A DNA stretch of 64,000 nt from a virus (taxonomy: Duplodnaviria > Caudoviricetes), in IMG/VR virus record IMGVR_UViG_3300035675_000001. The stretch is one strand, 5' to 3'. How positions within the stretch are numbered: the stretch's first letter is position 1; every line of letters begins with the position of its first letter. The notes below the pieces were generated by a model. The model was given only the letters and a program-made list of their open reading frames with translations. It made no database searches and had not been told where the DNA came from. Position numbers and translations under genes: made by a program. Positions 1 through 64,000 of this stretch are shown piece by piece.

Positions 1-603
1 CATGACCGGCGCTACGACCAGGCAGTCGCGCTCCTGGAGAAGTATGGCAAAGACCTGGAATGCCTGGCGTTCTCCAGCACCGGCGAACCGTTTTTCAGCC
101 GATACTACCTGCGGCTGATGCGCGAATACCTCTGCCGGGAAAAGCTGCCCATAGCCAACATCCACATTGGCACCAACGGCACCCTGCTCGATGCCAAAAT
201 GTGGGAGAGCTTGAAGTGCAAAGACATGGTTCACCTAATCTGCGTCAGCATTGACGCAGCGACGAAGGAGACCTACGAAAAGGTGCGCGGGCCAAACTGG
301 GACCGGCTGATGGACAACCTGGCCTTCATCAAATCGCTCCACGAATCCAAGGTCGTGCCCTACTTCCAGATCAGGATGGTTGTCCAGGCGCTCAACTGGC
401 GCGAGATGGAGCAGTTCGCCTACCTAGCCTCCACCTTCCTGGCCCACCCGGTTTACCAGCTCGTGTATCCCTGGGGCACGCTGACTGACGCGGACATGAT
501 CTACTACAAGGAGCATCCCGACTACGAGGAGTTCATGACCCACCTGCGGGCCTTCGACAAGAAGTTCCACTGGGTGGAGGCGTATTACCGCCAACTGCTC
601 TGA
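1..603 (+). CDS. Radical SAM protein, 5'-truncated
   Basis: Frame open from base 1; STGEPF, TNGTLL and VSIDAAT..TYEKVRG motifs typical of radical SAM/SPASM enzymes; CxxxCxxC lies outside the window. Confidence 0.75.
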   Translation, partial: HDRRYDQAVALLEKYGKDLECLAFSSTGEPFFSRYYLRLMREYLCREKLPIANIHIGTNGTLLDAKMWESLKCKDMVHLICVSIDAATKETYEKVRGPNWDRLMDNLAFIKSLHESKVVPYFQIRMVVQALNWREMEQFAYLASTFLAHPVYQLVYPWGTLTDADMIYYKEHPDYEEFMTHLRAFDKKFHWVEAYYRQLL

Positions 604-605
604 AA

Positions 606-680
606 TGGTGCGCGTGGAGAGGATCGCACTCCCAACCTCCGCCGTGTCGAGGCGTTGCTCTGCTGCTGAGCTACACGCGC
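606..680 (-). tRNA. tRNA-Val(GAC)
   Basis: Acceptor GCGCGTG/CACGCGC, A-CCA; anticodon loop TC-GAC-AC (C33); T-loop TGCGATC. Confidence 0.9.
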
Positions 681-681
681 A

Positions 682-831
682 TTAAGATTGTCGCTGCTTG
701 GCGATGATTTCGACCGAGTGAGCGATCCGATTGACCGCATCCGCAATTTTACGGATGGAGTCGTCCGTAGCCGCCCCGACGCCGAACATGACCACCAGAC
801 CCAGGAAGAAGCCTAATGTAAACTTTTTCAT
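682..831 (-). CDS. Small membrane/secreted protein (49 aa)
   Basis: Read by hand: MKKFTLGFFLGLVVMFGVGAATDDSIRKIADAVNRIAHSVEIIAKQRQS; below the ORF-track cutoff. Confidence 0.55.
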   Translation of the reverse strand: MKKFTLGFFLGLVVMFGVGAATDDSIRKIADAVNRIAHSVEIIAKQRQS

Positions 832-848
832 CCAGGATAGTTAATGCG

Positions 849-1220
849 ATGAAAGTCGCTGGTCAAGAGATCGAAGTTCAAACCGACCGCTATCATGGCG
901 GCTGGCTGAGCGTCGCCTACATGCCTGATGGCAAGAGAGTTGCCTCGGCCCCCTGGGACACCAGGGAAGCTGCCGAGAACGACGTGTATCAGCAGGTCTT
1001 GATGCGCCTGGCACCCGCGCCGACTTTCGACCCGACCAGAAGCTACGAATCGGCCATCATTCAAAGCCGAGCCGATGGTCTCCTGGAGCACTGCGGGCAC
1101 TGCCCCAACGACATCCGCAAGCGTCGGCTGGCCCGGCTGCGTAAGACCCCGCCGCCCAAAGCTTCGTTTTACCCTGGCAGCGGTGGATCAGCCGGGGTTG
1201 GAGGGACCACAAGTGCCTGA
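849..1220 (+). CDS. Hypothetical protein
   Basis: 123-aa ORF preceded by ATAGTTA; stop overlaps the next GTG start. Confidence 0.55.
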   Translation: MKVAGQEIEVQTDRYHGGWLSVAYMPDGKRVASAPWDTREAAENDVYQQVLMRLAPAPTFDPTRSYESAIIQSRADGLLEHCGHCPNDIRKRRLARLRKTPPPKASFYPGSGGSAGVGGTTSA

Positions 1221-2136
1221 GTTCGGCCTCAAATACGACTACCGGCCCTACGTCTGCATGACTTGCGGGCAGGAGAAGATGATCGGCACCAACCACACCG
1301 ACATCTGCTTTGACCACTGCCCAGGGTGCTCCTGGCGCGGCGGTATGCACCCGACCGGCGAAGTTTACCATCCCAGCCACACCCGCGCTTTTCAGTTCGC
1401 AGGACAGGAACCGGAGGACAAAATGATCGACCGTGATTTACTGGGCGAAGCCGATGAGCTTCTGCCGCGCCCGCCCTCGATGAAGGTGCGCGATCTCCAG
1501 GACAAAGCTACCCAGTCGCGGGCAAAACTTGCCCAGCTCCGCGCCCAAATGGGCAACCGGCCCGATGTGCTGGCCAAGATCGACGACCTCGACAAGAAGA
1601 TGAACCAGCGCGACAGCCTGTTGCGCCAGCTCAAATACAGCCTGGAGTTCCGCGAGGCCGCAGCCCGGCACAATGTTCCTCTCGATCAGGTCCGCGCCTT
1701 GATCCCGCACCCCAGCACACCTTTCGGCCAAACGCCACGATCCGTGGTCGGCCTGGTCACCAACGACGGTCGCCGGGTCATGTTCACCCGGCCCATTGAC
1801 GTTCACCGGCCAGATGTCGTTGAGCACTGGGAAGACCTGGATGAAGGCTGGCGCAAATGGGCGGCTGGAGCGGCAATGGGAGCTGCGCTCCTGGGCGCTG
1901 GCATCCACAGCCAGCACCACGCCAAAGCTCCGCAGCAGGCCAGCTACGTCGATCCCGACGCCGAGCGCGAAGCCAAAGCCGAGCAGCGGTTGCGGAACAA
2001 AGCGGACCAGCTCAAGAGCGCCGGAAAAACCAGCGGCACTTTCAAGCAGGGCAAGCTCCAGCCTGACACATTCCAGCCGGGCACACTGGGCGGCTCGAAC
2101 ACCGCCGAGCGCCGTGTCAGCCACACGGACTTCTGA
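1213..2136 (+). CDS. Hypothetical protein with N-terminal CxxC zinc-binding motifs and a hydrophobic segment
   Basis: GTG start inside ORF 1075-2136; CMTC...CPGC; EDLDEGWRKWAAGAAMGAALLG. Confidence 0.6.
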   Translation: MPEFGLKYDYRPYVCMTCGQEKMIGTNHTDICFDHCPGCSWRGGMHPTGEVYHPSHTRAFQFAGQEPEDKMIDRDLLGEADELLPRPPSMKVRDLQDKATQSRAKLAQLRAQMGNRPDVLAKIDDLDKKMNQRDSLLRQLKYSLEFREAAARHNVPLDQVRALIPHPSTPFGQTPRSVVGLVTNDGRRVMFTRPIDVHRPDVVEHWEDLDEGWRKWAAGAAMGAALLGAGIHSQHHAKAPQQASYVDPDAEREAKAEQRLRNKADQLKSAGKTSGTFKQGKLQPDTFQPGTLGGSNTAERRVSHTDF

Positions 2137-2208
2137 TGGAGCCGAAGGCCGGTGCTGCCCCGGCCTGGTCAAGTTTACAAAACTCGTCCCCTCGCTGGAG
2201 GCTTCGGC
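2137..2208 (-). tRNA. tRNA-Thr(TGT)
   Basis: Acceptor GCCGAAG/CTTCGGC, T-CCA; anticodon CGAGT-TTTGTAA-ACTTG; T-loop GGCAGCA; C8. Confidence 0.85.
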
Positions 2209-2250
2209 GTCAATACCTTAGTGCATAGGACGTGTTCCCCGTGGAACAAA

Positions 2251-2326
2251 TGGTGGGCTGGGCGGGCCACGATCCCGCAACCTGACGGTTAAGAGCCGCC
2301 TGCTCTGCCGATTGAGCTACCAACCC
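2251..2326 (-). tRNA. tRNA-Lys(CTT)
   Basis: Cloverleaf with CCA; loop CT-CTT-AA; T-loop ATCGTGG. Confidence 0.9.
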
Positions 2327-2332
2327 GTAAAA

Positions 2333-2407
2333 TGGTCGCTGCGCCCGGACTCGCACCGGGAACCGTCACCTTATGAGGGTGCCGCGCTACTATTGCGCCA
2401 CGCAGCG
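2333..2407 (-). tRNA. tRNA-Met or Ile2 (CAT)
   Basis: C1-G72 paired, so not initiator; loop CT-CAT-AA; T-loop TGCGAGT. Confidence 0.85.
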
Positions 2408-2411
2408 TTCG

Positions 2412-2466
2412 CCTGGCCTTGGTTCGCACCGTGTCTTCGGCACCACCATGACAAGACAGGGCCAGG
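2412..2466 (-). ncRNA. Candidate small structured RNA between tRNAs
   Basis: CCTGGCC/GGCCAGG closing stem, TGTCTT/AAGACA inner stem, GGT-GCGA-ACC GNRA hairpin. Confidence 0.4.
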
Positions 2467-2473
2467 TTTGAAG

Positions 2474-2549
2474 TGGAGCCAACCCAGGGACTTGCACCCT
2501 GCATCACCCGCTTACCAAGCGGGGTCACCGCTGTCTGTGAGTGGTTGGC
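2474..2549 (-). tRNA. tRNA-Thr(GGT)
   Basis: Acceptor GCCAACC/GGTTGGC, T-CCA; loop TT-GGT-AA; T-loop TGCAAGT; A8. Confidence 0.9.
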
Positions 2550-2552
2550 AAA

Positions 2553-2628
2553 TGGAGCGAACGACCGGCAATGATCCGGCAACCTGATGCTTGGAAGGCA
2601 CCTGCTCTGCCTATTGAGCTACGTTCGC
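2553..2628 (-). tRNA. tRNA-Gly(TCC)
   Basis: T73-CCA; loop CT-TCC-AA; T-loop ATCATTG. Confidence 0.9.
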
Positions 2629-2951
2629 GTTGGAAAACCTTGTTCGGCGCGGCGGACCTTTTTGGCGGCTTCACGAGCCTCCCGGCCCGCTTCCCATTCT
2701 TCCGGGGAAGGCACTGGATCAAGAATCTCGTCGCCGGGATGAAGCATCCCGTGGGACCAGCCGCCCTGGCCATCATCGTAGCCGACCGAGTGGTGGATAC
2801 CCCTGCCGATCTCGCGGAGATCGTAATAGCCGTTCCAGTGAGCCTTGACGACCCCCTGCGGCGTGCGGACGCGGATGACTTTTCCGCCGCCTGGGTAATC
2901 TTCCTCACCCTCCAGGAGCGTCTTTACGATGAATTGTGCCACGCTAATCAT
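2619..2951 (-). CDS. Hypothetical protein with N-terminal LLE-acidic motif
   Basis: Start re-assigned to MISVAQFIVKTLLEGEED because the longer ORF overlaps tRNAs; GTAGTTA 8 nt upstream. Confidence 0.65.
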   Translation of the reverse strand: MISVAQFIVKTLLEGEEDYPGGGKVIRVRTPQGVVKAHWNGYYDLREIGRGIHHSVGYDDGQGGWSHGMLHPGDEILDPVPSPEEWEAGREAREAAKKVRRAEQGFPTRT

Positions 2952-2985
2952 GTCGGCATAACTACGCGGGGACTTGAGGACAGAA

Positions 2986-3060
2986 TGGAGGCCAGCCGGG
3001 GAATCGCACCCCGCGCCACGGTTTTGCAGACCGGTCAGTTCGCTTGCTCTGTCGCTGGCC
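2986..3060 (-). tRNA. tRNA-Cys(GCA)
   Basis: T73-CCA; loop CT-GCA-AA; T-loop TGCGATT; G8. Confidence 0.9.
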
Positions 3061-3061
3061 C

Positions 3062-3137
3062 TGGAGCCTCCGGCTGGAATTGCACCAGCCACGTCCTGTT
3101 TACGAAACAGGCGCACCGCTGTCTGTGCTTCGGAGGC
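3062..3137 (-). tRNA. tRNA-Thr(CGT)
   Basis: Loop TT-CGT-AA; T-loop TGCAATT; A8. Confidence 0.9.
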
Positions 3138-3140
3138 AAA

Positions 3141-3215
3141 TGGTGGGAACGGCTGGTGCTGCCCCAGCGACCTTGAGTTTGTAGGACTCCTGCTCTACTG
3201 CTGAGCTACGCTCCC
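3141..3215 (-). tRNA. tRNA-Val(TAC)
   Basis: Loop CC-TAC-AA (C33); T-loop GGCAGCA. Confidence 0.9.
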
Positions 3216-3235
3216 GAAATCGGTTCTAAAAAGGC

Positions 3236-3964
3236 ATGAGTGAATTGTTTCGAGCACGGGTCGAGAAGTTTTTCCTGGAGTATGTCCTCCACGACAGCCC
3301 GCACAGCCGCAATCCGTTTGTCACGACGCACTGCCAACGCTACGTCCACTCCATGCTGTTCGCCGAGGCCGAGCTGAAAGAGGCCAAGGTGATCCTGGAA
3401 GTGGGCGCACCGGGCGCTTTCACCGAGGGCCTGCGGTCCATGCTGCCGGACCTGGTGATCGAAAACTCAAGCGCCGATCTCCGCACCGTCTTTACGGACA
3501 AGCGAGACTACTACGACTTCATCCTGAACATGGAGGTCATCGAGCACATGAAAGACCTGGACGTGCCGGAGGACTGGTTCCATCGGGATGCCTACGTCGG
3601 CGACGGCTTGAAAAATTTTGTAAACACTTGCTACCAGTGCTTGAAACCTGGCGGAAAGATGTTCTTGACGACCCCCAATCTCAGTTCCATCGGAACTCTT
3701 TGGAGGGTAATGAACTGTGGAAACCCATTTTCCTACGAGCTGCACATCCGCGAACTTTCAGTCAGTGATCTCTGGAAGGCGCTCACCGATGCCGGATTCA
3801 AGATCGACCGCTATACAACCATGCGTTGTTACGAGCAAAACCAGGTTCCACCGGACAAAGAGGCCCGAATCATGGGCTTCTTGCGCGAGATGAATCTGCC
3901 CACGGACAACCGCGATGAAGTCCAGTTCGTCTTGGCGTCCAAGCCTGTAGTTAAACCGCAATGA
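3236..3964 (+). CDS. Class I SAM-dependent methyltransferase
   Basis: ILEVGAPG motif I, MEVIEHM, LKPGGKMFLTTPN. Confidence 0.85.
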   Translation: MSELFRARVEKFFLEYVLHDSPHSRNPFVTTHCQRYVHSMLFAEAELKEAKVILEVGAPGAFTEGLRSMLPDLVIENSSADLRTVFTDKRDYYDFILNMEVIEHMKDLDVPEDWFHRDAYVGDGLKNFVNTCYQCLKPGGKMFLTTPNLSSIGTLWRVMNCGNPFSYELHIRELSVSDLWKALTDAGFKIDRYTTMRCYEQNQVPPDKEARIMGFLREMNLPTDNRDEVQFVLASKPVVKPQ

Positions 3965-4101
3965 CGACCTGGCTACTCATAGCGGTAGTTGCCGGACTGG
4001 CTTTCGCTGCCGGATGGTGGTGGAGGGGTCGCCGGAAACGCAGACAAATTCGGGTCGAGTTCGACATCGGCCCAGTAACATTGAAACAAAACTATGGTTA
4101 A
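3961..4101 (+). CDS. Small membrane protein (46 aa)
   Basis: MTTWLLIAVVAGLAFAAGWWWRGRRKRR...; ATGA overlap with upstream stop; GTAGTTA upstream. Confidence 0.5.
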   Translation: MTTWLLIAVVAGLAFAAGWWWRGRRKRRQIRVEFDIGPVTLKQNYG

Positions 4102-4630
4102 GATCACAACCGAACAACAAGTCCGTTTGCACGCGGCCTTCCTGACGGCAGCGGGTTCTCCCGCTCCGATTGAGGGAACGCCGGAATGGAGTGCCGCTCC
4201 TGCGGGAGTGGTCAACCTCATCGTGGACCCTGATGGCCGCGCAGCCCTTTGCCAGAGCGTAGCTGCTGGCACCGCCCAGGTGTCCGTCTCGGCTGACGCC
4301 GACCTTGGCACCGGGGTCCGAACAATCACCGGCACCATCGGGATCGAAGTCAGCGAAGCCTCTGCCGAAGCAGTGGAGATCACCGCCGATACGCCTGAGT
4401 TCAAGACCGTGACGCTTACCGTCACCGTTGAAATGCTCCCGGACGGCACGGCCAAGGTCACCGGCCACGGCAACCCCGACACGCTGTATCACGTCGAAGC
4501 CGCCGATGATGTCGCTGGCCCGTATGCTGAGATCGGGACCACCCTGTCGGATTCGACCGGCGTCGCTATCTTCATCGACCCGGATGCCGCTTCGCACACC
4601 ACTCGGTTTTATCGTCTTCGTTGGCCCTAA
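4094..4630 (+). CDS. Ig-like protein with Verrucomicrobia-type C-terminal domain
   Basis: Beta-rich N-terminal half; ends YHVEAADDVAGPY...FIDPDAASHTTRFYRLRWP. Confidence 0.65.
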   Translation: MVKITTEQQVRLHAAFLTAAGSPAPIEGTPEWSAAPAGVVNLIVDPDGRAALCQSVAAGTAQVSVSADADLGTGVRTITGTIGIEVSEASAEAVEITADTPEFKTVTLTVTVEMLPDGTAKVTGHGNPDTLYHVEAADDVAGPYAEIGTTLSDSTGVAIFIDPDAASHTTRFYRLRWP

Positions 4631-4701
4631 AGGCTGACGTTGTTGGTGGTCAGTCCAGTCGTTGACGGCCCGGAGCTGTTCTCCGGGCCGTTTCTTTGCA
4701 A

Positions 4702-4833
4702 TGGTGGGGACGATAATCCTTCAAGTTCGGCCCTATTCAGGCAAGGATTTTCGGAGGTTTATTTGAGACGGGATTTGAACCCGCGACCTCCCGCTTTTCA
4801 GGCGGGCGCTCTACCAGGCTGAGCTACGTCCCC
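4702..4833 (-). tRNA. tRNA-Phe(GAA) with a 55-nt insert between the T arm and the acceptor 3' strand
   Basis: 5' GGGGACG pairs with distal CGTCCCC-A-CCA; normal D arm; CCCGC-CTGAAAA-GCGGG; T-loop TTCAAAT; insert at 4713-4767. Confidence 0.8.
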
Positions 4834-4853
4834 ATAAATCTGTTCTACGCAAT

Positions 4854-5585
4854 ATGCTGACAATCGGAATCTTGAACTGCAAACGGCAGAATAACGTCGT
4901 GGCCCTGGTCAACCGTTATTCGGCCATGCCCATCGTCTCTCGCGTCACCGTGTGGAGCAGTCCGCCCGGCGACTTCCGCGTGAGCGACAACCCCAAACTC
5001 CTGACCGCGACCTGCGCCCCGGACTGGGGCATGTATGCCCGGTTCCAGTCGGTCCTCAACGCGCCCACGGAGTGGGTCATGACGGTCGATGACGACCTGT
5101 TCATCCCGGAGGAGTCGATCAAGGTCATGCTCGACGCCCGGATGAAGGACAAGGACAAGAGGATCAGCGGCATGTTCGGCAGACGGCCTTCCCAAACCCA
5201 GGGCTTTGCCGTGTTCAAAGACCTGGTGGACGAGGACTGCGAAATCGTCGTGGCCCGCGTCATGGTGTTTCACGTCAGCCTGATCGCCCGCTTCTTCGAT
5301 GTCGTGCGCGACCCGCGCTGGGAGGAGCTTTACGCCAAAGGCCGGGCCAATGGCTGGACAAAGACCACCAACATCGAGGACATCATCATGAGCTACACCG
5401 CGATGCGCGACACCGGCAGGCTCAACCAGATTCACAAGGTGCCCCACCAGGAGTTCGACGCGCCGGAGCCGATCTGGAAGATGCCGAACTTCTTCCCGTA
5501 TCGCCAAGCGGGCCTGACGTTCACCCAGCAGTTTTTCAACAACTGGTCCCACAGCGATCAGCCGACCGGCTGGACCGGCTGTTAA
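4854..5585 (+). CDS. GT-A fold glycosyltransferase (GT64/EXTL-like)
   Basis: VMTVDDDLFI DxD motif; NIEDIIMS resembles the EXTL NCEDI motif. Confidence 0.65.
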   Translation: MLTIGILNCKRQNNVVALVNRYSAMPIVSRVTVWSSPPGDFRVSDNPKLLTATCAPDWGMYARFQSVLNAPTEWVMTVDDDLFIPEESIKVMLDARMKDKDKRISGMFGRRPSQTQGFAVFKDLVDEDCEIVVARVMVFHVSLIARFFDVVRDPRWEELYAKGRANGWTKTTNIEDIIMSYTAMRDTGRLNQIHKVPHQEFDAPEPIWKMPNFFPYRQAGLTFTQQFFNNWSHSDQPTGWTGC

Positions 5586-5586
5586 A

Positions 5587-5661
5587 TGGTGCTCGCGGTT
5601 GGAATCCCACCAACGGCCTCAGCCTTCGCAGGGCTGCGCTCTATAACTGAGCTACGCGAGC
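5587..5661 (-). tRNA. tRNA-Arg(GCG)
   Basis: Loop CT-GCG-AA; T-loop TGGGATT. Confidence 0.9.
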
Positions 5662-5665
5662 AAAA

Positions 5666-5741
5666 TGGTGCCCCAAACTGGAATCTCACCAGTGGCCTTC
5701 GCCTTCGGAGGGCGACGCTCTATAGACTGAGCTACTGGGGC
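5666..5741 (-). tRNA. tRNA-Arg(CCG)
   Basis: Loop CT-CCG-AA; T-loop TGAGATT. Confidence 0.9.
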
Positions 5742-5742
5742 A

Positions 5743-5821
5743 TGGCGTTCCTGGCGGGACTCGCACCCGCTAGAGATTCGGCTTGAAAGGCCGACCGCTG
5801 GACGACTTTGCGCTCAGGAAC
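5743..5821 (-). tRNA. tRNA-Glu(TTC)
   Basis: Loop CT-TTC-AA; G73; T-loop TGCGAGT; A8. Confidence 0.88.
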
Positions 5822-5826
5822 AAAAA

Positions 5827-5903
5827 TGGTATCCCCGGTGGGATTCGCACCCACGATCTTCTGGTTGAGAACCAGGCGTGTTGGGCTGCTACACTACGGG
5901 GAC
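5827..5903 (-). tRNA. tRNA-Glu(CTC)
   Basis: Loop TT-CTC-AA; T-loop TGCGAAT. Confidence 0.9.
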
Positions 5904-5907
5904 AATC

Positions 5908-5977
5908 CACGGACAAGGAGAGCGACGTGGGAGGTTTCTCATTAGTGGTAAGATAACCCACATCAATTCGGCCCGTG
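5908..5977 (-). ncRNA. Minimal Y RNA-like RNA (Ro60-binding stem)
   Basis: CACGGGCCGA...GTGGGTTATCT...CCCAC...CCTTGTCCGTG; bulged-C helix and GUUAUCU as in Y RNAs. Confidence 0.7.
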
Positions 5978-5981
5978 AAAG

Positions 5982-6056
5982 TGGTCCCTGGGATCGGTAA
6001 CGCACCGATGTCTCCGGTTTTTCAGACCGGCGCTAATCTATCTCAGCTACCCAGGG
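5982..6056 (-). tRNA. tRNA-Phe(GAA), uninterrupted copy
   Basis: Loop CT-GAA-AA; T-loop TGCGTTA. Confidence 0.9.
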
Positions 6057-6057
6057 T

Positions 6058-6243
6058 TCAAGGCTCCAGCGTTTCCGCGAGCAGGAGGGCTGCTGCGAGA
6101 CGACGCGCCTCCCTGCGCGTCAGATGATGATAGACGGTCTCGCCTGCGGATGAGGACAAACTGACCTTGATGAAATTGGATCGTCGGGTCTTGGAAACCT
6201 CCACCCGATACTGCTTCGCTTTGCTGACAAGACGGTAGCTCAC
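6058..6243 (-). CDS. Hypothetical protein
   Basis: 61-aa ORF; ATGA overlap with upstream gene. Confidence 0.5.
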   Translation of the reverse strand: MSYRLVSKAKQYRVEVSKTRRSNFIKVSLSSSAGETVYHHLTRREARRLAAALLLAETLEP

Positions 6244-6647
6244 TCAGGGAACCGGGGGAGTTTGTGATCGTCAGCCTGCTTCTCGTAATACTCCAGCTTG
6301 GACCGAATATCGTTCAGCACTTTGGCCAGCTCGGCAGCAAAGCTCACTGGCTCCGGTTCCACTTTGGCGTGAATGATGACCTTCAAATGATCGGCTGCTT
6401 TCTTCTGCGCCCGCATCTCGATGCGGGTTGCGCCCGCCGCCCAGGCGAAGAACAGCGAGTTCAAAAACGCCAGGATGTAATGTGCCGAGCTATGGGACGC
6501 CGCGACCTCGGTCAGACGATAGATGGTGATGACCACGATGCCCAGGAACACCAGCACCCAAATTCTCCGCTTCACGATACGGTAGAGCGTCGTCCACACG
6601 TAGAGGACGTAGAGCTGCAACAGGATCGCTATGACCAAAAATGCCAT
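6240..6647 (-). CDS. Membrane protein (3 TM segments plus basic/coiled tail)
   Basis: Three hydrophobic stretches; GTATTTA upstream. Confidence 0.6.
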   Translation of the reverse strand: MAFLVIAILLQLYVLYVWTTLYRIVKRRIWVLVFLGIVVITIYRLTEVAASHSSAHYILAFLNSLFFAWAAGATRIEMRAQKKAADHLKVIIHAKVEPEPVSFAAELAKVLNDIRSKLEYYEKQADDHKLPRFPE

Positions 6648-6673
6648 GCCGGTCTAAATACGCAGGCTGAAAT

Positions 6674-6750
6674 TGGTAGCCGCAGTTGGAGTTGCACCAA
6701 CGACCTGACGCTTATCAAGCGCCTGCTCTGACTAGCTGAGCTACGCGGCC
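6674..6750 (-). tRNA. tRNA-Ile(GAT)
   Basis: Loop TT-GAT-AA; T-loop TGCAACT. Confidence 0.9.
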
Positions 6751-6753
6751 ACA

Positions 6754-6841
6754 TGGCGGCTGGTGCAGGATTTCCACCTGCGCGGGTTTTACCCCGTCCA
6801 CGGTTTTCGAGACCGGAACCTTGGTGCTCGGTCAACCAGCC
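6754..6841 (-). tRNA. tRNA-Ser(CGA)
   Basis: Long variable arm, G73; loop CT-CGA-AA; T-loop TGGAAAT. Confidence 0.9.
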
Positions 6842-6851
6842 GGAAAGATTT

Positions 6852-6975
6852 GACGGACAAGGGGAACCAAGGAGTTTTTGCTACCTCCGAGGTCACGGCA
6901 CATGGAGCCGTGAGTGAGAGTCGAACTCACATCGCTTCATTTACAGTGAAGATAATCCTCAGTAATCGGCCCGTC
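6852..6975 (-). ncRNA. YrlA-type Y RNA enclosing a circularly permuted tRNA-Tyr(GTA)-like domain
   Basis: GACGGGCCGA/TTGTCCGTC Ro stem; ACTGAGGA/TCCTTGGT; CTTCA-CTGTAAA-TGAAG; GTGAG-TTCGACT-CTCAC; TCACGGC-TCCATGT-GCCGTGA. Confidence 0.8.
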
Positions 6976-6979
6976 AAAA

Positions 6980-7067
6980 TGGCGGATGGTGCAGGATTTC
7001 CACCTGCGCTGGTGTTACCCAGTCCTCCGGCTTCCAACCGGGAACCTTGGTGCTCGGTCAACCATCC
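6980..7067 (-). tRNA. tRNA-Ser(GGA)
   Basis: Long variable arm, G73; loop TT-GGA-AG; T-loop TGGAAAT. Confidence 0.9.
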
Positions 7068-7084
7068 AAAAAGTTTACAAAAAG

Positions 7085-7173
7085 TGGCGGAGGGCACAGG
7101 AGTCCAACCTGTTCAGGTTTCACCCTGGCGTCGGTTTTCAAGACCGCCCCGTTCGACGTTCCGGCAGCCCTCC
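7085..7173 (-). tRNA. tRNA-Ser(TGA)
   Basis: Long variable arm, G73; loop CT-TGA-AA; T-loop TTGGACT. Confidence 0.9.
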
Positions 7174-7194
7174 GCAAGAAGGTAGTTAGCGCAG

Positions 7195-7641
7195 ATGCCG
7201 GAAAAGACATTAGCCTATCACCTGCTGCAAAAGTTTGAAGCAGACCGGGAGAAGATCGAGCGATACTCGTCCATAGCGGAACACTGCCCGCTCCCCGCGT
7301 TTATCGCTGGATCAGACGGCATTTCCATCCTCTACATCAACCCGGCCTACCGGGAATTGACCGGACGCAACATCGAAGAACTCCAGGACGGCAAGTGGGT
7401 TACGTCGGTTATTCACCCGGACGATCAGGCGTCAGTTATTGATGCCTGGAAATTGTTTACAAAAACTGTCCAGCGACAGGCTCATCATCACCGCTATGTT
7501 CACGTCGATGGCCGGGTCACGGATGCGGTGACTGTAGTGGACCGGGTTGAAGGCAACGGCTACGTTGGCTTCATCATTCCCCACTGCGGCAAAGAGGACT
7601 GCCCGATGCAACAGTTGGTCCCACTTGGTCACCACACGTAA
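7195..7641 (+). CDS. Stand-alone PAS-domain protein
   Basis: ILYINPAYRELTGRNIEELQDGKWVTSVIHPDD is a typical PAS_3/PAS_4 signature; no output domain. Confidence 0.8.
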   Translation: MPEKTLAYHLLQKFEADREKIERYSSIAEHCPLPAFIAGSDGISILYINPAYRELTGRNIEELQDGKWVTSVIHPDDQASVIDAWKLFTKTVQRQAHHHRYVHVDGRVTDAVTVVDRVEGNGYVGFIIPHCGKEDCPMQQLVPLGHHT

Positions 7642-7642
7642 A

Positions 7643-7718
7643 TGGTGCTCGCGGCAGGAATCTCACCTGCGACCAGCCGCTTAGGAAACGACCGCTCTGA
7701 TAACTGAGCTACGCGAGC
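7643..7718 (-). tRNA. tRNA-Arg(CCT)
   Basis: Loop TT-CCT-AA; T-loop TGAGATT. Confidence 0.9.
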
Positions 7719-7719
7719 G

Positions 7720-7796
7720 TGGCACCCCTGCCAGGATTCCCACCTGGATCAGACCGCTTAGAAGACGGTCGCTCTAATACATTGAGCTACAGGGGC
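7720..7796 (-). tRNA. tRNA-Arg(TCT)
   Basis: Loop CT-TCT-AA; T-loop TGGGAAT. Confidence 0.9.
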
Positions 7797-7808
7797 TTAC
7801 AACTAAAA

Positions 7809-7884
7809 TGGCTGCCAAGACTGGGGACGATCCAGTAACCGCCCGGTTAACAGCCGGGTGCTCTACCAGTTGAGCTACTTGGCA
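7809..7884 (-). tRNA. tRNA-Asn(GTT)
   Basis: T1-A72, G73; loop CT-GTT-AA; T-loop ATCGTCC. Confidence 0.9.
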
Positions 7885-7890
7885 ATGAAA

Positions 7891-8106
7891 TCAGGCCGGA
7901 ATCGGCGTCGAGCCAGGGATGAACGGGGCTTTGGTGCCGCCGCCTCCACTGGGGTTGGCCGGATTCGGAATGAGCGTGGACTCGGCAACGTAATCGGCAG
8001 CGGTCCCGCCGCCGCCATCAGCCTTGGCCGAGTTTGGAACGAGGGTCGCGCCTGGAGGCGTCGTATCGCCCGTCCGAACCGGCGCTGGAATGATCGTCAT
8101 GTCCAT
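7891..8106 (-). CDS. Small Pro/Gly-rich protein with internal duplication
   Basis: TLVPNSAKADGGGGT / TLIPNPANPSGGGGT; GTAGTTA 6 nt upstream. Confidence 0.55.
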   Translation of the reverse strand: MDMTIIPAPVRTGDTTPPGATLVPNSAKADGGGGTAADYVAESTLIPNPANPSGGGGTKAPFIPGSTPIPA

Positions 8107-8122
8107 CGCTCTTAACTACAAA

Positions 8123-8199
8123 TGGTCAGCGCGGAGGGCTTCGATCCCTCGGCCTCCTGGCCCCGAACCAGGCGCTCTGCCAAGCTGAGCTACGCGCTG
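8123..8199 (-). tRNA. tRNA-Pro(CGG)
   Basis: C1-G72, A73, G37; T-loop ATCGAAG. Confidence 0.9.
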
Positions 8200-8206
8200 A
8201 TGAAAA

Positions 8207-8282
8207 TGGTCGGGCTGGCCGGGTATGATCCGGCGACCTTCTGGCCCCCAGCCAGACGCGCTGCCAACTGCGCTACAGCCCG
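8207..8282 (-). tRNA. tRNA-Pro(GGG)
   Basis: C1-G72; loop CT-GGG-GG; T-loop ATCATAC. Confidence 0.9.
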
Positions 8283-8286
8283 AAAA

Positions 8287-8361
8287 TGGTCAGGGCGGGG
8301 AGTTTCGCAATCCCGGCCTCCTGGTCCCAAGCCAGGCGCTCTGCTTCTGAGCTACGCCCTG
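8287..8361 (-). tRNA. tRNA-Pro(TGG)
   Basis: C1-G72; loop CT-TGG-GA; T-loop TGCGAAA with a T53.C61 mismatch. Confidence 0.85.
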
Positions 8362-8387
8362 ATCGCCGTGTAGTTACGGTGAAAGTT

Positions 8388-10454
8388 ATGGAAATCACAT
8401 ACGTTCCAGACCCGTCCAAAGCGGATGGCAAACCGGTTGTTGCCGAGGTTGTTGCCCTGGGCACGACTGTTGTTCAATTCGCCACGCCACAACAGGTTTA
8501 CGTGACGGGCGGGACGCTCGCCACGAACGTCCAGTTCACCGGCTCAATTTCGACCGACATCGGCAACGTCAAAATCGAAGACCAGAACGGAAACTACGCC
8601 GAAATGCCAGCGGCGAGTGACGCCAAGACTGGAGCCAACAAAGCCCTACTCGTTCAGCACGTTGACGAAACCGGAACTCCGCTCCGCCAATCGACGCAGG
8701 TCAGCATCATGCAGAACCAGGGGACGCTCGCAACAAGCGCCCTCCAGGCTACCGGAATCGCACTGGCCTCGGTCATCCTGAACAACCAGGGCACCCAGGC
8801 CACAGCAGCTCTCCAGCAAGCAGGCAACGGCGCTCTGAGCGTAATTGTAAACAACCAGGGCACCCAGGCCACGGTCGCAGCTCAGGATAGCCAGACAGCG
8901 ATCCTGGCCGTGATGATGAACAATCAGGGCACGCTGACTCCGGCAACGGACTCGACGACCCTGACGGCGGTCATGAACAACCAGGGGACGCAGGCGACCT
9001 CGGCCAAGCAAGATGCCACGAACAACCTGCTGACGGTCATCATGAACGCGCAGGGGACGCAGGCGACCAGCGAGGTCGCTGAAAGCATTACGTTCTCGGC
9101 CATCCTGAACAACCAAGGAACCCTGGCGACCAGCGCCCAACAGACCGCCGCACAGGCGACGCTGACCACGGTCATGAACAGCCAGGGGACACAGAGCACG
9201 GCGCTGCTCTCGCCCATCCTGAATGCTTTCGGAACTCTCGCTACGGCGGCAGCTCAAGCCAACGGAAATACAGCTCTCCAAAATCTGCTGACGCCCATCC
9301 TGAACGCCCAGGGCACGCAGAGCACTGCCCTGCTGTTGCCCATCCTGAACAACCAGGGAACTCAGGCGACCAGCGCCAACCAGGAGACCCAAATCACGGC
9401 GCTGAACACGCTGATCGACACCCTGCGGTCGGTCGATACGGTTGGGACCAACCTCGAAGTGACGCTGTTCAATGGCGTTTACGCAGTCGGACCCAGTGTG
9501 GCTGCCAACGTCAACGGCTACACCCGGCACACCGTCCAGCACGTCATCATGAACGGCAGCGTGGCCGCGCACATCGAGACCAGCCTTGACGGCACGACCT
9601 GGAATACCGAAGCGGTCGATACGGCTTCAAATCTTCAACGGCTCACGGGAGCCTGCAAATACATCCGCGCCGTTTACATGGGCGGAGCGGGCACGCTCAG
9701 CACCTTCCTGAACTCGGCAGCCGGAAACGGAGGCGGAGCGCCCAACGGCGCAGGCCAAGCCGAGCTTTGCATCGTCGGCACCGTTGCCAGCACCCTGGGG
9801 TCAGCCGTGGCTTTCGAGACGGGAGGGGCCAACAGCTTAGGCTTCCACTACGAGCCGCCTGCCGGTTCGACTTCGATTTTTGAAGGTTCGTGGGACGGCA
9901 GCCATTGGGTTGACATAACGCTGCGCCAAATGGGAGCGCACGGCTACACAAGCATCACCGATGACACCCACCAGGATTGGGTCGGTTCATGCGCGACATG
10001 GCGCTATTTTCGCCTGCGAATCACCCAGGGCGGCACAGGTGTTGGAGTTATCAGAGGCAGGTTCAGCTATGCTCCCAGCACGATTGAAGGCGTCGAAAAC
10101 CAGGCGATGCCCCACCGCATCGGCGCATCATCGCAATCAAAGAGCTTTTCCTTTACTGGCGTCACAAGCAACGGGACCATTTGGGCACCCACTACATCTT
10201 ACCACCGGCTCTACATCACGGACTTGTTCTTCACGGTCGATGCTACGACTACTGTCATCTTCTCCGATGGCAGCAACGCAGAAGGCAAACTCGTCTTCAA
10301 GGGCAAATTCAAACCCGCGTCTGGCGAAAGCTCCTATGTCCCGGCTGCTTTTTCACTCCCGCACGTATTCACCGGACCCAACCGGGCGCTGATGTTCACG
10401 CAAAGCGGAGGCGCAGAAGTTGACGGCGTGGTTCACGGCTACGAAGCAGAATAA
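8388..10454 (+). CDS. Repeat-rich fibre-like (probable virion) protein
   Basis: Many (N/S/A)QGT(Q/L)AT repeats followed by beta-rich C-terminal domains; start moved out of tRNA-Pro (in-frame GTG at 8379 also possible). Confidence 0.7.
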   Translation: MEITYVPDPSKADGKPVVAEVVALGTTVVQFATPQQVYVTGGTLATNVQFTGSISTDIGNVKIEDQNGNYAEMPAASDAKTGANKALLVQHVDETGTPLRQSTQVSIMQNQGTLATSALQATGIALASVILNNQGTQATAALQQAGNGALSVIVNNQGTQATVAAQDSQTAILAVMMNNQGTLTPATDSTTLTAVMNNQGTQATSAKQDATNNLLTVIMNAQGTQATSEVAESITFSAILNNQGTLATSAQQTAAQATLTTVMNSQGTQSTALLSPILNAFGTLATAAAQANGNTALQNLLTPILNAQGTQSTALLLPILNNQGTQATSANQETQITALNTLIDTLRSVDTVGTNLEVTLFNGVYAVGPSVAANVNGYTRHTVQHVIMNGSVAAHIETSLDGTTWNTEAVDTASNLQRLTGACKYIRAVYMGGAGTLSTFLNSAAGNGGGAPNGAGQAELCIVGTVASTLGSAVAFETGGANSLGFHYEPPAGSTSIFEGSWDGSHWVDITLRQMGAHGYTSITDDTHQDWVGSCATWRYFRLRITQGGTGVGVIRGRFSYAPSTIEGVENQAMPHRIGASSQSKSFSFTGVTSNGTIWAPTTSYHRLYITDLFFTVDATTTVIFSDGSNAEGKLVFKGKFKPASGESSYVPAAFSLPHVFTGPNRALMFTQSGGAEVDGVVHGYEAE

Positions 10455-10458
10455 TTTT

Positions 10459-12417
10459 ATGAGCCTACTCGACATCAATCAGACTCAGGTCGCAGCAGTC
10501 ATGGCCCCGGTTATCAATAACCAGGGGACACAGGCGACGGAGCAGACGCTCATCACCGTCATGAACAGTCAGGGCACGCAGGCAACTGCTGCCCTCCAGG
10601 CCAACAGCAACGCTCTCCTGACCACCATCATGAACAACCAGGGGACGCTCGCCGATTACGACGACGCGACTCTCCAGGCGGTCATGAACAACCAGGGGAC
10701 GTTGGCCACGAGCAGCAAACAGGACGCTCAAACTGCCATCCTGGGTGCGATGCTGAACAACCAGGGAACACTGACTCCTGTAACTGGTGGAGCCACAGAA
10801 ATCACTTTGGTCCGACTTGCTAATGACCAAGGCACGTTGGCCACGAGTGCGAATCAAGCCGCGAGCAATGCCTTGTTAACGGTCGTAATGAATGACCAGG
10901 GCACATTGGCGACCAGCTCCTATCAGGCGGTCCAGCTCGAACTCCTGGGCTTGATTCTGAACAGCCAGGGAACTCAAAACACGTCCAGCCTGGCGACCAG
11001 CGCCAACCAGGCGCAGGCCAACAGCTCCCTCACAGTCATTCAGAACAACCAAGGAACGCAGGCCACGGCATCGAACCAAAGCACTGAAATCAGCCTGCTC
11101 AGCCTGATCCTGAACGCCCAGGGGACTCAAGGCGAAGGGCTGAACGCACTCTCACAACAGCAAGCGGACACGGTAACGACTTACGGACCAACCGGAACTC
11201 TAGCCTCAGCGCGAGTGGCCACGCTGATGACGACTGATCCGAACTCGGTAAGCGTTGACGCATTTGGTCGGCTGCGCGTCAGCAACGCGGACTACCGGTT
11301 TGACGGCCAGCTTGTTTACCAGGTCAACGCTGACCTATGGGACTCCGCCTGGAACAGCACTGGCACGGTGACCTATGACCGCAAGAACCGAATGGCTCAG
11401 CTCACTTGCGCGGCTAACGGCACCAGCGTCATGCAGAGCCACTATCACGTCCCCTACACGCCCGGACGCGGCCAGCTCGCTTTCGTCACGTTTGCCGGAA
11501 CGGCTGCGCCAGCCGAAAACACCTACCACCGGGTAGGCTACTTCGACGAGACAAACGGTATTTTCCTGGAGCGCACCAGCGCGGGAGCAAGCTTGACACT
11601 CAAAAGCTCAACCGATGCGGGGTCCGAGACAGTTTTACAGGCAAACTGGAACATCGACAAGATGGACGGCACCGGCCCCAGCGGGTTAACGCTCGACCTG
11701 ACCAAATCTCAAATCCTGTTTATCCAGCTCCAGGCGCTCTACATCGGTCGTGTAATCGTCGGCTTCGACATCGACGGCGTTGCCTGGCCGGTCCATCAGT
11801 TCACGCACGCCAACAAGTTCGTCAAGCCCTACATTGGCAACGCGAGCTTGCCGGTGCGCTACGAAGTGGGTTCAACGGGCGTCAATACCGCCCAGCTTAA
11901 TCCCGTCTGCGCCTCCGTCATCAGCGAAGGCGGCGGGCCGCTGATCGACATTCCGGCCCGCACATTCACCGCAGGCAACGGTGCAACACCCATCAGCGTA
12001 AACGCCCGGAGACCCGTGCTTTCAATCAGGCCCAAAGCGCAGTTTAACCAAAACCAGAACGAAGGCATTGTTCTGCCGTCTGACCTGTCGATCCGAAATT
12101 CGACTGCGGACATCTACGTTGAAGTCATCCGCAACGCCGTGCTCACGGGAGCATCCTGGACAAGCGTGGATGCGGTCAACAGCGTTTGTGAATATGATGT
12201 CGCGGCAACTGCCGTCAGCGGAGGCCAAACGGTTTTCTCAGGCTACAGCAACGTCTCGTCAGGGCTATCAACAAGCATCAAGGACAACCTGCTCAGCCGC
12301 CTGACCATCGTCTATTCAGAACTTCTTCAAACAGCGGACACGCTCACCATCGTCTGCACATCTCTCGGCGGTGCTGCTTCAACTGTCGCCGCGCTTAACT
12401 GGAAAGAAATTCGTTGA
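10459..12417 (+). CDS. Repeat-rich fibre-like protein, paralog of the upstream gene in its N-terminal half
   Basis: NNQGT(Q/L)AT repeats, then VSVDAFGRLRVS and a beta-rich C-terminal domain of a kind seen in phage virion proteins. Confidence 0.7.
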   Translation: MSLLDINQTQVAAVMAPVINNQGTQATEQTLITVMNSQGTQATAALQANSNALLTTIMNNQGTLADYDDATLQAVMNNQGTLATSSKQDAQTAILGAMLNNQGTLTPVTGGATEITLVRLANDQGTLATSANQAASNALLTVVMNDQGTLATSSYQAVQLELLGLILNSQGTQNTSSLATSANQAQANSSLTVIQNNQGTQATASNQSTEISLLSLILNAQGTQGEGLNALSQQQADTVTTYGPTGTLASARVATLMTTDPNSVSVDAFGRLRVSNADYRFDGQLVYQVNADLWDSAWNSTGTVTYDRKNRMAQLTCAANGTSVMQSHYHVPYTPGRGQLAFVTFAGTAAPAENTYHRVGYFDETNGIFLERTSAGASLTLKSSTDAGSETVLQANWNIDKMDGTGPSGLTLDLTKSQILFIQLQALYIGRVIVGFDIDGVAWPVHQFTHANKFVKPYIGNASLPVRYEVGSTGVNTAQLNPVCASVISEGGGPLIDIPARTFTAGNGATPISVNARRPVLSIRPKAQFNQNQNEGIVLPSDLSIRNSTADIYVEVIRNAVLTGASWTSVDAVNSVCEYDVAATAVSGGQTVFSGYSNVSSGLSTSIKDNLLSRLTIVYSELLQTADTLTIVCTSLGGAASTVAALNWKEIR

Positions 12418-12502
12418 CGTAAGCCAGTCACGCCGGTCGCTGGCATAACCAACGACCGGCATGGCAGGGGCGTGTTGCTGCTCTGCTTCATCAGCAGGAC
12501 AA

Positions 12503-12579
12503 TGGCGGGCACGACCGGACTCGCACCGGCTGACTTCGCCGTGACAGGGCGCTGATTCGACTCCTTCATCTCCGTGCCC
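12503..12579 (-). tRNA. tRNA-Asp(GTC)
   Basis: G73; loop CT-GTC-AC; T-loop TGCGAGT; G8. Confidence 0.9.
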
Positions 12580-12585
12580 GTAAAA

Positions 12586-12673
12586 TGGTGGGAGGCGCTG
12601 GTTACGCTCCAGCCGCCACTACCCGTGATGTTGAAGGCACCGGTTTTACAGACCGGCCACGGGACCGCCTCCC
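12586..12673 (-). tRNA. tRNA-Tyr(GTA)-like RNA lacking a D arm
   Basis: Acceptor GGGAGGC/GCCTCCC, A-CCA; CCGGT-CTGTAAA-ACCGG; only 10 nt between acceptor and anticodon stems; T-loop AGCGTAA. Confidence 0.75.
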
Positions 12674-12675
12674 AT

Positions 12676-12764
12676 TTACCCAGGTCCAAACCACTGTGGC
12701 TCTGACCCCGTTACTTCCGCTGTGGCGCGTAGGGGCCTTCCTCCACTCTTTCTGGACTGGGCAA
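12676..12764 (-). ncRNA. Candidate rod-like structured RNA
   Basis: TTGCCCAG/CTGGGTAA, TCCAGA/TTTGGA, GTGG/CCAC, GGCCCC/GGGGTC nested stems. Confidence 0.5.
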
Positions 12765-12775
12765 GTAGCTAAAGC

Positions 12776-13297
12776 ATGAAATTGATACCGGTTCTCATGG
12801 CGTGTTTGGTTCTTTCAGGCTGTATGATCGTCAACGTGAAAGAACGGGGCTTTCCGCCCGAACACCAAATTGTAAACTTTGATCGGGTGACCAGCGACCT
12901 CTACCGGGGCGCTCAACCGACCATCGCCAGCCTCGATTACCTCAAGTCGTTGGGGATCAAAAGCGTCGTCTGCCTGCGAGAACCTTCTGACATTCTGCCG
13001 GGCGAACCAATATCGGTCTCGGCGCTCGGCCTGCGCTTCGAGAACCTGCCGATGGACGGCGTGACGGCTCCCAGCGAAGCGGACATAGACAAGATGCTGG
13101 ACGTGATCGACGCGCTGCCCAAGCCGGTCTTCATCCACTGCCAGTTCGGCTGCGACCGCACCGGGACCGTGATCGCCTGCTGGCGCATCAAGCATGGCTG
13201 GGACAACGACGCAGCCTACCGGGAAGCCAAGCAATACGGCATCTCGCCGCTGCTCCCGGCGCTTCATCATCTCATCAAGACCTACAAGAAAAAGTAA
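12776..13297 (+). CDS. Cys-based protein tyrosine/dual-specificity phosphatase, lipoprotein
   Basis: HCQFGCDRTG (CX5R), LYRGAQP; lipobox LVLSGC. Confidence 0.85.
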   Translation: MKLIPVLMACLVLSGCMIVNVKERGFPPEHQIVNFDRVTSDLYRGAQPTIASLDYLKSLGIKSVVCLREPSDILPGEPISVSALGLRFENLPMDGVTAPSEADIDKMLDVIDALPKPVFIHCQFGCDRTGTVIACWRIKHGWDNDAAYREAKQYGISPLLPALHHLIKTYKKK

Positions 13298-13385
13298 CGG
13301 GCAAGGGTTGGCGTCGGAGATGCCTGGTTGCCCAGGCGGTTTCCATACCAATGATAGAAGATAACCGACATCCATTCGGCCCGTT
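13296..13385 (-). ncRNA. Y RNA-like RNA (Ro60-binding stem)
   Basis: AACGGGCCGA...GTCGGTTATCT...CCGAC...CCTTGCCCGTT; inner hairpins TTCTAT/ATGGAA and GCCTGG-GCAA-CCAGGC. Confidence 0.75.
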
Positions 13386-13387
13386 GA

Positions 13388-13490
13388 ATCACCACCGGTA
13401 TTGCAACCCGCACCGCACATCAGCACTTCTTCGGCCTCGACGGCTGTGCTTTCGCTGGTCATGGGAGTCGAACCCATTGTTCACGGTGAT
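13388..13490 (-). ncRNA. tRNA-mimic RNA with a 5'-proximal canonical T arm (YrlA-like order)
   Basis: ATCACC/GGTGAT closing stem; ATGGG-TTCGACT-CCCAT; further hairpins; no anticodon arm or CCA end. Confidence 0.6.
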
Positions 13491-13498
13491 GAAAATTA

Positions 13499-13571
13499 TG
13501 GCACGGAGTGTGGGTGCTGCCCCCACCAGGACTGGTTTTGGAGACCGGTCTGCACGGCTGGTGCCCTCCGT
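13499..13571 (-). tRNA. tRNA-Trp(CCA), atypical compact fold
   Basis: G73-CCA; loop CT-CCA-AA; D arm GCAC-CAGCC-GTGC; extended anticodon stem; T-loop GGCAGCA. Confidence 0.8.
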
Positions 13572-13572
13572 A

Positions 13573-13666
13573 TTCAGCACCCCCTTTTACGCTGACGGTC
13601 AGAGTCGCGTTCACAGGCTCGCACGACCGGCCTGCTGCCGTCCCACGGATAAGCCAAGGTGCCGAA
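13573..13666 (-). ncRNA. Candidate pseudoknotted RNA
   Basis: TTCGGCACC/GGTGCTGAA; GACGG/CCGTC; CAGGC/GCCTG whose loop GGTCGTG can pair with downstream CGCGACT. Confidence 0.5.
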
Positions 13667-13668
13667 AT

Positions 13669-13744
13669 TGGTGGAAGCGCCGGGACTCGCACCCGGAACA
13701 TCGACGATGCCATCGTCGCGCTCTACTGATTGAGCTACGCCCCC
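13669..13744 (-). tRNA. tRNA-Ala(GGC)
   Basis: G3.T70, A32-T38; T-loop TGCGAGT. Confidence 0.9.
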
Positions 13745-13751
13745 GAAAGAG

Positions 13752-13843
13752 CCGGGCCGAGTTTGCTTCGAGGTTGCAACCCCGTTGCCTTATCGTGCGG
13801 GATGTGCGCCCGCCCTCCGTTCATGAGACGGAGTGCTCCCCGG
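13752..13843 (-). ncRNA. Permuted tRNA-like RNA with a CAT anticodon-like arm
   Basis: CCGGG/CCCGG closure; CTCCGT-CTCATGA-ACGGAG; GCGGG-CGCACAT-CCCGC; no CCA end. Confidence 0.5.
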
Positions 13844-13854
13844 ATACCGACGTT

Positions 13855-13928
13855 TGGTGGAATCGGAGGGAGTCCCACCCTCATCTCCCGCGTGCGAGGC
13901 GGGCGCTCTAGTGCTGAGCTACGACCCC
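13855..13928 (-). tRNA. tRNA-Ala(CGC)
   Basis: G3.T70; loop CT-CGC-AC; T-loop TGGGACT. Confidence 0.9.
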
Positions 13929-13933
13929 AAAAA

Positions 13934-14797
13934 ATGAAACCGCGCTGCGTCTCGATCTTTCCGACCAACCACTGCAACGCGCACTGCTACTACTGCGCCT
14001 ACCAGACCAGTTACGCCTTCGCGGATGCGACCACGATGTGCCGCAAGACGGACCAGCTCTCACGCGAGCTGCTGGCCAAGGCGCTGGACGAGGCGAAAAT
14101 CTGCAACAACATCGAAATCTCTGGCGGCGGCGAACCCCTTTGCCATCCCGACTTCGCCTGGTTTGCCAGGGAGGTCGTGGCCCGTGGGATCGGGGCCAAG
14201 CTCATTACCAACGGCGTGCTGCTCACCGGCGAGCTGCTGGAAGTCTCCGCCCAGCTCAGCTACGTGGAGTTCTCGATCAATTACTACGACCACCTGAGCT
14301 TCGAGGCCAACCGCAGTATGCCTCGTGGCTGGTTTGAAACCGTGACGGCCAACGTCAGAAATCTGATGAGCAGCCCGCACTCCTGCGTGATCGGGGCCAA
14401 GGTCGTGCTCACAGGCCGGAACTACCAGACGCTCCCGCAGATCAAGCAATACCTGGGGTCGCTGGGAATCCATCGCCTGGTCGTGACGCCCAGCTACAGC
14501 CGAGACGCGAGCGACGTGCCCCCGCCTGCGGTGTTTGGGATGGACCGGATCGCGCACGTCAAACCGAAGTGCGCTTACTGCCAGCGCCGAATCGACCATC
14601 CGGTCATCGGAGCTGACGGGAAATACTACGCCTGCTGCTACTTCACCTACATGCCGTCCATGCAGATCGGCGACCTGGCCACGCAGAGCTTGTCAAACGT
14701 GTTAGACAACGGACCCGTGTTCGACCAGGGCCTCTGCTGCCGGGTCGAGCAGGTGATCGCCGACTACCGGCGCGGGGTCGTCACTGCGTTTCCGTAA
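13934..14797 (+). CDS. Radical SAM protein with C-terminal Cys-rich (twitch/SPASM-like) region
   Basis: CNAHCYYC, SGGGEPL, TNG, YACCY; start moved out of tRNA-Ala. Confidence 0.85.
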   Translation: MKPRCVSIFPTNHCNAHCYYCAYQTSYAFADATTMCRKTDQLSRELLAKALDEAKICNNIEISGGGEPLCHPDFAWFAREVVARGIGAKLITNGVLLTGELLEVSAQLSYVEFSINYYDHLSFEANRSMPRGWFETVTANVRNLMSSPHSCVIGAKVVLTGRNYQTLPQIKQYLGSLGIHRLVVTPSYSRDASDVPPPAVFGMDRIAHVKPKCAYCQRRIDHPVIGADGKYYACCYFTYMPSMQIGDLATQSLSNVLDNGPVFDQGLCCRVEQVIADYRRGVVTAFP

Positions 14798-14799
14798 AA

Positions 14800-14928
14800 G
14801 GAGCCATGCGGCGGGATTTGAACCCGCGCTCTGGATACTCGTGTCACCTTTCTCCAGGATTTGGTGCGACGCGCCACTTGGCCTCCCCGAAGTGTGACAC
14901 CCCCAGGTCGGTTGCAGTCGCCACAGGC
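14800..14928 (-). ncRNA. tRNA/tmRNA-like RNA (129 nt) with canonical T arm
   Basis: GCCTGTG/CGCATGGC acceptor-like stem with one bulge; CGAC then CTGG..GTGTCAC/GTGACAC..CCAG; GCGGG-TTCAAAT-CCCGC; ends TCC. Confidence 0.6.
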
Positions 14929-14934
14929 ATAAAT

Positions 14935-15010
14935 TGGTGGAAGTGATGGGACTCGCACCCACAACCTCAAGCTTGCAAAGCTCGCGCTCTACTAATTGAG
15001 CTACACCCCC
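14935..15010 (-). tRNA. tRNA-Ala(TGC)
   Basis: G3.T70; loop TT-TGC-AA; T-loop TGCGAGT. Confidence 0.9.
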
Positions 15011-15012
15011 AA

Positions 15013-15135
15013 TCCGAAACCGCCTGCTGTTCGGCAAGCCTCACTCCCCACAGCCGTAGAGGGACCGGTTTCCCCGGCTGAGCGTAGCGGCATTCAGCCA
15101 GGCGGAAGTCTCTTTCAACCGCCCAGCTTATCGGA
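15013..15135 (-). ncRNA. Candidate multi-hairpin structured RNA
   Basis: TCCGA/TCGGA closure; GGGCGG/CCGCCT; GGCTGA/TCAGCC; CCGG-GGAAA-CCGG. Confidence 0.45.
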
Positions 15136-15141
15136 AAATAT

Positions 15142-15266
15142 ACGGAGGCCGGTATCCAGCCCGGACTCACGGCCTTGAACGGAACGCCTGTTGCGGTCAG
15201 CGAAATCGCCTCCTACCAGGTGTCCACCGCAGCCGGGAGCTTCGCATTGGGTTGCGAGCACTCCGC
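15142..15266 (-). ncRNA. Candidate tRNA-like structured RNA
   Basis: GCGGAG/CTCCGT closure; TCGCA-ACCCAA-TGCGA; TGCGGT/ACCGCA; CCGG-GCTGGATA-CCGG. Confidence 0.45.
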
Positions 15267-15272
15267 GTTAAA

Positions 15273-15346
15273 TGGAGCGGGTGAGCGGTAACGATCCGCC
15301 GTCTCAGCGTTGGCAACGCCGTATTCTGCCATTGAACCACACCCGC
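15273..15346 (-). tRNA. tRNA-Gly(GCC)
   Basis: T73; loop TT-GCC-AA; T-loop ATCGTTA. Confidence 0.9.
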
Positions 15347-15351
15347 AGAAA

Positions 15352-15429
15352 TGGGGTGGACGACCGGACTTGCACCGGCACCGGGCAGGTTCACAACCTG
15401 CGGCTACCACTATTTGAGCTACGTCCACC
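15352..15429 (-). tRNA. tRNA-His(GTG)
   Basis: G-1:C73 encoded; loop TT-GTG-AA; T-loop TGCAAGT. Confidence 0.9.
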
Positions 15430-15433
15430 ATGA

Positions 15434-15494
15434 TGGTTTTAGGAAAACCCATCGTTTTACTGTTCCACTAAAACGATGGGTTTTCCTAAAACCA
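15434..15494. repeat. Perfect 26-bp inverted repeat with 9-nt spacer
   Basis: tggttttaggaaaacccatcgtttta-ctgttccac-taaaacgatgggttttcctaaaacca. Confidence 0.95.
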
Positions 15495-15547
15495 AGAAAT
15501 CAAAGCCCCACGGCCTCCACCTATGTTTGTGGATTGGGCCGTGGGGC
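15494..15547 (-). terminator. Possible intrinsic terminator
   Basis: GCCCCACGGCC/GGCCGTGGGGC stem followed by TTTGATTTCTT (interrupted U tract). Confidence 0.5.
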
Positions 15548-15669
15548 GTTTCAACAAAGAACACACACTATGACAAGTTTTCCTCTTGAACCCGCAAGTC
15601 TTCCACGGCGGTCTTCGCTGCATTATCGGCGCAGCTCTCGGCTCCCTGCGGAGCATGTGTGCTAAAATG

Positions 15670-15704
15670 AAAAAACCCTGCTACTCTTTCGGGTAGCAGG
15701 GTTT
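15670..15704 (-). terminator. Intrinsic terminator (attenuator-type)
   Basis: AAACCCTGCTACCC-GAAA-GAGTAGCAGGG-TTTTTT. Confidence 0.8.
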
Positions 15705-15723
15705 CAAAAATCTGGTTCGTCCG

Positions 15724-15870
15724 TTATCCTGCTACCTCCTGGCCTGGTTCGAGTGTGCTACGGACAGCAAAGCACAACGTGGCCTTATCCCACCCTTGAA
15801 TCGGGGCAGAATAATTCGCCCGACCCGCAGTGGCGGGCTTCGGCGACACGTTATGTTTCATTGACATCAT
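15724..15870 (-). CDS. Putative attenuator leader peptide (48 aa)
   Basis: Starts about 7 nt after a -10 box; last codons carry GGTAGCAGG, complementary to the terminator 5' arm. Confidence 0.5.
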   Translation of the reverse strand: MMSMKHNVSPKPATAGRANYSAPIQGWDKATLCFAVRSTLEPGQEVAG

Positions 15871-15877
15871 CGCGGAC

Positions 15878-15906
15878 ACTCTAAATCCGTTTTGTTTACG
15901 GTGCAA
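15878..15906 (-). promoter_or_regulatory. Sigma70-type promoter facing the tRNA array
   Basis: TTGCAC-17 nt-TAGAGT. Confidence 0.6.
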
Positions 15907-15973
15907 GCATTTTCTCAACTTTTTTTCGTTTACACAACCCATTGAGCGCCAAGGCTCAACAGGCGGTGTGCGA

Positions 15974-17983
15974 TTATTCCTCGAAATTTTTTGTCACGAC
16001 GGGCATCGGAACACCGAGCATTTGATACAATTCCTCCTCCGAAATGACCCGCGTGCCGTGCTTCATCGCGCCTGCGGCCTTGTTGTTGCCGCCGCCAACA
16101 CCTTGCACCAGAAAATCCACCTTCTTGGTGACCTGCCCCTTGACGATGCCGCCGTGCTGCTCGATCAACGCGCTCACGTCATCGCGGCGACCGCTCTGGA
16201 GAGCGCCGGTGATGCAGAAGGTTTTTCCGCTCAGCACGCCTGCGGCTTTGCGGTCCTCCTCAAAGTAGAACTCGTGGCCCGCCAGCGCCGTCAGCTCGGT
16301 CTCGATGTTCTTGTCCAGCCAGGTCATGAGGCTGATGGTGCGCGATTCTTCGATCAACTCCTGGACTTCATCCTGGTTGGCCGACATCTCGCTCAAGCTG
16401 CTGAACCGCCCGGCCAAAGTCTGGCAGGTGACCTTGCCGATCTCGTCGATATTCAGCGCCGACAGCTTGCGCCAGAGCGGTGCGGACTTGGCCTTCTCCA
16501 ACCCCTCGCGCATTTTCTTGGCCGTGGCCGGTTTCAAAAAGCTGAAATCCTTGATCGCATACAGGTCCGAAAGCTTCTTCACGTCGGCCTTGTCCATCAG
16601 CGTCCGCACCGTCGTTTCACCACAGCCGTCAATGTCGAGAGCGTCCTTGCCCACCGCGTAAACCAGCCGAGCAAACACCTGGTCGTCGCAGTCAGGATTG
16701 ACACAGTAGGAGTGAACCATGCCTGGGGGCCGCTCCAGGGGAGTCGAGCAGCATGGGCAGGTCTTGGGCATCTGGTAGCTCTTGCCGTGATTCTTCTTGG
16801 TCGGCGAAGGCCGCGCCAGGCCCACGATCTTCGGGATCACTTCGCCGCTGCGCTGGACGAGCACGTAATCGCCCACGTCAATACCGAGACGGTCCAGCTC
16901 ATCCTGGTTGCAGAGCGAAGCGCGGGCGACCATCGCCCCACCCAAGTTCACCGGCTGCAATTCCGCAACCGGCGTCACCTGACCGGTCTTGCCAACCTGG
17001 ATGATGACGGCGTTCAGGCGCGTCTCCTTGGTCTCAGGCGGGAACTTGAAAGCCGCGCCCCACTTCGGGGACCGCTCCCCTTCGCCCAGGTCGCGCTGCT
17101 TTTCCAGGGAGTTGACCTTTATGACCAGTCCGTCCGTATCCATGTCCAGGGCCTTGCGGTAGCCGTCCAGGTGTTGGATCGCGGGCATCAGCTCCTCGTT
17201 GGCCAGACAGGTCATATAGGGCAACCCAGCCATGTCCTGGCGGACGGGGAGGGTCAGGGTGCTGGGGAAGCCCAGGCTTTCGAGGTATTCCAGCAGGGCC
17301 TCCTGGGTGGTCACGGCTGCTGGCAGGTCGGAAGGAACGCTGTAGGCGGCAAAGCTGAGCTTACGCTTGGCGACCTCCCTGGAATCTTTGAGGAGCATAC
17401 TGCCGGAAGCTCCATTGCGCGGGTTAGCCAAGCGGTCGCCTTCGGACACGCTGGCGTTGTAGGCGTTGAACGAGGTCAAGCTCCAGTAGATTTCGCCTCG
17501 GACCTCGATGGTGACCGGCTTTCGGAGAACCAGGGGGATGGAGTGGACCGTCCTGGCGTTCTCGGTCACGTCTGCGCCCTCGGTGCCATTTCCACGGGTT
17601 ACCGCCTGGATGAGCTGGCCCTCCTTGTAGCTCAGGTGAAGGCTGAGGCCGTCGATTTTCATTTCCAGGATAACCTCCTGGTCCTCCAGGCCGTCGAAAA
17701 ATGTGGCGACTTCCTCGGCATTGTTGACATTATCCAGCGAGAGCATCTTGACCTTGTGCCGGATTTTTCGTAGCCCGTTGGGAATCGGGCAGCCCACGCG
17801 CATGGTGGGTGAGTTGGCGTCGGCCATTTCCGGGTGGTCTCGCTCCAGGGCAACCAGCTCACGGAACTTCTTGTCATACTCCTGGTCGGAGATGGACGGG
17901 GCGTTCGCCACGTAGTAGCGAAACGAGTGATCGGTCAGCTCCTTGCGGAGCGCCAGAATCTTTTGTGCGTCTGTCATGCTCAT
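15974..17983 (-). CDS. ligA: NAD-dependent DNA ligase
   Basis: EMKIDG (KxDG), TRGNG, SGEVIPK, Zn finger CPCC...C, C-terminal BRCT. Confidence 0.95.
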   Translation of the reverse strand: MSMTDAQKILALRKELTDHSFRYYVANAPSISDQEYDKKFRELVALERDHPEMADANSPTMRVGCPIPNGLRKIRHKVKMLSLDNVNNAEEVATFFDGLEDQEVILEMKIDGLSLHLSYKEGQLIQAVTRGNGTEGADVTENARTVHSIPLVLRKPVTIEVRGEIYWSLTSFNAYNASVSEGDRLANPRNGASGSMLLKDSREVAKRKLSFAAYSVPSDLPAAVTTQEALLEYLESLGFPSTLTLPVRQDMAGLPYMTCLANEELMPAIQHLDGYRKALDMDTDGLVIKVNSLEKQRDLGEGERSPKWGAAFKFPPETKETRLNAVIIQVGKTGQVTPVAELQPVNLGGAMVARASLCNQDELDRLGIDVGDYVLVQRSGEVIPKIVGLARPSPTKKNHGKSYQMPKTCPCCSTPLERPPGMVHSYCVNPDCDDQVFARLVYAVGKDALDIDGCGETTVRTLMDKADVKKLSDLYAIKDFSFLKPATAKKMREGLEKAKSAPLWRKLSALNIDEIGKVTCQTLAGRFSSLSEMSANQDEVQELIEESRTISLMTWLDKNIETELTALAGHEFYFEEDRKAAGVLSGKTFCITGALQSGRRDDVSALIEQHGGIVKGQVTKKVDFLVQGVGGGNNKAAGAMKHGTRVISEEELYQMLGVPMPVVTKNFEE

Positions 17984-18043
17984 AAAAATCGTTCTTTCCA
18001 TCGAAGATGACGGCTCAGATCGAAAAAGTAAACAAAATTGTGT

Positions 18044-18496
18044 ATGATGCGTGACGTGTTCCTGGACCTGCTCTACGCCTGCGGAGGAATCTCCGGTTTG
18101 GCGATCACCATTGCCATCGTGAAAGCTGCCCACGATTACGTGCGCGGAAAGATGTTTCAGCCTAAGCCACAGGTATTTCTGACTACGGCCACGGCAGGCA
18201 CCACGGCGGGCGCAACGGCCACAACCAGCCTATCGGCCAACTTCATCGCTCCGGCTCCACAGCCGGTTCAGACAGCGCCGGTCCTGGTGCAAAAAGTCGA
18301 GCCAGTTGACAGCACTTTTCCCCCTCCCGAACCCCGCGAATCCGTCCCGCCCCAAAATGAGTTTCTGCTGGAGTGCGGCAACTGCCACAAGAACATCAAA
18401 ACCCCGCCCATCAAGGTGGACGCGAAGGGGCCGGGAAAAACAGAGATGCGCTACCGCTGCGAGCACTGCGGAGCAACGGTAGCCGTGAAAGTTTAG
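18044..18496 (+). CDS. Membrane-anchored protein with C-terminal zinc ribbon
   Basis: N-terminal TM segment; CGNC...CEHC. Confidence 0.65.
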   Translation: MMRDVFLDLLYACGGISGLAITIAIVKAAHDYVRGKMFQPKPQVFLTTATAGTTAGATATTSLSANFIAPAPQPVQTAPVLVQKVEPVDSTFPPPEPRESVPPQNEFLLECGNCHKNIKTPPIKVDAKGPGKTEMRYRCEHCGATVAVKV

Positions 18497-19737
18497 CCGA
18501 TCAGCGCCCGAACGATTTCCTGGGCGCTCTCCCTCACGTCGTCGCCTTCGGCCTCGGCCATGTCAGCCTTGACCCGCTGCGCCAACTGCCGGAGCATTTG
18601 CATTCCTCGCGGCGATTTGGCGTAAAGCTCCTTCATGAAGCCGTTGAACTCATCCACACCCATCCGCTGGATGTAGGAGTAAAGGTGCATGGCCAGCTCG
18701 CGCTCATTCTCGGCGTCGGTGATGGCCACAAACTGATCCCAAAGCTGCGGTCCCAGGATCATGTGCCAGGCTTCCATGTCCACCAGGTCCGCCTTGCTGA
18801 GCACTTCCTGGCGCTCCTCCGGGTCACGAGGCAGGCTCGGCAAGGATGCCAGCTCGGTCAGACCCTTGATAATCTCTTGGATCAAGACCGGGAAGTGCAT
18901 GGCCTGGGCAGTGACCTTGGGCATCCGCCGTTGTGGTGGGGGCTGCTCCTCCGGCTGTTCAGCCTGCTCTGGCTCCTCCTCATCGGTGAAGCCGACTTTC
19001 GCCGAGCCTACCTGTAGCTCAGCTCGTGCCCCGGCAATGACGGCGCTTTGCGGGAACATCCAGTAGCCGATCTCGGTCGAGACCATGAGGGTGCCGTATG
19101 CCTTGCGAAGACCAGGATGAATGCGGTCGAGGGCCTGCCCGCCCAGCTCAAACAGGTAGTTGTTGCTGACGGCTGACCCCTGGATCAAAGCGTTGGTAAA
19201 GTGCCGCCGCTGGATCATCTTCTCGATCCACTGCTTTTCGGCTGGCGTGCGCTCCTGGCTCAGCGGCTTTTGAGCCTCCGGCTCATCGGAAGTCATGCCG
19301 CCTTCCATGCTCGGCTCCTCGGTCAGCTCCGCGTCAATCTGGATGCGGTTGGCCTCGTAAGCCTTCTTGGCGCTCTTGAACTCCGGCAGCTCGAAGACCA
19401 GCTCGATAGCCAGGGCCTCCAGCTCCTCCTTGTGAGTCGCCTCGGCCTGGGCGATCAGGCGCATGGACTGAATCAGCTTTTGCTGGATCGTGCCGAGCGC
19501 CTGGCGCGTGAGGGGGACGCCGAGATACTGCTGGCCTTTCTGGAGGATTTTCTGCCACTGGCGGGTCGCCAGGACTTCCTCGTAGTTGGTCGCGTGCTCC
19601 CCTGGCCCGGCCCGGTGTTCCGGGTAAGCAGGGTGACCTCCCAGCGGGTGCGTCCTACCGGCAATCGCCTGGTGCTTTTCCGGGTGGATCAAGCCGCTGG
19701 GATCGTCGATTGCCTCGATGATCTCCCAGGCTTTCAT
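18493..19737 (-). CDS. Hypothetical phage protein (414 aa)
   Basis: Long ORF with coding-like composition; RRHFTNALIQGS segment. Confidence 0.7.
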   Translation of the reverse strand: MKAWEIIEAIDDPSGLIHPEKHQAIAGRTHPLGGHPAYPEHRAGPGEHATNYEEVLATRQWQKILQKGQQYLGVPLTRQALGTIQQKLIQSMRLIAQAEATHKEELEALAIELVFELPEFKSAKKAYEANRIQIDAELTEEPSMEGGMTSDEPEAQKPLSQERTPAEKQWIEKMIQRRHFTNALIQGSAVSNNYLFELGGQALDRIHPGLRKAYGTLMVSTEIGYWMFPQSAVIAGARAELQVGSAKVGFTDEEEPEQAEQPEEQPPPQRRMPKVTAQAMHFPVLIQEIIKGLTELASLPSLPRDPEERQEVLSKADLVDMEAWHMILGPQLWDQFVAITDAENERELAMHLYSYIQRMGVDEFNGFMKELYAKSPRGMQMLRQLAQRVKADMAEAEGDDVRESAQEIVRALIG

Positions 19738-20654
19738 TTTCCTTCGACTTGCTCCAGCTTGACGTAGTATTGGGCGTCTTCGTCCAAGTGATCCTTGGCG
19801 ATCTTCTTGGCCTCCTCCGGGTCGTCGGTGTGCTCCAGCTCGATCTGGATGCCCTTGGCCAGCTCAGCCTCGTCGTAATTCTCGTCGGGGCGCTCGTCGG
19901 GGGCTGCCAGGGCCAGCTCGCCGCTTGATTCGTCGCCTTCGCCCGGCATCGGTTCCCCGACCGGTTCCCCGGCAGGTTGCGTGGGGGCCTGAACCACGCC
20001 CAGGATCGCCGAGACCAGTTGGTCAACGGCCTGGGTAAGCTGCTGAGCCGGTTCTCCGGCCACAACTTCGGGGTTCATGTCGGCGGTGCCAAGGATGGCT
20101 GCGATGGTGTCATCCTGGGGAGCGCCGGGACAGCCGCCCGCGTCTTCACCGGGTTCGCCGCCCTCCTCCTTGCCGAACGGGGGTTCGTCGGAGGACTCAG
20201 CTTCGCCGCCTTCCTCGCCGCCCTCGTCTTTGTCGCCGTCCTTCTCGCCTTCGTCCTCGTCTTCTTTCAGGCTCTCGGCAAAGGCCATTTCACCGAACAC
20301 GCCGATCTCGTCAAGTTGCTGGCGCGTATAGGTTTCAACGGTGCCGTCCTGGAGGAGCAGGCGCAAATTCTCGCCATCCCATTCCCAATCCTGGATGGGC
20401 TGCTGGGTTGCTTCCAGCCAGCCTTCGATGGCTTCGCTCTCGTCGCCCGCCTTGGGGTGCGGGAACGTGCCCGGTTCGTAATCCGGGGGCACGGTCCAGG
20501 GGTCTGGCGACGGCTCACGCGGAGTGCGCGGGGCAGGCGGTGCCGAAGGGGCCACATCAGGATCAACGTCCGGCGCGACATCCGGTTCAACCTCTGGTGC
20601 TGCCGGGGCCTCGTCCAGAGCGGCCAATCGTTCGATAATATCTCTCGCGTTCAC
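19734..20654 (-). CDS. Acidic Pro-rich protein with C-terminal DUF5661-like domain
   Basis: ELAKGIQIELEHTDDPEEAKKIAKDHLDEDAQYYVKL; GTAGTTA upstream. Confidence 0.75.
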   Translation of the reverse strand: MNARDIIERLAALDEAPAAPEVEPDVAPDVDPDVAPSAPPAPRTPREPSPDPWTVPPDYEPGTFPHPKAGDESEAIEGWLEATQQPIQDWEWDGENLRLLLQDGTVETYTRQQLDEIGVFGEMAFAESLKEDEDEGEKDGDKDEGGEEGGEAESSDEPPFGKEEGGEPGEDAGGCPGAPQDDTIAAILGTADMNPEVVAGEPAQQLTQAVDQLVSAILGVVQAPTQPAGEPVGEPMPGEGDESSGELALAAPDERPDENYDEAELAKGIQIELEHTDDPEEAKKIAKDHLDEDAQYYVKLEQVEGK

Positions 20655-20662
20655 GTCCTTAA

Positions 20663-23600
20663 CTACTCGTGCTTGCCCCAGGGTTGAAGCAGTTTTTCCC
20701 AGTCCGGGTTGTCCCCGGAGATTTTGTTGGTTTCCAGATAGTTTAGCCCCACTTCGGAATCGCCCGCAAGCGGCACAATCATCCAGGAAGTGTCGAAATC
20801 CGGCAACAGGCTTTCGATCACCGTGGGGATGTTGTTCATGACGTTGAACACGATGTCATGGACCTGCGGCAGCTCCTCGCGGATCGTATCCACGACTAAG
20901 CTGTCATGGACCGTGGACACCAGCAGGCTGTTCAGCCCGGCATCCCGCATAAGCGCCTCAATCGTAATCAGACAGAGGAGCATCATGTCGGAAGCCGTGC
21001 TTTGGATCAGGTGATTGCAGCCAGCGCGGAGGGCTTTGTTGCGGGCTTCGTTGTCGTCGCTCCAGATTTCCTCGAAATGGCGGACGCGGCCAAAGATGGA
21101 GACCGCCCGGCCATTCTCCTCGATGAAATTTTTGTAAACACCGAGGAACTTCTTGAGGGCCGGATACGCCTCGAAGAAGGACTCGATGATGTCCTCGCAC
21201 TCCTCCAGCGGGATATAGACCTCGTTGTTCGCAAGAACATTTTGTAAACCAAAAGCACCGCCGCCGTAACCGGTCAAAAAGTTTACAGTTTTTGCTACCT
21301 TGCGCTTGAGGTCCAGCTTCTTTGCCTGGTCGGCCTTGCCCGCCTTCTGGAGTCCTTCCATGTGCTTCTTCGTGAACTCCTCATAGCTGTGCATCCCGTC
21401 CTTCCACTTGATCTTGCTGGCCGTCAGGGAGTGAAGGTCAACGTCCTGGAGATAGGCGTTGACCATTGACTCGTCGCCGCAGGCAGCCGCCATCAGGCGC
21501 AGCTCGATCTGGCTCAGGTCCGCCGCGTAGATGCAACCGCGCCCGCCGAAGCGCGAGCTGAACAGCCGCTTGACGATGCCGTCGTTGGGAAGCTGCTGGA
21601 GGTTTGGGTCACGGCAGGACAACCGTCCCCCGCGTGTGCCCGTGAGCATGAAGCTGGCGTGGATGCAGTGGTCAACCGACAGGTGCGGCTCTTTGACCCG
21701 CTGCTTCTTATCCAGGTGCTCGGCCATCATGTTGCGGAGAGGCCGGACGTAGGTGCTGTAGAGCTTGAAGACCTTCCGGTATTCCTGGAGCGGGCGCAGG
21801 TTGGGATGATCGACCGCGAGCTTGTTCAGCGTGAACTTATCCACGGCGGCATACTGGACCTGCTCCTCGCGGCTCAGATGACCCCAGTCAGCCGGGTCGT
21901 CGCCGTAAAGCTTGCGGCCCGCCTTGGTGAACCGGTGGATCGGGCACTTGAGGATGCCGAACAACAGCTCCTTCAACTGGCCCTTGTTTTCCAGGTCCAG
22001 CTCCCAGGTTGATCCTTCGGGCGCGGATTCGGTGGGCTGCGCGGCTTCCTGGGCCTTGGTCTGGCACCACCGCTCGATGACTTCATCCACGTCCCGCAGC
22101 TTCTTCTTGGCTGCCTCGACCTTGTGCGGAAAGCCCTCCTCCTGCCGCCCCAGCTCCTCCGGGTCGATGAACATGCCCCTGGCCATCATCTTGGTCAGCG
22201 TGCGCGAGGCGGGGGAAACGATGTTGCGATAGACCCAGTGCCGGTTGGGAGCTTCGTAGCGCCGGAAGTGACCGGGACGGCCCGGCCACGCCAGAGGTAT
22301 TTTGTAAACTTTTGTTTTCTCCAGGCGCTCCTCCAGGGCATCGCGGGCCTGGTAGGTGACTTCCACGTCGCCCATGACGTAGGGTTTCAAGTGCGAGTCC
22401 CACAGCGGCTTGGGGCAGTTGGCATAGTGCCCGCCCTTGTTGTTCGCCGGGTTCATCGTGTCACCAAAGAGGTCGATTAGGAGCGTCATCTCCTCCTCGT
22501 AGCCCGCCAGGCTCGGTGCCCAGTCGTAGGCCAGCACTTCCAGGCCAAGGCTGCCCCGGCGCTGGAGCAACGTAAACGCCATGTGCCAGGTGTCCCAGCC
22601 CCCGGCGCTCGCCAGGAGGTTGATGCGGTCCTGGAGGGCGAACCAGTCCGGGTTCCATTGGCCGTCCGGCAGAAACGGTAGGTGCTCGTTCTCGCGCCTG
22701 CCGACCGTGATAATCGTGAACAGCTCGTCAAAGGTCAGGTTGTGGCCGACCACATCAGCCGTTGCCAGCAGCTCAATGACGTAAGGAACGATCTGGTCGA
22801 GGAAGGGTTTCAGCTCGCTGGTCTCGTAGTCCCAGGGGAAGCCGATGGACTCCTCCTGCTTGGTCTCCGGGTTGACCCAGCGGAACATCATGAAGACAAT
22901 CCTGGGGTCCGGCGAACGAACCACCGTGTCGGGCATCTTCTCCACCGGGATGTCCGGCGACTCACCCGAACCTTCCACCTTGACGCGGCGGAAGTGCGCC
23001 CAGGCTTTCAAGCCGGTGGTTTCGGTATCGTAAGCCAGTTTGAGCGGCTGGAAGCGGTTGGCCAGGTCGATGGCGTGCTTGAGACTTTCAATGGCCTCGT
23101 TCGGATCAGTGGTGATGCGATACCAGGGCCGGATGTAGTTGGGCGCGGGCACGCCCTCTTTGCCGACCTTGAGCGCGTAAATCAGATGCTCCTCCCACTC
23201 GCGGGTGAGCACCGGATTCTGGTAGCTCAGTATCAGGTTGCGATTCTGAACCGGCACCATCGGAATGCGAATGTCGGGCGGAGGCCCAAAGATGGGATGA
23301 CCCTTGACGAAGCCGCCTTCGTGGAGCGGATCAGGCCGGTCCAGCATGAAGTCCGGCTCTGTCAGCCAGTCGTCCGGCCAGCCGCGCCAGGTCAGTAGTT
23401 TACCCGACCAGTCCTGGGCATTGCTCTTGTGCGACAGCAGACCGAGGACGTTGGTGCCTACCGGGATCACAACCTTGGGCGGATGGAGCATCAGGTCACG
23501 AATGACGTGATAGCGGCACCAGTTGCCTTTGGTCTTGTAGTTGGGCTGCTTGCCGTCGCGGAACGCGCAGCGCGTCAGCGGCACCCAGCGGATGTCGTCG

Positions 23601-24043
23601 ATGGAAACACCATGAACCTTTTGGAGCTTGTAGATGACAGCGGCCATGCTGGAGGTCGGGCCTTTACCCGATCCCAGCCCGCCATTGCTGTCCTCAGCCC
23701 TCGACACAGACTCGACGATCACAGTCGCCACGGGGTTCTCCGGGCCGACGTATTCGAGGTAGGGGTTGTAGGCTCCCATCTGGTCGAGACCACACGCCGC
23801 GCAAATGGGGCTGTTCCGGCCAGGAGTGATTTCCTTCTCTCCCAGCGGAGCATTGGCGTCGGGCACTTCCACCAGCTCCGACTTCTCCCAGGCGCGGACC
23901 CCGTTGTGGTAGGCGATGATGTCGCGGAAGAACTTCTTCATCCCCTTGTAGCTCACCGGTTCGCCCGCGAGCGTCCGGTAAACCCGTGGAGCGTTCTTCC
24001 GCTTCTTTGCTACGGGAGCATCGACTTTTGCTTCATCAGCCAT
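20663..24043 (-). CDS. polA: Family A DNA polymerase with N-terminal UDG-like and 3'-5' exonuclease domains
   Basis: AYDTETTG, GHNLTFD; GRLSCRDPNLQQLP, ADLSQIELR, KVAKTVNF..YG, TVHDS; N-terminal C..C and P..V..VG like family-4 UDG. Confidence 0.93.
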   Translation of the reverse strand: MADEAKVDAPVAKKRKNAPRVYRTLAGEPVSYKGMKKFFRDIIAYHNGVRAWEKSELVEVPDANAPLGEKEITPGRNSPICAACGLDQMGAYNPYLEYVGPENPVATVIVESVSRAEDSNGGLGSGKGPTSSMAAVIYKLQKVHGVSIDDIRWVPLTRCAFRDGKQPNYKTKGNWCRYHVIRDLMLHPPKVVIPVGTNVLGLLSHKSNAQDWSGKLLTWRGWPDDWLTEPDFMLDRPDPLHEGGFVKGHPIFGPPPDIRIPMVPVQNRNLILSYQNPVLTREWEEHLIYALKVGKEGVPAPNYIRPWYRITTDPNEAIESLKHAIDLANRFQPLKLAYDTETTGLKAWAHFRRVKVEGSGESPDIPVEKMPDTVVRSPDPRIVFMMFRWVNPETKQEESIGFPWDYETSELKPFLDQIVPYVIELLATADVVGHNLTFDELFTIITVGRRENEHLPFLPDGQWNPDWFALQDRINLLASAGGWDTWHMAFTLLQRRGSLGLEVLAYDWAPSLAGYEEEMTLLIDLFGDTMNPANNKGGHYANCPKPLWDSHLKPYVMGDVEVTYQARDALEERLEKTKVYKIPLAWPGRPGHFRRYEAPNRHWVYRNIVSPASRTLTKMMARGMFIDPEELGRQEEGFPHKVEAAKKKLRDVDEVIERWCQTKAQEAAQPTESAPEGSTWELDLENKGQLKELLFGILKCPIHRFTKAGRKLYGDDPADWGHLSREEQVQYAAVDKFTLNKLAVDHPNLRPLQEYRKVFKLYSTYVRPLRNMMAEHLDKKQRVKEPHLSVDHCIHASFMLTGTRGGRLSCRDPNLQQLPNDGIVKRLFSSRFGGRGCIYAADLSQIELRLMAAACGDESMVNAYLQDVDLHSLTASKIKWKDGMHSYEEFTKKHMEGLQKAGKADQAKKLDLKRKVAKTVNFLTGYGGGAFGLQNVLANNEVYIPLEECEDIIESFFEAYPALKKFLGVYKNFIEENGRAVSIFGRVRHFEEIWSDDNEARNKALRAGCNHLIQSTASDMMLLCLITIEALMRDAGLNSLLVSTVHDSLVVDTIREELPQVHDIVFNVMNNIPTVIESLLPDFDTSWMIVPLAGDSEVGLNYLETNKISGDNPDWEKLLQPWGKHE

Positions 24044-24075
24044 GCCCCAAAGAACCAGATGCCGTTCTTACTTTC

Positions 24076-25098
24076 GTGGAAAGAATCGCCATAGAGCCGC
24101 CGATAAAGTGCTTTGGGCTAGAGCAAACGCTGGACAACCCGCTCTGCCCGAAGTGCCCGCATCAGCCGGAGTGCGCCAGCGTCATGGACTACCTGGCGCG
24201 GCGTGAAAGCCTCGACAAAGCCACGTTCAGCTTTCTGCCTGATGGGCTGATGGACTTTCGGAACGCAGACGTAAACAGTGTTGACCCGGATGTGGCTTCG
24301 ATGGAGGAAGTTTACGAATTTTGCCACAAGTGGGTGTTCGAGGACAAAGCCCCGGCCAACAAAATTGGCATCAACCAGTTTCACCTGGTCCTCAACCGCG
24401 TGCGCGAAGCAGAGACCTCGGTGAAGCTCTTTTTCCTCTGCAACTTGTTGGCCTGGCAACAGGCCAACGGCAAGCAGCCATTCTACTCAAAGATGTTGAC
24501 GGGCGATGCCGCCGTCCACCAGGTCAAGACCTTTGCCTCGGTTTGTCGAACACGCTTCGGGGCCTTCGACACCACAACGCTCGACCGGCTGCTGGGGTCC
24601 GACGTGGCCCGGAAGGACTTCGACCAAATCCTGCTCAGCTCCGAGATGACAGCGGGCAACTGGATCATCGGCTACAAGATGTTCAAGTCCGGCAACGTCG
24701 CGCAGAACCTATACGCCGACAAGGAAACGCTGCTTCACCCCTACTGGCTGGCGATTGAGCCGACCTACTACGAGCACGTTCTGCGCGGCCACGTTAATCA
24801 CCCGGACCCAAACCTGTCCGCCCTGATACGCAAGCACCGCTGGACCGTCGTCCACATTCACGGCCAGCTCAAAAGGCGGCAGCGCAAAGCCGTGGCGGTT
24901 TTTCACGCCAGAGAGCGCATCATGCCGGAAGCGATCCATCGCGTCCTGGCGCAGCGCGGCTTCCAGCCGGATGACTTCATGATTGAGCGCAGCGTCGTCA
25001 CGGACTCGATCCGCTTCTGGTCGAGGCTCGCGGTCGCAATCCAGCAGGTGGAACTGCTCAAATTAGTGGACGGAAATACCTCTGTCTTTACGACTTGA
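24076..25098 (+). CDS. Hypothetical protein upstream of the helicase
   Basis: Long ORF with N-terminal Cys cluster; start uncertain (GTG chosen to avoid overlapping polA). Confidence 0.6.
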   Translation: MERIAIEPPIKCFGLEQTLDNPLCPKCPHQPECASVMDYLARRESLDKATFSFLPDGLMDFRNADVNSVDPDVASMEEVYEFCHKWVFEDKAPANKIGINQFHLVLNRVREAETSVKLFFLCNLLAWQQANGKQPFYSKMLTGDAAVHQVKTFASVCRTRFGAFDTTTLDRLLGSDVARKDFDQILLSSEMTAGNWIIGYKMFKSGNVAQNLYADKETLLHPYWLAIEPTYYEHVLRGHVNHPDPNLSALIRKHRWTVVHIHGQLKRRQRKAVAVFHARERIMPEAIHRVLAQRGFQPDDFMIERSVVTDSIRFWSRLAVAIQQVELLKLVDGNTSVFTT

Positions 25099-25116
25099 AA
25101 TTCGATTCTTTGAACC

Positions 25117-26541
25117 ATGTTTGAGCGTTACAATTTTTCGGGCGACTTCCAGGACTTGCTCCTGGCCTGCATAATGAAGCACCCGAAAATGTTCCTGCAC
25201 AACGCAGGGACATTGAACTCGGCCTACTTCGAGGGGGTCGAGCGCACGGCCACGGCCCGTGCCCTGTTCGCTTATTGGCGCAAGAACGGTCGCTTTCCCA
25301 CCGAAGAAGCCCTGGGTCAGATTGTTTACGATTCCATCATCCGCAGCACGGAGGCCAAAGAGGAAGACAACGTGATGGCCTACGTGCGGAAGCTCCGGGA
25401 CATGGACACCGGGGACGCACAGTATGTGGTCGAGCGCGTGGTTCAGTTCGCCAAGGAGCGGGCCATCTTCATCGCCATTCAGAAATCTTATGACTTCTTG
25501 AAGTCAGGTGAGACGCCGCCCGGAGGATTCAGCCGGATGTTTGAGGACGCGCTCAAAATCGGGATGAACCTCGAAGACCTGGGCTACAAGTTTTGGAAGG
25601 ACTACCCCGATGAGTTCGCCAAAATCATGGAGAAAATCAAGAGCAAGGACTACGGCACACCGACCGGCTTTAGCGACCTGGACAAGCTCTGGCCTTTCGG
25701 CTGGGGACCAGGCTGGCTCATCTCGATCCTGGCTCCCCCGAAGCGTTACAAGACGGCGTTCTGCATCAACCTGGCCATGAACATCGTCACGGAGTTCAAG
25801 AAACCGGTCCTCTACTACCCGTGCGAAATCACCCAGGAACTTGCTGCCGTCCGCTGCGCCTGCAACCTGACCAACACTCCCAGCGATTTCGTTTACAAAA
25901 ACCCGAACACGTTCGCGGAGATCGCCACGCAGGCCATCATCGAGAAGTGCGAGAAGCCGCTCATCATTAAAGGATTTCCGGCCAGGGCCGCGACCATCGC
26001 CGGGGACATCCGCTCCCACGCGCTGACGGTCTGCCAGCAGTTTCAGATTCAGCCGGGAGCCATCTTCATCGACTTCGCCGAAACCGTGAAGTCCACGGCA
26101 GACCCCAAGCGGACCAGTGAGTGGCGTGCCCAGGGCGAGATTTACCTGGAGGCCCGCGCCCTGGGGGCGGAGTTCAAGTGCCCGGTGATCCTGCCCGACC
26201 GCTGCAACAAGGAGACGGTCGGCCACGCCGTGCCGAGCATGAAGTCATTCCAAGGGTCGTTCGAGAAGGCGGGCATCGTGGACGTGGCCATCGGCCTGTG
26301 CGCCAGCGACCAGGAATACATGGACAACATCATCCGCTATTTCGTCTTCCTGAACCGGCACGGCGAAGCGTTCCAGCACTACCGGGGTGAAGTCGATCCC
26401 ACGGCGATGAAAATGTCGATCCTGGAGAAGATTGAATGGAATCCCGAAGAAGACGATGGAGGCGGCGACCGTCAAAACAATCGCCGCCCCAACAGGAATC
26501 GTAACCGGCGTGCCCCCGCCCCGGTGGACCGAATCGGTTAA
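25117..26541 (+). CDS. DnaB-like replicative helicase
   Basis: TPTGFSDLD, APPKRYKT P-loop variant, IFIDF, NRHG. Confidence 0.8.
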   Translation: MFERYNFSGDFQDLLLACIMKHPKMFLHNAGTLNSAYFEGVERTATARALFAYWRKNGRFPTEEALGQIVYDSIIRSTEAKEEDNVMAYVRKLRDMDTGDAQYVVERVVQFAKERAIFIAIQKSYDFLKSGETPPGGFSRMFEDALKIGMNLEDLGYKFWKDYPDEFAKIMEKIKSKDYGTPTGFSDLDKLWPFGWGPGWLISILAPPKRYKTAFCINLAMNIVTEFKKPVLYYPCEITQELAAVRCACNLTNTPSDFVYKNPNTFAEIATQAIIEKCEKPLIIKGFPARAATIAGDIRSHALTVCQQFQIQPGAIFIDFAETVKSTADPKRTSEWRAQGEIYLEARALGAEFKCPVILPDRCNKETVGHAVPSMKSFQGSFEKAGIVDVAIGLCASDQEYMDNIIRYFVFLNRHGEAFQHYRGEVDPTAMKMSILEKIEWNPEEDDGGGDRQNNRRPNRNRNRRAPAPVDRIG

Positions 26542-26894
26542 ACGTGGACCGGATTCCGGGAGACACCCGGACTGGCAAACGGAATAAACTTGGGAGCAAT
26601 CTGGCGCTCGACGACCCGCAGGCCAATCGCTTCCGTGGCCCGCAGCATCTTCTTGGCTACCGGCCCAGTGCCGTTTCGGTAGTCAGAGCGGAACTTCGTT
26701 CCCATCGAGTTTTGGGCCTTCATGACCCGATACTGAGCCTGGGTTTCGCTGACACCGAGTTCGTTGGCAATGGCCTTGGTGCTCCGGCCCTGCATAGCTC
26801 GAACTGCTACGAGGGCGTCGCTGATGTCGGTAAAGACGATCTTGTGCCGACAGAGCTTGCGAGCGGTTTTCTCGATTTCTTTGCTGGTGCTCAT
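26538..26894 (-). CDS. HTH DNA-binding protein
   Basis: GRSTKAIANELGVSETQAQYRV. Confidence 0.65.
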   Translation of the reverse strand: MSTSKEIEKTARKLCRHKIVFTDISDALVAVRAMQGRSTKAIANELGVSETQAQYRVMKAQNSMGTKFRSDYRNGTGPVAKKMLRATEAIGLRVVERQIAPKFIPFASPGVSRNPVHV

Positions 26895-27338
26895 TTAGCC
26901 TTTCATGTGCGCGGCCACGGCCATGCCCATTGCCACAGCCTTGATGTGGCACCCGCACTCTGGACAAAAGTTGATGGTGACTTCCCGAACAGCAGCGTGC
27001 TTGTTCGTCCGCTTCTTCATCCGGCGCTTGATCTCGGCGCTGCGCTCCTCCTTGCTCATCCCGGCCCAGTAGGTGGACTGCGGGCGCTTGACTTCTTCCG
27101 GGTGAGCTTCGCGCCAGGCCCTCGTGCGGCGGTCAACCTTGACCGGCTGCTCCTCCAGAGCCACAGCGGTTCCTCCGTTGCCACTGCCGTTGAAACGCAC
27201 CAGGGCACGCTCTGGCCGCTTCTGGCCGAGCGCCACGATGGTTTTGCTGTGGACGCGGCCATAGTGCATGGCTTCGGCCTGGGGACTGTCAAACGGTGCG
27301 TGATCGCACCCCTTTTCTCTGCATCGGTATTTTTTCAT
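26895..27338 (-). CDS. Basic protein with C2H2-like and CxxC motifs
   Basis: CREKGC...HYGRVH; FCPECG. Confidence 0.6.
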   Translation of the reverse strand: MKKYRCREKGCDHAPFDSPQAEAMHYGRVHSKTIVALGQKRPERALVRFNGSGNGGTAVALEEQPVKVDRRTRAWREAHPEEVKRPQSTYWAGMSKEERSAEIKRRMKKRTNKHAAVREVTINFCPECGCHIKAVAMGMAVAAHMKG

Positions 27339-27356
27339 GTTTGTGTTTTGGTGGAC

Positions 27357-28115
27357 TCAGACGGCGATTGTCGCCATCGAAACGTCATCCTCGGCGAAGC
27401 TGTCATTCATCACCAAGGAAAGCTGGCCCTCTGTGTAGGCAGTGAGCATTTCGCGCCAATCGCGCAAACCTGCGTGCTTGTCACGAAATCCATCAATGCC
27501 GTCAGAACAGAGGTAAATGATGTCGCCGGGCTGAACCACCGACTCGATCACGACAGGCTCCAAATGCTTAGCTGGCCTCTGACTCCCGCTCTCGTTGCCA
27601 TTCTGGATGATGCAATCGTAGTAAGCCTTGACCTCGGTGCGGTGCTCTGTGAGGTAGCTCGTCTTACGAACCTCGTCCTGCTGGTAAGCCAGAAAGTCAG
27701 GCTCCGGCAGGTTAACGTGAACCACTCGGACGTGGTTGTGATTTTTGTGAATCAGCGTGCCGTTGCCGTAGAGATAGACAGTGAGCTTGTCCCCGTTCAC
27801 CCAGGCCGCAAGCAAAGAGGCATCGAGTGCCATGCGATGCAGAGCTGGAAAGATGGCGTGCGTCGCTGACGCCTTGCCAATCGTGTAGGTGCCGAAGAAG
27901 GCAGGCAGCAGCGCAGTTGTCCGGCACAAGCGCACGGTCTCTCTGGCCGCATAAGCAAGCGCCCGCACACCGAAGTCGATGTCCTGGATGCCGTCTCGGC
28001 CTTGGCCATCACAGACGATGGCGTAGGCAAAGTCACCAGACGCACCCGCGAGCGCGTAGTCAGCGCAAACAGGATGGTCTGCGCCTCCCTTGAGATATGT
28101 GTAGCTGGTTTTCAT
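27357..28115 (-). CDS. PP2C-like phosphatase
   Basis: CADY, AIVCDG, YLCSDG, EDDVS. Confidence 0.75.
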   Translation of the reverse strand: MKTSYTYLKGGADHPVCADYALAGASGDFAYAIVCDGQGRDGIQDIDFGVRALAYAARETVRLCRTTALLPAFFGTYTIGKASATHAIFPALHRMALDASLLAAWVNGDKLTVYLYGNGTLIHKNHNHVRVVHVNLPEPDFLAYQQDEVRKTSYLTEHRTEVKAYYDCIIQNGNESGSQRPAKHLEPVVIESVVQPGDIIYLCSDGIDGFRDKHAGLRDWREMLTAYTEGQLSLVMNDSFAEDDVSMATIAV

Positions 28116-29023
28116 TTCTTGCTGCCTTTCTGGAGACGTTGAAGTTTGGAAGCCAGGTCAACCCTGGGAGGGAGAGCATCCATGCTCTTGGGAGAGGTCA
28201 ACCTGGCTCCAAAATCGTGAGTCTTGAGGTAAGTCACCGGGACCGGAGTCTCCACTTCGTGTCCGTTGACGTTGACTGCCTTGAAGACGTATGCCTTTCG
28301 GCCCAGTGCTTTGACCAGGGCCATGCCCATCTGAAACGAGTTCTCGACAACGCTCATCTGCACGTATTCCTCGCGGCTGTGCATTCGGAAGTAGCCCGCA
28401 GGCAGATTCAGGCAAGGAAAACTGAACTTGCGCTTGAGCACCGAGACATCCGTGTAGGGATGATGCTGCCAGTTCACCGCTCCATAGTTCTGGAGAACCG
28501 GCCATACCGCGTCGAAGAACGGCCCCTGGGTTGGGAACAACTGGGTGCCGTCACAGGTGAAGGTCAGGATGTCGTCGCAAGGCGAGTCGAACTCCATGAC
28601 GTAGCCCGCGCTCAGAAACCACTCCTCCAGGCAGTGGCGCGAGCCGACACAGCCGTTCTCCTCGGAGACGAAAAAAGCTGCTTTGCACACGTCGAGCTGT
28701 TCGAGCATCTGGAGGCAGATGTAGATGCCAGCTTTGTCGTCGCCGCCACAGCCGACCTGCTTCTCGCTCCAGTCGGTTGCAAAGAGCTTGTCGCCCTCCT
28801 CGTGGATGATGACGTTGGTAGGGGCGTGAACGGTGTCGGTGTGAGCGGCCACGCAGGGATACACGTCCGAAACGCCTTTCGTCACGTAGATGTTGCCTCT
28901 GGAGTCCTTCTTGGCAACGCAGTTTGTGCCTCGGAAATACTCCATAAGCCATTCGACCATAGTGCCTTCATGGCCGGTGCTGGTCGGCACCCGGAGCACG
29001 TCTTTGAGCAGTCGTTTGTTCAT
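28112..29023 (-). CDS. M28/M20-type zinc peptidase
   Basis: AAHTDTVH, GGDDKAG, SEENGCVGS, MHSREE. Confidence 0.85.
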   Translation of the reverse strand: MNKRLLKDVLRVPTSTGHEGTMVEWLMEYFRGTNCVAKKDSRGNIYVTKGVSDVYPCVAAHTDTVHAPTNVIIHEEGDKLFATDWSEKQVGCGGDDKAGIYICLQMLEQLDVCKAAFFVSEENGCVGSRHCLEEWFLSAGYVMEFDSPCDDILTFTCDGTQLFPTQGPFFDAVWPVLQNYGAVNWQHHPYTDVSVLKRKFSFPCLNLPAGYFRMHSREEYVQMSVVENSFQMGMALVKALGRKAYVFKAVNVNGHEVETPVPVTYLKTHDFGARLTSPKSMDALPPRVDLASKLQRLQKGSKK

Positions 29024-29032
29024 TCGGTAGAA

Positions 29033-29061
29033 AAGGTAAACAATTTCCAGTCCCGCGTCAA
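29033..29061 (-). promoter_or_regulatory. Sigma70-type promoter
   Basis: TTGACG-17 nt-TACCTT upstream of the peptidase. Confidence 0.6.
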
Positions 29062-29126
29062 GGGTGTTGTGAAGAATTTTTCAGGGGGTGCCCAGCCAGG
29101 CAGTTTCGTTCTTAGTGGGAGACGAT

Positions 29127-29729
29127 ATGCCATACTCGCAAAACAACGAAGAAACGGTGGTCCTGGGTCTGCTGGAAAAGGCCGGTTTGAAGACGGGCCG
29201 ATTCCTGGACATCGGGGCTTACGACGGAAAAACTTTCAGCAACACCCTGCGCCTGGCGGAACTGGGCTGGTCAGGGGTCTGTGTTGAGCCATCCCCCACT
29301 GCATTTACGGGGCTGCTCAAGGTCCACCAGAACAACCCGGAGATCGTTCTCGTCAACGCAGCCATCAGCACCGATGGCGGCTGGCTGGAGTTCTACGACA
29401 GCGGCGGTGATGCCGTCTCATCCTCGGACAAAGCCCACGTCGAGCGGTGGAGCCACAACGCCGGGGTCAAGTTCACCCGATTCAGCTTGAAGTCGGTCTC
29501 CATCGAAGAATTGTTTACAAAATTCGGCGTGAACTTCGAGTTCATCAACCTGGACGTGGAGAGCTTGAACTGGCAGCTCTTTCAAAAACTCCCCTGGGAC
29601 TTCCTGGGCAGGGTCCAGGTCATTTGCGTCGAGCACGACCAGCACACGGACGCGATGACCAGCCTGGCCAGCGCCCACGGGTTCAAACAGATCACGACGA
29701 ACGCTGAGAATTTGATCCTGGCTCGATGA
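29127..29729 (+). CDS. FkbM-family methyltransferase
   Basis: YSQ, FLDIGAYDG..FSNT, CVEP, FINLDVE. Confidence 0.85.
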   Translation: MPYSQNNEETVVLGLLEKAGLKTGRFLDIGAYDGKTFSNTLRLAELGWSGVCVEPSPTAFTGLLKVHQNNPEIVLVNAAISTDGGWLEFYDSGGDAVSSSDKAHVERWSHNAGVKFTRFSLKSVSIEELFTKFGVNFEFINLDVESLNWQLFQKLPWDFLGRVQVICVEHDQHTDAMTSLASAHGFKQITTNAENLILAR

Positions 29730-30451
29730 GATGCGTGGTCAACTTTGCCAAGGCTGCTCCGTGGCCGAACACCTGGTATCCACGCGGACAGCTCCGGCTG
29801 GAGCGAAGCCTGTTTGACCAGGGCTTCGACGGCCAGGTCATCCTGTTCCGGGATGAGTCTGAGCTGAACGTGCTGCCGCATCGGGAAATGCCCTATGCTT
29901 TCAAGGTCGCGGCTTTGCGGGCAGCAGCCAAACGCGGTTGCACCAGCCTGCTGTGGGCCGACGCCTCGATCTTCGCCATCAAGCCGCTGGACCCGATATT
30001 CGACCACATTGAGAAGACCGGCCATCTGTTTTTCATGTCCGGCTTCAACTGCGCCCAGTGGACGAACGATCAGGCGCTCTCGATCATGGGGGTCACCCGC
30101 GACCAGGCCGACCAAATGCCCATGCTGATGGCCTGCTGCATGGGCTTCGACCTGCGGAACGAGCGCACGCGCCAGTTTCTCGACCGCTTCGAGCACATCG
30201 TCCACCACACCTTGGCCGTGCGCGGCAACTGGACGAATGACCTCGGCACCGAATCCCAAGACCCGCGCTGCAAAGGCCATCGCCACGACCAGTCCGTGGC
30301 GAGCATCATCGCCGCGCAGCTTGGAATGGAGCTGCAACCTCCCGTGCTGCTGAACTACTACGGGCCTGCGATTTACCAGTATGGCCAGCCCAACGACATG
30401 AGCAAAATTTCGCCCGACACCGTTCTGCTGGGCCAAGGGATGATGTCATGA
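29726..30451 (+). CDS. Putative nucleotide-sugar transferase
   Basis: PYAFK, LLWADAS, GHRHDQS. Confidence 0.6.
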   Translation: MRCVVNFAKAAPWPNTWYPRGQLRLERSLFDQGFDGQVILFRDESELNVLPHREMPYAFKVAALRAAAKRGCTSLLWADASIFAIKPLDPIFDHIEKTGHLFFMSGFNCAQWTNDQALSIMGVTRDQADQMPMLMACCMGFDLRNERTRQFLDRFEHIVHHTLAVRGNWTNDLGTESQDPRCKGHRHDQSVASIIAAQLGMELQPPVLLNYYGPAIYQYGQPNDMSKISPDTVLLGQGMMS

Positions 30452-31128
30452 AACGCTGCGTCATCAACGTCGCTGTCGGAGCCTGGTATCCTCGCGGCCA
30501 AGACCGCCTTCGGACCAGCCTTCACGCTGTGGGCTTCCAGGGCGACTTCATCTGCTGGCGCGATAGCTGGCCTCCTGGCAGCCCGCCGCACTCGGAGCTG
30601 CCCTATGGCTTCAAGTCCTACGCTTTTCAGGATGTGGTCAAGCAGGGCTACGACACGATCCTCTGGTTGGACTGCTCCTGCTGGGCCATCCGTCCGCTGG
30701 AGCCTTTGTTCAATCACATCGAGCAGGAGGGCCATGTCTTTTCCTACGAAGGCTGGAAGGCCGGGCAGTGGCTCAAAGACGAAGCCCTGGCCAACCTCGG
30801 CATCACCCGCGACGAGGCGCTGGAAGTGCCGCTGATCGGCGGCATGTTCATGGGCATCTGCCTGACGCACGAACGCTCGCGCAAATGGCTGGAGGGCTTC
30901 TGCAAGTTTTGCCAGGATGGCACCACGCTCCCCGGTCAACTCCGCAACGTGAACCACTCTGTCTCAAACGACGACCGCTGCCTCGGCCATGTTGCCGATC
31001 AGTCCGTGGCGTCAATTTTGGCCCATCGCTTGGGCATGGGCATCACGTATCCTCCGACCTGGCGGGACTGGGGGCACGACAAAAAACAGTTCGACCCGTC
31101 CACTGTAATTCTGGCAGCAGGCATGTAA
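30448..31128 (+). CDS. Putative nucleotide-sugar transferase, tandem paralog
   Basis: PYGFK, ILWLDCS, GHVADQS; same N-terminal RCV(V/I)N.A...WYPRGQ.RL. Confidence 0.6.
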   Translation: MKRCVINVAVGAWYPRGQDRLRTSLHAVGFQGDFICWRDSWPPGSPPHSELPYGFKSYAFQDVVKQGYDTILWLDCSCWAIRPLEPLFNHIEQEGHVFSYEGWKAGQWLKDEALANLGITRDEALEVPLIGGMFMGICLTHERSRKWLEGFCKFCQDGTTLPGQLRNVNHSVSNDDRCLGHVADQSVASILAHRLGMGITYPPTWRDWGHDKKQFDPSTVILAAGM

Positions 31129-31130
31129 CC

Positions 31131-31682
31131 ATGAACATCGTCGAAGGATCATTTACCGGACTCCACCCCACTGAAATTGATGTTTTCCGCCGCGTGCTCC
31201 AGGGCCGCAGCGGCTTCGGAGTTGAAATTGGCTGCTGTGACGGCTACAGCACGGTCAATATCCTGGCCGTCTCGGACCTCCACCTGACCAGCATCGACCC
31301 CTTCATTGTTGATCCAGTAGCGCCTTGCCTCCAGGGAAAGCTGGAGCGGTTCCTGGCGAACGTGAAGCCCTTTGGCAAGCGCATCGCGCTGATCGAAGAC
31401 TACTCCTGGAACGCGGTCAAAACGTGGAAGAATCCGCTCGATTTCCTCTTTATCGACGGCGACCATCGTTATGAAGGTGTGCTGCGCGACTTCAACGAGT
31501 GGACCCCACTGCTTAAAGTCGGAGGTATCCTGGCTATGCACGATTCCCGGATGGGTCGGCATGAAGCTGCTCCCTTCCATCCCGGCCCCAGCCAGGTCGC
31601 AAAAGAAAATGTTTACGGTCAGCCGGATCGCTGGGCGATCATTGGCGAAGCCTTCTCCCTAACCGTCGCACGAAAGAAATAA
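31131..31682 (+). CDS. Class I methyltransferase (Methyltransf_24-like)
   Basis: VEIGCCDGYS, FLFIDGDHRYEGV..D, LKVGGILAMHD. Confidence 0.85.
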   Translation: MNIVEGSFTGLHPTEIDVFRRVLQGRSGFGVEIGCCDGYSTVNILAVSDLHLTSIDPFIVDPVAPCLQGKLERFLANVKPFGKRIALIEDYSWNAVKTWKNPLDFLFIDGDHRYEGVLRDFNEWTPLLKVGGILAMHDSRMGRHEAAPFHPGPSQVAKENVYGQPDRWAIIGEAFSLTVARKK

Positions 31683-31683
31683 T

Positions 31684-32295
31684 ATGGGTATCGTTCCACT
31701 AAGCCTCGACTTCCTCTACCGCTACCTGCCCGTGGTGGGCGGGCTGCAAAACTGCCACATGATGGAGCTGGGTGACCAGCAAATGTATTGTCACCACAAC
31801 ATCCCCGAAGGCAGCGCGGCCAAGTCCTGGTTTGAGCGCATGGGGGCCAAGCACACATCCATCGACACCAATGGCCAGCTTGGAGCGATTGCCCTTGATC
31901 TGTCGGTCCCAATCAACCGTCCTGAGTGGGACGGCCAATTCGACGTGGTGACTGACTTTGGAACGAGCGAGCACGTTGGCACCACCATCGAAGCCCTCTA
32001 CAACTGCCGGGCCAACTGCCATCGCTGGTGCCGCCAGGGCGGACTGCTCTACTTCATGAATCCGAAGACGGGCCACTGGCCCAAGCACGGGTTCCACTAC
32101 TTCACGATGGCCCATTACCACAAGTTGGCCGAAGCCTGCGGCTATCTGGTATTGGAGATTTCAGAGAACCCATCGCTGGGCAACTACAGGGACGGCTGGC
32201 AAGTTCACGCTGCCTTCCAAAAGATGACCTCCACGCCCTTTATCTCGCTGGAAAAGTTCAGTGAGATTTACGCGAACACCGTCTTCGCGGCTTAG
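31684..32295 (+). CDS. Class I methyltransferase-like protein
   Basis: MELGDQ, FDVVTDFGTSEHV. Confidence 0.7.
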   Translation: MGIVPLSLDFLYRYLPVVGGLQNCHMMELGDQQMYCHHNIPEGSAAKSWFERMGAKHTSIDTNGQLGAIALDLSVPINRPEWDGQFDVVTDFGTSEHVGTTIEALYNCRANCHRWCRQGGLLYFMNPKTGHWPKHGFHYFTMAHYHKLAEACGYLVLEISENPSLGNYRDGWQVHAAFQKMTSTPFISLEKFSEIYANTVFAA

Positions 32296-32915
32296 ACTGC
32301 AAACCAGCACTTGTCGCAGGGTGGATGGCAGCGCGAGATTTCCTCGCGCCAATTTTCCGTCAGCGGAATACCGTGCTCCGGCAGGCCAGGACCGACACAG
32401 CAGGGATACAGCAAACCCCTGGCATAAGCCACGCTGAGCTGACCCCGGTAGCACATCTCTGTTCCCCTTTGGGTGCGCGGTGTGAACTCGATGGTGCCGA
32501 CGACGAGTTTCTTTAAGCCCATCCCTGACAGCGTGCGGAGCGCATCCAGGTTATTGGGGCAACCTGGGAAACTTGCCTCAGTATAGGTGCTGAAATAGAC
32601 CTCATCAAACAGGCGGAAGACCTCCGGGAACTTGCGTGCGCCGTAGCCATTGGTCTCAATCGTCAAGAGCTTACATCCGAATAGCTGCTTGAACTTCGCA
32701 GCGAACTCCGGGAATTGGGGATGGACCGTAGGTTCACCGCCTGTGCAGTGGATTTGCTCGATGCCGTAAAAGTATCGAGCCGCGTGCTCGAAATACTCCC
32801 AGGAGTGATGCTCGCGCTCGACCGCCTTTTTATCCGGGATGCCGCAGGCGCAATCCGGGCACCGCATGGAGCAGTGGCTTGTGACCTCCAAGCTGACTGC
32901 CGCGATCTTCCTCAT
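32292..32915 (-). CDS. Radical SAM protein
   Basis: CSMRCPDC, TGGEPT, ETNG; start at the ATGA overlap. Confidence 0.85.
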   Translation of the reverse strand: MRKIAAVSLEVTSHCSMRCPDCACGIPDKKAVEREHHSWEYFEHAARYFYGIEQIHCTGGEPTVHPQFPEFAAKFKQLFGCKLLTIETNGYGARKFPEVFRLFDEVYFSTYTEASFPGCPNNLDALRTLSGMGLKKLVVGTIEFTPRTQRGTEMCYRGQLSVAYARGLLYPCCVGPGLPEHGIPLTENWREEISRCHPPCDKCWFAV

Positions 32916-33700
32916 GAACAGCCGGTCGTCTCCCCGCAGTTCGGGCAGACATGGCACTTCCCGGCAGGCCGGGTGATCGTGCCGCACTTCGGGCACGGTG
33001 GACCGTCATTCCGCACTTCCTTCTCATGAGGCGGGGCCACAGCGGCAGTGATTTCCTTCGGCGGTTCAGCCGTGGGAGGAGACAGCTTGGTCGGCTCAGC
33101 CGGGAGCACGGGGGTATTCTGGACGAAGTAAATCCGCATCCACCGGAACACGTAGTCGATGATCGAGGAAGCCTGGCGAATCTCCGGGTTGCCCGTCCAC
33201 CCGGATGGCTCAAATCGCTGGTAGCTGAACTTGGTGGAAAGGGTGTCGATGTCCACGCCAAACTGGAGCGCAATGCTCGTCAGGCACCCAATGGTGTCCA
33301 TCAGCCCGCCGATGGTCGAGCCTTCCTTGGCCATCGTAATGAACAACTCGCCGGGAGCGCCATCGTCATACATGCCCACCGTCAGGTAGCCCTCGTGGCC
33401 CCCGACCGTGAACTTGTGGGTCACGGCGCGTCGGGTATCCGGCAGGCGCTTTCGCACCGGCGCACCAACCTTGGAGTGGAGCTGTTCGTTGTGCCGGACA
33501 AGATCGAGACAGCGGACGTTCAGCTCGTTGATCTGGCGGACGAAATCCGCGTTTTGGACAAGGAGCTGGGCGTGCTGGCCCTGGACCTCATCGAGCCGGG
33601 ATTGGACTTCGGCCCGGCCTTTTTGGTAGGCAGCTTCGAGCTGCGCGGAAACGTCAACTTTTTGAGTCTTCTTCGACATATCCTTGAAGAACGAAATCAA
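32912..33700 (-). CDS. Stand-alone class II ribonucleotide reductase C-terminal (TSCPD) domain plus zinc ribbon
   Basis: RKRLPDTRRAVTHKFTVGGHEGYLTVG..PGELF..KEGST; SIIDYVFRW; CPKC...CPNCGETTGCS. Confidence 0.85.
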   Translation of the reverse strand: MISFFKDMSKKTQKVDVSAQLEAAYQKGRAEVQSRLDEVQGQHAQLLVQNADFVRQINELNVRCLDLVRHNEQLHSKVGAPVRKRLPDTRRAVTHKFTVGGHEGYLTVGMYDDGAPGELFITMAKEGSTIGGLMDTIGCLTSIALQFGVDIDTLSTKFSYQRFEPSGWTGNPEIRQASSIIDYVFRWMRIYFVQNTPVLPAEPTKLSPPTAEPPKEITAAVAPPHEKEVRNDGPPCPKCGTITRPAGKCHVCPNCGETTGCS

Positions 33701-36027
33701 TCGACTTCGTTGTTCAGGATAACGTCGCCGATGCGAAGAAGTTCAGTTTCGACCGCTGACAGCATCTTGGTCGTATTGCCGGGGGTGTCGAGGGCCACAC
33801 GGTTGACGCCGACCACGCCGCTGATTGCCGCGATGACCTCAGTGATATTGGACTTGGAACCGACGATGCCGGATACCTCGCTGGCATAAATCGGAGAGCC
33901 GATTTGGAGGCCGTCGCCCCAGGCGCGAATCGCGGAACGAATCTCCCGGCGCTTGCTCTGAGACGTGTCGCCGGTGTAGCCCACGTAAATGTTTACAGTT
34001 TTGTCCGAAGCGTAGCCGACGATGGGAATGAGCTTCATGCTCAAGTCGCCGGGCACGCCCTTGATCCAAAGCGTGATCTGGCCGGTGAGCAGGTTGATCG
34101 TCGAGGGATAGTCGAGCGTGCCGCTCAGGTTGTCGCCAAACACTTGGGCGGTGCCGGGGATGATGCCGGGCACGACCGTCAATTCTTGGATGCCCAGGAA
34201 CAGGCGCACGGACCAGGCCGAAATCGGATAGATCACGAGCTGCGCGGAATACTGGCTCACCGTCACCTGGTCGTAGGTGCTGTAAACCGGAGTGCCGACC
34301 GACTGCTTGCTGAGCGCGTAAACAAACTCCTGGTCGGGTCGCGTCCACAGCTCCAGCGAGTTGGACGGATACAGGTCCGAAGTCGGCGTGGACATGTTGA
34401 TCGTATCGACGCCGTAAACCTCGTCGAGCGCCCGGACCAGGTTGGAGTAGAGCACCGGCTGGCCGGGCCGGAGCACGTCCACAAAGCTGTTGAGCGTGTC
34501 CTGAACCAGCAGCCCAGTATCGGTGACGCTGAACCCGGTGAAGACCTTGTAGCGCACGCTGACCGGGATGGGCCTGGCGGTGCCGTCGCCCAGGCGGACC
34601 AGATCGGTGCCGATGGCCTTCGTCTGCATGTAGTTCTCCAGGTCGATCTTTTGCGAAGCTGTCAAGTTGACCAGTGTGCCATTGGGTCCGCTCGTCCAGG
34701 CGTAGATGAAGACGAGATTGCCCTCCAAGAGCGAGTTCTCCGTCCGCACTGTGGCGCGGGCAAAGGTGACGCCCGGATACATCATGGCGATGGTCTGGTA
34801 ATCTTCTAAGGTTACCGCCCGGTCGTTGGCCCGTGTGGCGGCGGGGATGTTGACCCGCGCTTCCTCCAGGGTTTCAGCCTCGCGCCCGCCCGATCCGGCG
34901 TTTGTCCGGTTCGTAATCGCAATGGTGATCGGGTTGTTTGTGGAGCTAATCAGCCCGGTAATGGACGTGCTGATGGCGTTGATCTCGACGTTGCCTGCGG
35001 ACCCGCCGCCCACCCGGTAAGTGACGTTGATAGTCGCATCCGTAGGGATGACGGCTCCCAGGGTGCCGTCTCCAAAGATGATGAGCGGCTGGCCGGAAGC
35101 GGTGGTTTTGAAGACGAAATCGGTGGAGTCGCCGGTGGACTTGGCAAAGCTGGTAACCTGGTTCCAGATCGCACCGTTGACTACGACCTGAACAGAGCCT
35201 TCGATGACGGGGGTGGTGCTCAGCTTGACGACAAAAGAGGGAGTGGAATCCGAAGGCGACACGAAGCTATCGACCACGGTCAATCCCTGGACGCAGTTGA
35301 TGCGCTGGTCGTAGATCGTCGCCGTCACGGACGCCTGGATGCTGCCCTCGTAGGGGGTGGACAGAATCAGCCTGTTGTTCGTGATGGCCCCCGGCGATGC
35401 CTGGATGTCCTGGATCAAGTAGGTGTCCAGCTCGCCTGACACCTTGAAAACCTGGCCCGGTTGGACGAAATCAGCCAGGTTGATGGTGGTGTCGAGCAGA
35501 TCGACGTTCGACGAACCGGGTGTCACCAGGGCGAAGGTTGACAGCACGCTGGCACCTGTGGCCGAAGGGGAAATCGTGACGATGGGCGTGACCGGCGTCG
35601 TGTTGCCCGGCAGAATGAAATAGTCCTTCTCGACCTCGAACGGGATGGAATCCTGGGAGGAACTGCGGATGACGGTGCCCTTGGAAATGGTCACGGTCGC
35701 GCTCTCCAGGGCTGCCGTGATGGTCGCTTCGCAAGACACCGATGCGGCGGTCGGCCCGCGCAACTCGTATCCGGTCAGGCTGCCGATGTTCACGGCAGAC
35801 TCCCGCAGGGTCATCGTGTTGATGTAGTTCTCGCCCGCCGCCCGGTTGACCAGGAAGGCCATCGTGGCGGTTGACCAGGCGATCAGATCGACCAGAACGA
35901 TCCCGAAAGAGTTGTTCAGGAAGTCGTTCCAGACGCGGGGATACCGAGCGCGAACGCGCTGGAGGAGCGCGTCCTTGTGCGCCTGGTAATCGACGCGGAT
36001 AAATCGTAGCGTATTCTCTGTCGCCAT
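33697..36027 (-). CDS. Baseplate wedge subunit (T4 gp6/baseplate J-like)
   Basis: RESAVNIG..GY, GG..GNV, DRAVTLEDY. Confidence 0.85.
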   Translation of the reverse strand: MATENTLRFIRVDYQAHKDALLQRVRARYPRVWNDFLNNSFGIVLVDLIAWSTATMAFLVNRAAGENYINTMTLRESAVNIGSLTGYELRGPTAASVSCEATITAALESATVTISKGTVIRSSSQDSIPFEVEKDYFILPGNTTPVTPIVTISPSATGASVLSTFALVTPGSSNVDLLDTTINLADFVQPGQVFKVSGELDTYLIQDIQASPGAITNNRLILSTPYEGSIQASVTATIYDQRINCVQGLTVVDSFVSPSDSTPSFVVKLSTTPVIEGSVQVVVNGAIWNQVTSFAKSTGDSTDFVFKTTASGQPLIIFGDGTLGAVIPTDATINVTYRVGGGSAGNVEINAISTSITGLISSTNNPITIAITNRTNAGSGGREAETLEEARVNIPAATRANDRAVTLEDYQTIAMMYPGVTFARATVRTENSLLEGNLVFIYAWTSGPNGTLVNLTASQKIDLENYMQTKAIGTDLVRLGDGTARPIPVSVRYKVFTGFSVTDTGLLVQDTLNSFVDVLRPGQPVLYSNLVRALDEVYGVDTINMSTPTSDLYPSNSLELWTRPDQEFVYALSKQSVGTPVYSTYDQVTVSQYSAQLVIYPISAWSVRLFLGIQELTVVPGIIPGTAQVFGDNLSGTLDYPSTINLLTGQITLWIKGVPGDLSMKLIPIVGYASDKTVNIYVGYTGDTSQSKRREIRSAIRAWGDGLQIGSPIYASEVSGIVGSKSNITEVIAAISGVVGVNRVALDTPGNTTKMLSAVETELLRIGDVILNNEVD

Positions 36028-36031
36028 AGCC

Positions 36032-36226
36032 TTAACTACCCGTCACCAAATCGGCCATGATCGCCGCTACCTTTTCATCGTCCGGGTCTTCCTTGAGGCA
36101 TTCCACGGCGATCTTTGACACCTGCGCCAAAGTGTAAATCGCATCCCGCAAGGCCGGATCGTTGCTTTTTGCCGCCACTTTGGCCACAGCGGCGGCTTGT
36201 TGCCCGAAAGTCGTTCTCTTTCCCAT
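36032..36226 (-). CDS. Hypothetical protein (64 aa)
   Basis: C-terminal part of ORF 36032-36433 starting at MGKRTT. Confidence 0.55.
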   Translation of the reverse strand: MGKRTTFGQQAAAVAKVAAKSNDPALRDAIYTLAQVSKIAVECLKEDPDDEKVAAIMADLVTGS

Positions 36227-36242
36227 GACGGTTAGAACCGGA

Positions 36243-36650
36243 TCAGAGCTTGAAGATGCCGTTGGGACCGGTGTCCCAATGGATGCGGACCACTTCCCCC
36301 TGCGGCGTAAAGGGGAGGTCTGTCGCCGTGTCCAGGTAGCAAACCAGCTCCGACGTGTTCTCCGTCCCGGTATCGTGGTAGATGACCAACGCCGTAACGT
36401 CCTGGCCGAACACCGGCCCGATTGTGGGATCATCCGCCCGCGCTACGCCGCCCGTGGCGGTTTTGCCGCTAAGTGGATTGCTGGTAAAGACCCGCGCTGC
36501 CAGCGGGAGGTCCGCCAGCGTGTGGTGAACGTCGATCTGGACAAAGTAGTTCCGCGTGTCAACCAGCACGACCCGAAACATATCGGTGAGCCAGTTGAGC
36601 TGGCCGGACAAGAAACGCTCGTTCGCGTAGGTGTAGCGTTGATTCGCCAT
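36243..36650 (-). CDS. Probable minor tail/structural protein
   Basis: MAN..Y...E.FL.G.LNW..D...VLVD...H..L pattern common in phage tail modules. Confidence 0.6.
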   Translation of the reverse strand: MANQRYTYANERFLSGQLNWLTDMFRVVLVDTRNYFVQIDVHHTLADLPLAARVFTSNPLSGKTATGGVARADDPTIGPVFGQDVTALVIYHDTGTENTSELVCYLDTATDLPFTPQGEVVRIHWDTGPNGIFKL

Positions 36651-36694
36651 GCCATAGATACGAAGTAGAAATTGCTTACAATTTTGAGTTCTGC

Positions 36695-38356
36695 TTGAAT
36701 GTGAATGTGACCGACGAAAAACCAGTGGCGGAAATCATGGGGCACTTTGTGCTCCAGGAGGCCCGCGCCAAACAAGTCACTGCCCTGGAATACATTGAAC
36801 GCAAGTATTATGAGGGCTTTAAGGACATTGTGATCGCCGCTCCCACGGGCATTGGCAAGTCCGCGATTGGGGCGACCGCCTGCATGTGGTCGAACAGTCT
36901 CGACGAGGATGGCGACAACGGGGGCTACTACCTGGTCACGCAGAAGATGCTCCAGGACCAGCTCCAGCGGGACATCCCCAAATACCGGATGACCGACGCC
37001 GCCCGGCAGTGCTGCTCGATCAAGTCAGCCTCCGAATACTCCTGCCCGAAGCACGGCAACTGCGCCTTCGGCATGAGCCGAAAGACCAAGTGCGCCTGCG
37101 TCGGCCAGGGCACCTGCGCCTACGTCCGCGCCCGGATGGCGTTTGGCAGGGCGAAGATGGCGGTAACCAACTACCCCTACCTGTTCACCGAGCATCAGCT
37201 CGTCAACAAACTCTTGCCCAGGAAGGTGCTGGTCCTGGACGAGTGCCACAGCCTGGAGCGCCAGATTCTCAAGTTCGTCGAAATCAACATCACCCAGGAA
37301 AGCCTCCGAAAGTGGGCCAGAACCATCAAGCAGGTGCCCCACTTTGATGACGTGGTGGAGTTCGCTAACTACTTGTTGAACACCTACTTGCCGACCATCA
37401 AGCCGCGCCTGGAAGCCTTGATCGAGTGGGAGTCAACCTCCGACTCGGAACAAGACCGCCAGTTGAACCAGGAGAAGCTGGACCTGCAAAAGCACTACGG
37501 CCAGGTCTTGTCCGGGGCCAAGCTGGTCATCAACGACCCCAAAAACTGGGTGTTCTGGCAAGAGGAAGACCGGCACGGCAACCTCGAAGCTCTCGCCAAA
37601 CCTCTTGACGCTTCTCCGTTTGGTCAAGAGTTGATCTTCGAGATGGGCCGCGTCCGCATCTTCATGTCCGCTTACCCCGGCAGCAAGAAGGTGTTCTGCG
37701 ACAGCCTGGGCCTGGACAGCAACCGCGTAGCCTGGCTGAACCTGAACAGCACCTTCCCCGTCGAGAACCGGCAGATTTTCCTGACCACGATTGGCTCGAT
37801 GAGCCGGAGGAACCGGGATGACACCATGCCCGCCTTCCTGCGGTTCACGGCGAAAATCATGGAAACCCACTACGACACCAAGGGGATCATCCACTGCAAC
37901 AGCTACGAGCTGGGCAAAGCCATCTACGATGCCTTCCGTGGCACCGAGCACGGTGCCCGGCTGCTCTTTCCCCAGTCTTCCGATGAACGCGACCCGACGT
38001 TCGCCCGGCACAAAGTGACCCCCGCGCCGACCGTCATCATCAGCCCATCCATGACCGAAGGGTTCGACTTTGCCGAAGACCTGGCCCGCTGGCAGATCAT
38101 CGCCAAGGTGCCCTACCCTTACCTGGGGGACCGCCAGGTCGCCGCCAAGAAAGACATCAACGCCGACTGGTATGACCTCCAGGCGGTCATGTCGATCATC
38201 CAGGCGTGCGGGCGCATCGTCCGGTCGGATACGGATATAGGCCAGACCTACATCCTGGACAGCGATTTTCTCCAGCTTTACGAGCGGCAGAGTCACATGT
38301 TTCCCCGGTGGTGGACGGATGCCCTGGTATGGCCTAAACGGAAGGGTAGTCGGTAA
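36695..38356 (+). CDS. DinG/XPD-like SF2 helicase
   Basis: APTGIGKS, DECH, SPSMTEGFDF, QACGRIVRS; Cys cluster. Confidence 0.88.
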   Translation: MNVNVTDEKPVAEIMGHFVLQEARAKQVTALEYIERKYYEGFKDIVIAAPTGIGKSAIGATACMWSNSLDEDGDNGGYYLVTQKMLQDQLQRDIPKYRMTDAARQCCSIKSASEYSCPKHGNCAFGMSRKTKCACVGQGTCAYVRARMAFGRAKMAVTNYPYLFTEHQLVNKLLPRKVLVLDECHSLERQILKFVEINITQESLRKWARTIKQVPHFDDVVEFANYLLNTYLPTIKPRLEALIEWESTSDSEQDRQLNQEKLDLQKHYGQVLSGAKLVINDPKNWVFWQEEDRHGNLEALAKPLDASPFGQELIFEMGRVRIFMSAYPGSKKVFCDSLGLDSNRVAWLNLNSTFPVENRQIFLTTIGSMSRRNRDDTMPAFLRFTAKIMETHYDTKGIIHCNSYELGKAIYDAFRGTEHGARLLFPQSSDERDPTFARHKVTPAPTVIISPSMTEGFDFAEDLARWQIIAKVPYPYLGDRQVAAKKDINADWYDLQAVMSIIQACGRIVRSDTDIGQTYILDSDFLQLYERQSHMFPRWWTDALVWPKRKGSR

Positions 38357-38421
38357 ATGTTTACAAAACTACTCGTGAGAAGGGCCGAAACTGGGGGCGT
38401 AGTTAGGTCGAATTGAACGGC

Positions 38422-39273
38422 ATGAAAAAGAATTTGCTAAGCTTCCTGTTCCTGGAGTCGGCTGAGGCTGATGCCGCAGACGCGGAACGCCGCGATTTGA
38501 GCATCGCTGAGAACCTGGAACAACTGTTCGAGGCCGCAGCCGACATCGAAATGGGCGAGCTGGAGTCCAAGAAGACGCCTCTGGCCAAAGCCCTTGGCGA
38601 GTTCGGTATTTCCGATGCCGACCTCCAGATGGACCCGGAGGGATTCTGCCTTTGCACCGATAATCGGGACCGCTACACCGACATTCTTGCTGTGTTGGGT
38701 GATGCCGACGCCATGCACAAGCTGGCTCAGATGGGCTGGGTTGTGACCAAGCCTGGCGACGCCGCAATGACCAACGAACCCCCTGAGTTCCGCATCCGCT
38801 TCCTTGAGATCACCACCGTTGACACTGGTGACTCGGACAAGCCCGATGAAAAGGTCAAAGCCATCACTAAAGCGGCCCGCGAGTTCGCTACCACGCCGCT
38901 CGACCGGGATGACAAAGACAACCCGGTGGAAACGGATACCGGTAAAATGGGGAAGAAGCAGACGGGAGTGGGTAAGCCTAAAGAGGGTGAAGACCCCGAA
39001 AAGGCCATCCACGACAGCCTGCAAGAAATGACCTCGACCGGGAGCATGGGCACCGTCGAAGGCGGTCCCCAGGGTATCGCCGGAGCGGGCATCATCAAGA
39101 AGCCCAAGCCCTACGGCAAGGGCACCAAGTTCGCCATGCCCGGCCAGTGGACCGTGAAGCAGCCGGTCGTCAAACAGCAGATCAAGCGGAAGGTCCGCAC
39201 CGAATCTGCCGAAGAATTTCTGAGCGAACCTCTGCCCGGCGCGGCAAAACCCAACCCTGAAAAGGCATCGTAA
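38422..39273 (+). CDS. Acidic hypothetical protein (possible head/core protein)
   Basis: FLFLESAE, SLQEM; GTAGTTA upstream. Confidence 0.65.
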   Translation: MKKNLLSFLFLESAEADAADAERRDLSIAENLEQLFEAAADIEMGELESKKTPLAKALGEFGISDADLQMDPEGFCLCTDNRDRYTDILAVLGDADAMHKLAQMGWVVTKPGDAAMTNEPPEFRIRFLEITTVDTGDSDKPDEKVKAITKAAREFATTPLDRDDKDNPVETDTGKMGKKQTGVGKPKEGEDPEKAIHDSLQEMTSTGSMGTVEGGPQGIAGAGIIKKPKPYGKGTKFAMPGQWTVKQPVVKQQIKRKVRTESAEEFLSEPLPGAAKPNPEKAS

Positions 39274-39860
39274 TGGCCAAAATCTTTCATGATTACGAGA
39301 GCATGGGCACAGTAGGCCCCCTCGAAGTCTTGGAGCCGCCTCTGCTCGAAGCCTTTCGCGGTAGCGACATCGTGGGCTGGTATAGCATGATCGAAGATCA
39401 GCTCCAGCGGATGCTCGACGACCAGGAAGCTTCCCGCAATTTCGAGAATGCTGACCGCATTCGCTCGTTCCTGAACACCTGGCGCGAGAACGAAATCACC
39501 GGCTCGATGAACATTGACGAGATCAAGCCGCTCAAGGCAGCCGCCGAGCAGCAGGCATCCGTCAAGTGGCCCCTTCGGAATTACTTTAGCAGCCTCAAAG
39601 GCAAGCTTCGCAAACTCGAAGCGACCGAAGTTGAACTGCCTCGCGGCATCGACACCAACCAGGTTGACCCGATGGCGGGCGGACTGGGCGCTGGCGCTCC
39701 GCCGATGAGTCCCGACTTCGGGCCGGAGGAAGAAGCTCCTGGTGACCTCGGTGCCGAGGAGGAACTGGGGCCGGAGGCCGGAGCTGGATTGGAACAGCCT
39801 GGCGAAGATGAAAAACTCGACAAAGAAATCGCCTTTGCTGAGTCCAAAACACGCAAATAA
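39273..39860 (+). CDS. Hypothetical protein, acidic C-terminus
   Basis: ORF track; coupled start. Confidence 0.65.
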   Translation: MAKIFHDYESMGTVGPLEVLEPPLLEAFRGSDIVGWYSMIEDQLQRMLDDQEASRNFENADRIRSFLNTWRENEITGSMNIDEIKPLKAAAEQQASVKWPLRNYFSSLKGKLRKLEATEVELPRGIDTNQVDPMAGGLGAGAPPMSPDFGPEEEAPGDLGAEEELGPEAGAGLEQPGEDEKLDKEIAFAESKTRK

Positions 39861-39866
39861 TTCGTT

Positions 39867-40505
39867 ATGAGCAAGACACATCCTGAAATCGCAAAAGCAC
39901 TCCTGGAACGCCGCAACAGGATGACCCACGTCATTCTGCCTGGCGAAATCACCGCCGAGATCGGTCCCGATGGGGTCGCCGAGGCGCTGAAACAACGCTG
40001 GCTCGTGCCCGACGTGGAGGAGTCTGGCTACCTGTGCGTCAGCAAAGACCTGGGTGTCATCGCTGAAATGCGCCGGTTGGCCGAGATGAAGCCGGAGGAA
40101 TACAAGCCCGAAGCGATGCCCGTCGCCGAGAGCCACGACATCTCCTTGCTCCACACCAAGCGCAACCACCGTCTCCAGGAGGTTGCCGCCCCCATGACGG
40201 GTGCGCCGTCGCCTGGTTTGTCCAGCATGGCACAGCCGCAGGCTCCCGTCTCCCCCACTGCCCCCAGGGGAACGCCGGGAGCGGACATGCCAGTGAGCAC
40301 CAAGGTCATGGTGTCGCGCCAAGGCAAGTCTTTCAACGGTGTGATCGAGAAGCTTCTGCCCGATGGTCGTTTCCAAGTTGGTTTCCCTGACAACGAGAGG
40401 CCACAAGGTGAGCATGTTTTCTCCAAGGATGAAGTGAGCGTCGTCCCGACGAGTCCTCAGCGTCCTGGCGGAAGCGTGGCGACTGTTGGTGCGGCAGCTT
40501 CATGA
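39867..40505 (+). CDS. Hypothetical protein
   Basis: ORF track; coding-like composition. Confidence 0.6.
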   Translation: MSKTHPEIAKALLERRNRMTHVILPGEITAEIGPDGVAEALKQRWLVPDVEESGYLCVSKDLGVIAEMRRLAEMKPEEYKPEAMPVAESHDISLLHTKRNHRLQEVAAPMTGAPSPGLSSMAQPQAPVSPTAPRGTPGADMPVSTKVMVSRQGKSFNGVIEKLLPDGRFQVGFPDNERPQGEHVFSKDEVSVVPTSPQRPGGSVATVGAAAS

Positions 40506-41002
40506 ACACGTTACTGCTACGCCGAATCCTGGAGGCCGACGACGAGGATACGATTAAGGACATCCTCGGCGCGGACTATCAAGAGCCAGAACAAGCTCCC
40601 GAACAGGGCGAAGTCGAGCGGCACGACCGCTGGGCTGACGTGAAGATGGGAGACTGGAACTGGTGCGTTTCCTACCTCACCCCGGTCGCTTTTTACGAGC
40701 CGGGCGCGGGCATTACCGTGACCCAAAAGCGGTGGTCGAACGCCACGCTCAACCACATCAAGAAGTGGGCGGACCACATCGGTTTTGGCGGCGGCTTCCG
40801 CCGTTACGCCGACCTGGAAGCTCGTGCCAAGACGATGCCCCAGGAGGAGATGATCGAGCTGTTCAGGATGCGGGCTGGCCGCGTGCGCTGGACAAAGCGC
40901 CACGCCCGAAAACTGTCGGCGGTCCCCTACAACAAGATTCAAACCGGCCTCAAAGGTGACCGCGAAGATCGCGTCGAAATCGAACCTCACCGTGAGCAAT
41001 GA
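40502..41002 (+). CDS. Hypothetical protein, SYLTPVA family
   Basis: RILEADDED; VSYLTPVA...KRWSNATLNHIKKW. Confidence 0.7.
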   Translation: MNTLLLRRILEADDEDTIKDILGADYQEPEQAPEQGEVERHDRWADVKMGDWNWCVSYLTPVAFYEPGAGITVTQKRWSNATLNHIKKWADHIGFGGGFRRYADLEARAKTMPQEEMIELFRMRAGRVRWTKRHARKLSAVPYNKIQTGLKGDREDRVEIEPHREQ

Positions 41003-41706
41003 ACGAAGTCAAATCCATTCTCGCGCACCTGCTCGAAGCCGAGGAGGAAGACTTCGGGATCAAGGATGTTGAGCCGACAGAGCCGGTAGCAGGCCAGGCC
41101 AAGGTCACACGTCACGGGCGCTGGAAGGTTGTGGACATGCCCCACTACACCTTCCTGATTTCCTACCTCACTCCTGTCGCCTACTACGACAAGCTGCTCG
41201 ACGCCTTCTACCAAACGCGCAAACAGTGGTCGCCCACGACCAACGGCCACATCCAGCAGTGGATCAGCCAGGTTTACAAGTCGCCGGAATGGCAAAACCG
41301 CGAGGACAACAAAGAGTGGGAACCTCCCACGGAGTGGAGGCCGGAAGGCTACTTCCGGGTGAAGTATCCCCAGCTTGCCTACAAGAAGCAGGACGAGATT
41401 TCAGGCTTGTTCAAGAAGCTGATGGCGACGATGGAATTGAAGCCCCGCGAAAAGAAACGGCTCTACCACGTTGCTCCCGTGATGCGAGCGGGCAGTGAAG
41501 CAGCTCGCCGGGCAAGCCAATGGGTTTCGGGCCACGGCAAGCACCACGATACCGGCGAACAAGGCTTGCCCCGACCTGGATCGACCTGGCGCAGAGAAGA
41601 CCCGGACCTCGGTAAGTTCTTCGCTGACTTCGAGCCGGATGAAGCTGAAATGTGGGACTGGCAACAGAGTGAGCGCCGGAGCCAAGAACCCCATGAGCCA
41701 GAGTGA
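40999..41706 (+). CDS. Hypothetical protein, SYLTPVA family paralog
   Basis: HLLEAEEED; ISYLTPVA...KQWSPTTNGHIQQW. Confidence 0.7.
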   Translation: MNEVKSILAHLLEAEEEDFGIKDVEPTEPVAGQAKVTRHGRWKVVDMPHYTFLISYLTPVAYYDKLLDAFYQTRKQWSPTTNGHIQQWISQVYKSPEWQNREDNKEWEPPTEWRPEGYFRVKYPQLAYKKQDEISGLFKKLMATMELKPREKKRLYHVAPVMRAGSEAARRASQWVSGHGKHHDTGEQGLPRPGSTWRREDPDLGKFFADFEPDEAEMWDWQQSERRSQEPHEPE

Positions 41707-42484
41707 TGAAATCCTTCGAGCACTGCTTGAGTCCGACGCCGATGACGAATCGGGCGTGAAGGACTTCCTGGGTATTCCCCAGGAGATTCTGGACCGCCAG
41801 TTGAAGGAGCTGTTGCCCGCCGCCATTGATCGCAAGTCCAAATACCTGGGCTACCCGTGCGTTTGGGTGGGCAAGCCATTCACCAATCCCCAGGGCGAGA
41901 CCTTCATCTTCGGCAAGTTCGGCAAGAAGCAGCCTCACTCCACCATGTCCACGCTGCTCTACCTGAACCCTGACACGGGCTGGCAGCTCGCGGAGAGCTT
42001 GAACGAGGACGAGGAGGACGAGTTCAAAGAAGTTTACGGTGGAGTCGAGCCGACCGCCTACCTGCCCCTGGGCACGGTGATCCACCACACCATGCGCCCG
42101 GAAGACCTGATCCCGGCCTTCCTGGACGCCCTGGAAAGCGTGGCCCCGGACGAAGCCGCTGAGATTCGAGCCGGTTACGCGGAGGAGATTGCCAACGACG
42201 ACGAGGAGTTCCTGAACGAAACCCTCTGGAACGTGCTGAACAGGCACACGCCTCCCTACACCTACTTCGGATCACATCCCGGCGACGGCAGCGATTACGG
42301 CGTGTGGGTGAACACCGAGGCCATCGACGATGACATCCGTTACGAGGAAACCGACAAGCTCCTGCCGATGCGGAAGGGCGAACGGATGCCCCAGGGCAGC
42401 CAATACGTCATCGTCATGGATCACGCGGGCAACTACGAGGAGCTGATCGACGGCTTAACCGGTCGGCAGATTTGGGTCCAATGA
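41693..42484 (+). CDS. Hypothetical protein
   Basis: Start re-assigned to MSQSDEILRALLES; YFGSHPGDGSDYG. Confidence 0.7.
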   Translation: MSQSDEILRALLESDADDESGVKDFLGIPQEILDRQLKELLPAAIDRKSKYLGYPCVWVGKPFTNPQGETFIFGKFGKKQPHSTMSTLLYLNPDTGWQLAESLNEDEEDEFKEVYGGVEPTAYLPLGTVIHHTMRPEDLIPAFLDALESVAPDEAAEIRAGYAEEIANDDEEFLNETLWNVLNRHTPPYTYFGSHPGDGSDYGVWVNTEAIDDDIRYEETDKLLPMRKGERMPQGSQYVIVMDHAGNYEELIDGLTGRQIWVQ

Positions 42485-43434
42485 CAACTACCGACCTCAT
42501 CCTCACCGGCCTGCTGTCTGAAAAAGGGACCGGCATCTTCGTGAAGCAGCTCCGCACCGGGCCGATCTACACCTGCAAATGCCCCACCTGCGGCACGCTC
42601 CACGGCGCGTTCAGGAGTTACCCCGAAGCCGAAGCCAACCTGAAATGCCGCCAGTGCAACCGCACTGCCGTTGACAAGCTCAAGAAGGACGTGGCCAAGG
42701 TGGAGGAGCCGGAGAAGCCGCAGAAGAACATCTTCCAGAATCCGCTCAAGAAACCGACCGTGATCGGCGAAGCAGAGGACGATGACTTCCAGGTGAAGGA
42801 CGTGGGCCTGCCGGTGCAGGATCACATCCGCTACGAGATTTTCGATGGTCGTGAATACTACCCGCTGACCAACACCGGCCTGATCGGTCGCCAGGGCTGG
42901 AAAGACCTCGGCCAGTTCAGCGGCCAGTGGCGCTTCATGGGGATCAAGCCCAACGCCGCCGACCGGCGCTTCATCCCCTGGGCGGAAGTCGTGAAGGAGC
43001 TGGAGAGCGGCCAGTCCATCAGCGGCCACATCGTGGATTTCGACCACGGCAGCTACCGGCAGTGGGGCGCAATGGCAAAAGTTTACAGATTAACTGTAAA
43101 CGAATCCTTCGAGGACGATGAGATCGAGGATGTGAAGTCGATCTTGGGCGACATCCCGCTGGACCCCGATGCTCCCACGGAGCCAGGTCAGGTAAATAAG
43201 TGGGTGTGCGTGAACGCGCACCACGGGCAAGAATTTTACAGCCGCAGCGAGTTTCACGCGAATGGGTATCCCAAGCGCGTGCGCGTGAGCGGGAAATGCA
43301 AAACCTGGAAGACACGACCAAATGAATTTAAGCTCCCCGTCAAGTATGGACTCAATAAGAACCTTTATATCACCGATGCTGACGCGAGCGACTGGAGCAC
43401 AGTCGCCATTGGTCGAGACGGCAGGCCGATATGA
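42481..43434 (+). CDS. Multi-module hypothetical protein with zinc ribbon
   Basis: CPTC...CRQC; acidic linkers; VRVSGKCKTWKTRP. Confidence 0.7.
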   Translation: MTTTDLILTGLLSEKGTGIFVKQLRTGPIYTCKCPTCGTLHGAFRSYPEAEANLKCRQCNRTAVDKLKKDVAKVEEPEKPQKNIFQNPLKKPTVIGEAEDDDFQVKDVGLPVQDHIRYEIFDGREYYPLTNTGLIGRQGWKDLGQFSGQWRFMGIKPNAADRRFIPWAEVVKELESGQSISGHIVDFDHGSYRQWGAMAKVYRLTVNESFEDDEIEDVKSILGDIPLDPDAPTEPGQVNKWVCVNAHHGQEFYSRSEFHANGYPKRVRVSGKCKTWKTRPNEFKLPVKYGLNKNLYITDADASDWSTVAIGRDGRPI

Positions 43435-43438
43435 CGGT

Positions 43439-44107
43439 TTGATCCAGGAGGCTTCGGCACTCCTGAAAGACGGCCCGATCAGCGAGCTGACGCACATCCA
43501 GCGCATGTGGGCCGACGTGACCTGGAACAAGGTGGAAGACCAGCGCGTGTCCACTGACGCCGAAGTTGCCCGCGACGGTTCACACCGAATCGCCCTTTAC
43601 CCATCGCTCACGCAGAAGCCCAAACAGCTCGCGTGCTCCATTCTGATCCGGGAGTTCGGTCACCTGCTCTACCGCAAAGCCCCGGAAGCATTGAAGCGCC
43701 GGTGGACGAACAAGCTCTGCCTGCCCGCCAGCGCACAGATCGACGCAGTTCAGCGCAAGCTCACGCCGGAGTTCAAGAGCTACCGCAGCCTGGTTGAGTC
43801 CTTCAAGACGGCGATGGACCGCTACGTCGCCCTGAATCTGGCCAACGCGCTGATCGCCAAGGGTGTCCCCTACGCCCAAGTCCAAAATGTAAACTTGCGG
43901 CAATGGGGTGCCACGCAGGAATACGCCAACCGCAGGCGCTACCACGTCCTGATCCCGCTGGTCTCGGCCTACAGCTCGAAGGACATCTTCGAGGACTTTG
44001 GGACGGCCTTGGCGGATTGGGTGTGCGGCACCAACGGGATCACGGAGTCCAGCGTCGCCGAAGCCACGCACGGGATCATCAAAGACATTCTGGAAGGGAT
44101 GCGCTAA
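43439..44107 (+). CDS. Hypothetical protein with degenerate zincin-like motif
   Basis: LIREFGHLL; TTG start inferred. Confidence 0.55.
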   Translation: MIQEASALLKDGPISELTHIQRMWADVTWNKVEDQRVSTDAEVARDGSHRIALYPSLTQKPKQLACSILIREFGHLLYRKAPEALKRRWTNKLCLPASAQIDAVQRKLTPEFKSYRSLVESFKTAMDRYVALNLANALIAKGVPYAQVQNVNLRQWGATQEYANRRRYHVLIPLVSAYSSKDIFEDFGTALADWVCGTNGITESSVAEATHGIIKDILEGMR

Positions 44108-44766
44108 ATCCGCTGCCCAAGCGCCTGCTCGGCCTCGCGCTTCGACATCTCGAACTTGTGGCCCAGCTCGTCCACGCCGACGTAGCGCGTCAGCTCGCAG
44201 AGCTGGTTTTGCAGCGGCCATGATCGAAACTCCTCCACGGTCTGACCCATCGCCTGGGCAGCCCCTTCGGCGTGTTGCTCCAGCCAGGAGTCCAACTTGC
44301 CGTCGTCGCTGACGTGGATTTCATACCAGGGGAACCGCTTGCGCTCATTCAGGAAGGCGGCACGGGCCGTCTGATACTGGCTGACGAGCTGTTCGCGCTC
44401 GCGCTCATTGTCGTCCCGCGTGCGCTGCTGCCATTCCAGGTCTCCGTCCGGGTCCAGGTAATTGGAGGGGAACCGATGCTCTATATTGGCCATGACCTGG
44501 GGCGGAACCTCCACGTCTTCGGGCTGGATTTCGTGGATGCCCAACTGATCCATCACATCCATGCCCTCGAAATACCAGATGATCCGCTTGATCGGGTTGT
44601 AGAAGTAGCCGCCGTAGTCCCACGCGCTGCCGAAGTCGCCGTCGATCTGCTCCCACCACCCATCCTCACTTTGGGGGTCATCAACCTCCTTCACGTCAAA
44701 GTCATCCTCGTCTTCCAGCAGATGGCGGACGATTTCCGGCGCGGTCAACAGGGCTTCTTCTCTCAT
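44104..44766 (-). CDS. Acidic hypothetical protein
   Basis: EIVRHLLEDEDDFDVKEV. Confidence 0.7.
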   Translation of the reverse strand: MREEALLTAPEIVRHLLEDEDDFDVKEVDDPQSEDGWWEQIDGDFGSAWDYGGYFYNPIKRIIWYFEGMDVMDQLGIHEIQPEDVEVPPQVMANIEHRFPSNYLDPDGDLEWQQRTRDDNEREREQLVSQYQTARAAFLNERKRFPWYEIHVSDDGKLDSWLEQHAEGAAQAMGQTVEEFRSWPLQNQLCELTRYVGVDELGHKFEMSKREAEQALGQRI

Positions 44767-46490
44767 TGCAGCAAGAGGGTGACGAGCTGGGCGGCACGCT
44801 CCTCGATCTGCTCGCGCAGACCGCGCTTCTGCCCCATGCGCTCTTTGTGATAGGCGGCTGGATCGGCGATGATGTTCGACGGGTCAAAGCCTTCGCCCCA
44901 CTCACGGATCGTGCGAAAAGCCCGATTGAAGCTCCGGGCCAGGGCTTGAAATTCAGCGGGCTGGAGCCTCTGCCGCCAGTCCTGAATGATGTCAGCCCAG
45001 GTTGCCCTTTCCTCGGATTGGCCACGGCGGAAAACAACGCCCTGGTAAGGCGGTCTCAGCTCCACGAGGTCATCAATGCTCACCACGGCCAGAATTTTCT
45101 CAGGCTGCCCGGTCTTGACGTGGAACATGATCGGGATTTTCTTGAACGGCCTGATACCCGCATCGCCGCTGTAATCGTAAGCGTCAATGCCCGCCTGGAA
45201 CTGCGACCAGGGCGTCAAACTGTGCCGGGAGCCGGTCGTGACCTGGGTAAGCTGCTCAGGGTCGGAAATATCCCACTCCTTCTGCCCGGCCCGCACGGCT
45301 GCCGCCAGGGTGAGCGGGACATAGACATCAACATTGGCGTCAGAATACAGACGCTCATTCCGGCCCACCTTCCCCTTGGCCCCGGCATAGCGCACATCAC
45401 CCAGGATGCGCTCGCGCATGGGCAGATTGGAGATGGCTTCATTCGCCTTGTTGACTTCCTGGATCGTCGGATATGGACCCTTGTAAACCAGGTCGCCGCC
45501 CTTGCTGAGCGTGACCTTGCCGATCTCCAGGTTGATGTCGATAGGCTCGCGGGGAGGGATTTGCTGCTCCGGGGGTAACCCCTGATTCTTCTGTGCCAGG
45601 CTGGCGTTGTAGGCGTCGAGCTGCGAGTTCCGGCGCTCCACGCGCTCCTTGTTGATGAGGAACTGGCGCATCGCGTTGTAAACGATCTCGTAGCGCCCCT
45701 CCTTGCCGCCCGGCCAGTGCCGCCAAAAGCCGAACAGCGTGTAGTGCTTGGAATCTTCGTCGCCGAACAGATACTCGCGGCGGCGATCCGGCTCAACCGA
45801 CTTCCACTCCTGCTCCGCCGCCTCACGGTCGATACCGCGCATGAGCTTGCTGTAAACGAACAGGGCATGAACGCGGTCACGGACCTTGGTTTCGAGCTGA
45901 TTCTTGATCCACTTCTTGATCTTGCCGCTGACCAGCGCCATCGCCACTTTCTCCTCCTTGCCGGGCGCGACATTGTTGGTCCGCAGGACGTTGAGGATGC
46001 CAGTAAACCGCGCACCCACGTCAGGAGAAGATGTAGCCGAAGCCAGGGCGGTAGTCAGGCTGGTGAGCTGCTGCAACCCGGTGGTGCGGGCGTAGTCGCT
46101 GATTTCCTGAGTCGTCAAACGGGTGTTCGGCGCTTCTGCCTGGAACTTTCGGAAGAAGTCCTCCGGCGTCTTTTCCGGGAACCCATCGCCCCACTGCTTC
46201 TTGGCCTTCTCGAATGCCTCCGAGCCGCCGCCCGCCTGGTAGAGCATCCAGTCCAGGTAGCGTTTGTCCGGGGTGCTATCGAGTTCGGCAAACTTGTTGA
46301 AGACCTCCGGGTCCAGGAGCGGTCCTTTGCCCAGCGGGCGGTTATCAGGGCCAACCGCATTGATCGAGACCGTATCATCAAGCCGATACTTCTTTTTCAG
46401 CTTGTTGAGCGTGGCCTCTGGACTCTTGCGAGTCTTGGGCTTCGGAGCTTCCTCCGGGGCCTGCCCTGGTTGTTCGACTGGTTCCGGCAT
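44763..46490 (-). CDS. Large hypothetical protein (575 aa)
   Basis: Start re-assigned to MPEPVEQ; GTATTTA upstream. Confidence 0.7.
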   Translation of the reverse strand: MPEPVEQPGQAPEEAPKPKTRKSPEATLNKLKKKYRLDDTVSINAVGPDNRPLGKGPLLDPEVFNKFAELDSTPDKRYLDWMLYQAGGGSEAFEKAKKQWGDGFPEKTPEDFFRKFQAEAPNTRLTTQEISDYARTTGLQQLTSLTTALASATSSPDVGARFTGILNVLRTNNVAPGKEEKVAMALVSGKIKKWIKNQLETKVRDRVHALFVYSKLMRGIDREAAEQEWKSVEPDRRREYLFGDEDSKHYTLFGFWRHWPGGKEGRYEIVYNAMRQFLINKERVERRNSQLDAYNASLAQKNQGLPPEQQIPPREPIDINLEIGKVTLSKGGDLVYKGPYPTIQEVNKANEAISNLPMRERILGDVRYAGAKGKVGRNERLYSDANVDVYVPLTLAAAVRAGQKEWDISDPEQLTQVTTGSRHSLTPWSQFQAGIDAYDYSGDAGIRPFKKIPIMFHVKTGQPEKILAVVSIDDLVELRPPYQGVVFRRGQSEERATWADIIQDWRQRLQPAEFQALARSFNRAFRTIREWGEGFDPSNIIADPAAYHKERMGQKRGLREQIEERAAQLVTLLLQ

Positions 46491-46560
46491 ATCAGACCTA
46501 AATACGTTCTCTACAGTGCAGAACGGCATGATTGTCGGCTGAACGATTGAAAATGTAAAC

Positions 46561-47103
46561 ATGGGCATCACCCCTGAACAATTTCGTGAGATGGAAGCGC
46601 GGAACGACGCCAACCGAAAGAAGGGCCTGGCGACTCGTCCGGCTCCCGTCCCAGCCACGGCTACGGCTGCGCCGATGGTGGGTTGGCCCTGGCCCCTGCT
46701 ACCCTTCCCGGCATTCGACACCAGGGAGTTCACCTACCACGGGTCGCCCATCGGCAAACCCAGGATGACCCGAAGTGACAAGTGGAAGAAGCGCCCCCGC
46801 GTTCTCAAATACCGCGCCTTCTGCGACTCCCTCCGGGCCGCATCGGGCGTATTGCCGGAAAAGGCAGACATGGTGCTGGTCACCGCCTACTGCCCCATGC
46901 CGCTGTCCTGGTCGGGTAAAAAGAAAGCCGCCCTGAACGGCAAGCCCTGCCGGTCCAAACCAGACTGGGACAACATCGGCAAGGCCGTGTGCGACGCGCT
47001 CTTTGACGAGGACTGCTGTATCTGGCTCGGCCTGACCATCAAATACTGGTGCTTCACGGGCGAGGAACGACTGAACGTAAAGGTGCTCTATGCTAAATCC
47101 TAA
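46561..47103 (+). CDS. rusA: RusA-family Holliday junction resolvase
   Basis: PIGKPRMTRSDKWKKRP, KPDWDNIGKAVCDAL. Confidence 0.85.
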   Translation: MGITPEQFREMEARNDANRKKGLATRPAPVPATATAAPMVGWPWPLLPFPAFDTREFTYHGSPIGKPRMTRSDKWKKRPRVLKYRAFCDSLRAASGVLPEKADMVLVTAYCPMPLSWSGKKKAALNGKPCRSKPDWDNIGKAVCDALFDEDCCIWLGLTIKYWCFTGEERLNVKVLYAKS

Positions 47104-47449
47104 CGAAATCAACCCCAAGCACATCCACTCGCTCCAGGCGACGCTCATGAAGTATCGCTCGAAGCTGGATGAGCGGAAGATCACGAACCTCTACAAAGCG
47201 GCCAAAACGCTGTTTTTCCAGAGCAACCCATCGGCGAGCTTGCTCCAGGACCAGACCATGTGGCGGTCCCGCATCGCCAACAACGCCGTCGTGATCTCGA
47301 CCTGCACCGACGTAGAAACGGGCCTGTTCATCCAGCTCGCCGGTGACCCCAACTCCCACGAGGACGCCCTGCTCCTGACCTTCGGCCAGAAGTATTGCGT
47401 CGAGTGGAAAGACGCCATGCGGAACAACGTGGCAACCAAGATTTGGTAG
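47090..47449 (+). CDS. Hypothetical protein
   Basis: ORF track. Confidence 0.6.
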   Translation: MLNPNEINPKHIHSLQATLMKYRSKLDERKITNLYKAAKTLFFQSNPSASLLQDQTMWRSRIANNAVVISTCTDVETGLFIQLAGDPNSHEDALLLTFGQKYCVEWKDAMRNNVATKIW

Positions 47450-47475
47450 CCTTGAATAATGTAAACATTTCCCAC

Positions 47476-47504
47476 TTGACCCGGTGGACGCTTTTGTTTA
47501 CATT
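47476..47504 (+). promoter_or_regulatory. Sigma70-type promoter
   Basis: TTGACC-17 nt-TACATT. Confidence 0.6.
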
Positions 47505-47512
47505 TATTCCGT

Positions 47513-48136
47513 ATGGACGATACCAGTAAGCAATTACGGGACACGAACCTGAGATTTCACGGCCTTTGCCAAAAGGCGCGTGAATGGCTCCTGACGCAGC
47601 TTGCGACCAGGGGCTTCAACAGCAAGGCAGACGGGCACAAGATCACTACCACTGTCGAGGACGAAGCTACCGGTATCACCGCTGATGCCACGATCTGCAT
47701 TTGGCCAAAGGTGCGAGATTTTTCAAAGCTCGCTGAGGGGATCAAAGTTAGGGTAGAGCGCGACCGCCACGCGGTCAACTACGCGAGGGCGACCGAGAAG
47801 TGGGAGGACTTCCCGTGGGAGAAAATCATCGAAGCCCATGTCGAGGAGCTGAAACGACGCCTCAAGTCGAGGCTCCAATACCGGGCCGAGGAGAATGAGC
47901 GCGAGCGCCTTGAAACGCTCGCCAAGGAAGAAGTTCCACTGCCGTTGAACCCCGATCACTTCCGGGGTGAATACCTGTCCGGGTATGAGAGACGGCGCAA
48001 CCGAGACGGCACGTATCACGTTCAGGTGAACTGTCACCGTCTTACCGCAGAGCAAGCCCGCATCGTTCGGGATTTCGTTCTTGCGGCTAACCAGATCACT
48101 ACTCATGAAAAAACAACAGACACCGACCCGACCTAA
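47513..48136 (+). CDS. Hypothetical protein
   Basis: ORF track; directly after the promoter. Confidence 0.6.
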   Translation: MDDTSKQLRDTNLRFHGLCQKAREWLLTQLATRGFNSKADGHKITTTVEDEATGITADATICIWPKVRDFSKLAEGIKVRVERDRHAVNYARATEKWEDFPWEKIIEAHVEELKRRLKSRLQYRAEENERERLETLAKEEVPLPLNPDHFRGEYLSGYERRRNRDGTYHVQVNCHRLTAEQARIVRDFVLAANQITTHEKTTDTDPT

Positions 48137-48563
48137 GAAACGTGAGCCACGGACGCACATCGTGTCCTTCCGCCTGCGCGAAACCGAAGCCGACATGCTG
48201 CTCCAACACCTGGAGAAGCACCCTATCGCCGGATTCAAGTCCTTGAAGCAGTTCTGCCGCAAACTCAGCGTGGACTACGCGCTGGAACGGCTCATCTACA
48301 TCAATCCCATCGACTGCGAAATCAACTTCGACTCGCGGGAGTTTCTGCCGATTGAGCCGCCCAACTGCAAAATGTCCGACAAGAAGTTCATCAAGGCCCT
48401 CCGCGATTTCATCACGGTGCCGGAGAACTGGAACAAACTCCGCCTGTTCATGCTGCGGGCAGGCTGGCCGGAAAAACTCAAGAACGAGTGCCGCGATGCC
48501 GACAGTCAGGAACGTCTGCTGCTCGCGCAGCGCGTGCTCACCGAAATGCTAATCAAACCATGA
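48105..48563 (+). CDS. Possible ribbon-helix-helix DNA-binding protein
   Basis: RTHIVSFRLRETE...L. Confidence 0.55.
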   Translation: MKKQQTPTRPKKREPRTHIVSFRLRETEADMLLQHLEKHPIAGFKSLKQFCRKLSVDYALERLIYINPIDCEINFDSREFLPIEPPNCKMSDKKFIKALRDFITVPENWNKLRLFMLRAGWPEKLKNECRDADSQERLLLAQRVLTEMLIKP

Positions 48564-48745
48564 ATTACACACTCACCAAAGGCAAGGTCAGGGTCCAAAT
48601 CCGGTTTCTCGCTGAAACCGCCGAGGTCTCGAAAACTGTCGGGGGCAACCTCGACACCAACAAAACCGTCATCACCCACCAGGAAGCCAACCGTAAGGTC
48701 AACGAGCTGGTTCGGGAGGGTTACAAGGCGACAAAGCACTCCTGA
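48560..48745 (+). CDS. Hypothetical protein (61 aa)
   Basis: ATGA-coupled start MNYTLTKG. Confidence 0.55.
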   Translation: MNYTLTKGKVRVQIRFLAETAEVSKTVGGNLDTNKTVITHQEANRKVNELVREGYKATKHS

Positions 48746-48746
48746 C

Positions 48747-49445
48747 ATGGATGCCGAGGAGTTCAAAGAGCTTGCCCTGGAGATGACCGATTGTGCGGAC
48801 GAGTCGCTGGAAAGTGTTCGACGCCTCATAGGTCTTCTCAAGGGCAGTCCCCTGGTGGTGATATGCGGCGGGCGTGCCTGTGGAAAAACCGCCCTGCTCG
48901 CCGCTATCACCAAGCTCCTCGATGGCGACTGCTACTACCTGGACGAAGGGGCGCACTGCCAGCTCGATCCGCACGACCTGAACAACCGGGCGCAGTGGAT
49001 GCGGGACCGGGCCAGGCAAAGCCAGAAGTCTGCCTTCCTGACGGTCAGTATGCACCGGAACGTCGGCCCCAACGATGACTTCCTGGCGGACTTCACGCTC
49101 CAGCACCCGCCGCCCGCGCACGTCGCCTTCATCGCCGACGCCGCCGTTTACATGAACCGGACAGGCTGGAAGATCGTCAAGAGCCGCCTGGGGCCTGCGG
49201 GCGACCACGGACGCTTTGAGCTGGAACATCTGCTGTCCGACCGCACGGCTTACGACAGCGTGCTTTACCGCAGCAACCAGCGCCCCTGCAAAACCGACCA
49301 GCAGACGGAGCGGGAGGAGCGGATTGTCAACCGGGGCTGGAGGCACATGGTTCACCTGGTTCACGGCATTGACCTGGCGGCTGGACCCGACCGAACAGGC
49401 TACCAAATCGTCGGCACGCGCACCGGGCGCATCGCATACGCATGA
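48747..49445 (+). CDS. P-loop NTPase-like protein
   Basis: GGRACGKT, YYLDE, IVKSRLG. Confidence 0.5.
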   Translation: MDAEEFKELALEMTDCADESLESVRRLIGLLKGSPLVVICGGRACGKTALLAAITKLLDGDCYYLDEGAHCQLDPHDLNNRAQWMRDRARQSQKSAFLTVSMHRNVGPNDDFLADFTLQHPPPAHVAFIADAAVYMNRTGWKIVKSRLGPAGDHGRFELEHLLSDRTAYDSVLYRSNQRPCKTDQQTEREERIVNRGWRHMVHLVHGIDLAAGPDRTGYQIVGTRTGRIAYA

Positions 49446-50131
49446 ACCCCTCGCGCATAGGCACCCCAGTCCAGAAGGAAATCGACGAGTGGCATTTCCG
49501 GTTCAACCACAAGATCATCGTCTTTAAGGTCTTCATCCACCGCGCCCGCGACCCCCAGCGCAGCGAGGACCACCCCGATCCCTGGATCAAGTTCAGCGCC
49601 GAAGTGGATAGCCGGTCAATGGAGAAGGCCAAGATCGACCCCAAGGAATTTGCCCTGGTCACGATCAAGGAGGACACCATCCAGAAGCTCCGCGACCGCT
49701 GCCAGGCCCATGTCGAGGCCATGCTGCGGCTCAACTGGAAGAAGGTCATCATCGTCGGCTTCCAGCCGGAGCACGAGAAGGAGCTGTTCATGGGCCGCGA
49801 ACGCCGCGATCCTGCGGTCCAGCTCCAGTTCGACTACGCGACCGGCGAGCAGGCCGGAGAGTTCTTCCGGCGCGAGGACGAAGATGAGTCCAAATGCTAC
49901 TTCCTCAAGGAAGCAGCCAACCTGCTCAACGGCTATTCCTGGGAGAAGAAATTTGTCCACGTTTTTGACTATGACGAAAGCCTGATGGCGACCCTGGCGC
50001 TGCTCAAAACCAAGTATGAGGAGCTGAACAACCGAGTCGCTGAACTGGTCAAGCCCGGCAAACTGGAGCTGCTGGGCGCGGCCTTAAATCGAATGCTCCC
50101 ACCACCCCCACCCGATGCACATACTCCGTAA
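49442..50131 (+). CDS. Hypothetical protein
   Basis: ORF track; ATGA overlap. Confidence 0.65.
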   Translation: MNPSRIGTPVQKEIDEWHFRFNHKIIVFKVFIHRARDPQRSEDHPDPWIKFSAEVDSRSMEKAKIDPKEFALVTIKEDTIQKLRDRCQAHVEAMLRLNWKKVIIVGFQPEHEKELFMGRERRDPAVQLQFDYATGEQAGEFFRREDEDESKCYFLKEAANLLNGYSWEKKFVHVFDYDESLMATLALLKTKYEELNNRVAELVKPGKLELLGAALNRMLPPPPPDAHTP

Positions 50132-50501
50132 ACACGTTGCCCACCTGGGCTTCAAGGGCATCAGCCCGTTCGACAGCTCCTTCCAGTCCGTCTGGTATAA
50201 GGTCATCCCGGAGAAGAACGTCGTCATCGGCATCAGCAACACGATCCCCAGGGGTGTTTTTCGGTTCGACCTGACGCCGCAGCAGATGAAAGCTTTCCAG
50301 AACGGCAAGCTCTCGCTGACGCCGCCCGGCCACTGCCACGTCACCGGAGGTCCGAACGTGGAGGACTGCTCCTGGGTCTTCCAGGGCGAGTTCGAGCGCA
50401 TCAAAGAGCTTTACGAAATCCTCAAGCTGACCCGCGTGTTCCCGGCAGGAACGCTCAAACCTTTACCCCGAAAGAAACCCAATGCCTGTATCGCCGCATG
50501 A
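50115..50501 (+). CDS. Hypothetical protein
   Basis: ORF track. Confidence 0.6.
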   Translation: MHILRKHVAHLGFKGISPFDSSFQSVWYKVIPEKNVVIGISNTIPRGVFRFDLTPQQMKAFQNGKLSLTPPGHCHVTGGPNVEDCSWVFQGEFERIKELYEILKLTRVFPAGTLKPLPRKKPNACIAA

Positions 50502-50691
50502 GTTCATGGAATGGGTCGTCCTGACCCTGGTCTTTATCGTCGCCGGAAACTTCGGCGCTATCGCGCTTTCCAGGCTGCTCAAGCTGGAGAAGGACGCCAA
50601 AACCGTCGCCAGAGCTGTGCTCGTCATGGCCCTGATCGGCAACCTGATCGCCCTCCTTTTCGCCCTTACCGGCCTCGCCATCGCTCGCTGA
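50482..50691 (+). CDS. Small 2-TM membrane protein
   Basis: Two hydrophobic segments; start uncertain. Confidence 0.55.
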   Translation: MPVSPHEFMEWVVLTLVFIVAGNFGAIALSRLLKLEKDAKTVARAVLVMALIGNLIALLFALTGLAIAR

Positions 50692-50707
50692 TTCCGTTCT
50701 ATCCGGC

Positions 50708-51157
50708 ATGAGCGACTACATCGGGTTTTTGGTGGTAAGTAGGAAAGACGGCTACTTGCTGGAAGGCAAAGATCATGCAGCGAAGGTTTTTGAACGACGG
50801 GCAGACGCACAAAGCGCGTGCGGGGCTTTGCAGAACCGAGAGGTTGTGCGGCTTCGATACGACGTGGCCGTGCAATCGCTCATGGAGGGTTCCGCATTCA
50901 GCTTTGACTGCCAGGAGGGCCTGGAGCGGTTTCAAAAGAAGGTGCGAAACGACATGGCGCACAAGCCCTACCTCGCCAAGAGCCAGGACCACACCCTGGT
51001 CCGATGGAAAGAGTCCGATGCACGACCTGCTGAAAACGATAGCCCTGGTGCCCGTATGGTTTCTGACGCTGCTGCTCAAGCCGCTGCTGCCAGCCAGCCA
51101 TCCGTGGAAACACCAAAGTTTAACCCTGCAATCCTGGTGCCGGAACGGAACCAGTAA
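50708..51157 (+). CDS. Hypothetical protein
   Basis: ORF track; last ~45 codons overlap the next ORF. Confidence 0.55.
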   Translation: MSDYIGFLVVSRKDGYLLEGKDHAAKVFERRADAQSACGALQNREVVRLRYDVAVQSLMEGSAFSFDCQEGLERFQKKVRNDMAHKPYLAKSQDHTLVRWKESDARPAENDSPGARMVSDAAAQAAAASQPSVETPKFNPAILVPERNQ

Positions 51158-51236
51158 CGCCATCCAGTTTGGTGTGACGTTTTGGATTCTTGGCCTGTGC
51201 CAGTGTGCGCTAATCTACCTGCTATGCCGAAAGTGA
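51018..51236 (+). CDS. Small membrane protein overlapping the upstream ORF
   Basis: MHDLLKTIALVPVWFLTLLL...FGVTFWILGLCQCALIYLL. Confidence 0.45.
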   Translation: MHDLLKTIALVPVWFLTLLLKPLLPASHPWKHQSLTLQSWCRNGTSNAIQFGVTFWILGLCQCALIYLLCRK

Positions 51237-51424
51237 AAAAGAAAGCCAAGGCGCAAGCCAAGGCCGGAGACATCTGTGAGTTTTGCTCTGGCGTCCTGAT
51301 CGAAGTCCAGGGGAATCTCTGCTGCCAAAGGTGCCATCGCGTGCCCGGCCAGGTTGACCCGGAGGTCAAGGCCCCCGAAGTCATCCACCCACCCGTGGGT
51401 CCACGCCGGAGCATGAGACCATGA
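51224..51424 (+). CDS. Small zinc-ribbon protein
   Basis: CEFC...CQRC. Confidence 0.55.
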   Translation: MPKVKKKAKAQAKAGDICEFCSGVLIEVQGNLCCQRCHRVPGQVDPEVKAPEVIHPPVGPRRSMRP

Positions 51425-51846
51425 AAGCCGTTCCCATTGACCTGCTCCAGCAGATCGCTGATCGCAAGCTGGAGGTCACCGGCAAGAACATCTGGAACGC
51501 GCTCCGCTACCGCGCCCATATCCAGTTGATCGGCCACGACGGCGACGTGCTCACTGGCGTCCCTGGCACGGACAAGGTTGCCTCCATCCGGTTAACCAAG
51601 CGCGGGGAGGAAGCCCTGGCCAGCGCCGGAGCCAAGGCCATGTTCAACAAGGACGACCTTCCGATGGACGTGCGCCTGTGGGTCAGCTCCTTCCGCCGCT
51701 GGTGCCGGAACTGCCCGAAGCACGTCCACCTGGCCTACTCTGACGGCCAGCTTCACGTCCTGGGCGAAGACAGCAGCGGCCAGGTCAAGGATGATGACGG
51801 GCATCGGCTTTCGTCGATGAAAGTGCCGTGGGTAGTTAAGGCGTGA
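51421..51846 (+). CDS. Hypothetical protein
   Basis: ORF track; ATGA overlap. Confidence 0.6.
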   Translation: MKAVPIDLLQQIADRKLEVTGKNIWNALRYRAHIQLIGHDGDVLTGVPGTDKVASIRLTKRGEEALASAGAKAMFNKDDLPMDVRLWVSSFRRWCRNCPKHVHLAYSDGQLHVLGEDSSGQVKDDDGHRLSSMKVPWVVKA

Positions 51847-52415
51847 ACGACGCCGTTCAGGACATCATAGACTTTCTCTTGGAAGACGATCCGGTTCGCC
51901 GCGAGCGAGCCGCCTACGTCGCCCGGCTGCGGAAGCGCCACGTCCCTTTCTCCAAGATCGGCAAGACGATGCACGTCAGCCGCCAGCGTGCCCACCAACT
52001 CTACCGGTCCTTTGCCGAAACCGAAGAAGACTTCGAGGCGAAGGACTTGGCCAGCCCCTCCAGCCCGGAGGAAGCCCAGCAGAAGATCGCGGAGTGGATG
52101 AACGCCCACCAGATGCGCGGGGAGTTCAAGCTTTGGCCCAAGGGCACCTATCGCGGTCCCTACCCGGAATACGCCCAAAACGCCGAGTTCTCCATGACCC
52201 TGAGCGGCCTCCTGGCCGACGAATGGGAGGAGAACTTCCGCATCCAGGACGAGTTCGATCTGGTCTGCAAAAGCCTGGGCTACCACTACGAGCACGGCAC
52301 CCGCAGCTCCCTCCACTTCTATCTCAACCCGCCGATGGAAGCCAGCGAACTAGGGGAACCTCCGCCTGAGCGCGAACCGCTGCCGCCGCCCAATCTCCGA
52401 GACATCGAATTTTAG
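51843..52415 (+). CDS. Protein with sigma70 region-4-like HTH
   Basis: FLLEDD; VPFSKIGKTMHVSRQRAHQL; GTAGTTA upstream. Confidence 0.65.
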   Translation: MNDAVQDIIDFLLEDDPVRRERAAYVARLRKRHVPFSKIGKTMHVSRQRAHQLYRSFAETEEDFEAKDLASPSSPEEAQQKIAEWMNAHQMRGEFKLWPKGTYRGPYPEYAQNAEFSMTLSGLLADEWEENFRIQDEFDLVCKSLGYHYEHGTRSSLHFYLNPPMEASELGEPPPEREPLPPPNLRDIEF

Positions 52416-52492
52416 TTCTACCTGGTGCGAATTGGGGGCCTTCACTGATGGTCCTTGAATTTGTTTACAAAATTTAGCACCGTGTGGAATCA

Positions 52493-52804
52493 ATGAATCG
52501 GCGCGGCTTTTTCAAAATCCTGGCGTCCGGTCTGGTCATAGCGACCGGCCCGACAATCTTCATTCCGAAGATCATCAAACCCGTCTGGAAGCCACTGGTG
52601 GTGCCCCGCGCCAGCATCGGCAACTTCGACCGCTGGATTTTTCCGATCATCGCCAACATGTCCGAGACGGACGTGATCGACCAGCTCGTTAAGGTTCAGC
52701 CAATGAGCCTGCCAACCGGCGCTACCTTCTACATGGACTTCAAGTATGGCCCGCCGCGACGGCGACCTTTCCTGGAACGGCTATTCCCCTGGCTTCCCGC
52801 ATGA
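52493..52804 (+). CDS. Small protein: twin-arginine-like N-terminus plus a T4 gp23-like capsid segment
   Basis: MNRRGFFKIL; FPII...LVKVQPMSLPTGATFYMDFKYG. Confidence 0.6.
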   Translation: MNRRGFFKILASGLVIATGPTIFIPKIIKPVWKPLVVPRASIGNFDRWIFPIIANMSETDVIDQLVKVQPMSLPTGATFYMDFKYGPPRRRPFLERLFPWLPA

Positions 52805-53430
52805 TCCCGAAAATCATTCATCAGATTTGGTTTAACGTCCACGAGCTGCCGCCGCGCTACGTGGCCTACCAGGAGACTTGGAAAAAGCACCACCCCGGCT
52901 GGGAATACCGATTGTGGACGAAAGACAATCTGCCGGGCATGGCCAACCGGCACATCTTCGATCATTTGAACAACTATGGAGCCAGGGCCGACGTGCTGCG
53001 CTACGAACTGATCTACCAGTTTGGCGGCTGGTATTGCGACATGGACACCCAGTGCTTCCGCGCCATCGACCCCGTGCTCGAAGGCAAGCGAGTCGCGCTC
53101 TGCTACGAAAGCCCGCCGCCCCGCACGGACATGATCTGCAACTGCTACCTGGGAGCCGAACCGCGCCATCCGCTGTTCGAGGCTCTGCTGCGCGAGCTAC
53201 CTGACAGCGCCTTCAAGCAGGACTGGCCCGTAGTTGGAGCAACCGGACCTGGTTTCCTCACTCGTGTCGCCAAACAGGTCGGCGTCGAACCGGACTTGCC
53301 TTACTACCAGTTCGTGCCGTTCCTGTGGAACGAGCGAGAAAAAGCCAGCAATCTGCCGCCCGGCATCTACGCCGCGCACTACTGGGACATGGGCTGGCGC
53401 GACAAAGACTCAAACCCAACCGTCTCATGA
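52801..53430 (+). CDS. GT32 (OCH1-like) glycosyltransferase
   Basis: MIPKIIHQIWF, ADVLRYELIYQFGGWYCDMD, TGPG. Confidence 0.9.
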   Translation: MIPKIIHQIWFNVHELPPRYVAYQETWKKHHPGWEYRLWTKDNLPGMANRHIFDHLNNYGARADVLRYELIYQFGGWYCDMDTQCFRAIDPVLEGKRVALCYESPPPRTDMICNCYLGAEPRHPLFEALLRELPDSAFKQDWPVVGATGPGFLTRVAKQVGVEPDLPYYQFVPFLWNEREKASNLPPGIYAAHYWDMGWRDKDSNPTVS

Positions 53431-53717
53431 AAGAGCAAACCAGCCGAGGCACCACCAACCGTTTGATCTGCGCGGTCGCCTACTGGTTTTGGGAAAGCCA
53501 CGCGGCATGGCCGCACCGCATCATCCGGGTGTATGGGTTCAGCGAATACCAGACCAACCACGGCAGCCACGTTTGGGTGGAGCACTACAAGTTCTGGCAC
53601 ACGCTCTGGCGGGCCACAGGCATGATCTTCCCAGCCTGCAAAAAGGTGTGGGACAAAATCGAGCAGAAGGTCTGGCTTAGGAATGTGGACAAAGATGAGT
53701 TCCGAGGCGGTATGTGA
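53427..53717 (+). CDS. Hypothetical protein
   Basis: ATGA-coupled start MKEQTS. Confidence 0.5.
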   Translation: MKEQTSRGTTNRLICAVAYWFWESHAAWPHRIIRVYGFSEYQTNHGSHVWVEHYKFWHTLWRATGMIFPACKKVWDKIEQKVWLRNVDKDEFRGGM

Positions 53718-53739
53718 TCTGAAAGAGCTGGCGCTCGAC

Positions 53740-53922
53740 ATGACCTGGCTGACCTGCGAACGATGCGAGGTCGTGGCCCCGGATGTCACTGTGCGTCCCT
53801 GCATGACCGCCTACGCTGACCCGAAAGAGAACGTCAGGCCGGTCCTCTGCGACCAGTGCGCGGGGGAGTATTTTGACTACTGGGATTCGCTCTGGAAAGA
53901 ATACAACTCGTCACGCGGATGA
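53740..53922 (+). CDS. Small zinc-binding protein
   Basis: CERC...CDQC; start uncertain. Confidence 0.5.
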   Translation: MTWLTCERCEVVAPDVTVRPCMTAYADPKENVRPVLCDQCAGEYFDYWDSLWKEYNSSRG

Positions 53923-54101
53923 AACCGTTAACGCTCAAAGAACCAGCCAAGTGCTGCGGGTCGCCAACCTTGCTCTGGATACCGGCCAAGGGCTTCTACA
54001 TGTGCCCCTGCGGCGAAACCAGGGCAGACCTCGACGGCCAGCTCATTGGCAAACGTAAACCTTTCGGATACGGTCGCAGAAAGAATGAACGACGGCCTTG
54101 A
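53919..54101 (+). CDS. Small Cys-rich protein
   Basis: KCCG...CPCG. Confidence 0.5.
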   Translation: MKPLTLKEPAKCCGSPTLLWIPAKGFYMCPCGETRADLDGQLIGKRKPFGYGRRKNERRP

Positions 54102-54321
54102 ACTGATGTCGGACGCCGACATGCCGGACGACCCGCCGATCCCCGGTGGTCACTCGCGGGCCTGGATAGAGCAGATGCTTGGCCTCACCCGCGCCCCGGA
54201 GCACATCGTCCTGGACTTCACCATTACCCCGGAAGGGGCGCAGATGGCCGAAGACGTTCAACGGCTTGCGGATACTGTGCGCCAGGGGGTCGGCATCCCG
54301 CGTGAGTTCTTCGGCCCGTAG
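54085..54321 (+). CDS. Hypothetical protein
   Basis: Start MNDGLEL inferred. Confidence 0.5.
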   Translation: MNDGLELMSDADMPDDPPIPGGHSRAWIEQMLGLTRAPEHIVLDFTITPEGAQMAEDVQRLADTVRQGVGIPREFFGP

Positions 54322-54324
54322 TTA

Positions 54325-54804
54325 ATGGCGGTCATGAAAAACTTCGTCGTTGTTCTCGTCGTCGCTGCACTGGCCGGATGTTCAACTCCGCCCGTGTCAA
54401 AACCCGCTACCACCACGGCGGTTGTGATGCCGCCATTGCCGCCCATGCCGCCCCTGCCTTCGGCAGCGCCAAAAGCTCGCATTGCCAGGATGGCCCTGGC
54501 AGCAGCGGGCGCACCGGCTGCCGCCCCACAGTCGTTTACATTTTCGGCCACGGACCCCTGTGCTCCCCGTGCCTGGGTGCAAGGGACCAACGTCCACCTG
54601 GAGTGGCCCTGCTTTACCAATGCGTGTTTCAGGATCGACAGCAGCACGAACCTGTTCACCTGGGAAACTATCGGGACCAGCATCAACTACGACACAGAGC
54701 CAGTGACGAATACCATTGTCGTCATTGACTTCACCGCTGGTCTCCGCTCGTGTCGATACTACCGCGTCGTGCCTGTGGACACCAACGGCGTCCGGTTACC
54801 CTGA
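54325..54804 (+). CDS. Lipoprotein with Verrucomicrobia-type C-terminal domain
   Basis: Lipobox ALAGC; Pro/Ala linker; LEWP...IDSSTNLFTW...RYYRV. Confidence 0.75.
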   Translation: MAVMKNFVVVLVVAALAGCSTPPVSKPATTTAVVMPPLPPMPPLPSAAPKARIARMALAAAGAPAAAPQSFTFSATDPCAPRAWVQGTNVHLEWPCFTNACFRIDSSTNLFTWETIGTSINYDTEPVTNTIVVIDFTAGLRSCRYYRVVPVDTNGVRLP

Positions 54805-55565
54805 TGTTGTCCACAGCCACAAAGAAGATGAAGAAAATCCTGGTCATGGGACTCTCCGGGAGCGGCAAAAGCACGCTCACCGGCGAGCTGGCTCCGCTCC
54901 TGGGAGCAGTCGTGTTCAACAACGATGAGGTCCGCAAAAACATCAATCGAGACCTTGGGTTCACGATGACCGACCGCATCACGCAGGCCGAGCGCATGGG
55001 CTGGCTCTGCGAACAGGTGGTCAAGGCCGGTCACTTCGCCATTGCCGATTTCATCTGCCCGACCGAGCAAACGCGGATCGCGTTCGGCCCATGCTTCACC
55101 ATTTTCATGGATACCGTGAAGCACAGCCGCTTCCCGGACACCGACAAAATCTTCGAGCGGCCACAGCAGCCCGACCTGGTGATCGACAACTTCCGGCAGC
55201 CACGGCTGCTCGCGCTCCAGATCAGGGACCGACTGGTAGGCACCACAGCCAAGAGCATGTTCATCGGTCGCTACCAGCCACTCCACGAAGGCCACATCAA
55301 GCTGATCCAAAAGGTGCTCGACGAAGGCCGCGAAGTTGTAGTTGCCCTGCGCGATACCACGCTCAACGAATCGAACCCATATACGCTGGCGGAGCGCCGG
55401 GAGATGTTCAGAAAAGCTTTCGGCAGCCGGGTGCAGGTCGTCTCGATTCCAGACATCACTGAGGTATGTTACGGTAGAGGCGTCGGCTGGGGCGTGCGCG
55501 AGATACGCCTGGATGCTGAGACCGAGGCCATCAGCGCCACAGCCATCCGATCCGCCTGTAGTTAG
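54804..55565 (+). CDS. APS kinase-like / nucleotidyltransferase fusion
   Basis: GLSGSGKST, RDLGFTMTDR (CysC-like); FIGRYQPLHEGH (HxGH). Confidence 0.85.
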   Translation: MLSTATKKMKKILVMGLSGSGKSTLTGELAPLLGAVVFNNDEVRKNINRDLGFTMTDRITQAERMGWLCEQVVKAGHFAIADFICPTEQTRIAFGPCFTIFMDTVKHSRFPDTDKIFERPQQPDLVIDNFRQPRLLALQIRDRLVGTTAKSMFIGRYQPLHEGHIKLIQKVLDEGREVVVALRDTTLNESNPYTLAERREMFRKAFGSRVQVVSIPDITEVCYGRGVGWGVREIRLDAETEAISATAIRSACS

Positions 55566-55571
55566 CTTGGC

Positions 55572-55934
55572 GTGAATGAAATATCGACCATGCAGACACG
55601 CATCAAGACCCAAGTTGCCCGATGCGAAAGAAGACAACACGCGGCCAACGTGATGGTCTTGCTGTCTGTCGTTTTCGGATCAATCGCGCTACTCCTGGTG
55701 TTCCAGGACGAGCTTGTCTATCCACTTCTGATTGGAGGCTGGATCGTCCACTTAGTGGCCGCAGCCTACTGCCATAAGCTGTGGGTAGGCAGGAAGTTGT
55801 GCTGGATGGCCCTGGGCAAATGGTGCGCCATAATGGACGACATTACGGCTTCCATAGCCGGTCCAGGATCGCTTTTACCAGCACCGGAAGACAGATTAGC
55901 AGAAATGCGGCAACCACTGCCCATTTTGAGCTGA
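55572..55934 (+). CDS. Membrane protein
   Basis: Two TM segments; GTAGTTA upstream. Confidence 0.55.
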   Translation: MNEISTMQTRIKTQVARCERRQHAANVMVLLSVVFGSIALLLVFQDELVYPLLIGGWIVHLVAAAYCHKLWVGRKLCWMALGKWCAIMDDITASIAGPGSLLPAPEDRLAEMRQPLPILS

Positions 55935-56166
55935 CCATTGATTTCCAGTCCTGTAACTCTTGGACGCGCAGATCGGTCTCGATGGCGCTACGGTTGCCCT
56001 CAAGGACGGCCTTGATAAGCCATTCATTCTGAGCCTCCATCCGAGAAAGAGTCTCAACGAGATACTTCTCCTGCTCCGACAACTTGTTCACCAAGTGCGG
56101 AGGGATCGCGGACTTGAACTCAGGCTTTTCGAGTTCCTGGTATCTCGGAATGCGTTGATCGGCCAT
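55843..56166 (-). CDS. Coiled-coil plus C-terminal TM protein
   Basis: Start MADQRIP; GTAGTTA upstream. Confidence 0.65.
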   Translation of the reverse strand: MADQRIPRYQELEKPEFKSAIPPHLVNKLSEQEKYLVETLSRMEAQNEWLIKAVLEGNRSAIETDLRVQELQDWKSMVSSKWAVVAAFLLICLPVLVKAILDRLWKP

Positions 56167-56237
56167 TCTGCGCTTAACTACGTGCGCCATCGTCCTTAGA
56201 CGCAGGAGGCAGCCCAAAAATAAATGCACTTCCACTC

Positions 56238-56266
56238 TTGACACCGGAATCGAAATCGTTTACACT
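56238..56266 (+). promoter_or_regulatory. Sigma70-type promoter
   Basis: TTGACA-17 nt-TACACT. Confidence 0.7.
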
Positions 56267-56323
56267 TCTTTCCAGAATGAAAGACGGCCAGGCTCGTAGC
56301 CCGGCCAAAACGAACGGAACATT

Positions 56324-56776
56324 ATGATCGAGATTGGAAAGAGCAAGACCATCAAGGTCCGCACCAAGAAGCACGGCAAGCTCGTGTTCAAGACGGACGC
56401 GGACGGAAACCCGGAGACCAAGGTCGTTTGCGCCGAAGTCGTCCGATGCACACGCGGCGAACTCGACGGCCACTACGGCAGAGACCGTGGCCGCAAGCTG
56501 GTTGTCCGGCTCAAGGCCGGTGACGTAATCGAGATTTGGCCGATGGGCACCCGGCAGCGTTACACCGCCGAGATCAAGTCGGTGTTCTCCTGGATGCTCA
56601 GGAACGCCGCCAACAAGGCGCAACTGGAGAAGGCCCGCGAGCGCAAGGTCAAGGTCGAGCAACGCCGCTCCGTCCGCCGCCAGGAAGCCCGCGACCGCCG
56701 CTTCCGCGAAGGCTGCCGGGCGCAGACCCTCAAGTCCCTCGCCGGTCAGGAAATCAAAAGCCTTGGCCAAGCCTGA
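56324..56776 (+). CDS. Basic hypothetical protein
   Basis: ORF track. Confidence 0.6.
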   Translation: MIEIGKSKTIKVRTKKHGKLVFKTDADGNPETKVVCAEVVRCTRGELDGHYGRDRGRKLVVRLKAGDVIEIWPMGTRQRYTAEIKSVFSWMLRNAANKAQLEKARERKVKVEQRRSVRRQEARDRRFREGCRAQTLKSLAGQEIKSLGQA

Positions 56777-57126
56777 TGAAACTGGCACCCGCAACCTACC
56801 TGGGGATGAGCGCGTCCGAGCGCGAGCAATGGCACCGCGACCATCCCCAGGGTTTGCCTAAACCCAAAACCGGACTCCCTATGAACGCTCCCACGCCTGC
56901 CCAACTGGTCTGCATGACCACCATCCAGGAAGCTCTGAACCACGTCGTGTGGCTCGACCCACACGTCACCTACGAAGCCCTGGGCGACCGCGTATTCTGC
57001 ACCGCCCACTGCCGCACACCCCAGGAACAGAAAGAAGTCCTCCTGGCTTTTTCCGCCATCCCCAACGTCGGGATGTCGAGCACCCAAAACCCGCCAACCG
57101 TAACCGTCGTCATCCAACAGTCATGA
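56776..57126 (+). CDS. Hypothetical protein
   Basis: TGATG-coupled start MKLAPATY. Confidence 0.55.
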   Translation: MKLAPATYLGMSASEREQWHRDHPQGLPKPKTGLPMNAPTPAQLVCMTTIQEALNHVVWLDPHVTYEALGDRVFCTAHCRTPQEQKEVLLAFSAIPNVGMSSTQNPPTVTVVIQQS

Positions 57127-57473
57127 AACTCAAACAAATCCGCTGCGAGATCACCCTGGAGGAAGCCAGGAAGCACGAGCAGTATCGCAAGATTCCCGAC
57201 CACATCCTCCAAAGCATCTTCCTCTACGTTCACGAAGGCCGTCACCCCGGCCACTTCCTGAGCGCCGTGCTCTGCAACGATCTGTTCGAGGCCGTGGGCC
57301 GCGCCGACAAAGAGGCCCTGGTCTCGCTGCCGGAGCTGGTCATCTTCATCCACAACCGAGTGCCGACCTGCGCCTACAAAATTCACGGCGTCCCCGGACC
57401 CAAAGCGATGAACCGCTGGGTGAAGTGGCACCGGGATCAGGTCGAAGAAATCGACACCGACCAGGAGGAATAA
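57123..57473 (+). CDS. Hypothetical phage protein
   Basis: ATGA-coupled start; PGHFLSAVLCNDLFEAVGRAD. Confidence 0.65.
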   Translation: MKLKQIRCEITLEEARKHEQYRKIPDHILQSIFLYVHEGRHPGHFLSAVLCNDLFEAVGRADKEALVSLPELVIFIHNRVPTCAYKIHGVPGPKAMNRWVKWHRDQVEEIDTDQEE

Positions 57474-57474
57474 C

Positions 57475-57774
57475 ATGGCCAAAAAAGTCCGCATCACCCT
57501 GGAGCTGGAAAACGGCTTCATCAAACTGCTCAACGCGAAGTGCCAGCTCGACGGCGCAATCCATTCCGCCATGAAGGGCGACCCGTCGCGGCAGCTCGAT
57601 CCCGCCGAAGTGCTGGCCATGCTGGTCCTGGCCGAAGCACGCGGAGGAACCGAGGAGCAGATTCACGCCATGACGCCGCACGAGTGGCGATCCGAGATCA
57701 ACCTGATTCATGAGGAGCGCCGGGTTTATGAAGGCGGCAAACAGATCGCCGGTCCAAAATTTTCAGCCTCGTAG
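57475..57774 (+). CDS. Hypothetical protein
   Basis: ORF track with GGAGG RBS. Confidence 0.6.
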   Translation: MAKKVRITLELENGFIKLLNAKCQLDGAIHSAMKGDPSRQLDPAEVLAMLVLAEARGGTEEQIHAMTPHEWRSEINLIHEERRVYEGGKQIAGPKFSAS

Positions 57775-57783
57775 GGAATTTCG

Positions 57784-57812
57784 TTTACATTTTCGAGGCA
57801 ACCCCGTAAAGT
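57784..57812 (+). promoter_or_regulatory. Sigma70-type promoter
   Basis: TTTACA-17 nt-TAAAGT. Confidence 0.55.
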
Positions 57813-57824
57813 GGGTGAGCAGCG

Positions 57825-58067
57825 TTGGCTATGTCACTCACTTTATCAAAACTATCGAAGCCGGACCTGAGCGTATCTTCCGCCCCCTACCGGGTTACGC
57901 TCAAGTCCGGCAAACAATTCTTCTACAGCACCCTGCGGGAAATAGTTCATGACTTCCCGGTCAGCAGGATTGAGCAAATCTACGACCGCCACAAGCGGCG
58001 GGTCGTGGACCTGCTCAAGATCGGGCGTCGAGAAAGAAAACGTAAACATGAGCAGAAAAACGATTGA
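57825..58067 (+). CDS. Small basic hypothetical protein
   Basis: ORF track. Confidence 0.5.
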   Translation: MAMSLTLSKLSKPDLSVSSAPYRVTLKSGKQFFYSTLREIVHDFPVSRIEQIYDRHKRRVVDLLKIGRRERKRKHEQKND

Positions 58068-58635
58068 GCACCCCAGTTTCGGACACGTAACCATTGGCAG
58101 GCAGTCCAGCAACCGCGACCGGCTTTTCGGAGCCGCTGGCTCCAACCACAACTGCATAAGCATCGAAATCAGCGACGCGACTGTGGACGTGGATGAGGCC
58201 GAAGGCAGCTACTTCATCAACGCCAGGAAGCGCATCCTGGAGATCGCCATGACCCCGCTCCAGTTCGCCGAGGCGATTGCTTCGCTGAACTGCTCGGAAG
58301 GGTCGCCTTGCACGATCACCTGGCGGGACGGCAAGTTTCTGTCCGCGCCCGACGAACCGCCGACCACGCGCCTGGAGCACGTCGAAAAGCAGTTCCAGCA
58401 CGAGATGATCGAGCTGGGCAAAGAGTGCGACGAGTTTCTGGCCACGGCCAGGGCGCTCCGGGAGAAAGCAAATGTAAACAAAGGTGACCGGGAACAGTTC
58501 GTCAAGCTGGCCGAGGGGCTGGTCAACAAGATCACCGCCACGACCCCCTACCTCATGAAGCGGTTCACCGAGTGCGTCGAAGACCTGATGTGCGAGATCA
58601 AGGTCGATTCCAGTGCCAAGCCTCCCGGTAGTTAA
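58048..58635 (+). CDS. Hypothetical phage protein
   Basis: MSRKTIEHPSFG...LFG...HN.CI.IEI. Confidence 0.65.
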   Translation: MSRKTIEHPSFGHVTIGRQSSNRDRLFGAAGSNHNCISIEISDATVDVDEAEGSYFINARKRILEIAMTPLQFAEAIASLNCSEGSPCTITWRDGKFLSAPDEPPTTRLEHVEKQFQHEMIELGKECDEFLATARALREKANVNKGDREQFVKLAEGLVNKITATTPYLMKRFTECVEDLMCEIKVDSSAKPPGS

Positions 58636-58638
58636 GGC

Positions 58639-60810
58639 GTGGCAGTCTATGCTTACTACGACCTGAACCGGGTCACCCGGTATCTGAGCGACGCCGAGTT
58701 GAACTGGCGCGGAACCTGGGCGGCGGGAACGACCTACCTGCCCGCCTCCAATGGAACGCCCGGCGACGCTGTGACCTACGCCGGGGCGATGTGGCTCGCA
58801 CTGACCACCAACACCGGCATCACCCCCACGGCGATTATGCGCCAACGGGTTTGGGCGCAGCTCGTTTACTACAAGGAGGGTTCCGTCCCGGACTACACCC
58901 CTCTGGCCCAAGCCGCTTACGACATCGCCGTCACCGGGACCAATCTCGGTTGGGACGCTCTCCACACCGCCTGGGCAGCCGGATCGCTCGCCCAAGACGC
59001 TTACGACATCGCCGTGGCGGGCACCAACCTGGCTCAAGCCGCTTACGATCTGGCCGTCACCGGGACCAACCTCGCCCTGACGGCCATCGACACCGCCAAC
59101 GGAGCCGTGGACATCGCCACGGACGCTTTGACCACGGCCTGGAACGGCACGGCGGGCGTCGATCAAGTGCTCCAGATCGCGGCCAGCGGAACCTCTGGTG
59201 CAAATTCTGCACTCCAGATCGCGGTCCAGGGGACATCTGGCGTCAATCAGCTCTATCCGATTGCTGTCGCGGGCACCAACCTGGCCCAAGCCGCTTACAA
59301 TCTCGCCGCCATCGGCACCAATGTCGGGACGAATGCCCTGAACTTGGCGACCGCAGGCAGCAACCTGGCCTGGCAGTCCTACCTGCTGGCCTCCGAAGCC
59401 AGCTTCCCGCAGATCGCCGAGGACGCCTGGAGCCTGGCCAACATCGGCACCAATGTCGGGACGAATGCCCTGAACTTGGCAACAACCGGCTCGAATCTCG
59501 CCTGGCAAGCCTACCTCCTGGCTGCTACTCCCCAGCCAAGCGACGGGCCGGTTGCCCAAGCCGCCTACAGCCTGGCTGCCATCGGCACCAACGTCGGCAC
59601 CAACGCACTGAATCTGGCCACAGCAGGCAGCAACGTCGCCTGGCAGGCCCTCGTGACCGCTCAGACGGGCACCAACGGCCTCCAGGTCATCACCCTGGAC
59701 CTGGCCGACACGGACAGCCTCGCGCAGTCGGCCTACCAGATCGCAGGCATCGGGACGAACCAGGCGCAACAGGCTTACGCCCTCGCGGCCATCGGCACCA
59801 ACGTCGGCACCAATGCCCTGACCCTCGCGCAGTCGGCCTACAACCTGGCTGCCATCGGCACCAACGTCGGGACGAACGCCCTGAACCTCGCGCAGCAGGC
59901 TTACGACATCGCCGTGGCCGGGACCAGCGCCGGGGCTGCTTTTGCGATGGCCGAAGCCGCCTACCTGCTCGCCCAGCGCGGCACGAACGCGGCCAATGAC
60001 GCCTACGCCATCGCCGTGGCCGGGACCAACGTGGCCAACGACGCCTACGCGATGGCCCAAAACGGCACCACGGTCGCCCAGGTCGCATACGAACTGGCTG
60101 TCTTCGGCACCGAAGGGGTCCAGCAGCTTTACCCGATTGCAAACGCCGGAACAGCCGGTGTCAACCAGCTCTACCCCATCGCCACGGCAGGCACGGCAGG
60201 CGTGAACCAGCTCTACCCGATTGTCGTGGCTGGGACCAACCGCGCCGATGCCGCCTACGCCTTGGCCATCAACGGAACCGAAGGTGTCCAGCAGCTCTAC
60301 GCCATCGCCAATGCGGGCACGGACCTGGCACTCCTGGCCATGACCTGGACCGGCACCAACGCCAGCCTGGCCCAAGCTGCTTACGATCTGGCCGCGATTG
60401 GCACCAACGTCGGAACCAATGCCTACACCCTGGCGACCAGCGCCAACGGGCTGGCCCAGGTCGCCTACAACCAAGCGATCAACGGGACGATTTCCACGAC
60501 CGGCACGTTGCCCACCGCGCAGGCCGTCAGCGGCACGCTCTATTTCGACTTCGCCGGATCAGCGGCTTCTTACCAAACAACCACGGTCGATCAGAACGTC
60601 TGGATCAGCGCCAAAAACCTGCAAGCTGGCCGCGAGATCGGTGTGATCCTGGTTCCCGACAACACGAATCACTGGCTGGGCTATTCCTCTTTCAAGTGGT
60701 TTGGGACGTATCCGCCCGGCACGATCTCGACGAAGGAAATTCTGATCGCCATGACCGCTTTCGACGGGAACCTCGGCAGCATCCGGGCAGCGGCCAGCGT
60801 TCAGATATGA
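58639..60810 (+). CDS. Repeat-rich fibre protein (GTN repeats)
   Basis: WRGTWAAGTTY N-terminus; many AQ.AY.LA..GTN repeats; beta-rich C-terminal tip. Confidence 0.75.
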   Translation: MAVYAYYDLNRVTRYLSDAELNWRGTWAAGTTYLPASNGTPGDAVTYAGAMWLALTTNTGITPTAIMRQRVWAQLVYYKEGSVPDYTPLAQAAYDIAVTGTNLGWDALHTAWAAGSLAQDAYDIAVAGTNLAQAAYDLAVTGTNLALTAIDTANGAVDIATDALTTAWNGTAGVDQVLQIAASGTSGANSALQIAVQGTSGVNQLYPIAVAGTNLAQAAYNLAAIGTNVGTNALNLATAGSNLAWQSYLLASEASFPQIAEDAWSLANIGTNVGTNALNLATTGSNLAWQAYLLAATPQPSDGPVAQAAYSLAAIGTNVGTNALNLATAGSNVAWQALVTAQTGTNGLQVITLDLADTDSLAQSAYQIAGIGTNQAQQAYALAAIGTNVGTNALTLAQSAYNLAAIGTNVGTNALNLAQQAYDIAVAGTSAGAAFAMAEAAYLLAQRGTNAANDAYAIAVAGTNVANDAYAMAQNGTTVAQVAYELAVFGTEGVQQLYPIANAGTAGVNQLYPIATAGTAGVNQLYPIVVAGTNRADAAYALAINGTEGVQQLYAIANAGTDLALLAMTWTGTNASLAQAAYDLAAIGTNVGTNAYTLATSANGLAQVAYNQAINGTISTTGTLPTAQAVSGTLYFDFAGSAASYQTTTVDQNVWISAKNLQAGREIGVILVPDNTNHWLGYSSFKWFGTYPPGTISTKEILIAMTAFDGNLGSIRAAASVQI

Positions 60811-61775
60811 GATTAGGACTCCGCAACTTTCAATACATCGGCGGTCTTTGGAGACCTGCTGCTGCCGGTCCTGCCGCTGTGAGCCGAGGTTACGAGTTCA
60901 ACGGTTCCACGTATGTCCGGTTCACCGGAGGAGGCGTAACCCTGGCCCACCAAGCCTACACGATTTCTGCGTGGCTGCGCCCGTCCATTCCTGGAAACAC
61001 AGGTGTTACCGTCAGAAGTGACGGCGGGCCTATGGGTTCCTGGTCGCACTCCTTAAAGCAAAGTGGATCAGTCTGGCAAAACTACACCTACGGCGGATCA
61101 GGCGGAACCACCGTCAACAGCATCACCGCTCCGATTGTTGGCACCTGGCAGCACGTCACCGCGTCCGCCACAGCCAATGGCCTGCAAAAGATTTACGTCA
61201 ACGGACAGCCGGAAGGTTCGTATCCAGTTTCGAGTCTTTGGGCGGGCGGCAATGACTATTGGCTCGCTGCTGCTTTTCCAGGTGGCAACACTCCTTTTAC
61301 CGGCCAGATGTGTGAATACGCCATCTGGAGCAGCCAGCTCAGCGACGCCGAAGTTGAACAACTGGCCACAGGCCAGCGCGGCTTGCCGCCCACCATCCAA
61401 CCCGGCACCCTGATTGTTTACATTCCGATGCAAGACACGGCAGAAGGCGTTACCGTGCCAGGCAACTACGACGAAACCCAGGGAGTGACGCAAACCAGGA
61501 CCGGAGCGCCCATCGGAAGAAACGTCACCCTTCCCTCCAATACTCCCCTTGTTCGCGTAAGCGAAGATTTCGAGTCTTACGCAGCGGGAGCTGTTGGAGA
61601 CGGCTCCGGCTTGACCGGTGGAACCGAATGGAGCGGAGCACCTGTCGTCTTCGACTGGGTTCCGACCACATCGTCAGAAGATTTCGAGTCTTACGGAGAG
61701 GGAGCTGTTGGAGACGGCTCCAGCTTGACCGCAGGAGCAAACTGGAACGGAGCACCCGTGGTAACCTCATACTGA
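60807..61775 (+). CDS. LamG/concanavalin A-like domain protein
   Basis: TISAWLRP, WQHVTA, KIYVNG, F.G.MCEYAIWS.QLS..EV; duplicated SEDFESY..GAVGDGS.LT.G..W.GAPVV tail. Confidence 0.8.
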   Translation: MRLGLRNFQYIGGLWRPAAAGPAAVSRGYEFNGSTYVRFTGGGVTLAHQAYTISAWLRPSIPGNTGVTVRSDGGPMGSWSHSLKQSGSVWQNYTYGGSGGTTVNSITAPIVGTWQHVTASATANGLQKIYVNGQPEGSYPVSSLWAGGNDYWLAAAFPGGNTPFTGQMCEYAIWSSQLSDAEVEQLATGQRGLPPTIQPGTLIVYIPMQDTAEGVTVPGNYDETQGVTQTRTGAPIGRNVTLPSNTPLVRVSEDFESYAAGAVGDGSGLTGGTEWSGAPVVFDWVPTTSSEDFESYGEGAVGDGSSLTAGANWNGAPVVTSY

Positions 61776-61777
61776 TT

Positions 61778-62473
61778 ATGGCCGCATCAATCGTTTCAAC
61801 AGCTTATGGACTGGCGCTGAATCCAGACAAGGTTCTCACGCTCGGCAACGAGGAATACGTCCGCACCTTTTCTTTCGGCTCTGCCTGGACAAAGATTCGC
61901 CTCGGCATCTGCTACTCGATTCGCTCAACCACGAGCATTGGCAGCGCCTCTTTTGTCCTGGGAGTCTGTTCTGGAAAAACCAATCCGTATGCAGCCGCTA
62001 CCACGACCAATTTCGTCGGTGTAAACTTAACGTCCTCAAACTCTTTGACCGGAACGATTACGGCAAATTACGGCCCTCCGTGGTATGCAAGCATGAGCGG
62101 AACGGTCGTCATCAAACGATCCGGGAGCACCACAACTATCGGCAATGGCAGCGGGTCCATTCTCTACGGCCACTACACGGCTGCCTCCCTTCGAGCCTTC
62201 ATGATTGTGGACATCACCAAAGGAAGTCCGAACTACACACTCAGCGTTTTCCGATACGTCAACGTCTTTAACCCCTACTTGGACACGGCGATGTTCACTG
62301 CCGCCCTGAACTCAATTTCAGACCCACCGACCAACGCACTCGCTCAGATGAGCGGAGTGACCATTGCCTGCGACGAGTCTGCGGGAGCTTTTGACTGCTT
62401 CGACCTCTTTTGGAACGATTCGCCCAACCCGCTGGATGTCGGATACCTGGGCGCAACCCGCCTCGTTATCTGA
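61778..62473 (+). CDS. Ser/Thr-rich beta protein (probable tail accessory)
   Basis: Start MAASIVST; composition. Confidence 0.6.
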   Translation: MAASIVSTAYGLALNPDKVLTLGNEEYVRTFSFGSAWTKIRLGICYSIRSTTSIGSASFVLGVCSGKTNPYAAATTTNFVGVNLTSSNSLTGTITANYGPPWYASMSGTVVIKRSGSTTTIGNGSGSILYGHYTAASLRAFMIVDITKGSPNYTLSVFRYVNVFNPYLDTAMFTAALNSISDPPTNALAQMSGVTIACDESAGAFDCFDLFWNDSPNPLDVGYLGATRLVI

Positions 62474-62524
62474 AATCGCCTTTGTCAACATTCTCAATGG
62501 GCTGGATCAGGGTGTAGTTATGGC

Positions 62525-64000
62525 GTGGCGACGCAGACGCAATATGCTTACGCCGATAGCTCATTCCGGCGAGTTGTAATCGCGGAAGCGGAACTCCATC
62601 TACGGGGAACCTATTCCGGGACAACGAATTATGGGCCGCTTGACGCCATCGACTACGGCGGTGCCAGATACAACTGCCTGGTTTCAGTTTCCGGGACCGC
62701 ACCGGAGGGAAACCACTCAGATTTTTGGTCGATCCTGAGCCTTATCAACCAAGGCCCAGTCGATCCCTACGCCCAACTCCGAGAGGAGATTGACGCAGCC
62801 CAAAGCACGGCGAACAGCGCGATTTCTGGAGCTGATTCCGCCTTCGATCTGGCCTGCATCGGGACCAACGTCGGCAGCAACGCCTACAGCCTCGCCCAGC
62901 AGGCTTACGACTACGCCCTCCAGGGCACGGCGGCGGGGGCCGCTTTGGCGCTCGCCCAGGTCGCCACGAACACAGCAGACCTCGCCCTGGCCATCGCCTG
63001 CTCCGGGACCAACGGCGTCGTCCAGGTCAGCTACATCGCTGAATCTGGCACGGCAGGGGCCAACCAGGCTTTCCAGCTCGCCACGCAAGGCACTGCCGGT
63101 GCGGACCAGGCTTACTACCTGGCGATGCAGGGCACCAACGGGGCCAACTTCGGAATTTCTCTCGCGGGCGTGGGCACCAACCTCGCCCTGCTCGCCCTGG
63201 AGTGGCTGGGCACGAACGAGCAGATGGACGCCTCGATCCGCGAGGCAGCCTGGAGCGGCACGGCAGGGGTCCAGCAGGTCTATCCCATCGCCAACGCCGG
63301 AACGGCAGGCGTCAACCAGGTTTACCCGATTGCCAACAAGGGCACCGAGCTGGCGATCCTGGCCCTCTCCTGGCTCGGCACCCTCAGCCCGGTTGACCAG
63401 GGCGCTCGTGACGCCGCCTGGTCGGGCACGGCTGGCGTCGAACAGCTCTACCCCATCGCCAACAGCGGCACGGCAGGGGCCAACCAAGCCTTCTACCTGG
63501 CCACGCAGGGAACGAACGGGGCGAACTTTGGCATCTACCTCGCCTCCCAGGGGACCAGCGGTGCCAACGACGCCTACTACCTGGCGACCCAGGGCACCAA
63601 CGGCGCGAACTTCGGCATCTTCCTGGCCGGGCAAGGAACAGCAGGGGTGAACCAGGTTTACCCGATTGCCAACAGCGGAACAGCCGGAGTCAACCAGCTC
63701 TACCCCATTGCGAACAGTGGAACGGCTGGCGCGGAGCAGGCGTTCTACCTGGCGACCCAGGGCACGAACGGAGCCAACTTTGCGATCTACTTGGCAGGCG
63801 TCGGCACCGACGCAGCGGCTTACGCGCTCCAGATCGCCATGATGGGGACGGAGAGCGCGGCGGGCGGAGGAGCCTTGGCCTACACGGCATACCTGATCGC
63901 CGTCAACGGCACCAACGGCATCTTCCAGGTCTATCCGATTGCGAACAGCGGGACAGCCGGGGTCAACCAGGTCTTTCCCATCGCCAACTCAGGAACGGCA
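62525..64000 (+). CDS. Repeat-rich fibre protein, paralog of 58639-60810, 3'-truncated
   Basis: GTG start 4 nt after GTAGTTA; MATQTQYAYAD...LRGTYSGTTNY, then GTN / YPIANSGTAG repeats, open to the window end; absent from the ORF track. Confidence 0.8.
   Translation, partial: MATQTQYAYADSSFRRVVIAEAELHLRGTYSGTTNYGPLDAIDYGGARYNCLVSVSGTAPEGNHSDFWSILSLINQGPVDPYAQLREEIDAAQSTANSAISGADSAFDLACIGTNVGSNAYSLAQQAYDYALQGTAAGAALALAQVATNTADLALAIACSGTNGVVQVSYIAESGTAGANQAFQLATQGTAGADQAYYLAMQGTNGANFGISLAGVGTNLALLALEWLGTNEQMDASIREAAWSGTAGVQQVYPIANAGTAGVNQVYPIANKGTELAILALSWLGTLSPVDQGARDAAWSGTAGVEQLYPIANSGTAGANQAFYLATQGTNGANFGIYLASQGTSGANDAYYLATQGTNGANFGIFLAGQGTAGVNQVYPIANSGTAGVNQLYPIANSGTAGAEQAFYLATQGTNGANFAIYLAGVGTDAAAYALQIAMMGTESAAGGGALAYTAYLIAVNGTNGIFQVYPIANSGTAGVNQVFPIANSGTA

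What the first reader, a model, noticed from the sequence alone, without database searches (positions are those of the whole stretch)
6852..6975. Y RNA enclosing a nearly complete circularly permuted tRNA-Tyr, with anticodon arm and internal CCA
Seen, in order: Ro stem 5' strand, upper stem ACTGAGGA, TTAT, a perfect anticodon arm CTTCA-CT GTA AA-TGAAG, 4-nt variable loop, T arm with TTCGACT, acceptor 3' strand TCACGGC, loop T-CCA-TGT, acceptor 5' strand GCCGTGA, D-like segment, then TCCTTGGT and CTTGTCCGTC. A tRNA scanner would call a broken tRNA-Tyr because the true 5' acceptor strand lies downstream of CCA. Established: YrlA RNAs have T, acceptor-like and D elements in this order. Inference: an intact anticodon loop plus a CCA in the acceptor loop means one cut after CCA would yield a two-piece, chargeable or decoy tRNA. 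It may be an evolutionary intermediate between tRNA and YrlA, or bait for anticodon nucleases.
Basis: partly seen in the sequence, partly recalled or inferred. Interest (0 to 1): 0.86.

Follow-up and report, generated by a model that had tools for sequence, protein, structure and literature searches.

The report
Phage Y RNA with tRNA-like core
This is a real, conserved small RNA gene in a giant phage's tRNA cluster: a variant of the known YrlA class of tRNA-mimicking Y RNAs that partner the Ro60 protein, not a hidden tyrosine tRNA.

Summary
An ortholog in a 238-kb viral contig keeps all five helices through 8 compensatory pairs. A 9-sequence alignment is 94% paired.

The same phage encodes a Ro60 protein (TROVE + vWA) 6.4 kb before the window start. 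A syntenic ortholog that still has a canonical D arm matches Rfam YrlA weakly. The target is therefore a YrlA-lineage Y RNA that has lost its D stem, and it misses the Rfam model.

The "anticodon arm" is the stem-loop that Chen et al. 2014 called the V arm. It occurs in Mycobacterium, Gordonia, Streptomyces, Rhodococcus and Sinorhizobium phage YrlAs. Its 7-nt loop always has U at position 2 and R-A at positions 6-7, while the middle triplet varies (GUA, UGA, GCU, UGG, UGC, GCA). Tyr identity is not supported.

The 7-bp acceptor hairpin followed by N73-CCA and a 2-6 nt leader ending in U recurs in five phage RNAs, so it is not chance. It matches M. smegmatis YrlA, which RNase P cleaves and which ends in CCA.

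Verdict: a new variant of a known kind, of moderate interest. The scan has noted phage Ro60/Y-RNA sets on other genomes before.

The parts
6966..6977 (-). Ro60-binding helix, 5' strand (UUGACGGGCCGA). C6968 is bulged. GCCGAU matches the YrlA GNCGAA motif at 5 of 6 positions.
   Evidence: Motif from PMC4201824. Contigs in runs X7 and X11 read GCCGAA through the change at 6965.
6956..6963 (-). Upper stem, 5' strand (ACUGAGGA). It pairs with 6866-6873.
   Evidence: 2 double and 2 single compensatory changes against the ortholog. 7 of 8 pairs covary in 9 sequences.
6952..6955 (-). UUAU, the conserved YUAY motif of YrlA RNAs.
   Evidence: Motif described in PMC4201824.
6935..6951 (-). Hairpin H: 5-bp stem and 7-nt loop CUGUAAA. 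It is positionally the YrlA 'V' stem-loop.
   Evidence: The stem covaries in relatives (4 of 5 pairs). Loop pattern N-U-NNN-R-A is seen in 10 phage RNAs.
6931..6934 (-). 4-nt variable-loop-like linker CGAU, ending in a pyrimidine.
   Evidence: A pyrimidine at the last variable-loop position is conserved in YrlA (10.1101/312249).
6914..6930 (-). T arm: GUGAG / UUCGACU / CUCAC.
   Evidence: 3 double compensatory changes against the ortholog. Its canonical UUCRA loop is absent from the 24 ordinary phage tRNAs checked.
6893..6913 (-). Acceptor-like hairpin with a 7-bp stem. The loop has U6906 (N73-like), CCA at 6905-6903 and leader UGU at 6902-6900. The predicted RNase P site lies between U6900 and G6899.
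   Evidence: 3 double compensatory changes and an invariant loop. The same format occurs in 5 phage RNAs. Precedent: M. smegmatis YrlA.
6874..6892 (-). D-like segment of 19 nt. It keeps GGUAG (G18G19-like) but has no D stem and no UA linker.
   Evidence: 18 of 19 nt are identical in the ortholog. The corresponding region of the G002 ortholog is UA plus GCUC/GAGC D arm plus A-rich linker.
6866..6873 (-). Upper stem, 3' strand (UCCUUGGU).
6850..6860 (-). Ro60-binding helix, 3' strand (UUGUCCGUCAA). The linker UCCCC at 6861-6865 precedes it.
6980..7067 (-). Upstream tRNA-Ser(GGA). Its CCA end lies 2 nt before the extended Ro helix (U6977) and 4 nt before the core helix (G6975).
6757..6841 (-). 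Downstream tRNA-Ser(CGA), missed by ARAGORN. It starts 10 nt after the core helix end (C6852), so its RNase P site would set the Y RNA 3' end.
   Evidence: 36.7 bits.
5906..5979 (-). Paralogous small Y RNA: Ro helix, upper stem, UUAUC and one hairpin.
   Evidence: 37 bits.
13294..13387 (-). Paralogous Y RNA with two hairpins.
   Evidence: 26.9 bits.
4713..4834 (-). tRNA-Phe with an inverted Ro-type module inserted between the T arm and the acceptor 3' strand. It belongs to the same RNA family context.

Best explanation
The element is a phage-encoded Y RNA of the YrlA lineage.

Shown by homology:
- Its terminal bulged helix is the docking site for the phage's own Ro60 protein.
- That helix encloses a circularly permuted tRNA-like body made of hairpin H, a short variable loop, a T arm, a 7-bp acceptor hairpin and a degenerate D region.

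Inferred:
- It is transcribed with the surrounding tRNA array.
- Its ends are set by tRNA-processing enzymes acting on the flanking tRNA-Ser genes.
- The acceptor hairpin has the format of a junction between two tandem tRNA genes: N73, CCA, a 3-nt spacer ending in U, then G+1.
- RNase P therefore most likely cuts before G6899. Exonucleases would then trim back to CCA.
- The result would be a nicked, two-piece Ro60-bound RNA with a tRNA-like CCA end, as documented for M. smegmatis YrlA.
- The tRNA-like body would then present a tRNA mimic to a tRNA- or RNA-handling partner. Host PNPase is the documented one for other Ro60/Y RNA particles.

Hairpin H is the family's conserved 'V' stem-loop. It looks like an anticodon arm but carries no conserved anticodon.
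For: Phage context and Ro60:
- The window is phage DNA: PolA, NAD ligase, baseplate J and 24 tRNAs.
- Contig L058 is 100% identical to window 1-3813.
- L058 carries a 567-aa TROVE (162 bits) + vWA_Ro60 (178 bits) protein 6.4-8.1 kb before the window start, on the same strand. It is 71% identical to the Ro60 of the ortholog-bearing contig.
- All four viral contigs that carry related Y modules encode TROVE proteins.

Orthologs and structure:
- The syntenic ortholog L017:1895-2023 has 8 double compensatory pairs.
- RNAalifold on four orthologs recovers the same helices.
- 94% of cells are paired across 9 sequences.

Link to YrlA:
- Ortholog L051:1501-1635 scores 68 bits with my model. It also scores 35.9 bits, E = 2.6e-4, over the full length of Rfam YrlA RF02553.
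- My model finds the known YrlAs of Mycobacterium phage Jedediah, Gordonia phage Boopy and Streptomyces phage Comrade. Rfam YrlA hits overlap them.

Acceptor loop:
- 7/7-bp acceptor, N73-CCA and a leader ending in U(-1) occur in five RNAs.
- The Ro60-adjacent YrlA of this same phage instead closes its 7-bp stem with a GCAA tetraloop.
- Spacers between tandem tRNAs in the same array are 1-7 nt.

Published precedents:
- RNase P cleavage plus a CCA end in M. smegmatis YrlA (PMC4201824).
- A phage Ro60 binds phage Y-like RNAs and host PNPase (PMC12135203).
Against: - There is no transcript, end-mapping or binding datum. No RNA run holds the sequence.
- The target gets no Rfam YrlA hit even at E <= 10.
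- It lacks the D stem and the UA linker. Its T-stem sequence differs from the strongly conserved YrlA T stem (10.1101/312249). An elbow-recognising YrlA partner may therefore not bind it.
- Ro60 lies about 13 kb away, outside the 4-kb rule of the original survey.
- The single-sequence MFE prefers a competing fold by about 6 kcal/mol.
- RNase P cleavage of a closed 7-nt loop is inferred from one species only.
Confidence: 0.72

Rival explanations
1. It is a decoy or sensor for tRNA-targeting host defences. The nicked, CCA-ended tRNA look-alike with an anticodon-like loop would be cleaved or bound by host anticodon or CCA-tail nucleases. That would either titrate them or recruit Ro60 with PNPase or RNA-repair enzymes to damaged tRNAs. 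This adds a function on top of the Y RNA identity; it does not replace it.
For: - The hairpin loop keeps the U-turn signature (U at position 2, R-A at positions 6-7) in 10 phage RNAs.
- N73-CCA is conserved in five of them.
- The phage has a large tRNA array. Phage tRNAs are known to counter tRNA-cleaving defences (PMC10264068, PMC11555353). A tRNA-tail-cleaving Cas12a3 is reported (PMC12851939).
- Bacterial rsr-yrlA sits in RtcB repair operons induced by damaged tRNAs (PMC7790460; 10.1101/312249).
Against: - There is no experimental link.
- No RNA ligase or repair gene was found next to the element.
- The loop triplet varies without any pattern tied to known nuclease targets.
- The Ro60-adjacent YrlA of the same phage lacks both the 7-nt-loop hairpin and the CCA.
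Confidence: 0.1
2. It is a permuted or split tRNA gene. Its processed pieces would form a working, aminoacylated tRNA (Tyr by the GUA triplet) used in translation.
For: - The de-permuted forms of three relatives are called full tRNAs by ARAGORN at default thresholds.
- The Rfam tRNA model aligns the hairpin, variable loop, T arm and acceptor 3' strand at 23.4 bits.
- CCA is encoded.
- Permuted tRNA genes exist in algae and archaea (10.1101/312249).
Against: - The triplet is not conserved among orthologs: GUA, UGA, GCU.
- U73 and the lack of a long variable arm do not fit bacterial tRNA-Tyr (established knowledge).
- The D stem is absent, and the target is not called at the default threshold.
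- The Ro-type helix is conserved rather than excised-looking, and Ro60 is encoded by every relative.
- No bulge-helix-bulge motif or splicing endonuclease is known in bacteria.
Confidence: 0.04
3. It is a decaying remnant of two tandem tRNA genes with no function of its own.
For: The acceptor loop has the format of a tandem-tRNA junction, and the D stem is lost.
Against: - By my count on alignment A1, 19 of 25 differences from the ortholog fall in stems, and pairing is kept in all but one pair.
- The unpaired D-like 19-mer and the UCCAUGU loop are invariant or nearly so.
- The Ro-type helix is conserved, and paralogs share it.
Confidence: 0.03

Closest known systems
YrlA (Y RNA-like A), Rfam RF02553. 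Includes the phage YrlAs of cluster C mycobacteriophages (Chen et al. 2014, PMC4201824; structure in Wang et al. 2018, 10.1101/312249).
   Same: - Ro-type 5' motif and bulged closing helix.
- YUAY motif.
- Stem-loop upstream of the T arm ('V').
- T arm with a UUCRA loop.
- Acceptor-like hairpin between the T and D regions.
- A-rich linker before the 3' strand of the upper stem.
- Partner Ro60 gene in the genome.
- Neighbourhood of tRNA genes.
   Different: - No D stem and no UA linker.
- The T-stem sequence is not the conserved GCGGG/CCCGC type.
- No Rfam hit.
- About 13 kb from Ro60, inside the tRNA array.
- The acceptor loop encodes N73-CCA plus a leader, where most YrlAs have a closed tetraloop or a long stem.
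Mycobacterium smegmatis YrlA (Chen et al. 2014).
   Same: A 7-bp acceptor stem. It is the documented case of RNase P cleavage in the acceptor loop, giving two Rsr-bound halves, the 5' half ending in CCA.
   Different: There only the C is encoded and CA is added. Here the full CCA and a 3-nt leader are encoded. I could not retrieve the M. smegmatis sequence for a direct alignment.
Thermus phage phiLo Ro60 with Yrl1/Yrl2 (PMC12135203).
   Same: A phage-encoded Ro60 binding phage-encoded Y-like RNAs, with a ternary complex with host PNPase shown in vitro.
   Different: Those RNAs are described as stem-bulge-stem Y RNAs next to the Ro60 gene. The paper's text does not use the term 'tRNA-like'.
Circularly permuted tRNA genes of Cyanidioschyzon and some archaea (Soma et al. 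2007, as cited in 10.1101/312249).
   Same: The 3' half precedes the 5' half. The acceptor stem is initially closed by a loop that is opened by RNase P or RNase Z.
   Different: Those are spliced through a circular intermediate into working tRNAs. Here the terminal helix is a conserved Ro60-binding module, and no conserved anticodon exists.

Membership tests
YrlA (RF02553) | Ro60-binding 5' motif GNCGAA(N0-1)G in a terminal helix | tested here: met
   GCCGAU matches 5 of 6 positions, and contigs in runs X7 and X11 read GCCGAA. The bulged helix GGGC[C]GA/UUGUCC is conserved, with covariation in the outer pairs.
YrlA (RF02553) | tRNA-like T stem-loop | tested here: met
   GUGAG/UUCGACU/CUCAC, with 3 compensatory pairs against the ortholog.
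YrlA (RF02553) | [quoted passage not shown] | tested here: met
   7-bp hairpin at 6913-6893, with 3 compensatory pairs.
YrlA (RF02553) | Conserved D stem-loop preceded by UA | tested here: not met
   CC is followed by a 19-nt unpaired segment that keeps only GGUAG. The syntenic ortholog L051 has UA plus GCUC/GAGC.
YrlA (RF02553) | Score at or above the Rfam gathering cut-off (69 bits) | tested here: not met
   No hit at E <= 10 on a 141-nt search. The ortholog scores 35.9 bits, and known phage YrlAs score 28-52 bits, all below the cut-off.
YrlA (RF02553) | Encoded with a Ro60 (TROVE) ortholog, within 4 kb in the original survey | tested here: inconclusive
   Ro60 is present in the same phage but about 13 kb away. 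The relatives have gaps of 10-15 kb.
YrlA (RF02553) | Bound by Ro60/Rsr in vivo | not testable with these tools
   No RNA or RIP data are available. No RNA run holds the sequence.
Functional tRNA-Tyr | Detected as a tRNA with a full cloverleaf | tested here: not met
   ARAGORN makes no call. Rfam tRNA gives 23.4 bits, below 29. The de-permuted construct is called only at an 80% threshold.
Functional tRNA-Tyr | Anticodon conserved among orthologs; Tyr identity set (A73, long variable arm in bacteria) | tested here: not met
   The triplet is GUA, UGA or GCU in three orthologs, and the discriminator is U. The identity rules come from established knowledge.
RNase P-cleaved YrlA subtype (M. smegmatis type) | 7-bp acceptor stem stacked on the T arm, with a 3' (N)CCA-type end after cleavage | tested here: met
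   7/7 bp, U-CCA, and a leader UGU with U at -1. Cleavage itself is not testable here.

The most novel reading that the evidence does not exclude
A subclass of phage YrlA RNAs (this one, its metagenomic orthologs, and those of Sinorhizobium phage Phosso and Rhodococcus phage Trina) are complete class-I tRNA cloverleaves. They are permuted at the acceptor end and carry the Ro60-binding module as an insertion between the D arm and a true anticodon arm. After RNase P opens the acceptor loop, they would become Ro60-tethered, CCA-ended and possibly aminoacylated tRNA surrogates. These would act as bait or sensors for host tRNA-cleaving defences.
Probability: 0.12. Interest if true: 0.8.

Novelty: new variant of a known kind. 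Interest (0 to 1): 0.42.

Why it matters
Phage Ro60/Y RNA particles have no known role in infection, and the partner of the YrlA tRNA-like domain is unknown.

This locus shows that one giant phage carries several different Y RNAs. One is a closed-acceptor YrlA beside the Ro60 gene. Another, inside the tRNA array, has an acceptor loop that looks like a tandem-tRNA junction with CCA encoded.

That contrast, repeated in cultured phages, gives a direct handle on two questions. The first is whether RNase P nicking and a CCA end matter for Ro60 particles. The second is whether YrlAs arose from dimeric tRNA transcripts, as Sim and Wolin proposed (cited in 10.1101/312249).

The analysis also suggests that the stem-loop called 'V' in YrlA may be an anticodon-arm homolog. 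This bears on how the RNA folds in three dimensions.

Tried and rejected
- blastn and megablast of the element and of 20 kb of the window against INPHARED phages gave no match.
- A metagenome scan for GGGCCGA...CCTCGGAGGTAGCA gave 0 hits.
- A viral scan for the CCA loop plus the D-like block returned only L017.
- Two genome scans with M. smegmatis YrlA primer sequences from the paper found no M. smegmatis locus, only chance hits. No direct alignment to the validated RNA was possible.
- The supplementary alignments of Chen 2014 are not held. The reviews PMC6047535 and PMC10870794 are not held.
- No whole genome is held for the window.
- The sequencing-run search found DNA holders only: wetland, freshwater, soil and subsurface metagenomes.
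- Laying contigs gave a few variants but no full diverged copy.
- An alternative pairing of CUGAGG with CCUCGG right after the acceptor stem was considered. I rejected it as the main fold, because the ortholog introduces a U-U mismatch there while the downstream partner covaries.
- MAFFT alone misaligns the acceptor and D regions of distant YrlAs, so I used model-based alignment and regex parsing instead.
- Several model hits in phage Phosso turned out to be ordinary tRNAs.

Full report
**Observation.** The element lies on the minus strand.
- A terminal helix UUGACGGGCCGA / UUGUCCGUCAA with a bulged C.
- An 8-bp upper stem, ACUGAGGA/UCCUUGGU.
- UUAU.
- A 5-bp hairpin with the 7-nt loop CUGUAAA.
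- CGAU.
- A T arm with loop UUCGACU.
- A perfect 7-bp hairpin UCACGGC/GCCGUGA closed by U-CCA-UGU.
- A 19-nt D-like stretch.

ARAGORN calls no tRNA there. The Rfam tRNA model aligns the hairpin, variable loop, T arm and acceptor 3' strand at 23.4 bits, below its 29-bit cut-off. The fold is more stable than shuffles (z = -3.4). However, the single-sequence MFE (-44.3 kcal/mol) prefers a competing pairing over the structure proposed here (-38.5).

**Context.** The window is phage DNA. It carries family A DNA polymerase, NAD-dependent ligase, a baseplate J-like protein and a helicase. ARAGORN finds 24 tRNA genes, all on the minus strand. There is no close relative among 50,697 phage records.

The element sits between tRNA-Ser(GGA) at 6980-7067 and a tRNA-Ser(CGA) at 6757-6841. 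Only Rfam detects the second one. The spacers are 2-4 nt upstream and 10 nt downstream of the core helix.

The window has no Ro60 gene. A metagenome contig that is 100% identical to window 1-3813 (L058) extends 9.2 kb further. It carries a 567-aa protein with TROVE (162 bits) and Ro60-vWA (178 bits) domains on the same strand, 6.4-8.1 kb before the window start. Next to that gene lie three RNAs:
- a tmRNA;
- a Y-like RNA (35 bits with my model);
- a YrlA that Rfam detects at 42 bits.

**Orthologs and structure.** A pattern scan of viral contigs gave a syntenic ortholog, L017:1895-2023, in a 238-kb contig. It follows the same run of tRNA genes: Pro x3, Asn, Arg x2, Ser x2.
- By my count on the alignment, 19 of the 25 differing columns fall in stems.
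- 8 pairs change on both sides: 2 in the upper stem, 3 in the T stem and 3 in the acceptor stem.
- 98.6% of cells pair, against 34-42% when partners are slid.
- The UCCAUGU loop is invariant and the 19-nt D-like stretch is 18/19 identical.

A covariance model built from the two found further homologs:
- a more distant syntenic ortholog in two other viral contigs (L051:1501-1635, 68 bits);
- a homolog in Sinorhizobium phage Phosso (42 bits);
- the YrlAs of Mycobacterium phage Jedediah, Gordonia phage Boopy and Streptomyces phage Comrade (24-30 bits);
- two smaller paralogs in the window.

RNAalifold on an independent MAFFT alignment of four orthologs predicts the same five helices. In a 9-sequence alignment, 94% of cells pair and 30 of 36 pairs show double changes. 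That alignment is fitted to the model, so it leans toward the structure. All four viral contigs with related Y modules encode a TROVE protein.

**Relation to YrlA.** Rfam holds YrlA (RF02553). The target gives no hit even at E <= 10.

The L051 ortholog is matched over the full model at 35.9 bits, E = 2.6e-4. It still has the canonical UA linker and a GCUC/GAGC D arm. Known phage YrlAs also score below the 69-bit cut-off, at 28-52 bits.

The architecture shared by all of them runs in this order:
1. Ro helix;
2. upper stem;
3. YUAY;
4. hairpin;
5. 4-6 nt linker;
6. T arm;
7. acceptor-like hairpin;
8. UA plus D arm;
9. A-rich linker (GCUAAAAAC type);
10. upper stem 3' strand.

The target fits this order except that the 3' strand of the D stem and the UA linker are gone. 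I therefore read it as a D-stem-less derivative within the YrlA lineage, not as a standard member.

Its stem covaries across relatives. Its 7-nt loop reads as follows:

| RNA | Loop |
|---|---|
| target | CUGUAAA |
| L017 | CUUGAAA |
| L051 | AUGCUAA |
| Phosso | AUUGGAA |
| Jedediah | AUUGCAA |
| Boopy | AUUGGGA |
| Comrade | AUUGGAA |
| Trina | CUGCAAA |
| L068 / L065 | CUGUUAA |
| L070 | AUAUGGA |

U at position 2, a purine at position 6 and A at position 7 are constant. The middle triplet is not. A Tyr identity is therefore unsupported, and the feature is common in phage YrlAs, not unique to this RNA.

The hairpin is followed by a 4-6 nt linker that is often the canonical AGGUC-type variable loop, which is the spacing expected after an anticodon stem. 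In contrast, the D arm is separated from the upper stem by 8-10 nt.

I tested this in silico by removing the Ro module and un-permuting the order.
- The L051, Phosso and Trina RNAs are then called complete cloverleaf tRNAs by ARAGORN at default thresholds, with the hairpin as the anticodon arm.
- The target and L017 are called only at an 80% threshold.

Whether the hairpin stacks like an anticodon arm or projects like a variable arm cannot be settled here.

**The CCA loop.** Five RNAs have a 7/7-bp acceptor stem directly followed by N73-CCA and a 2-6 nt leader ending in U before the +1 base. They are the target, L017, L051, Phosso and Trina.

Other YrlAs close the stem differently:
- a tetraloop in Boopy (UUCG by eye), Comrade (CUCU) and the Ro60-adjacent YrlA of this same phage (GCAA);
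- a long insert in Jedediah.

All but one of the 24 ARAGORN-called tRNA genes, and the Rfam-only tRNA-Ser(CGA), encode CCA. The exception is the split tRNA-Phe at 4762-4834, whose CCA lies beyond the called interval. Spacers between neighbouring tRNA genes are 1-7 nt. The loop is therefore formally a tandem-tRNA junction.

This matches M. smegmatis YrlA, which has a 7-bp stem. It is cut by RNase P in vitro and in vivo, and its Rsr-bound 5' half ends in CCA. It also fits the dimeric-tRNA origin model quoted by Wang et al..

**Mechanism.**
- Shown: a conserved structured RNA, a Ro-type helix, and a Ro60 gene in the same genome.
- Inferred: co-transcription with the tRNA array, ends set by processing of the flanking tRNAs, RNase P cleavage before G6899, trimming back to CCA, and a two-piece Ro60-bound tRNA mimic.

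The downstream partner is unknown. PNPase is the documented partner of bacterial Ro60/Y RNA particles, and a Thermus phage Ro60/Y-like RNA pair binds host PNPase in vitro. The loss of the D stem and the non-canonical T stem suggest that this paralog has diverged in what it binds.

**Rivals.**
- A decoy or sensor role against tRNA-cleaving defences is compatible with the data but untested.
- A working tRNA-Tyr is contradicted by the variable triplet, U73 and the missing D stem.
- A decaying tandem-tRNA remnant is contradicted by the compensatory substitutions.

**Limits.** There are no RNA data. No M. smegmatis sequence was available for direct comparison. The published supplementary alignments are not held. 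Earlier notes of this scan on the same window led me to the paralogs and to the T-loop oddity. Similar phage Ro60/Y-RNA sets were noted before on other genomes.

Noticed in passing
window 606-15428 (all tRNA genes): None of the 24 ordinary tRNAs checked has the universal U54-U55-C56. This counts 23 ARAGORN calls plus the Rfam-only tRNA-Ser(CGA). Their T loops read UGCGA, UGGGA, UGAGA, AUCGU, AUCAU or UUGGA. All 24 encode CCA. The tRNA-Phe with the Y-module insert is the exception: it has GGGUUCAAAUCCC. The Y-linked tRNA-like RNAs also keep UUCRA.
   Followed up: partly
window 4713-4834 (-): A tRNA-Phe(GAA) is interrupted between its T arm and acceptor 3' strand by a ~55-nt insert. The insert carries the Ro-type helix in inverted order (CCUUGCC, loop, GGGCCGA) plus GGAUUAUC. 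It is a tRNA/Y-RNA chimera of the opposite permutation.
   Followed up: partly
window 5906-5979 (-) and 13294-13387 (-): Two smaller Y RNAs share the same closing helix, upper stem and UUAUC. They carry only one or two hairpins and no T arm.
   Followed up: partly
L058:3150-4003 (-), 5.1-6.0 kb before the window start: Just upstream of the Ro60 gene lie a phage tmRNA (111.6 bits), a 150-nt Y-like RNA, and a canonical-looking YrlA. The YrlA has a GCAA-closed 7-bp acceptor stem and a full D arm.
   Followed up: partly
window 6757-6841 (-): ARAGORN misses a tRNA-Ser(CGA) with a long variable arm. Rfam finds it at 36.7 bits.
   Followed up: no
L017:2030-2170 (+): Directly after the ortholog lies another tRNA-like RNA. 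It has an acceptor 5' strand, an inverted Ro-type module (CCCUUGUCC...CGGGCCGA...GGUUAUC), an anticodon-like arm, a UUCGA T arm and a CCA end.
   Followed up: no
L044:1501-1617 (Sinorhizobium phage Phosso, record 420514-420630): A permuted tRNA-like RNA sits next to a small Y RNA. It runs anticodon-like arm, T arm, acceptor 3' strand, G-CCA-AU, acceptor 5' strand, D-like region. Its closing helix lacks the GNCGA motif.
   Followed up: no
L056:2643-2851 (Rhodococcus phage Trina): The record's 'tRNA-OTHER' pseudogene upstream of Ro60 contains a Y-type module (GAGCCGA...GGUUAUC) and two UUCGA T arms. A Band-7-like gene follows Ro60, echoing the Band-7/tRNA-like link cited in 10.1101/312249.
   Followed up: no
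L017:689-791 (+): The ortholog-bearing contig has an extra YrlA-like RNA (Rfam 27.8 bits) between two tRNA-Arg genes. Its short acceptor stem is also closed by U-CCA-UCG. In the window, the two matching tRNA-Arg genes are only 1 nt apart.
   Followed up: no

Follow-up and report, generated by a model that had tools for sequence, protein, structure and literature searches.

To our knowledge, tRNAs outside organelles are taken to share one cloverleaf, and the known exceptions alter the lengths of stems and not the wiring of the core. Class II tRNA-Tyr(GUA) combines a 5-bp anticodon stem with a 7-nt CUGUAAA loop (U33, GUA, A37), A73 and CCA at about 85–90 nt, sits among tRNA genes, and has a variable arm branching off the core immediately past the anticodon stem; the class of RNA described here is alike in each of these respects. 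Unlike class II tRNA-Tyr, however, our class is without a D hairpin, its D strand and D loop appear to have moved into the loop of the variable arm, and its acceptor and T stems divide as 8/4 rather than 7/5. The (8/4) tRNAs and allo-tRNAs of Mukai et al. (Nucleic Acids Res 2016; PMC5389517) are found in bacteria, phages and tRNA gene clusters, and they share with our class these settings, an 8+4 = 12-bp branch and a best Rfam match to tRNA-Sec, but they retain the D hairpin and the (8/4) species given there are Ser and His. Allo-tRNAs have other anticodons, whereas our class has only GUA when the anticodon is left free in the search, and neither an (8/4) tRNA-Tyr nor the word ‘pseudoknot’ occurs in the text of PMC5389517 covered by a term search. 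D-armless mitochondrial tRNAs (e.g., mt-tRNA-Ser) also have a short connector between acceptor and anticodon stems, but these are small, flexible organellar molecules whose connector is without demonstrated D-helix re-formation (PMC7609411), whereas the RNA studied here is of full length (88 nt), is encoded by phages and bacteria, and is predicted to rebuild the helix with a distant strand. The YrlA Y RNA (RF02553) likewise has a rearranged order of tRNA elements, and a YrlA-like RNA and Ro60 are encoded in the same phage as our gene; YrlA differs in having no anticodon arm or aminoacyl acceptor end and in placing a permuted T-then-D module on a Ro60-binding stem, and RF02553 gave no match at the Tyr locus. 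In the open-access literature we found no D-arm-less or pseudoknotted bacterial or phage tRNA, and none with a D helix formed through the variable loop.

The gene lies in a window of 64,000 nt (IMG/VR record IMGVR_UViG_3300035675_000001; Duplodnaviria, Caudoviricetes) that is part of a large phage genome of about 59% G+C, with genes for a family-A DNA polymerase, NAD ligase, DnaB, baseplate J and virion proteins, and a neighbouring virion protein was found on a 222-kb contig. A tRNA array on the minus strand (600–15430) holds 24 genes called by ARAGORN and about 8 more found by Rfam, and its T loops (UGCRAnn, AUCRUnn, UGGRAnn, GGCAGCA, AGCGUAA) include none with T54-T55-C56. ARAGORN did not call the gene at 12673–12586, Rfam RF00005 gave no match at the locus up to E = 10 (gathering threshold 29 bits), and the best Rfam match there was tRNA-Sec, which at 25.2 bits falls short of its gathering score of 47. 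Read on the minus strand, the 5′ half runs GGGAGGC, GGTCCCGTGG (10 nt) and CCGGT CTGTAAA ACCGG, and the 3′ half runs through a 26-nt region to GCTGG AGCGTAA CCAGC, GCCTCCC, A and CCA (Table 1). This reading bears out an initial annotation, made from the letters alone, in which the acceptor stem, A73, CCA and the anticodon arm were perfect and only 10 nt lay between the two stems; in RNA form, GGUCCCGUGG is all that separates the acceptor GGGAGGC from the anticodon arm. No D hairpin is possible in these 10 nt, nor in any of the 65 relatives described below. The T loop of the gene has no T54-T55, as in all tRNAs of its array, 2 nt separate the variable-arm stem (GCC/GGC) from the T stem, and G17 (12657) with U35 (12639) is a possible G.U extension of the anticodon arm. 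An acceptor-plus-CCA scan of the window also returned candidates at 13539–13632 (inside an ORF called as a gene in contig L044), 7932–8001, 1129–1195 and 35–132, which were rejected as being without an anticodon arm or T arm.

Table 1. Features of the tRNA(GUA) gene, its array and related loci. Positions are those of the window unless a contig is named; position p within the gene is 12674 − coordinate.
Feature	Position	Strand	Basis or remark
Whole tRNA(GUA) gene, 88 nt, encoded CCA	12586–12673	minus	sequence read; 113 bits with family model R1
Acceptor stem 5′ strand, nt 1–8 (GGGAGGCG)	12666–12673	minus	pairs with 12590–12597; all 8 pairs covary
2-nt linker, nt 9–10, GU (UU in most relatives)	12664–12665	minus	parse of 34 viral/metagenome members; column counts
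Remnant D strand, nt 11–16, CCCGUG	12658–12663	minus	5′ strand of predicted re-routed D helix; pairs with 12622–12627
Anticodon arm, nt 18–34: 5-bp stem, loop CUGUAAA	12640–12656	minus	99.7% paired, 3 covarying pairs in family
Anticodon GUA	12647–12649	minus	sequence
Variable-arm stem 5′ strand, nt 36–38, GCC	12636–12638	minus	pairs with 12615–12617
A-rich connector, nt 39–46 (UUCAACAU)	12628–12635	minus	first part of variable-arm loop
D-helix 3′ strand, nt 47–52, CACGGG	12622–12627	minus	in variable-arm loop; exact complement of nt 11–16; covariation
Elbow (D-loop-like) motif, nt 53–56, UAGU	12618–12621	minus	column counts against T-loop type
Variable-arm stem 3′ strand, nt 57–59, GGC	12615–12617	minus	covariation; RNAalifold
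T arm, nt 62–76: 4-bp stem CUGG/CCAG, loop AGCGUAA (12602–12608)	12598–12612	minus	T stem 92.5% paired, 3 covarying pairs
Acceptor stem 3′ strand, nt 77–84 (CGCCUCCC)	12590–12597	minus	all 8 pairs covary in family
Discriminator A (A73 equivalent) and CCA	12586–12589	minus	sequence; ACCA in most relatives
tRNA-Asp(GUC), starts 6 nt downstream	12503–12579	minus	Rfam 41.8 bits
Second GTA-anticodon RNA, 68 nt, low G+C	6903–6970	minus	Rfam tRNA 23.4 bits
Phosphatase-like (dual-specificity) gene in array	12776–13297	plus	
Radical-SAM/SPASM gene in array	13934–14797	plus	
Methyltransferase gene in array	3236–3964	plus	
Ro60/TROVE protein	L047 730–2433		
YrlA-like Y RNA	L047 2866–2929		42 bits
tmRNA	L047 3214–3639		112 bits
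L016-group 8/4 tRNA(GUA)	L016:912–996; L017:9595–9679; L027:10305–10389; seven more IMG/VR loci; L042:8140–8224 (Rhodobacter phage RcXuper)		

Taken by itself, the sequence of the gene offers modest evidence for a helix. The initial annotation had noted that CCCGTG is the exact complement of CACGGG in the 26-nt variable region, which is so, and the minimum free energy (MFE) fold of the single sequence uses all 6 of these pairs, stacked on the anticodon stem. The z-score of that fold is −1.45, no significant gain over shuffles, and a Watson–Crick helix of at least 6 bp arises by chance in 2.4% of 20,000 shuffles of the 10-nt against the 26-nt segment. Decisive support for the predicted re-routed helix is given by the comparative data.

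Because the collections contained no close relatives of the phage, homologs were sought by DNA pattern. Searching 12300–13000 against isolated phages with blastn gave no match, and the same program found generic tRNA similarity only for the 6.3-kb array. Relatives of the adjacent virion protein are about 35% identical in IMG/VR, where no tRNAs lie nearby, and about 50% identical at their closest in a set of 5.8 billion proteins, with none above about 56% in any collection searched; those of about 50% identity that we fetched were without the tRNA array. L070, a distant relative with a 39-tRNA array, was set aside, its tRNA-Tyr being of a different, hairpin-bearing kind. A metagenome scan with a pattern based on the loops of the anticodon and T arms yielded 4–5 distinct sequences, the true homologs being L075 (= L078), L076, L079 and L077 (= L020), with the same 10-nt D region in 4 of 4. 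The pattern AGCGTAA plus ACCA produced chance matches only, and the viral pattern CTGTAAA...GGAGCGTAACC recovered one true member (L020) and mostly another family, the L016 group (Table 1). That group is similar to our class in being 8/4 with GUA and A73-CCA, in its AGCGUAA T loop in many members, and in the motif rule set out below (UAGU with AGCGUAA, GG with UUCGA), but differs in its Sec-like hairpin D arm, its unpaired 13-nt variable region and its want of a pseudoknot; the copy in Rhodobacter phage RcXuper is unannotated and stands directly before an annotated canonical tRNA-Tyr.

A pattern independent of the T loop gave 36 member loci among 38 matches in IMG/VR and 33 members among 48 matches in species-representative bacterial genomes. 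The distinct homologs number 65 in all, drawn from bacterial genomes, metagenomes and viral contigs, and the cultured Rhizobium phage RHph_N3_2 carries a further one; neither Rfam nor ARAGORN recognized any member tested. Scored with R1, a covariance model trained on the five sequences found first, the 65 distinct members range from 40 to 113 bits, the window gene having 113, and the unannotated RHph_N3_2 member reaches 62 bits. In that 43-kb phage the stretch L190 1484–1644 (MN988526.1 39882–40042) comprises the member at 39882–39970, 10 nt and a weak YrlA-like match (34.9 bits), with no other annotated tRNA nearby. The search patterns fixed the columns TCC, G17, the anticodon loop, U35-G36 and C38, and the family is invariant at these columns for that reason.

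All members share one parse, which begins with an 8-bp acceptor stem, a 2-nt linker (mostly UU), a 6-nt D strand and a single G, and continues with a 5-bp anticodon stem around CUGUAAA, a single U, a GNC triplet and an A-rich stretch. This connector is 6–11 nt long in relatives, with two nearly invariant A, and is followed by the 6-nt D complement, 4–9 nt holding YGG or AGU, a second GNC, 2–3 nt, a 4-bp T stem with a 7-nt loop, the 8-nt acceptor strand, A (mostly) and CCA. In the parse of all members, the two GNC triplets of each are mutually complementary. In the window gene the D complement sits inside an 18-nt variable-arm loop, such that nt 11–16/47–52 crosses nt 36–38/57–59, and the predicted fold is for this reason a pseudoknot with two crossing long-range helices. 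The initial annotation had described a helix enclosing the anticodon arm, and its pairing of D strand and variable region stands, although not as a single nested helix, given the second covarying stem. It had also proposed TAGTGG as D-loop-like; a D-loop-like element is there, but it is UAGU, the GG belonging to the variable-arm stem.

Covariation was assessed in alignment A4, which comprises 65 sequences and was fitted to the D helix; its model included neither the variable-arm stem nor the eighth acceptor pair. Across A4, 97.3% of cells are paired against a shuffled mean of 71%, counts that describe related sequences and are not probabilities; the observed score of the whole structure was reached in 0 of 500 shuffles, and sliding the partners by 1–3 columns lowers pairing to about 39–57%. 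The D helix is 95.9% paired, and CCCGTG/CACGGG changes on both sides in 4 of its 6 pairs among the 65 sequences (one pair, for example, being CG 26, UA 16, GC 12, UG 6 and GU 4), the remaining two pairs being CC/GG fixed by the search pattern. In the variable-arm stem, the middle pair is UA in 27 sequences, CG in 23, GC in 9 and AU in 1. Structure-blind MAFFT alignment of 5 sequences (A1) also has 4 of 6 D-helix pairs covarying, and in the MAFFT alignment of 63 sequences (A2) the D helix is 77–80% paired, with about one third of rows one column out of register, and the variable-arm stem is paired in 63 of 63. A full set of 6 of 6 pairs forms in 78% of sequences when each D strand is set against the variable region of the same member, compared with 17.5% against the variable regions of other members.

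The same alignments bear on the acceptor/T branch and on the elbow. For the window gene alone, 7/5 and 8/4 are both readable, but the eighth acceptor pair (8–65) is present in 64 of 65 sequences and the fifth T-stem pair of the 7/5 alternative in only 17 of 65, and the branch we predict is for this reason 8/4, not 7/5. Elbow motif and T loop go together: all 38 members with a TTCRA-type T loop have GG in the motif, and all 20 with AGCRUWA, the window gene included, have A-G (AGU or AGC). The second G of the motif hardly varies, and both T-loop types have C56. Such columns would be expected if the elbow dinucleotide stood in for G18-G19 and touched T-loop positions 55–56. In effect, the ordinary 5′ D strand and D loop would be relocated behind the anticodon arm, and the strand that remains would replace the 3′ D strand, leading into position 26.

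To summarize the proposed mechanism, nt 11–16 would pair with nt 47–52 in the variable-arm loop to form a D-like helix atop the anticodon stem, bringing the D-loop-like motif (UAGU; YGG in relatives) beside the T loop, and with the 12-bp acceptor/T branch preserved as 8+4 the RNA would adopt an L-shaped fold. The gene would be transcribed within the array and processed by RNase P, and the host TyrRS would charge the product through A73, G34-U35 and the variable arm for decoding of UAY. We regard the class as a conserved non-cloverleaf design carried by phages and by bacterial chromosomal tRNA-gene islands, and we think it probable that the gene encodes a functional, array-borne tRNA-Tyr that is expressed, charged and used in decoding.

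With the anticodon left free and the family-specific columns still fixed, 35 of 35 structure-valid matches read GTA, and the other 9 matches were not tRNA-like. At least 5 ordinary tRNAs accompany the member at 46 of the 66 member-bearing loci, and at least 10 do so at 28; another Tyr tRNA is present at only 6 of 66, plus 2 found by the model. The Tyr–Asp neighbour pair of the window recurs in L075, L076, L147, L129 and L133. In arrays of 28–34 tRNAs, among them those of a Planctomycetaceae MAG and of Singulisphaera sp. PoT (member at L163 3781–3871), ARAGORN finds no Tyr tRNA, and the stretch retrieved contains no GUA decoder other than the member. Both tRNA-Tyr designs and both T-loop types co-exist in one phage, as at L107 5523–5608 and L109 4311–4398, where a canonical class II tRNA-Tyr (AGCAUUA T loop) comes directly after the pseudoknotted one (UUCAACU). 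In a Verrucomicrobiae MAG (G005) the member belongs to a divergent, lower-scoring island of 22 tRNAs, and a canonical tRNA-Tyr (L175) is found elsewhere; the pseudoknotted class is thus not the housekeeping tRNA. Given the canonical neighbours in L107 and L109 and the housekeeping tRNA-Tyr of the MAG, the class is not demonstrably essential.

These canonical copies, in some phages and one MAG, can also be cited for a role outside translation, in which the RNA would be a tRNA-shaped decoy or regulator, acting, for example, as sponge or bait for a nuclease or sensor of tRNA-Tyr, or as a substrate of the phage's Ro60/Y-RNA machinery. Such a role, which we judge improbable, would suit the non-canonical core and a T loop without T54-Psi55, the Ro60 gene, YrlA-like RNA and tmRNA some 10 kb upstream in the same phage, and the finding that a phage tRNA-Tyr neutralises Retron-Eco7 (PMC12673091). 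Against it, the member is the sole GUA tRNA in most arrays, amid otherwise complete canonical sets, and the features that EF-Tu, the ribosome and TyrRS would read (the 12-bp branch, A73, CCA, U33, A37 and the 5-bp anticodon stem) are conserved and covarying; decoy and decoding roles are, moreover, compatible with each other.

Returning to the decoding tRNA that we favour, its fold calls for the D helix and the variable-arm stem to be present together, and we infer that they form simultaneously. It is quite unlikely, in our estimation, that the two covarying helices are alternatives, with either the nested helix of the initial annotation or the variable-arm hairpin present at any moment, which would make the RNA a conformational switch or else a D-armless tRNA of flexible shape. 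The variable-arm stem does have just 3 bp, and the predictors disagree: the single-sequence MFE fold takes the D helix, and RNAalifold, run unprompted on A2, returns the variable-arm stem together with the 8-bp acceptor and the 4-bp T stem. Both programs predict nested structures only, essentially every member keeps both helices, and loop lengths of 6–11 nt and 4–9 nt accommodate the two at once. That elbow motif and T loop change together also fits a single compact fold with the motif at the elbow.

The gene itself is stable across data sets, the identical 88 nt being found in JGI contig L043, ENA contig L044 and a Logan contig of another study (run X6), which speaks against a deletion in assembly. 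Over 18,625 positions L043 and the window disagree at 3, every one outside the gene, and in a strain variant of about 98% (run X7, record 5) the sole change within the gene is C>U at nt 44, in the unpaired connector. Possible divergent homologs on short Logan contigs (run X7, records 6 and 7) could be rebuilt only in part and inconsistently, and were left out. RNA runs contained only about 6% of the sampled words. A decaying pseudo-tRNA, or a D arm deleted in assembly, might have been suspected from the rejection of the gene by ARAGORN and Rfam, the frequency of pseudo-tRNAs in phage arrays and the second, degenerate GTA RNA at 6903–6970, but is ruled out for practical purposes by the identical sequence in independent assemblies, by an overall length that is kept, the D region being shorter by about 10 nt and the variable region longer by about 12, and by compensatory changes in all five helices among 65 homologs. 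The initial annotation had preferred a re-wired tRNA to a pseudogene and had named an assembly deletion, or homologs without the compensating helix, as evidence to the contrary; neither was found, because the helix is conserved through compensatory changes across the homologs and the independent assemblies are identical. Its remark that both GTA-anticodon RNAs of the window are non-canonical also holds, the second having only 4 acceptor pairs in its 68 nt. That RNA has a good anticodon arm, a T arm with a TTCGACT loop and a tiny D region, and may be a pseudo-tRNA or tRNA mimic.

Several other elements accompany the array. The dual-specificity phosphatase-like gene is directly upstream of the Tyr gene, and the array-interleaved proteins could be RNA-modifying enzymes; the array-embedded ORFs include radical-SAM, methyltransferase, glycosyltransferase and phosphatase domains only, and no aminoacyl-tRNA synthetase. 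The Ro60 gene, YrlA-like RNA and tmRNA (L047 730–3639) are situated about 5–8 kb upstream of the window start. A relative of about 50% identity (L045/L071) has a YrlA-like RNA and a tmRNA beside the virion gene and almost no tRNA array, and at L045 22060–22146 (minus strand) it encodes a tRNA of 87 nt whose anticodon loop is enlarged and to which ARAGORN assigns the four-base anticodon ‘gctg’. In the Verrucomicrobiae MAG, the 22 tRNAs of the island (L180, C15:25500–37500) have UGCRA/AGCRU T loops, none with T54-T55, and the dispersed housekeeping tRNAs are normal. Since this island shares the odd T loops of the window array and its member scores 90 bits with R1, there are hints of a verrucomicrobial host or lineage for the phage.

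Why a phage tRNA-Tyr might be re-wired can be considered by analogy. tRNA arrays have been discussed as possible anti-defence devices (PMC12803027), and the Retron-Eco7 effector PtuAB cuts E. coli tRNA-Tyr in its variable loop, the neutralising phage tRNA-Tyr having a different variable loop (PMC12673091). We tentatively raise, as a possibility we hold to be less than even, that the re-wiring serves counter-defence, in that a buried variable loop might evade tRNA-Tyr nucleases such as PtuAB with compatibility with TyrRS and the ribosome kept. Were this true, the Tyr gene would belong in this phage to a ‘stealth’ set of tRNAs whose T loops all do without T54-Psi55.

The locus presents a full-length, apparently functional tRNA in which the D helix would be built from a strand after the anticodon arm, a design conserved with covariation in phages of many habitats, in tRNA islands of Verrucomicrobiota, Planctomycetota and Proteobacteria, and in at least one cultured phage. 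The pseudoknotted tRNA-Tyr would provide a natural scaffold for tRNA engineering. If confirmed, it would represent a second viable topology for the tRNA core and would expose a blind spot of tRNA annotation, with arrays seemingly lacking Tyr having one after all, and it would offer a testable case for why mobile tRNA sets diverge from those of their hosts, including through evasion of defence.

Follow-up and report, generated by a model that had tools for sequence, protein, structure and literature searches.

A conserved, anticodon-less, tRNA-shaped RNA gene in a jumbo-phage tRNA array, with a predicted layout like that of T4 species 1 RNA

Among the products of phage tRNA clusters are stable RNAs that are shaped like tRNAs and have no explained role, T4 rnaC (species 1 RNA) being the textbook case. 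Here, we ask what is encoded by a 129-nt element embedded in the tRNA array of another phage, which has the acceptor and T arms of a tRNA but no evident means of decoding. A reading of this DNA made from the sequence alone had proposed a miniature tmRNA-like RNA, stripped of its tag-coding domain, that might interfere with trans-translation as a decoy for SmpB or EF-Tu. A phage mini-tmRNA that blocks ribosome rescue would be the more striking claim, but it does not hold.

The stretch of DNA analyzed (the window; 64,000 nt) is part of a jumbo-phage-like contig, and the longest contig found to encode the marker protein described below is 222 kb. The element's phage is a jumbo phage, rich in GC, whose DNA polymerase belongs to family A. 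Its minus-strand tRNA array spans approximately positions 600 to 15430 of the window, and the element begins 6 nt past the tRNA-Ala(UGC) CCA, its other end lying 3 nt away from the stop codon of a radical SAM gene on the opposite strand (Table 1). The 3′ end reads UCC and is followed by four U residues. The identical sequence is present in a JGI assembly (L048), so the element is no assembly error. The radical SAM gene was considered as a partner and rejected, since the two are not codistributed: the gene is not beside the RNA in the related loci L052, L053, and L057, and it is present in L051 without the RNA. At normal (gathering and E-value) thresholds, neither ARAGORN nor Rfam called the element, the sole Rfam match being that of its T arm to the tmRNA model. 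Likewise, blastn of phage and plasmid records returned tRNA or T-arm matches only and no copy of the element; the family is in no Rfam model, in no annotated phage or plasmid record among those searched, and nowhere described in the literature that we searched. The window has 3 instances of a perfect 5-bp T arm capped by a UUCRA loop, versus 0.07 in mononucleotide shuffles; the single-sequence minimum free energy of the window copy is unremarkable (z = -0.12).

Table 1. Positions of the element, its predicted parts, its neighbors, and its orthologs (window coordinates unless a locus is named)
Feature	Position	Strand	Remarks
Whole RNA gene	14800..14928	-	129 nt, nt 1 = 14928; tRNA-shaped, anticodon-less, two predicted kissing hairpins
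tRNA-Ala(UGC), upstream neighbor in same array	14935..15010	-	6-nt spacer to element, ending AU
Radical SAM/SPASM gene	13934..14797	+	Ends 3 nt from element 3′ end; context, not partner
Acceptor stem 5′ strand, nt 1-7	14922..14928	-	Pairs with 14803-14810 in all copies; compensatory C2-G to G2-C
Acceptor 3′ strand, bulged nt 123, discriminator U127, then CC	14800..14810	-	Encoded CCA in L044 alone
D-like stem 5′ strand, nt 8-12	14917..14921	-	Directly after acceptor, no connector; pairs with nt 59-63
D-like stem 3′ strand, nt 59-63	14866..14870	-	Partner of nt 8-12
Arm 1, nt 18-47	14882..14911	-	~12-bp hairpin inserted in D loop; CGAC within stem
Arm 1 loop GUGUCAC, nt 29-35, predicted kissing strand	14894..14900	-	Invariant in all copies
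D-loop-like segment AGUGG, nt 51-55	14874..14878	-	G54 and G55 invariant
8-nt A-rich linker, D-like stem to arm 2, nt 64-71	14858..14865	-	AAAUC invariant
Arm 2, nt 72-98	14831..14857	-	Anticodon-arm position; 5-bp stem; loop of 17 nt (orthologs, 12-17 nt)
Arm 2 loop GUGACAC, nt 82-88	14841..14847	-	Predicted kissing partner of 14894-14900
Canonical T arm, UUCRA loop, nt 102-118	14811..14827	-	UUCRA in 6/6 copies; compensatory C-G to U-A in L044
Ortholog	L044:15104-15232
Ortholog	L052:16516-16641
Ortholog	L053:15401-15530
Ortholog	L057:16474-16603
Ortholog	L059:15033-15162

Using a phage-specific protein of 414 amino acids as the marker, we fetched syntenic loci and found orthologs of the element in five related phages, all within tRNA arrays and 68 to 95% identical to the window copy. 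L044 to L047 represent a single phage (marker identity, 90%) that carries the element, and L053 and L054 both carry it. The copies in L053, L057, and L059 are 94 to 95% identical to that of the window, versus 63 to 69% for the marker protein of those phages. The adjacent tRNA-Ala(UGC) gene is only 75% identical between the window and L053, a disparity with the element itself that indicates either strong selection or recent exchange. A tRNA-Ala gene lies immediately upstream of the element in L044, L053, and L057; in L052, another long RNA is directly upstream and tRNA-Ala is one RNA further up, and in L059, the element lies further downstream of a tRNA gene. By these comparisons, the element is a discrete, conserved, unannotated, non-decoding tRNA-shaped RNA gene, and we regard it as very likely that it is a real, selected RNA that lacks an anticodon.

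It is not, however, a fixture of this phage group. The element is absent from one relative (G001, 96% complete), and its site in L051 is occupied by a different tRNA-like RNA, which ends in CCA and whose anticodon and variable arms are enlarged (L051:6124-6232, minus strand); hence, the element is conserved but optional (dispensable). Neither was it found in the stretches fetched for L055, L056, L118, and L119. A related-locus search yielded one IMG/VR relative (G001) and none in GTDB. Exact-pattern scans gave chance matches only: 22 in metagenomes (mostly coding genes, such as an aconitase-like gene), 0, 0, 0, and 13 in successive scans of viral contigs, and 45 in GTDB genomes (coding genes). 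Thus, at the sensitivity used, no copy was seen in the phage, plasmid, IMG/VR, or GTDB collections. A covariance model of the element family (R1) found nothing in 151 genomes of one phylum, centered on a Verrucomicrobiota genome, and 4 others; that the host may be a member of the Verrucomicrobiota is our guess from tmRNA tags.

The array and its counterparts hold a number of other unusual RNAs. A tRNA-like RNA at 15139-15268 (minus strand), with an acceptor, a D-like hairpin, a long middle arm, a T-like hairpin, and no CCA, is conserved at L044:14897-15021. Next to it, at 15012-15137 (minus strand), is a 126-nt multihairpin RNA with a terminal stem, which is 82% identical in G001, missing in L044, and without an Rfam match. 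The long RNA directly upstream of the element in L052 (~16298-16510, plus strand) has a counterpart in L055 (~15220-15385, plus strand), the two representing a common structured RNA of 165 to 210 nt. The tRNA-shaped genes at L052:18613-18694, L053:18476-18557, L057:~18050-18135, and L001:16218-16308, two of which ARAGORN mislabels as Stop or Arg, have an intact D arm, a TTC T loop, CCA, and a middle arm that is not an anticodon arm. A long, near-perfect inverted repeat with arms of ~27 bp (15431-15497), just upstream of tRNA-His, is absent in L044 and was the source of spurious miRNA matches. Several ordinary tRNA genes that default ARAGORN missed were read by eye on the minus strand: Glu(UUC) at 5745-5821, Ser(CGA) at 6753-6841, Cys(GCA) at 2985-3061, Thr(CGU) at 3065-3137, Val(UAC) at 3144-3215, Thr(UGU) at ~2135-2208, Asp(GUC) at 12503-12579, and Trp(CCA) at ~13498-13572.

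How the element folds was judged from six copies (the window, L044, L052, L053, L057, and L059) that represent about three lineages. Four similar strands (nt 23-26, 39-42, 72-75, and 95-98) permit two folds. The first is a nested long helix, in which pairing of nt 8-12 with nt 59-63 would be a pseudoknot spanning the distance between the core and the end of a 20-bp arm. In the second, a D-like stem encloses arm 1 and is followed by an 8-nt linker and arm 2, and the loops of the two arms kiss via the 7-bp complement that the sequence-only reading had assigned to P2. The RNAalifold consensus of the orthologs is the second fold. Under this fold, 98.7% of cells are paired and 6 pairs show two-sided changes, versus 97.3% and 4 pairs for the nested fold when it is allowed the same pseudoknot, counts that rest on few events, there being only six copies from about three lineages. 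Moreover, even with the kiss left out, the nested part of the second fold is more stable by 1 to 11 kcal/mol in all six copies. The nested fold (P2a plus the inner helix) needs a register shift in L052, contains mismatches elsewhere, and loses a pair in L059, although its P2a also covaries (24/97), and the ensemble of the window copy splits about evenly between the two. The long interrupted helix that the sequence-only reading had equated with P2 of tmRNA is therefore the less supported of the two folds, by covariation and by energy, and we consider it likely that the modeled fold with a 6- to 7-bp kiss between two hairpin loops is the correct one.

Several parts of this predicted fold are well buttressed by comparison. 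The acceptor-like stem has 7 bp and a bulged U123, with pair probabilities of 0.78 to 0.98. Nucleotides 8-12 and 59-63 are paired in every copy, with a compensatory change from A-U to G-C, and the stem grows to 6 bp in L044 and L052. In arm 1, pair types vary at 6 positions within a single register, pairing being retained through UG/CG/AU, GU/GC/UG, GU/UA/UG/GC, and GC/CG/GU/AU exchanges, and in L052, the stem is a continuous 12 bp. All 5 pairs of arm 2 are kept in all copies, with one two-sided change, and the arm offers no anticodon loop of the U33/R37 type. The putative Sec (UCA) or Asp (GUC) anticodon that can be picked out in arm 1 was rejected, as it would sit in a loop of 6 to 9 nt, at the wrong position, and paired with arm 2. 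Of the loop-loop helix, 6 of 7 pairs are kept in every copy, with one change from U-A to U.G and none that is two sided; the probability of a 7-nt complement arising between two such loops by chance is 0.002. Finally, the invariant GG at nt 54-55 is a candidate for the elbow partner that G18 and G19 provide in tRNA (PMC4810234). A theta- or HDV-like ribozyme was also considered and rejected, given that the ends of the element form an acceptor stem and that there was no Rfam match.

A clue to function may lie in how the element differs from the coding tRNAs around it. ARAGORN called 23 ordinary tRNAs in the window, and not one of them has a T loop starting with TTC (a 24th call was a Y-RNA-fused Phe); the D-loop GG is missing in about 15 of the 24, by a rough count. 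This pattern (606-15428, minus strand), a T loop without TTC and often a D loop without GG, recurs in all of the relatives fetched, where the TTC loop is kept only by odd tRNA-like RNAs and by one initiator-type Met tRNA. CCA is encoded by all 23 ordinary tRNAs versus only one of the six copies of the element, which suggests that charging is probably not its job.

Overall, the explanation that we favor, with somewhat better than even confidence, is that the element is a phage-encoded, non-decoding tRNA mimic built like T4 rnaC. By analogy with the T4 tRNA cluster (PMC2330249) and with tRNA processing in general, it would be cotranscribed with the array, cut at its 5′ end by RNase P, and trimmed at its 3′ end, with CCA either added afterwards or not needed. 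The kiss between the two hairpin loops would lock the lower half of the RNA, leaving no free anticodon loop to decode or be cut, while the GG and the UUCRA T loop would together present a host-type elbow that the phage's own coding tRNAs have abandoned. The tRNA elbow is read by many proteins and RNAs (PMC4810234), and such a mimic could soak up a host factor that recognizes or breaks down tRNAs according to their shape, for example, a defense nuclease or a modifying enzyme. That the element works as a decoy for a host factor of this kind is our best guess, as it keeps the UUCRA loop that all 23 of the called tRNAs have lost, but it is a tentative one, and we would put it below an even chance. 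A bolder and fairly unlikely version holds that the elbows of the coding tRNAs have been rebuilt (without the T54-U55-C56 loop and often without GG) in order to escape an elbow-reading factor, with the element serving as the dedicated decoy, its loops hidden in the kiss. The contrast between coding tRNAs that lost the canonical T loop and a mimic that kept it is built in, and it makes the elbow decoy a concrete experiment. If an elbow-escape decoy proved true, it would also suggest a testable function for the whole class of species-1-like RNAs, unexplained in T4 for decades; ordinary T4 tRNAs, though, keep the D-loop GG, so the argument from elbow contrast does not itself carry over to rnaC.

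Alternatively, the RNA may be structural, serving as a cassette for RNase P and RNase Z cutting of the array transcript or, through intermolecular kissing, as the scaffold of a multimer in the manner of GOLLD and ROOL. The element does lie inside the array, always with an AU leader and with a CCA that is not kept, and kissing loops can pair between molecules as well as within one; furthermore, T4 rnaC has as yet no known function (PMC3014915, PMC9697503). Nevertheless, the flanking tRNAs already supply processing sites, the neighboring genes differ among phages, and a pure spacer needs neither invariant kissing loops nor 94 to 95% identity between distant phages. We judge this explanation unlikely.

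Another possibility, which we consider distinctly improbable, is that the competition between folds is itself the function, with the four strands swapping like a Holliday junction between a nested and a kissing form. Both forms can be drawn in six of six copies, with the near-even ensemble of the window copy as a further point in favor, and positions 24, 73, and 97 change together (U, U, and A to C, C, and G) in L044 and L052 in such a way that both pairings are kept. These two phages share other features, though, so the concerted change may have been a single event. The nested form also carries the defects in L052 and L059 noted above, is the less stable in every copy, and requires that nt 8-12 extend as far as the end of a 20-bp arm.

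The mini-tmRNA reading, in which a tRNA-like domain titrates SmpB (or EF-Tu) and dampens trans-translation, fares worse, and we hold it to be very unlikely. Its motifs were correctly seen: on the minus strand, the acceptor-like stem, CGAC (nt 19-22), the CUGG/CCAG and GUGUCAC/GUGACAC strands with exactly 46 nt between the latter two, and a perfect T arm (14827-14811) are all present, and G3.U70 is missing as reported, its place being taken by C3-G in all six copies. In the window copy, it is possible to draw CGAC, a helix, and a linker of 3 nt in the order found in tmRNA, and the T arm matches tmRNA positions 346-363. This 18-nt match is, however, all that the Rfam tmRNA model recognizes (17.3 bits versus a cutoff of 47), and the features that had suggested a tmRNA vary among the orthologs. 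CGAC and the AGC linker do occur in the window copy, but CGAC is replaced in L044 and L052 by CCAAA and CUGGC, and the linker between arm 2 and the T arm, AGC in four copies, is GGGA in those two; in the predicted fold, CGAC lies inside the arm 1 stem (C19-G46, a tandem G.A, and C22-G43). The 3′ UCC without a terminal A likewise holds for the window copy, but CCA is encoded at the end of the L044 copy, so the missing A is not a general feature. Reduced tmRNAs without an mRNA-like domain have a precedent in jakobid mitochondria, but these keep G3.U70 and A73 (PMC3590771), whereas no copy of the element has either, all six having C3-G and U73. Nor does the element contain a resume codon, a tag, an mRNA-like domain, or PK1 to PK4.

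As for the proposed target, the D loop that SmpB binds at the elbow has no stem and is single-stranded (PMC3968760). The corresponding segment of the element was described as unstructured, and yet nt 8-12 pair with nt 59-63 in a covarying stem of 5 to 6 bp, which leaves an SmpB decoy unsupported. A decoy role as such stays plausible; SmpB is not supported as its target, and EF-Tu would need an aminoacylated RNA, with CCA encoded in one of six copies. Furthermore, G001 encodes a full-length tmRNA (L020:3211-3641) with an unusually long tag. In this tmRNA, G3.U70, A73, CCA, and the GAC linker are all retained and the T loop has diverged, features that set it apart from the element, and no SmpB gene was found in G001; this phage group thus appears to use host SmpB rather than block it. 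The same genome also holds a 75-nt tRNA-like RNA after tRNA-Arg(UCU) (L019:8806-8880; G001 188806-188880, plus strand), with a canonical T arm, no CCA, a G.U at pair 3, an A discriminator, a long D segment ending in CGAC, and a 5-bp hairpin in place of the anticodon arm. The mini-tmRNA idea fits this RNA better than it does the window element, and it was the top nonmember match of R1 (19.9 bits).

Two remaining explanations are highly improbable. An intron-containing or decaying ordinary tRNA would suit the location among tRNA genes, an acceptor that starts with GCC and has U73 as in this phage's tRNA-Thr genes, and a CCA eroded in five of six copies, but inspection of the sequence revealed no group I or II core, no bulge-helix-bulge, and no removal of an inner segment that would give a loop of 7 nt bearing U33 and a purine at position 37, while the interior carries compensatory changes and is in some comparisons more conserved than the neighboring tRNA, and ARAGORN and Rfam make no call at normal thresholds. 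A Y-RNA-like partner of a phage Ro60 protein is no more credible, even though the array has several Y RNA-like genes, G001 encodes Ro60 (TROVE plus vWA; L020:5495-7144), and YrlA RNAs also keep a modified T loop (PMC4201824), given that we saw on inspection neither a GNCGAA motif nor the bulged stem bound by Ro60, that no Rfam YrlA match was obtained, and that the tRNA-like domain is not permuted as in YrlA, its 5′ and 3′ ends together forming the acceptor stem.

Among known systems, the class II tRNAs (Leu, Ser, and Tyr; RF00005) have the same order of arms as the element, and we take the UG-GCG...CGC-A around its D-like stem to recall them; class II ancestry is likely. The element differs from these in having no anticodon loop, a large D-loop insertion, an 8-nt linker, and a bulged acceptor. 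[quoted passage not shown] YrlA Y RNAs (RF02553; PMC4201824) are also tRNA mimics with a canonical T loop, and the phage group has both Ro60 and Y RNAs; the element, however, is without the Ro60-binding stem or GNCGAA and is not circularly permuted.

The closest parallel is T4 species 1 RNA (rnaC, or RNA C), annotated as a misc_RNA ("small, stable RNA") of 139 nt at 70908-71046 of NC_000866.4 (L121:1409-1547). It appears as a late RNA on Northern blots (PMC9697503), and its function is unknown (PMC3014915, PMC9697503, PMC12685909), with none described in the literature that we searched. It has no Rfam family; with blastn, it matches 751 phage records, nearly all of them unannotated. In its predicted fold, an irregular acceptor leads straight into a 3-bp stem that carries a long inserted arm; then come an 8-nt A-rich linker, a second arm, and a canonical T arm. 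The two loops complement each other and do not vary among four diverged T4-like phages, not even in those whose arm stems differ.

In predicted architecture, the element is built like rnaC, with the same layout and a like design, the features compared being those of the predicted consensus folds of both families, a list derived here and not a published definition. Both RNAs lie in a phage tRNA cluster and are of similar size (129 versus 139 nt). In both, the 7-bp acceptor is irregular, and the short D-like stem that follows it immediately carries a long inserted hairpin; an 8-nt A-rich linker lies in the same place, and a second hairpin occupies the anticodon position. They also share complementary conserved loops on both arms with a GUCA/UGAC core, a canonical UUCRA T arm, a U after the acceptor, an AU leader, and a CCA that is mostly not encoded. 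The differences are nonetheless considerable: outside the T arm, there is no alignable sequence; arm 1 has ~12 bp in the element versus ~27 bp in rnaC; arm 2 has 5 to 7 bp and a 12- to 17-nt loop in the element versus 10 bp and a loop of 6 nt in rnaC; each kissing strand is on the opposite arm; a bulge interrupts the acceptor of the element, and central mismatches interrupt that of rnaC; and the element's phage is a jumbo phage that is GC-rich and has a family A DNA polymerase, versus a T-even phage for rnaC. Covariance models of the two families do not cross-detect significantly: an rnaC model (R2) scored 6.8 bits against the window copy (T arm only) and 14.0 bits (E value of 0.12) against that of L052, no better than against ordinary tRNAs, and R1 scored 16.8 bits (E value of 0.012) against rnaC, both being small models of low power. 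Homology is thus unshown, and we have not filed the element as a member of the rnaC family. That an unrelated jumbo phage has the same predicted two-arm kissing layout, with another sequence and with the loops swapped, points to selection on shape.

Follow-up and report, generated by a model that had tools for sequence, protein, structure and literature searches.

Attenuators of the trp type control amino-acid operons in enterobacteria, and include trpL, hisL, leuL, thrL, pheL and the multivalent leader of ilvGMEDA. In these systems a short frame lies near the promoter and an intrinsic terminator precedes the regulated genes, while the 5' strand of an antiterminator is found at the end of the frame, so that a ribosome that reaches the stop codon leads to termination and one that stalls upstream leads to read-through. 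Stalling attenuators that respond to translation inhibitors have been found by Term-seq, among them the bmrCD and vmlR leaders of Bacillus and the lmo0919 leader of Listeria, which act on chromosomal resistance or efflux genes. Here, the slowing of a ribosome on a short frame opens the antiterminator and thereby reports general translation stress. T-boxes are a further antiterminator/terminator platform that reports on tRNA status, but they are not translated and bind uncharged tRNA directly. With regard to phages, tRNA genes are, to our knowledge, usually treated as passively expressed.

In Anabaena sp. PCC 7120, the trn operon is a horizontally acquired extra tRNA array whose expression is induced by impaired translation (PMC8421152). 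Its regulation depends on direct repeats within the promoter, and attenuation, a leader or a terminator are not mentioned for it (PMC8421152). An earlier note on the DNA analysed here had cited this array as a parallel; its induction by translational stress stands, but its control runs through the promoter repeats and not through attenuation (PMC8421152). In the literature, the coverage of which was incomplete and does not prove absence, no account of leader-peptide attenuation of tRNA genes was found.

The window, a stretch of 64,000 nucleotides of a phage genome with a G+C content of approximately 59%, carries a long array of tRNA genes on the minus strand. Between the gene of an NAD-dependent DNA ligase (18133-15974, minus strand), the upstream neighbour of the leader, and tRNA-His(GTG) (15352-15428, minus strand), the first gene of this array, lies a module that is probably a ribosome-mediated leader-peptide transcription attenuator heading the first tRNA block of the phage. 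Slow decoding would then probably raise the transcription of the tRNA region. The same proposal had been made in the earlier note on the basis of a promoter, an ATG, a 48-codon ORF, a 9-nt complement, two terminators (T1 and T2) and a GCCGTGG heptamer, all of which are indeed present on the minus strand where it had placed them.

The module shares with the trp-type attenuators the short frame near the promoter, the intrinsic terminator before the regulated genes and the position of the antiterminator strand at the end of the frame, with the same predicted outcomes for a ribosome at the stop codon and for one that stalls upstream. Unlike them, it would regulate phage tRNA and small-RNA genes in place of biosynthetic enzymes, and its frame presents 20 amino acids and 41 codons where a run of a single codon would be expected. 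Moreover, its mRNA appears to be leaderless or nearly so, and its fold without a ribosome predicts read-through and not super-attenuation. As in the bmrCD, vmlR and lmo0919 leaders, ribosome slowing on a short frame would open the antiterminator in response to general translation stress, although the output here is the phage's own decoding machinery and kinship in sequence with those leaders is not to be expected. The likeness to Anabaena trn consists in an extra tRNA array that is induced by impaired translation in that operon and is predicted to be so here. The module would also report on tRNA status, as T-boxes do, but through a leader that is predicted to be translated. Searches with Rfam (cmscan at the gathering threshold for the whole window, and at E <= 1 for 8300-16100) returned only tRNAs and chance-level matches, and the families Trp_leader, His_leader, Leu_leader, Thr_leader and T-box RF00230 had no match in the window leader or in the leaders of the related loci L169 and L171 described below.

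The promoter-like site (15878-15906, minus strand) has a -35 hexamer TTGCAC at 15906-15901, a 17-nt spacer and a -10 hexamer TAGAGT at 15883-15878. It matches 7 of the 12 consensus positions and was not listed by the promoter scan. The pattern TTGnnn-16..18-TAnnnT has only 17 occurrences in 128 kb of strand (approximately one per 7.5 kb), and the stretch that precedes the site is A or T at 18 of 25 positions. The leader ORF (15724-15870, minus strand) comprises 48 sense codons and a TAA stop (15726-15724), and its ATG at 15870 lies 7 nt past the -10 hexamer, a spacing from which a leaderless or nearly leaderless mRNA is predicted. An alternative ATG at 15942 keeps the frame open and would give 72 codons; the added codons run across the promoter and are not kept in L001, the relative that can be aligned with the window over the entire leader. 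The leader peptide has no match in Pfam or PHROG and no called homologue, and gene callers called the frame in none of the relatives. The leader as a whole folds far better than its shuffles (z -10.5).

The last four codons of the leader ORF contain the proposed antiterminator 5' strand, GGTAGCAGG (15728-15736, minus strand), of which the segment CCTGCTACC in the 5' arm of T1 (15700-15692, minus strand) is the exact 9-nt complement. T1 (15664-15705, minus strand) has a 13-bp stem (15705-15672) and a loop with CGAAAG, followed by six U; with -21.5 kcal/mol and z -7.1, it is the strongest terminator-like site in positions 1-19000. The frequency of such complements was assessed on both strands of 161 sequences, which held 159 terminator-like hairpins, by recording the longest exact complement of each 5' arm within the 70 nt upstream. 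Complements of at least 8 nt were found only for the T1 of the window (9 nt) and for the T1 of the relatives L006/L008 (10 nt); among the remaining hairpins, three had a complement of 7 nt and five one of 6 nt. The antiterminator strand and the stop codon are themselves enclosed by a hairpin (15719-15765, minus strand) that is closed by GTCCGT (15765-15760) and ACGGAC (15724-15719) and may act as an anti-antiterminator or a pause element. This closing stem recurs with other sequences in the relatives, as GCGCCC / GGGTCGC in L001 and GGTCGCC / GGCGACC in L008.

According to the proposed mechanism, RNA polymerase would start at the sigma-70-like promoter, and a ribosome would load on the AUG, placed at the very 5' end or directly beside it, and translate the 48-codon frame, whose last four codons would serve as the antiterminator 5' strand and pair with the 5' arm of T1. 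A ribosome that keeps pace, and stands on the last seven or so codons or on the stop codon while T1 is being made, would prevent the antiterminator, so that T1 would fold and transcription would end. Should the ribosome be absent, slow or stalled within the first 41 or so codons, the antiterminator would form first, and the polymerase would continue into the structured RNA, T2 and the tRNA genes. We infer the translation of the frame, the kinetic coupling and the extent of the read-through into the tRNAs.

The folds of the RNA are consistent with this scheme. In nascent-RNA folds without a ribosome, the antiterminator prevails over the closing-stem hairpin. When a ribosome is masked in the folds of the window leader, the pairing of 15736-15728 with 15700-15692 survives with the A site at any position up to codon 41; with the A site from codon 42 to the stop, it is lost and T1 forms. 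The two alternative helices are similar in strength (antiterminator, -14 to -18 kcal/mol; T1, -14 to -19 kcal/mol), and these folding results are thermodynamic and not kinetic. In all 11 distinct leaders that were compared, the nascent RNA that ends with the 3' arm of T1 has a minimum-energy fold in which the 5' arm is paired with a segment within the final 2-10 codons of the ORF. A terminator equivalent to T1 is present in every variant, and the three-way complementarity between the end of the ORF, the 5' arm of T1 and its 3' arm is retained across the variants despite their differing sequences. The proposal in the earlier note that the end of a translated frame acts as an antiterminator against T1 is thus well supported by the comparison with the relatives and by the folds. 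In two of the subgroups, 2b and 2c, 16-32 nt separate the antiterminator strand from the stop, and a ribosome parked on the stop codon would therefore not cover this strand.

The relatives of the window module were reached by two routes, of which the first was the ligase. The ligase family occurs on contigs of 190-260 kb, and the leader comparison made through it covers the IMG/VR contigs L001 and L006/L008, with approximately 25 closer ligase relatives (up to 80% identity) outside it. In L001, a 238-kb contig with a ligase that is 63% identical, the same module stands before tRNA-Gly; the ligases of L006 and L008 are 45% identical, and these two contigs are identical to one another in the module region. 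The tRNA genes come after the ligase gene in L001 and in L006/L008, as they do in the window. L001 has a promoter TTGTCA-17-TACGGT at the position aligned to that of the window, and its stop codon is co-located with that of the window (TAG in L001, TAA in the window). The indels between the two within the frame measure 6, 6, 3 and 3 nt, while those past the stop codon measure 1, 2, 8, 2 and 4 nt. The antiterminator match of L001 is 11 nt long, and its terminator stem is weaker. L008 has little sequence similarity to the window; it presents a promoter-like site TTGACT-17-TATCGT and a frame of 43 codons, the stop codon of which lies two bases past a 10-nt stretch complementary to the T1 5' arm of this same leader. 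The three strands of L008 thus all differ from those of the window and yet match each other, and the arms of T1 covary.

A search of metagenome contigs with the ligase returned only bacterial LigA, at up to 38% identity, and searches of genome contigs found no close relative. Among GenBank phages, there was no relative of the leader, none of the ligase above 37% identity and none of the group-2 module.

The second route was a pattern derived from three leaders (GGATAR, a gap, CGAAAGR, a gap and GGNTTTTT), which was run on IMG/VR. It matched 45 stretches against approximately 28 expected by our own estimate, and six of these form subgroup 2a of a second group of unrelated, AT-richer phages with the same layout as the window. 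Several features of the 2a loci stand outside the pattern, including a near-perfect TTGACA-17-TATAAT followed by seven bases and an ATG, the same 7-nt spacing between the -10 hexamer and the ATG that is found in the window. The frames of 37-39 codons, which end in GGA TAA, and the upstream complement of the terminator arm were likewise not part of the pattern. Of the five 2a loci that extend far enough, four carry an array of 14-16 tRNA genes in the same orientation, which begins 300-450 nt past the match; in the fifth, L174, the tRNAs on that strand start only after approximately 1.5 kb. The sequence of L188 ends shortly after the match. A 17-nt motif taken from the downstream RNA of group 2 gave access to further variants, with approximately half of its matches being chance coding sequence. 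These are subgroup 2b, with a T4-type late promoter motif and frames of 41-47 codons, and subgroup 2c, with a frame of 58 codons. In total, ten further variants of the module were found in at least three phage lineages in IMG/VR, with ORFs of 37-58 codons. Wherever the sequence continues far enough downstream, the module is nearly always observed just upstream of tRNA genes, and its place at the head of tRNA arrays, also claimed in the earlier note, is thereby borne out.

Between the leader and the tRNAs, the group-2 loci contain a conserved RNA of approximately 115 nt, in which some 40 consecutive positions are invariant (L169:1758-1934, L171:3930-4095, L208:6482-6647, L215:12293-12482 and L217:4100-4309, the last two on the minus strand, and others). 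Two helices of this RNA show covariation, and it is likely to form a pseudoknot. The hairpin that comes after it varies at the tip, and the tip of L217 bears a tRNA-like T arm. The RNA has no match in Rfam, nor does it match the RNA between T1 and T2 in the window. An ORF of approximately 55-60 codons with a purine-rich ribosome-binding site of its own is found between T1 and the conserved RNA in L171 (3764-3925), in L174 and in all 2b loci, and the switch would accordingly also control a small protein gene in these phages.

The way in which the leader frame has diverged differs from that of the neighbouring gene. Between the window and L001, the ligase genes differ at 172, 130 and 374 first, second and third codon positions, respectively, and 227 of the 437 codons for identical amino acids carry a synonymous change. 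The corresponding values for the leader frame are 10, 14 and 12, with a synonymous change in 5 of 30 such codons, and the group-2 leaders show the same lack of a third-position bias. The even distribution of substitutions indicates that the leader peptide is not under ordinary protein selection. At the same time, the frame is open in all 11 variants, and only 3-13% of composition-matched shuffles stay open. Taken from the sequences, this is the pattern that would be expected of a frame that needs to be translated and whose product is irrelevant.

The codon content of the window ORF is unusually diverse. All 20 amino acids are represented (P ~0.03), and the 48 codons include 41 distinct ones, compared to a mean of 33.5 in the shuffles that stay open (P = 0.0003). 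None of 4334 windows of 48 codons from 39 long ORFs of the phage itself reached 41 distinct codons (mean 27.7). The frame has no run of one regulatory codon, and clustering of regulatory codons was not found. With all amino acids and 41 codons, the frame would gauge general decoding capacity and not the supply of one amino acid. All 20 amino acids also occur in the leaders of L001, the L208 type, L215/L220, L226 and L217, and 19 in those of L008 and L169, while the other 2a variants have 15-18 amino acids and an ordinary codon diversity; a general gauge would thus seem to fit the window well and most of its relatives moderately. The sensing of damaged or depleted host tRNA, as envisaged in the earlier note, is suggested by a single line of evidence, namely this diversity of codons and amino acids. 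As a separate observation, one Trp codon (UGG) occupies the same aligned position in the 16 leader peptides of the window, L001, L008 and 13 IMG/VR loci, and groups 1 and 2a end in Gly-stop (GGA followed by TAA or TAG). The aligned Trp or the Gly-stop end could affect the behaviour of the ribosome at the end of the frame.

Downstream of T1, the segment up to T2 (15551-15663, minus strand) is structured, non-coding and conserved, with six compensatory pairs between the window and L001. Its hairpin loops are conserved, and a GU-rich stretch just before T2 is kept and can be recognised in L008 too. The segment belongs to no Rfam family, and an 18-nt motif derived from it matched only unrelated coding sequence and the contig of L001 itself. 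A homology of this RNA to that of group 2 had been suspected by eye; it was dropped since a covariance model of the group-2 RNA (R1), run with filters off, gave no significant match in the window or in L001. Two other candidates were discarded: ACGAGAG as a sarcin-ricin loop, for which there is no supporting stem, and the conserved GGGUGG as a T-box-like element, for which Rfam gave no support.

T2 (15494-15550, minus strand) is a hairpin of -33.6 kcal/mol with a stem at 15550-15502 and a weak U tract at 15501-15494. It is kept in L001 with a better U tract, and L008 has a hairpin with another sequence at this position. The heptamer GCCGTGG (15603-15609, minus strand) had been put forward as an antiterminator for T2. 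This part of the earlier proposal does not hold, as a 7-nt upstream complement is at chance level (3 of the 159 terminators, approximately 2%), and the heptamer is located in the 5' strand of a covarying hairpin. Furthermore, its position is not conserved: the 7-mer of L001 is another one and belongs to the opposite strand of the hairpin, and L008 has no complement of at least 5 nt.

Two scans of the window found no sigma-70-like site between T2 and tRNA-His, which leaves the leader promoter as the only recognisable one for the first tRNA block (15428 to approximately 12500). T2 and a near-perfect palindrome with arms of 29 nt are interposed between T1 and tRNA-His, and read-through of T1 alone may thus not reach the array. 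The palindrome (15434-15494, minus strand) lies 5 nt before tRNA-His and folds with -42.8 kcal/mol (z -11.4). It is absent from L001, and its arm has no match in IMG/VR. tRNA-His is missing from L001 as well, where the array opens with tRNA-Gly(GCC). The palindrome could be an RNase III-type processing site or the scar of an insertion of tRNA-His. In subgroup 2a, a perfect TTGACA-17-TATAAT stands between the module and the first tRNA, so that the module may control the array only in part. The tRNAs of subgroup 2b start 20-160 nt past the module with neither a promoter nor a terminator in between, and the leader transcript must therefore run into them. Control of the array by the module is probable, may be partial and differs between lineages. 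Further inside the array of the window, a sigma-70-like site TTGACG-17-TATCTT (6949-6977, minus strand; 9 of 12 positions) is located approximately 200 nt upstream of tRNA-Ile and probably acts as an internal promoter. A leader-type ORF paired with a terminator was not seen at this site, nor were further leaders found before the other tRNA blocks of the window.

The conservation of the T1-T2 segment with its compensatory pairs, the very stable T2 with its U tract (a better one in L001), the perfect sigma-70 promoter directly before the first tRNA in 2a and the presence in the phage of at least one recurrent motif near gene starts that is not of the sigma-70 kind would all agree with a switch at T1 that is real but mainly controls the structured RNA, as a small RNA with its 3' end at T2. 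Transcription of the tRNA array would then start chiefly at a promoter of its own, of unrecognised type. We regard this as unlikely because no promoter-like site lies between T2 and tRNA-His, because the 2b tRNAs follow the module directly and because the module adjoins tRNA arrays in the same orientation across lineages. A second alternative would be an untranslated RNA switch, with a ligand, a protein or a tRNA binding the 5' domain and the open frame being incidental. It is difficult to reconcile with a frame that stays open in every variant at a rate that few shuffles attain, with four out of four indels relative to L001 that are multiples of 3 when those after the stop codon are not, and with an ATG at the predicted transcript start in two lineages; there is also no T-box or other Rfam family. 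The high nucleotide conservation without third-position bias, the strong structure of the leader and the invariant UGG and conserved nucleotide blocks common to the lineages speak in its favour. We judge it improbable.

The frame could, conversely, be an ordinary small protein gene with a terminator of its own, and the complement of the terminator arm would then have no regulatory role. Small phage genes are common, and the Trp along with a few other residues aligns in all 16 peptides. However, non-synonymous changes are at least as common as synonymous ones, neither a protein family nor a called homologue was found, and the three-way complementarity is kept with different sequences in the variants and seen in none of the 156 other terminators, which makes this reading very improbable. 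The leader-peptide attenuator can be extended into a broader proposal, which is possible and which we put forward tentatively: a leaderless test frame covering almost all codons would gauge overall decoding capacity and set the transcription of the phage tRNA set and of the linked structured RNA, as a homeostat common to many unrelated phage lineages that may counter tRNA depletion or host defences that cleave tRNA.

If the attenuator reading is true, phages would carry a test frame with which they measure the decoding capacity of the cell, and would match their own supply of tRNA to it. Leader-peptide attenuation would be extended from amino-acid biosynthesis to the translation machinery, with a link to the work on anti-phage defences that target tRNA, and the module would constitute a compact and portable sensor of translation stress.

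With regard to expression signals elsewhere in the window, a classical Shine-Dalgarno sequence is missing from most of its genes. The motif GTAGTTAAGG, with up to one mismatch, is present in 9 copies (window positions 8110, 8370, 20657, 36030, 51832, 54318, 56172, 58628 and 62514) against 0.75 expected. In at least three cases, 2 nt separate the end of the copy from a following start codon, and the motif may represent a phage-specific promoter or translation signal.
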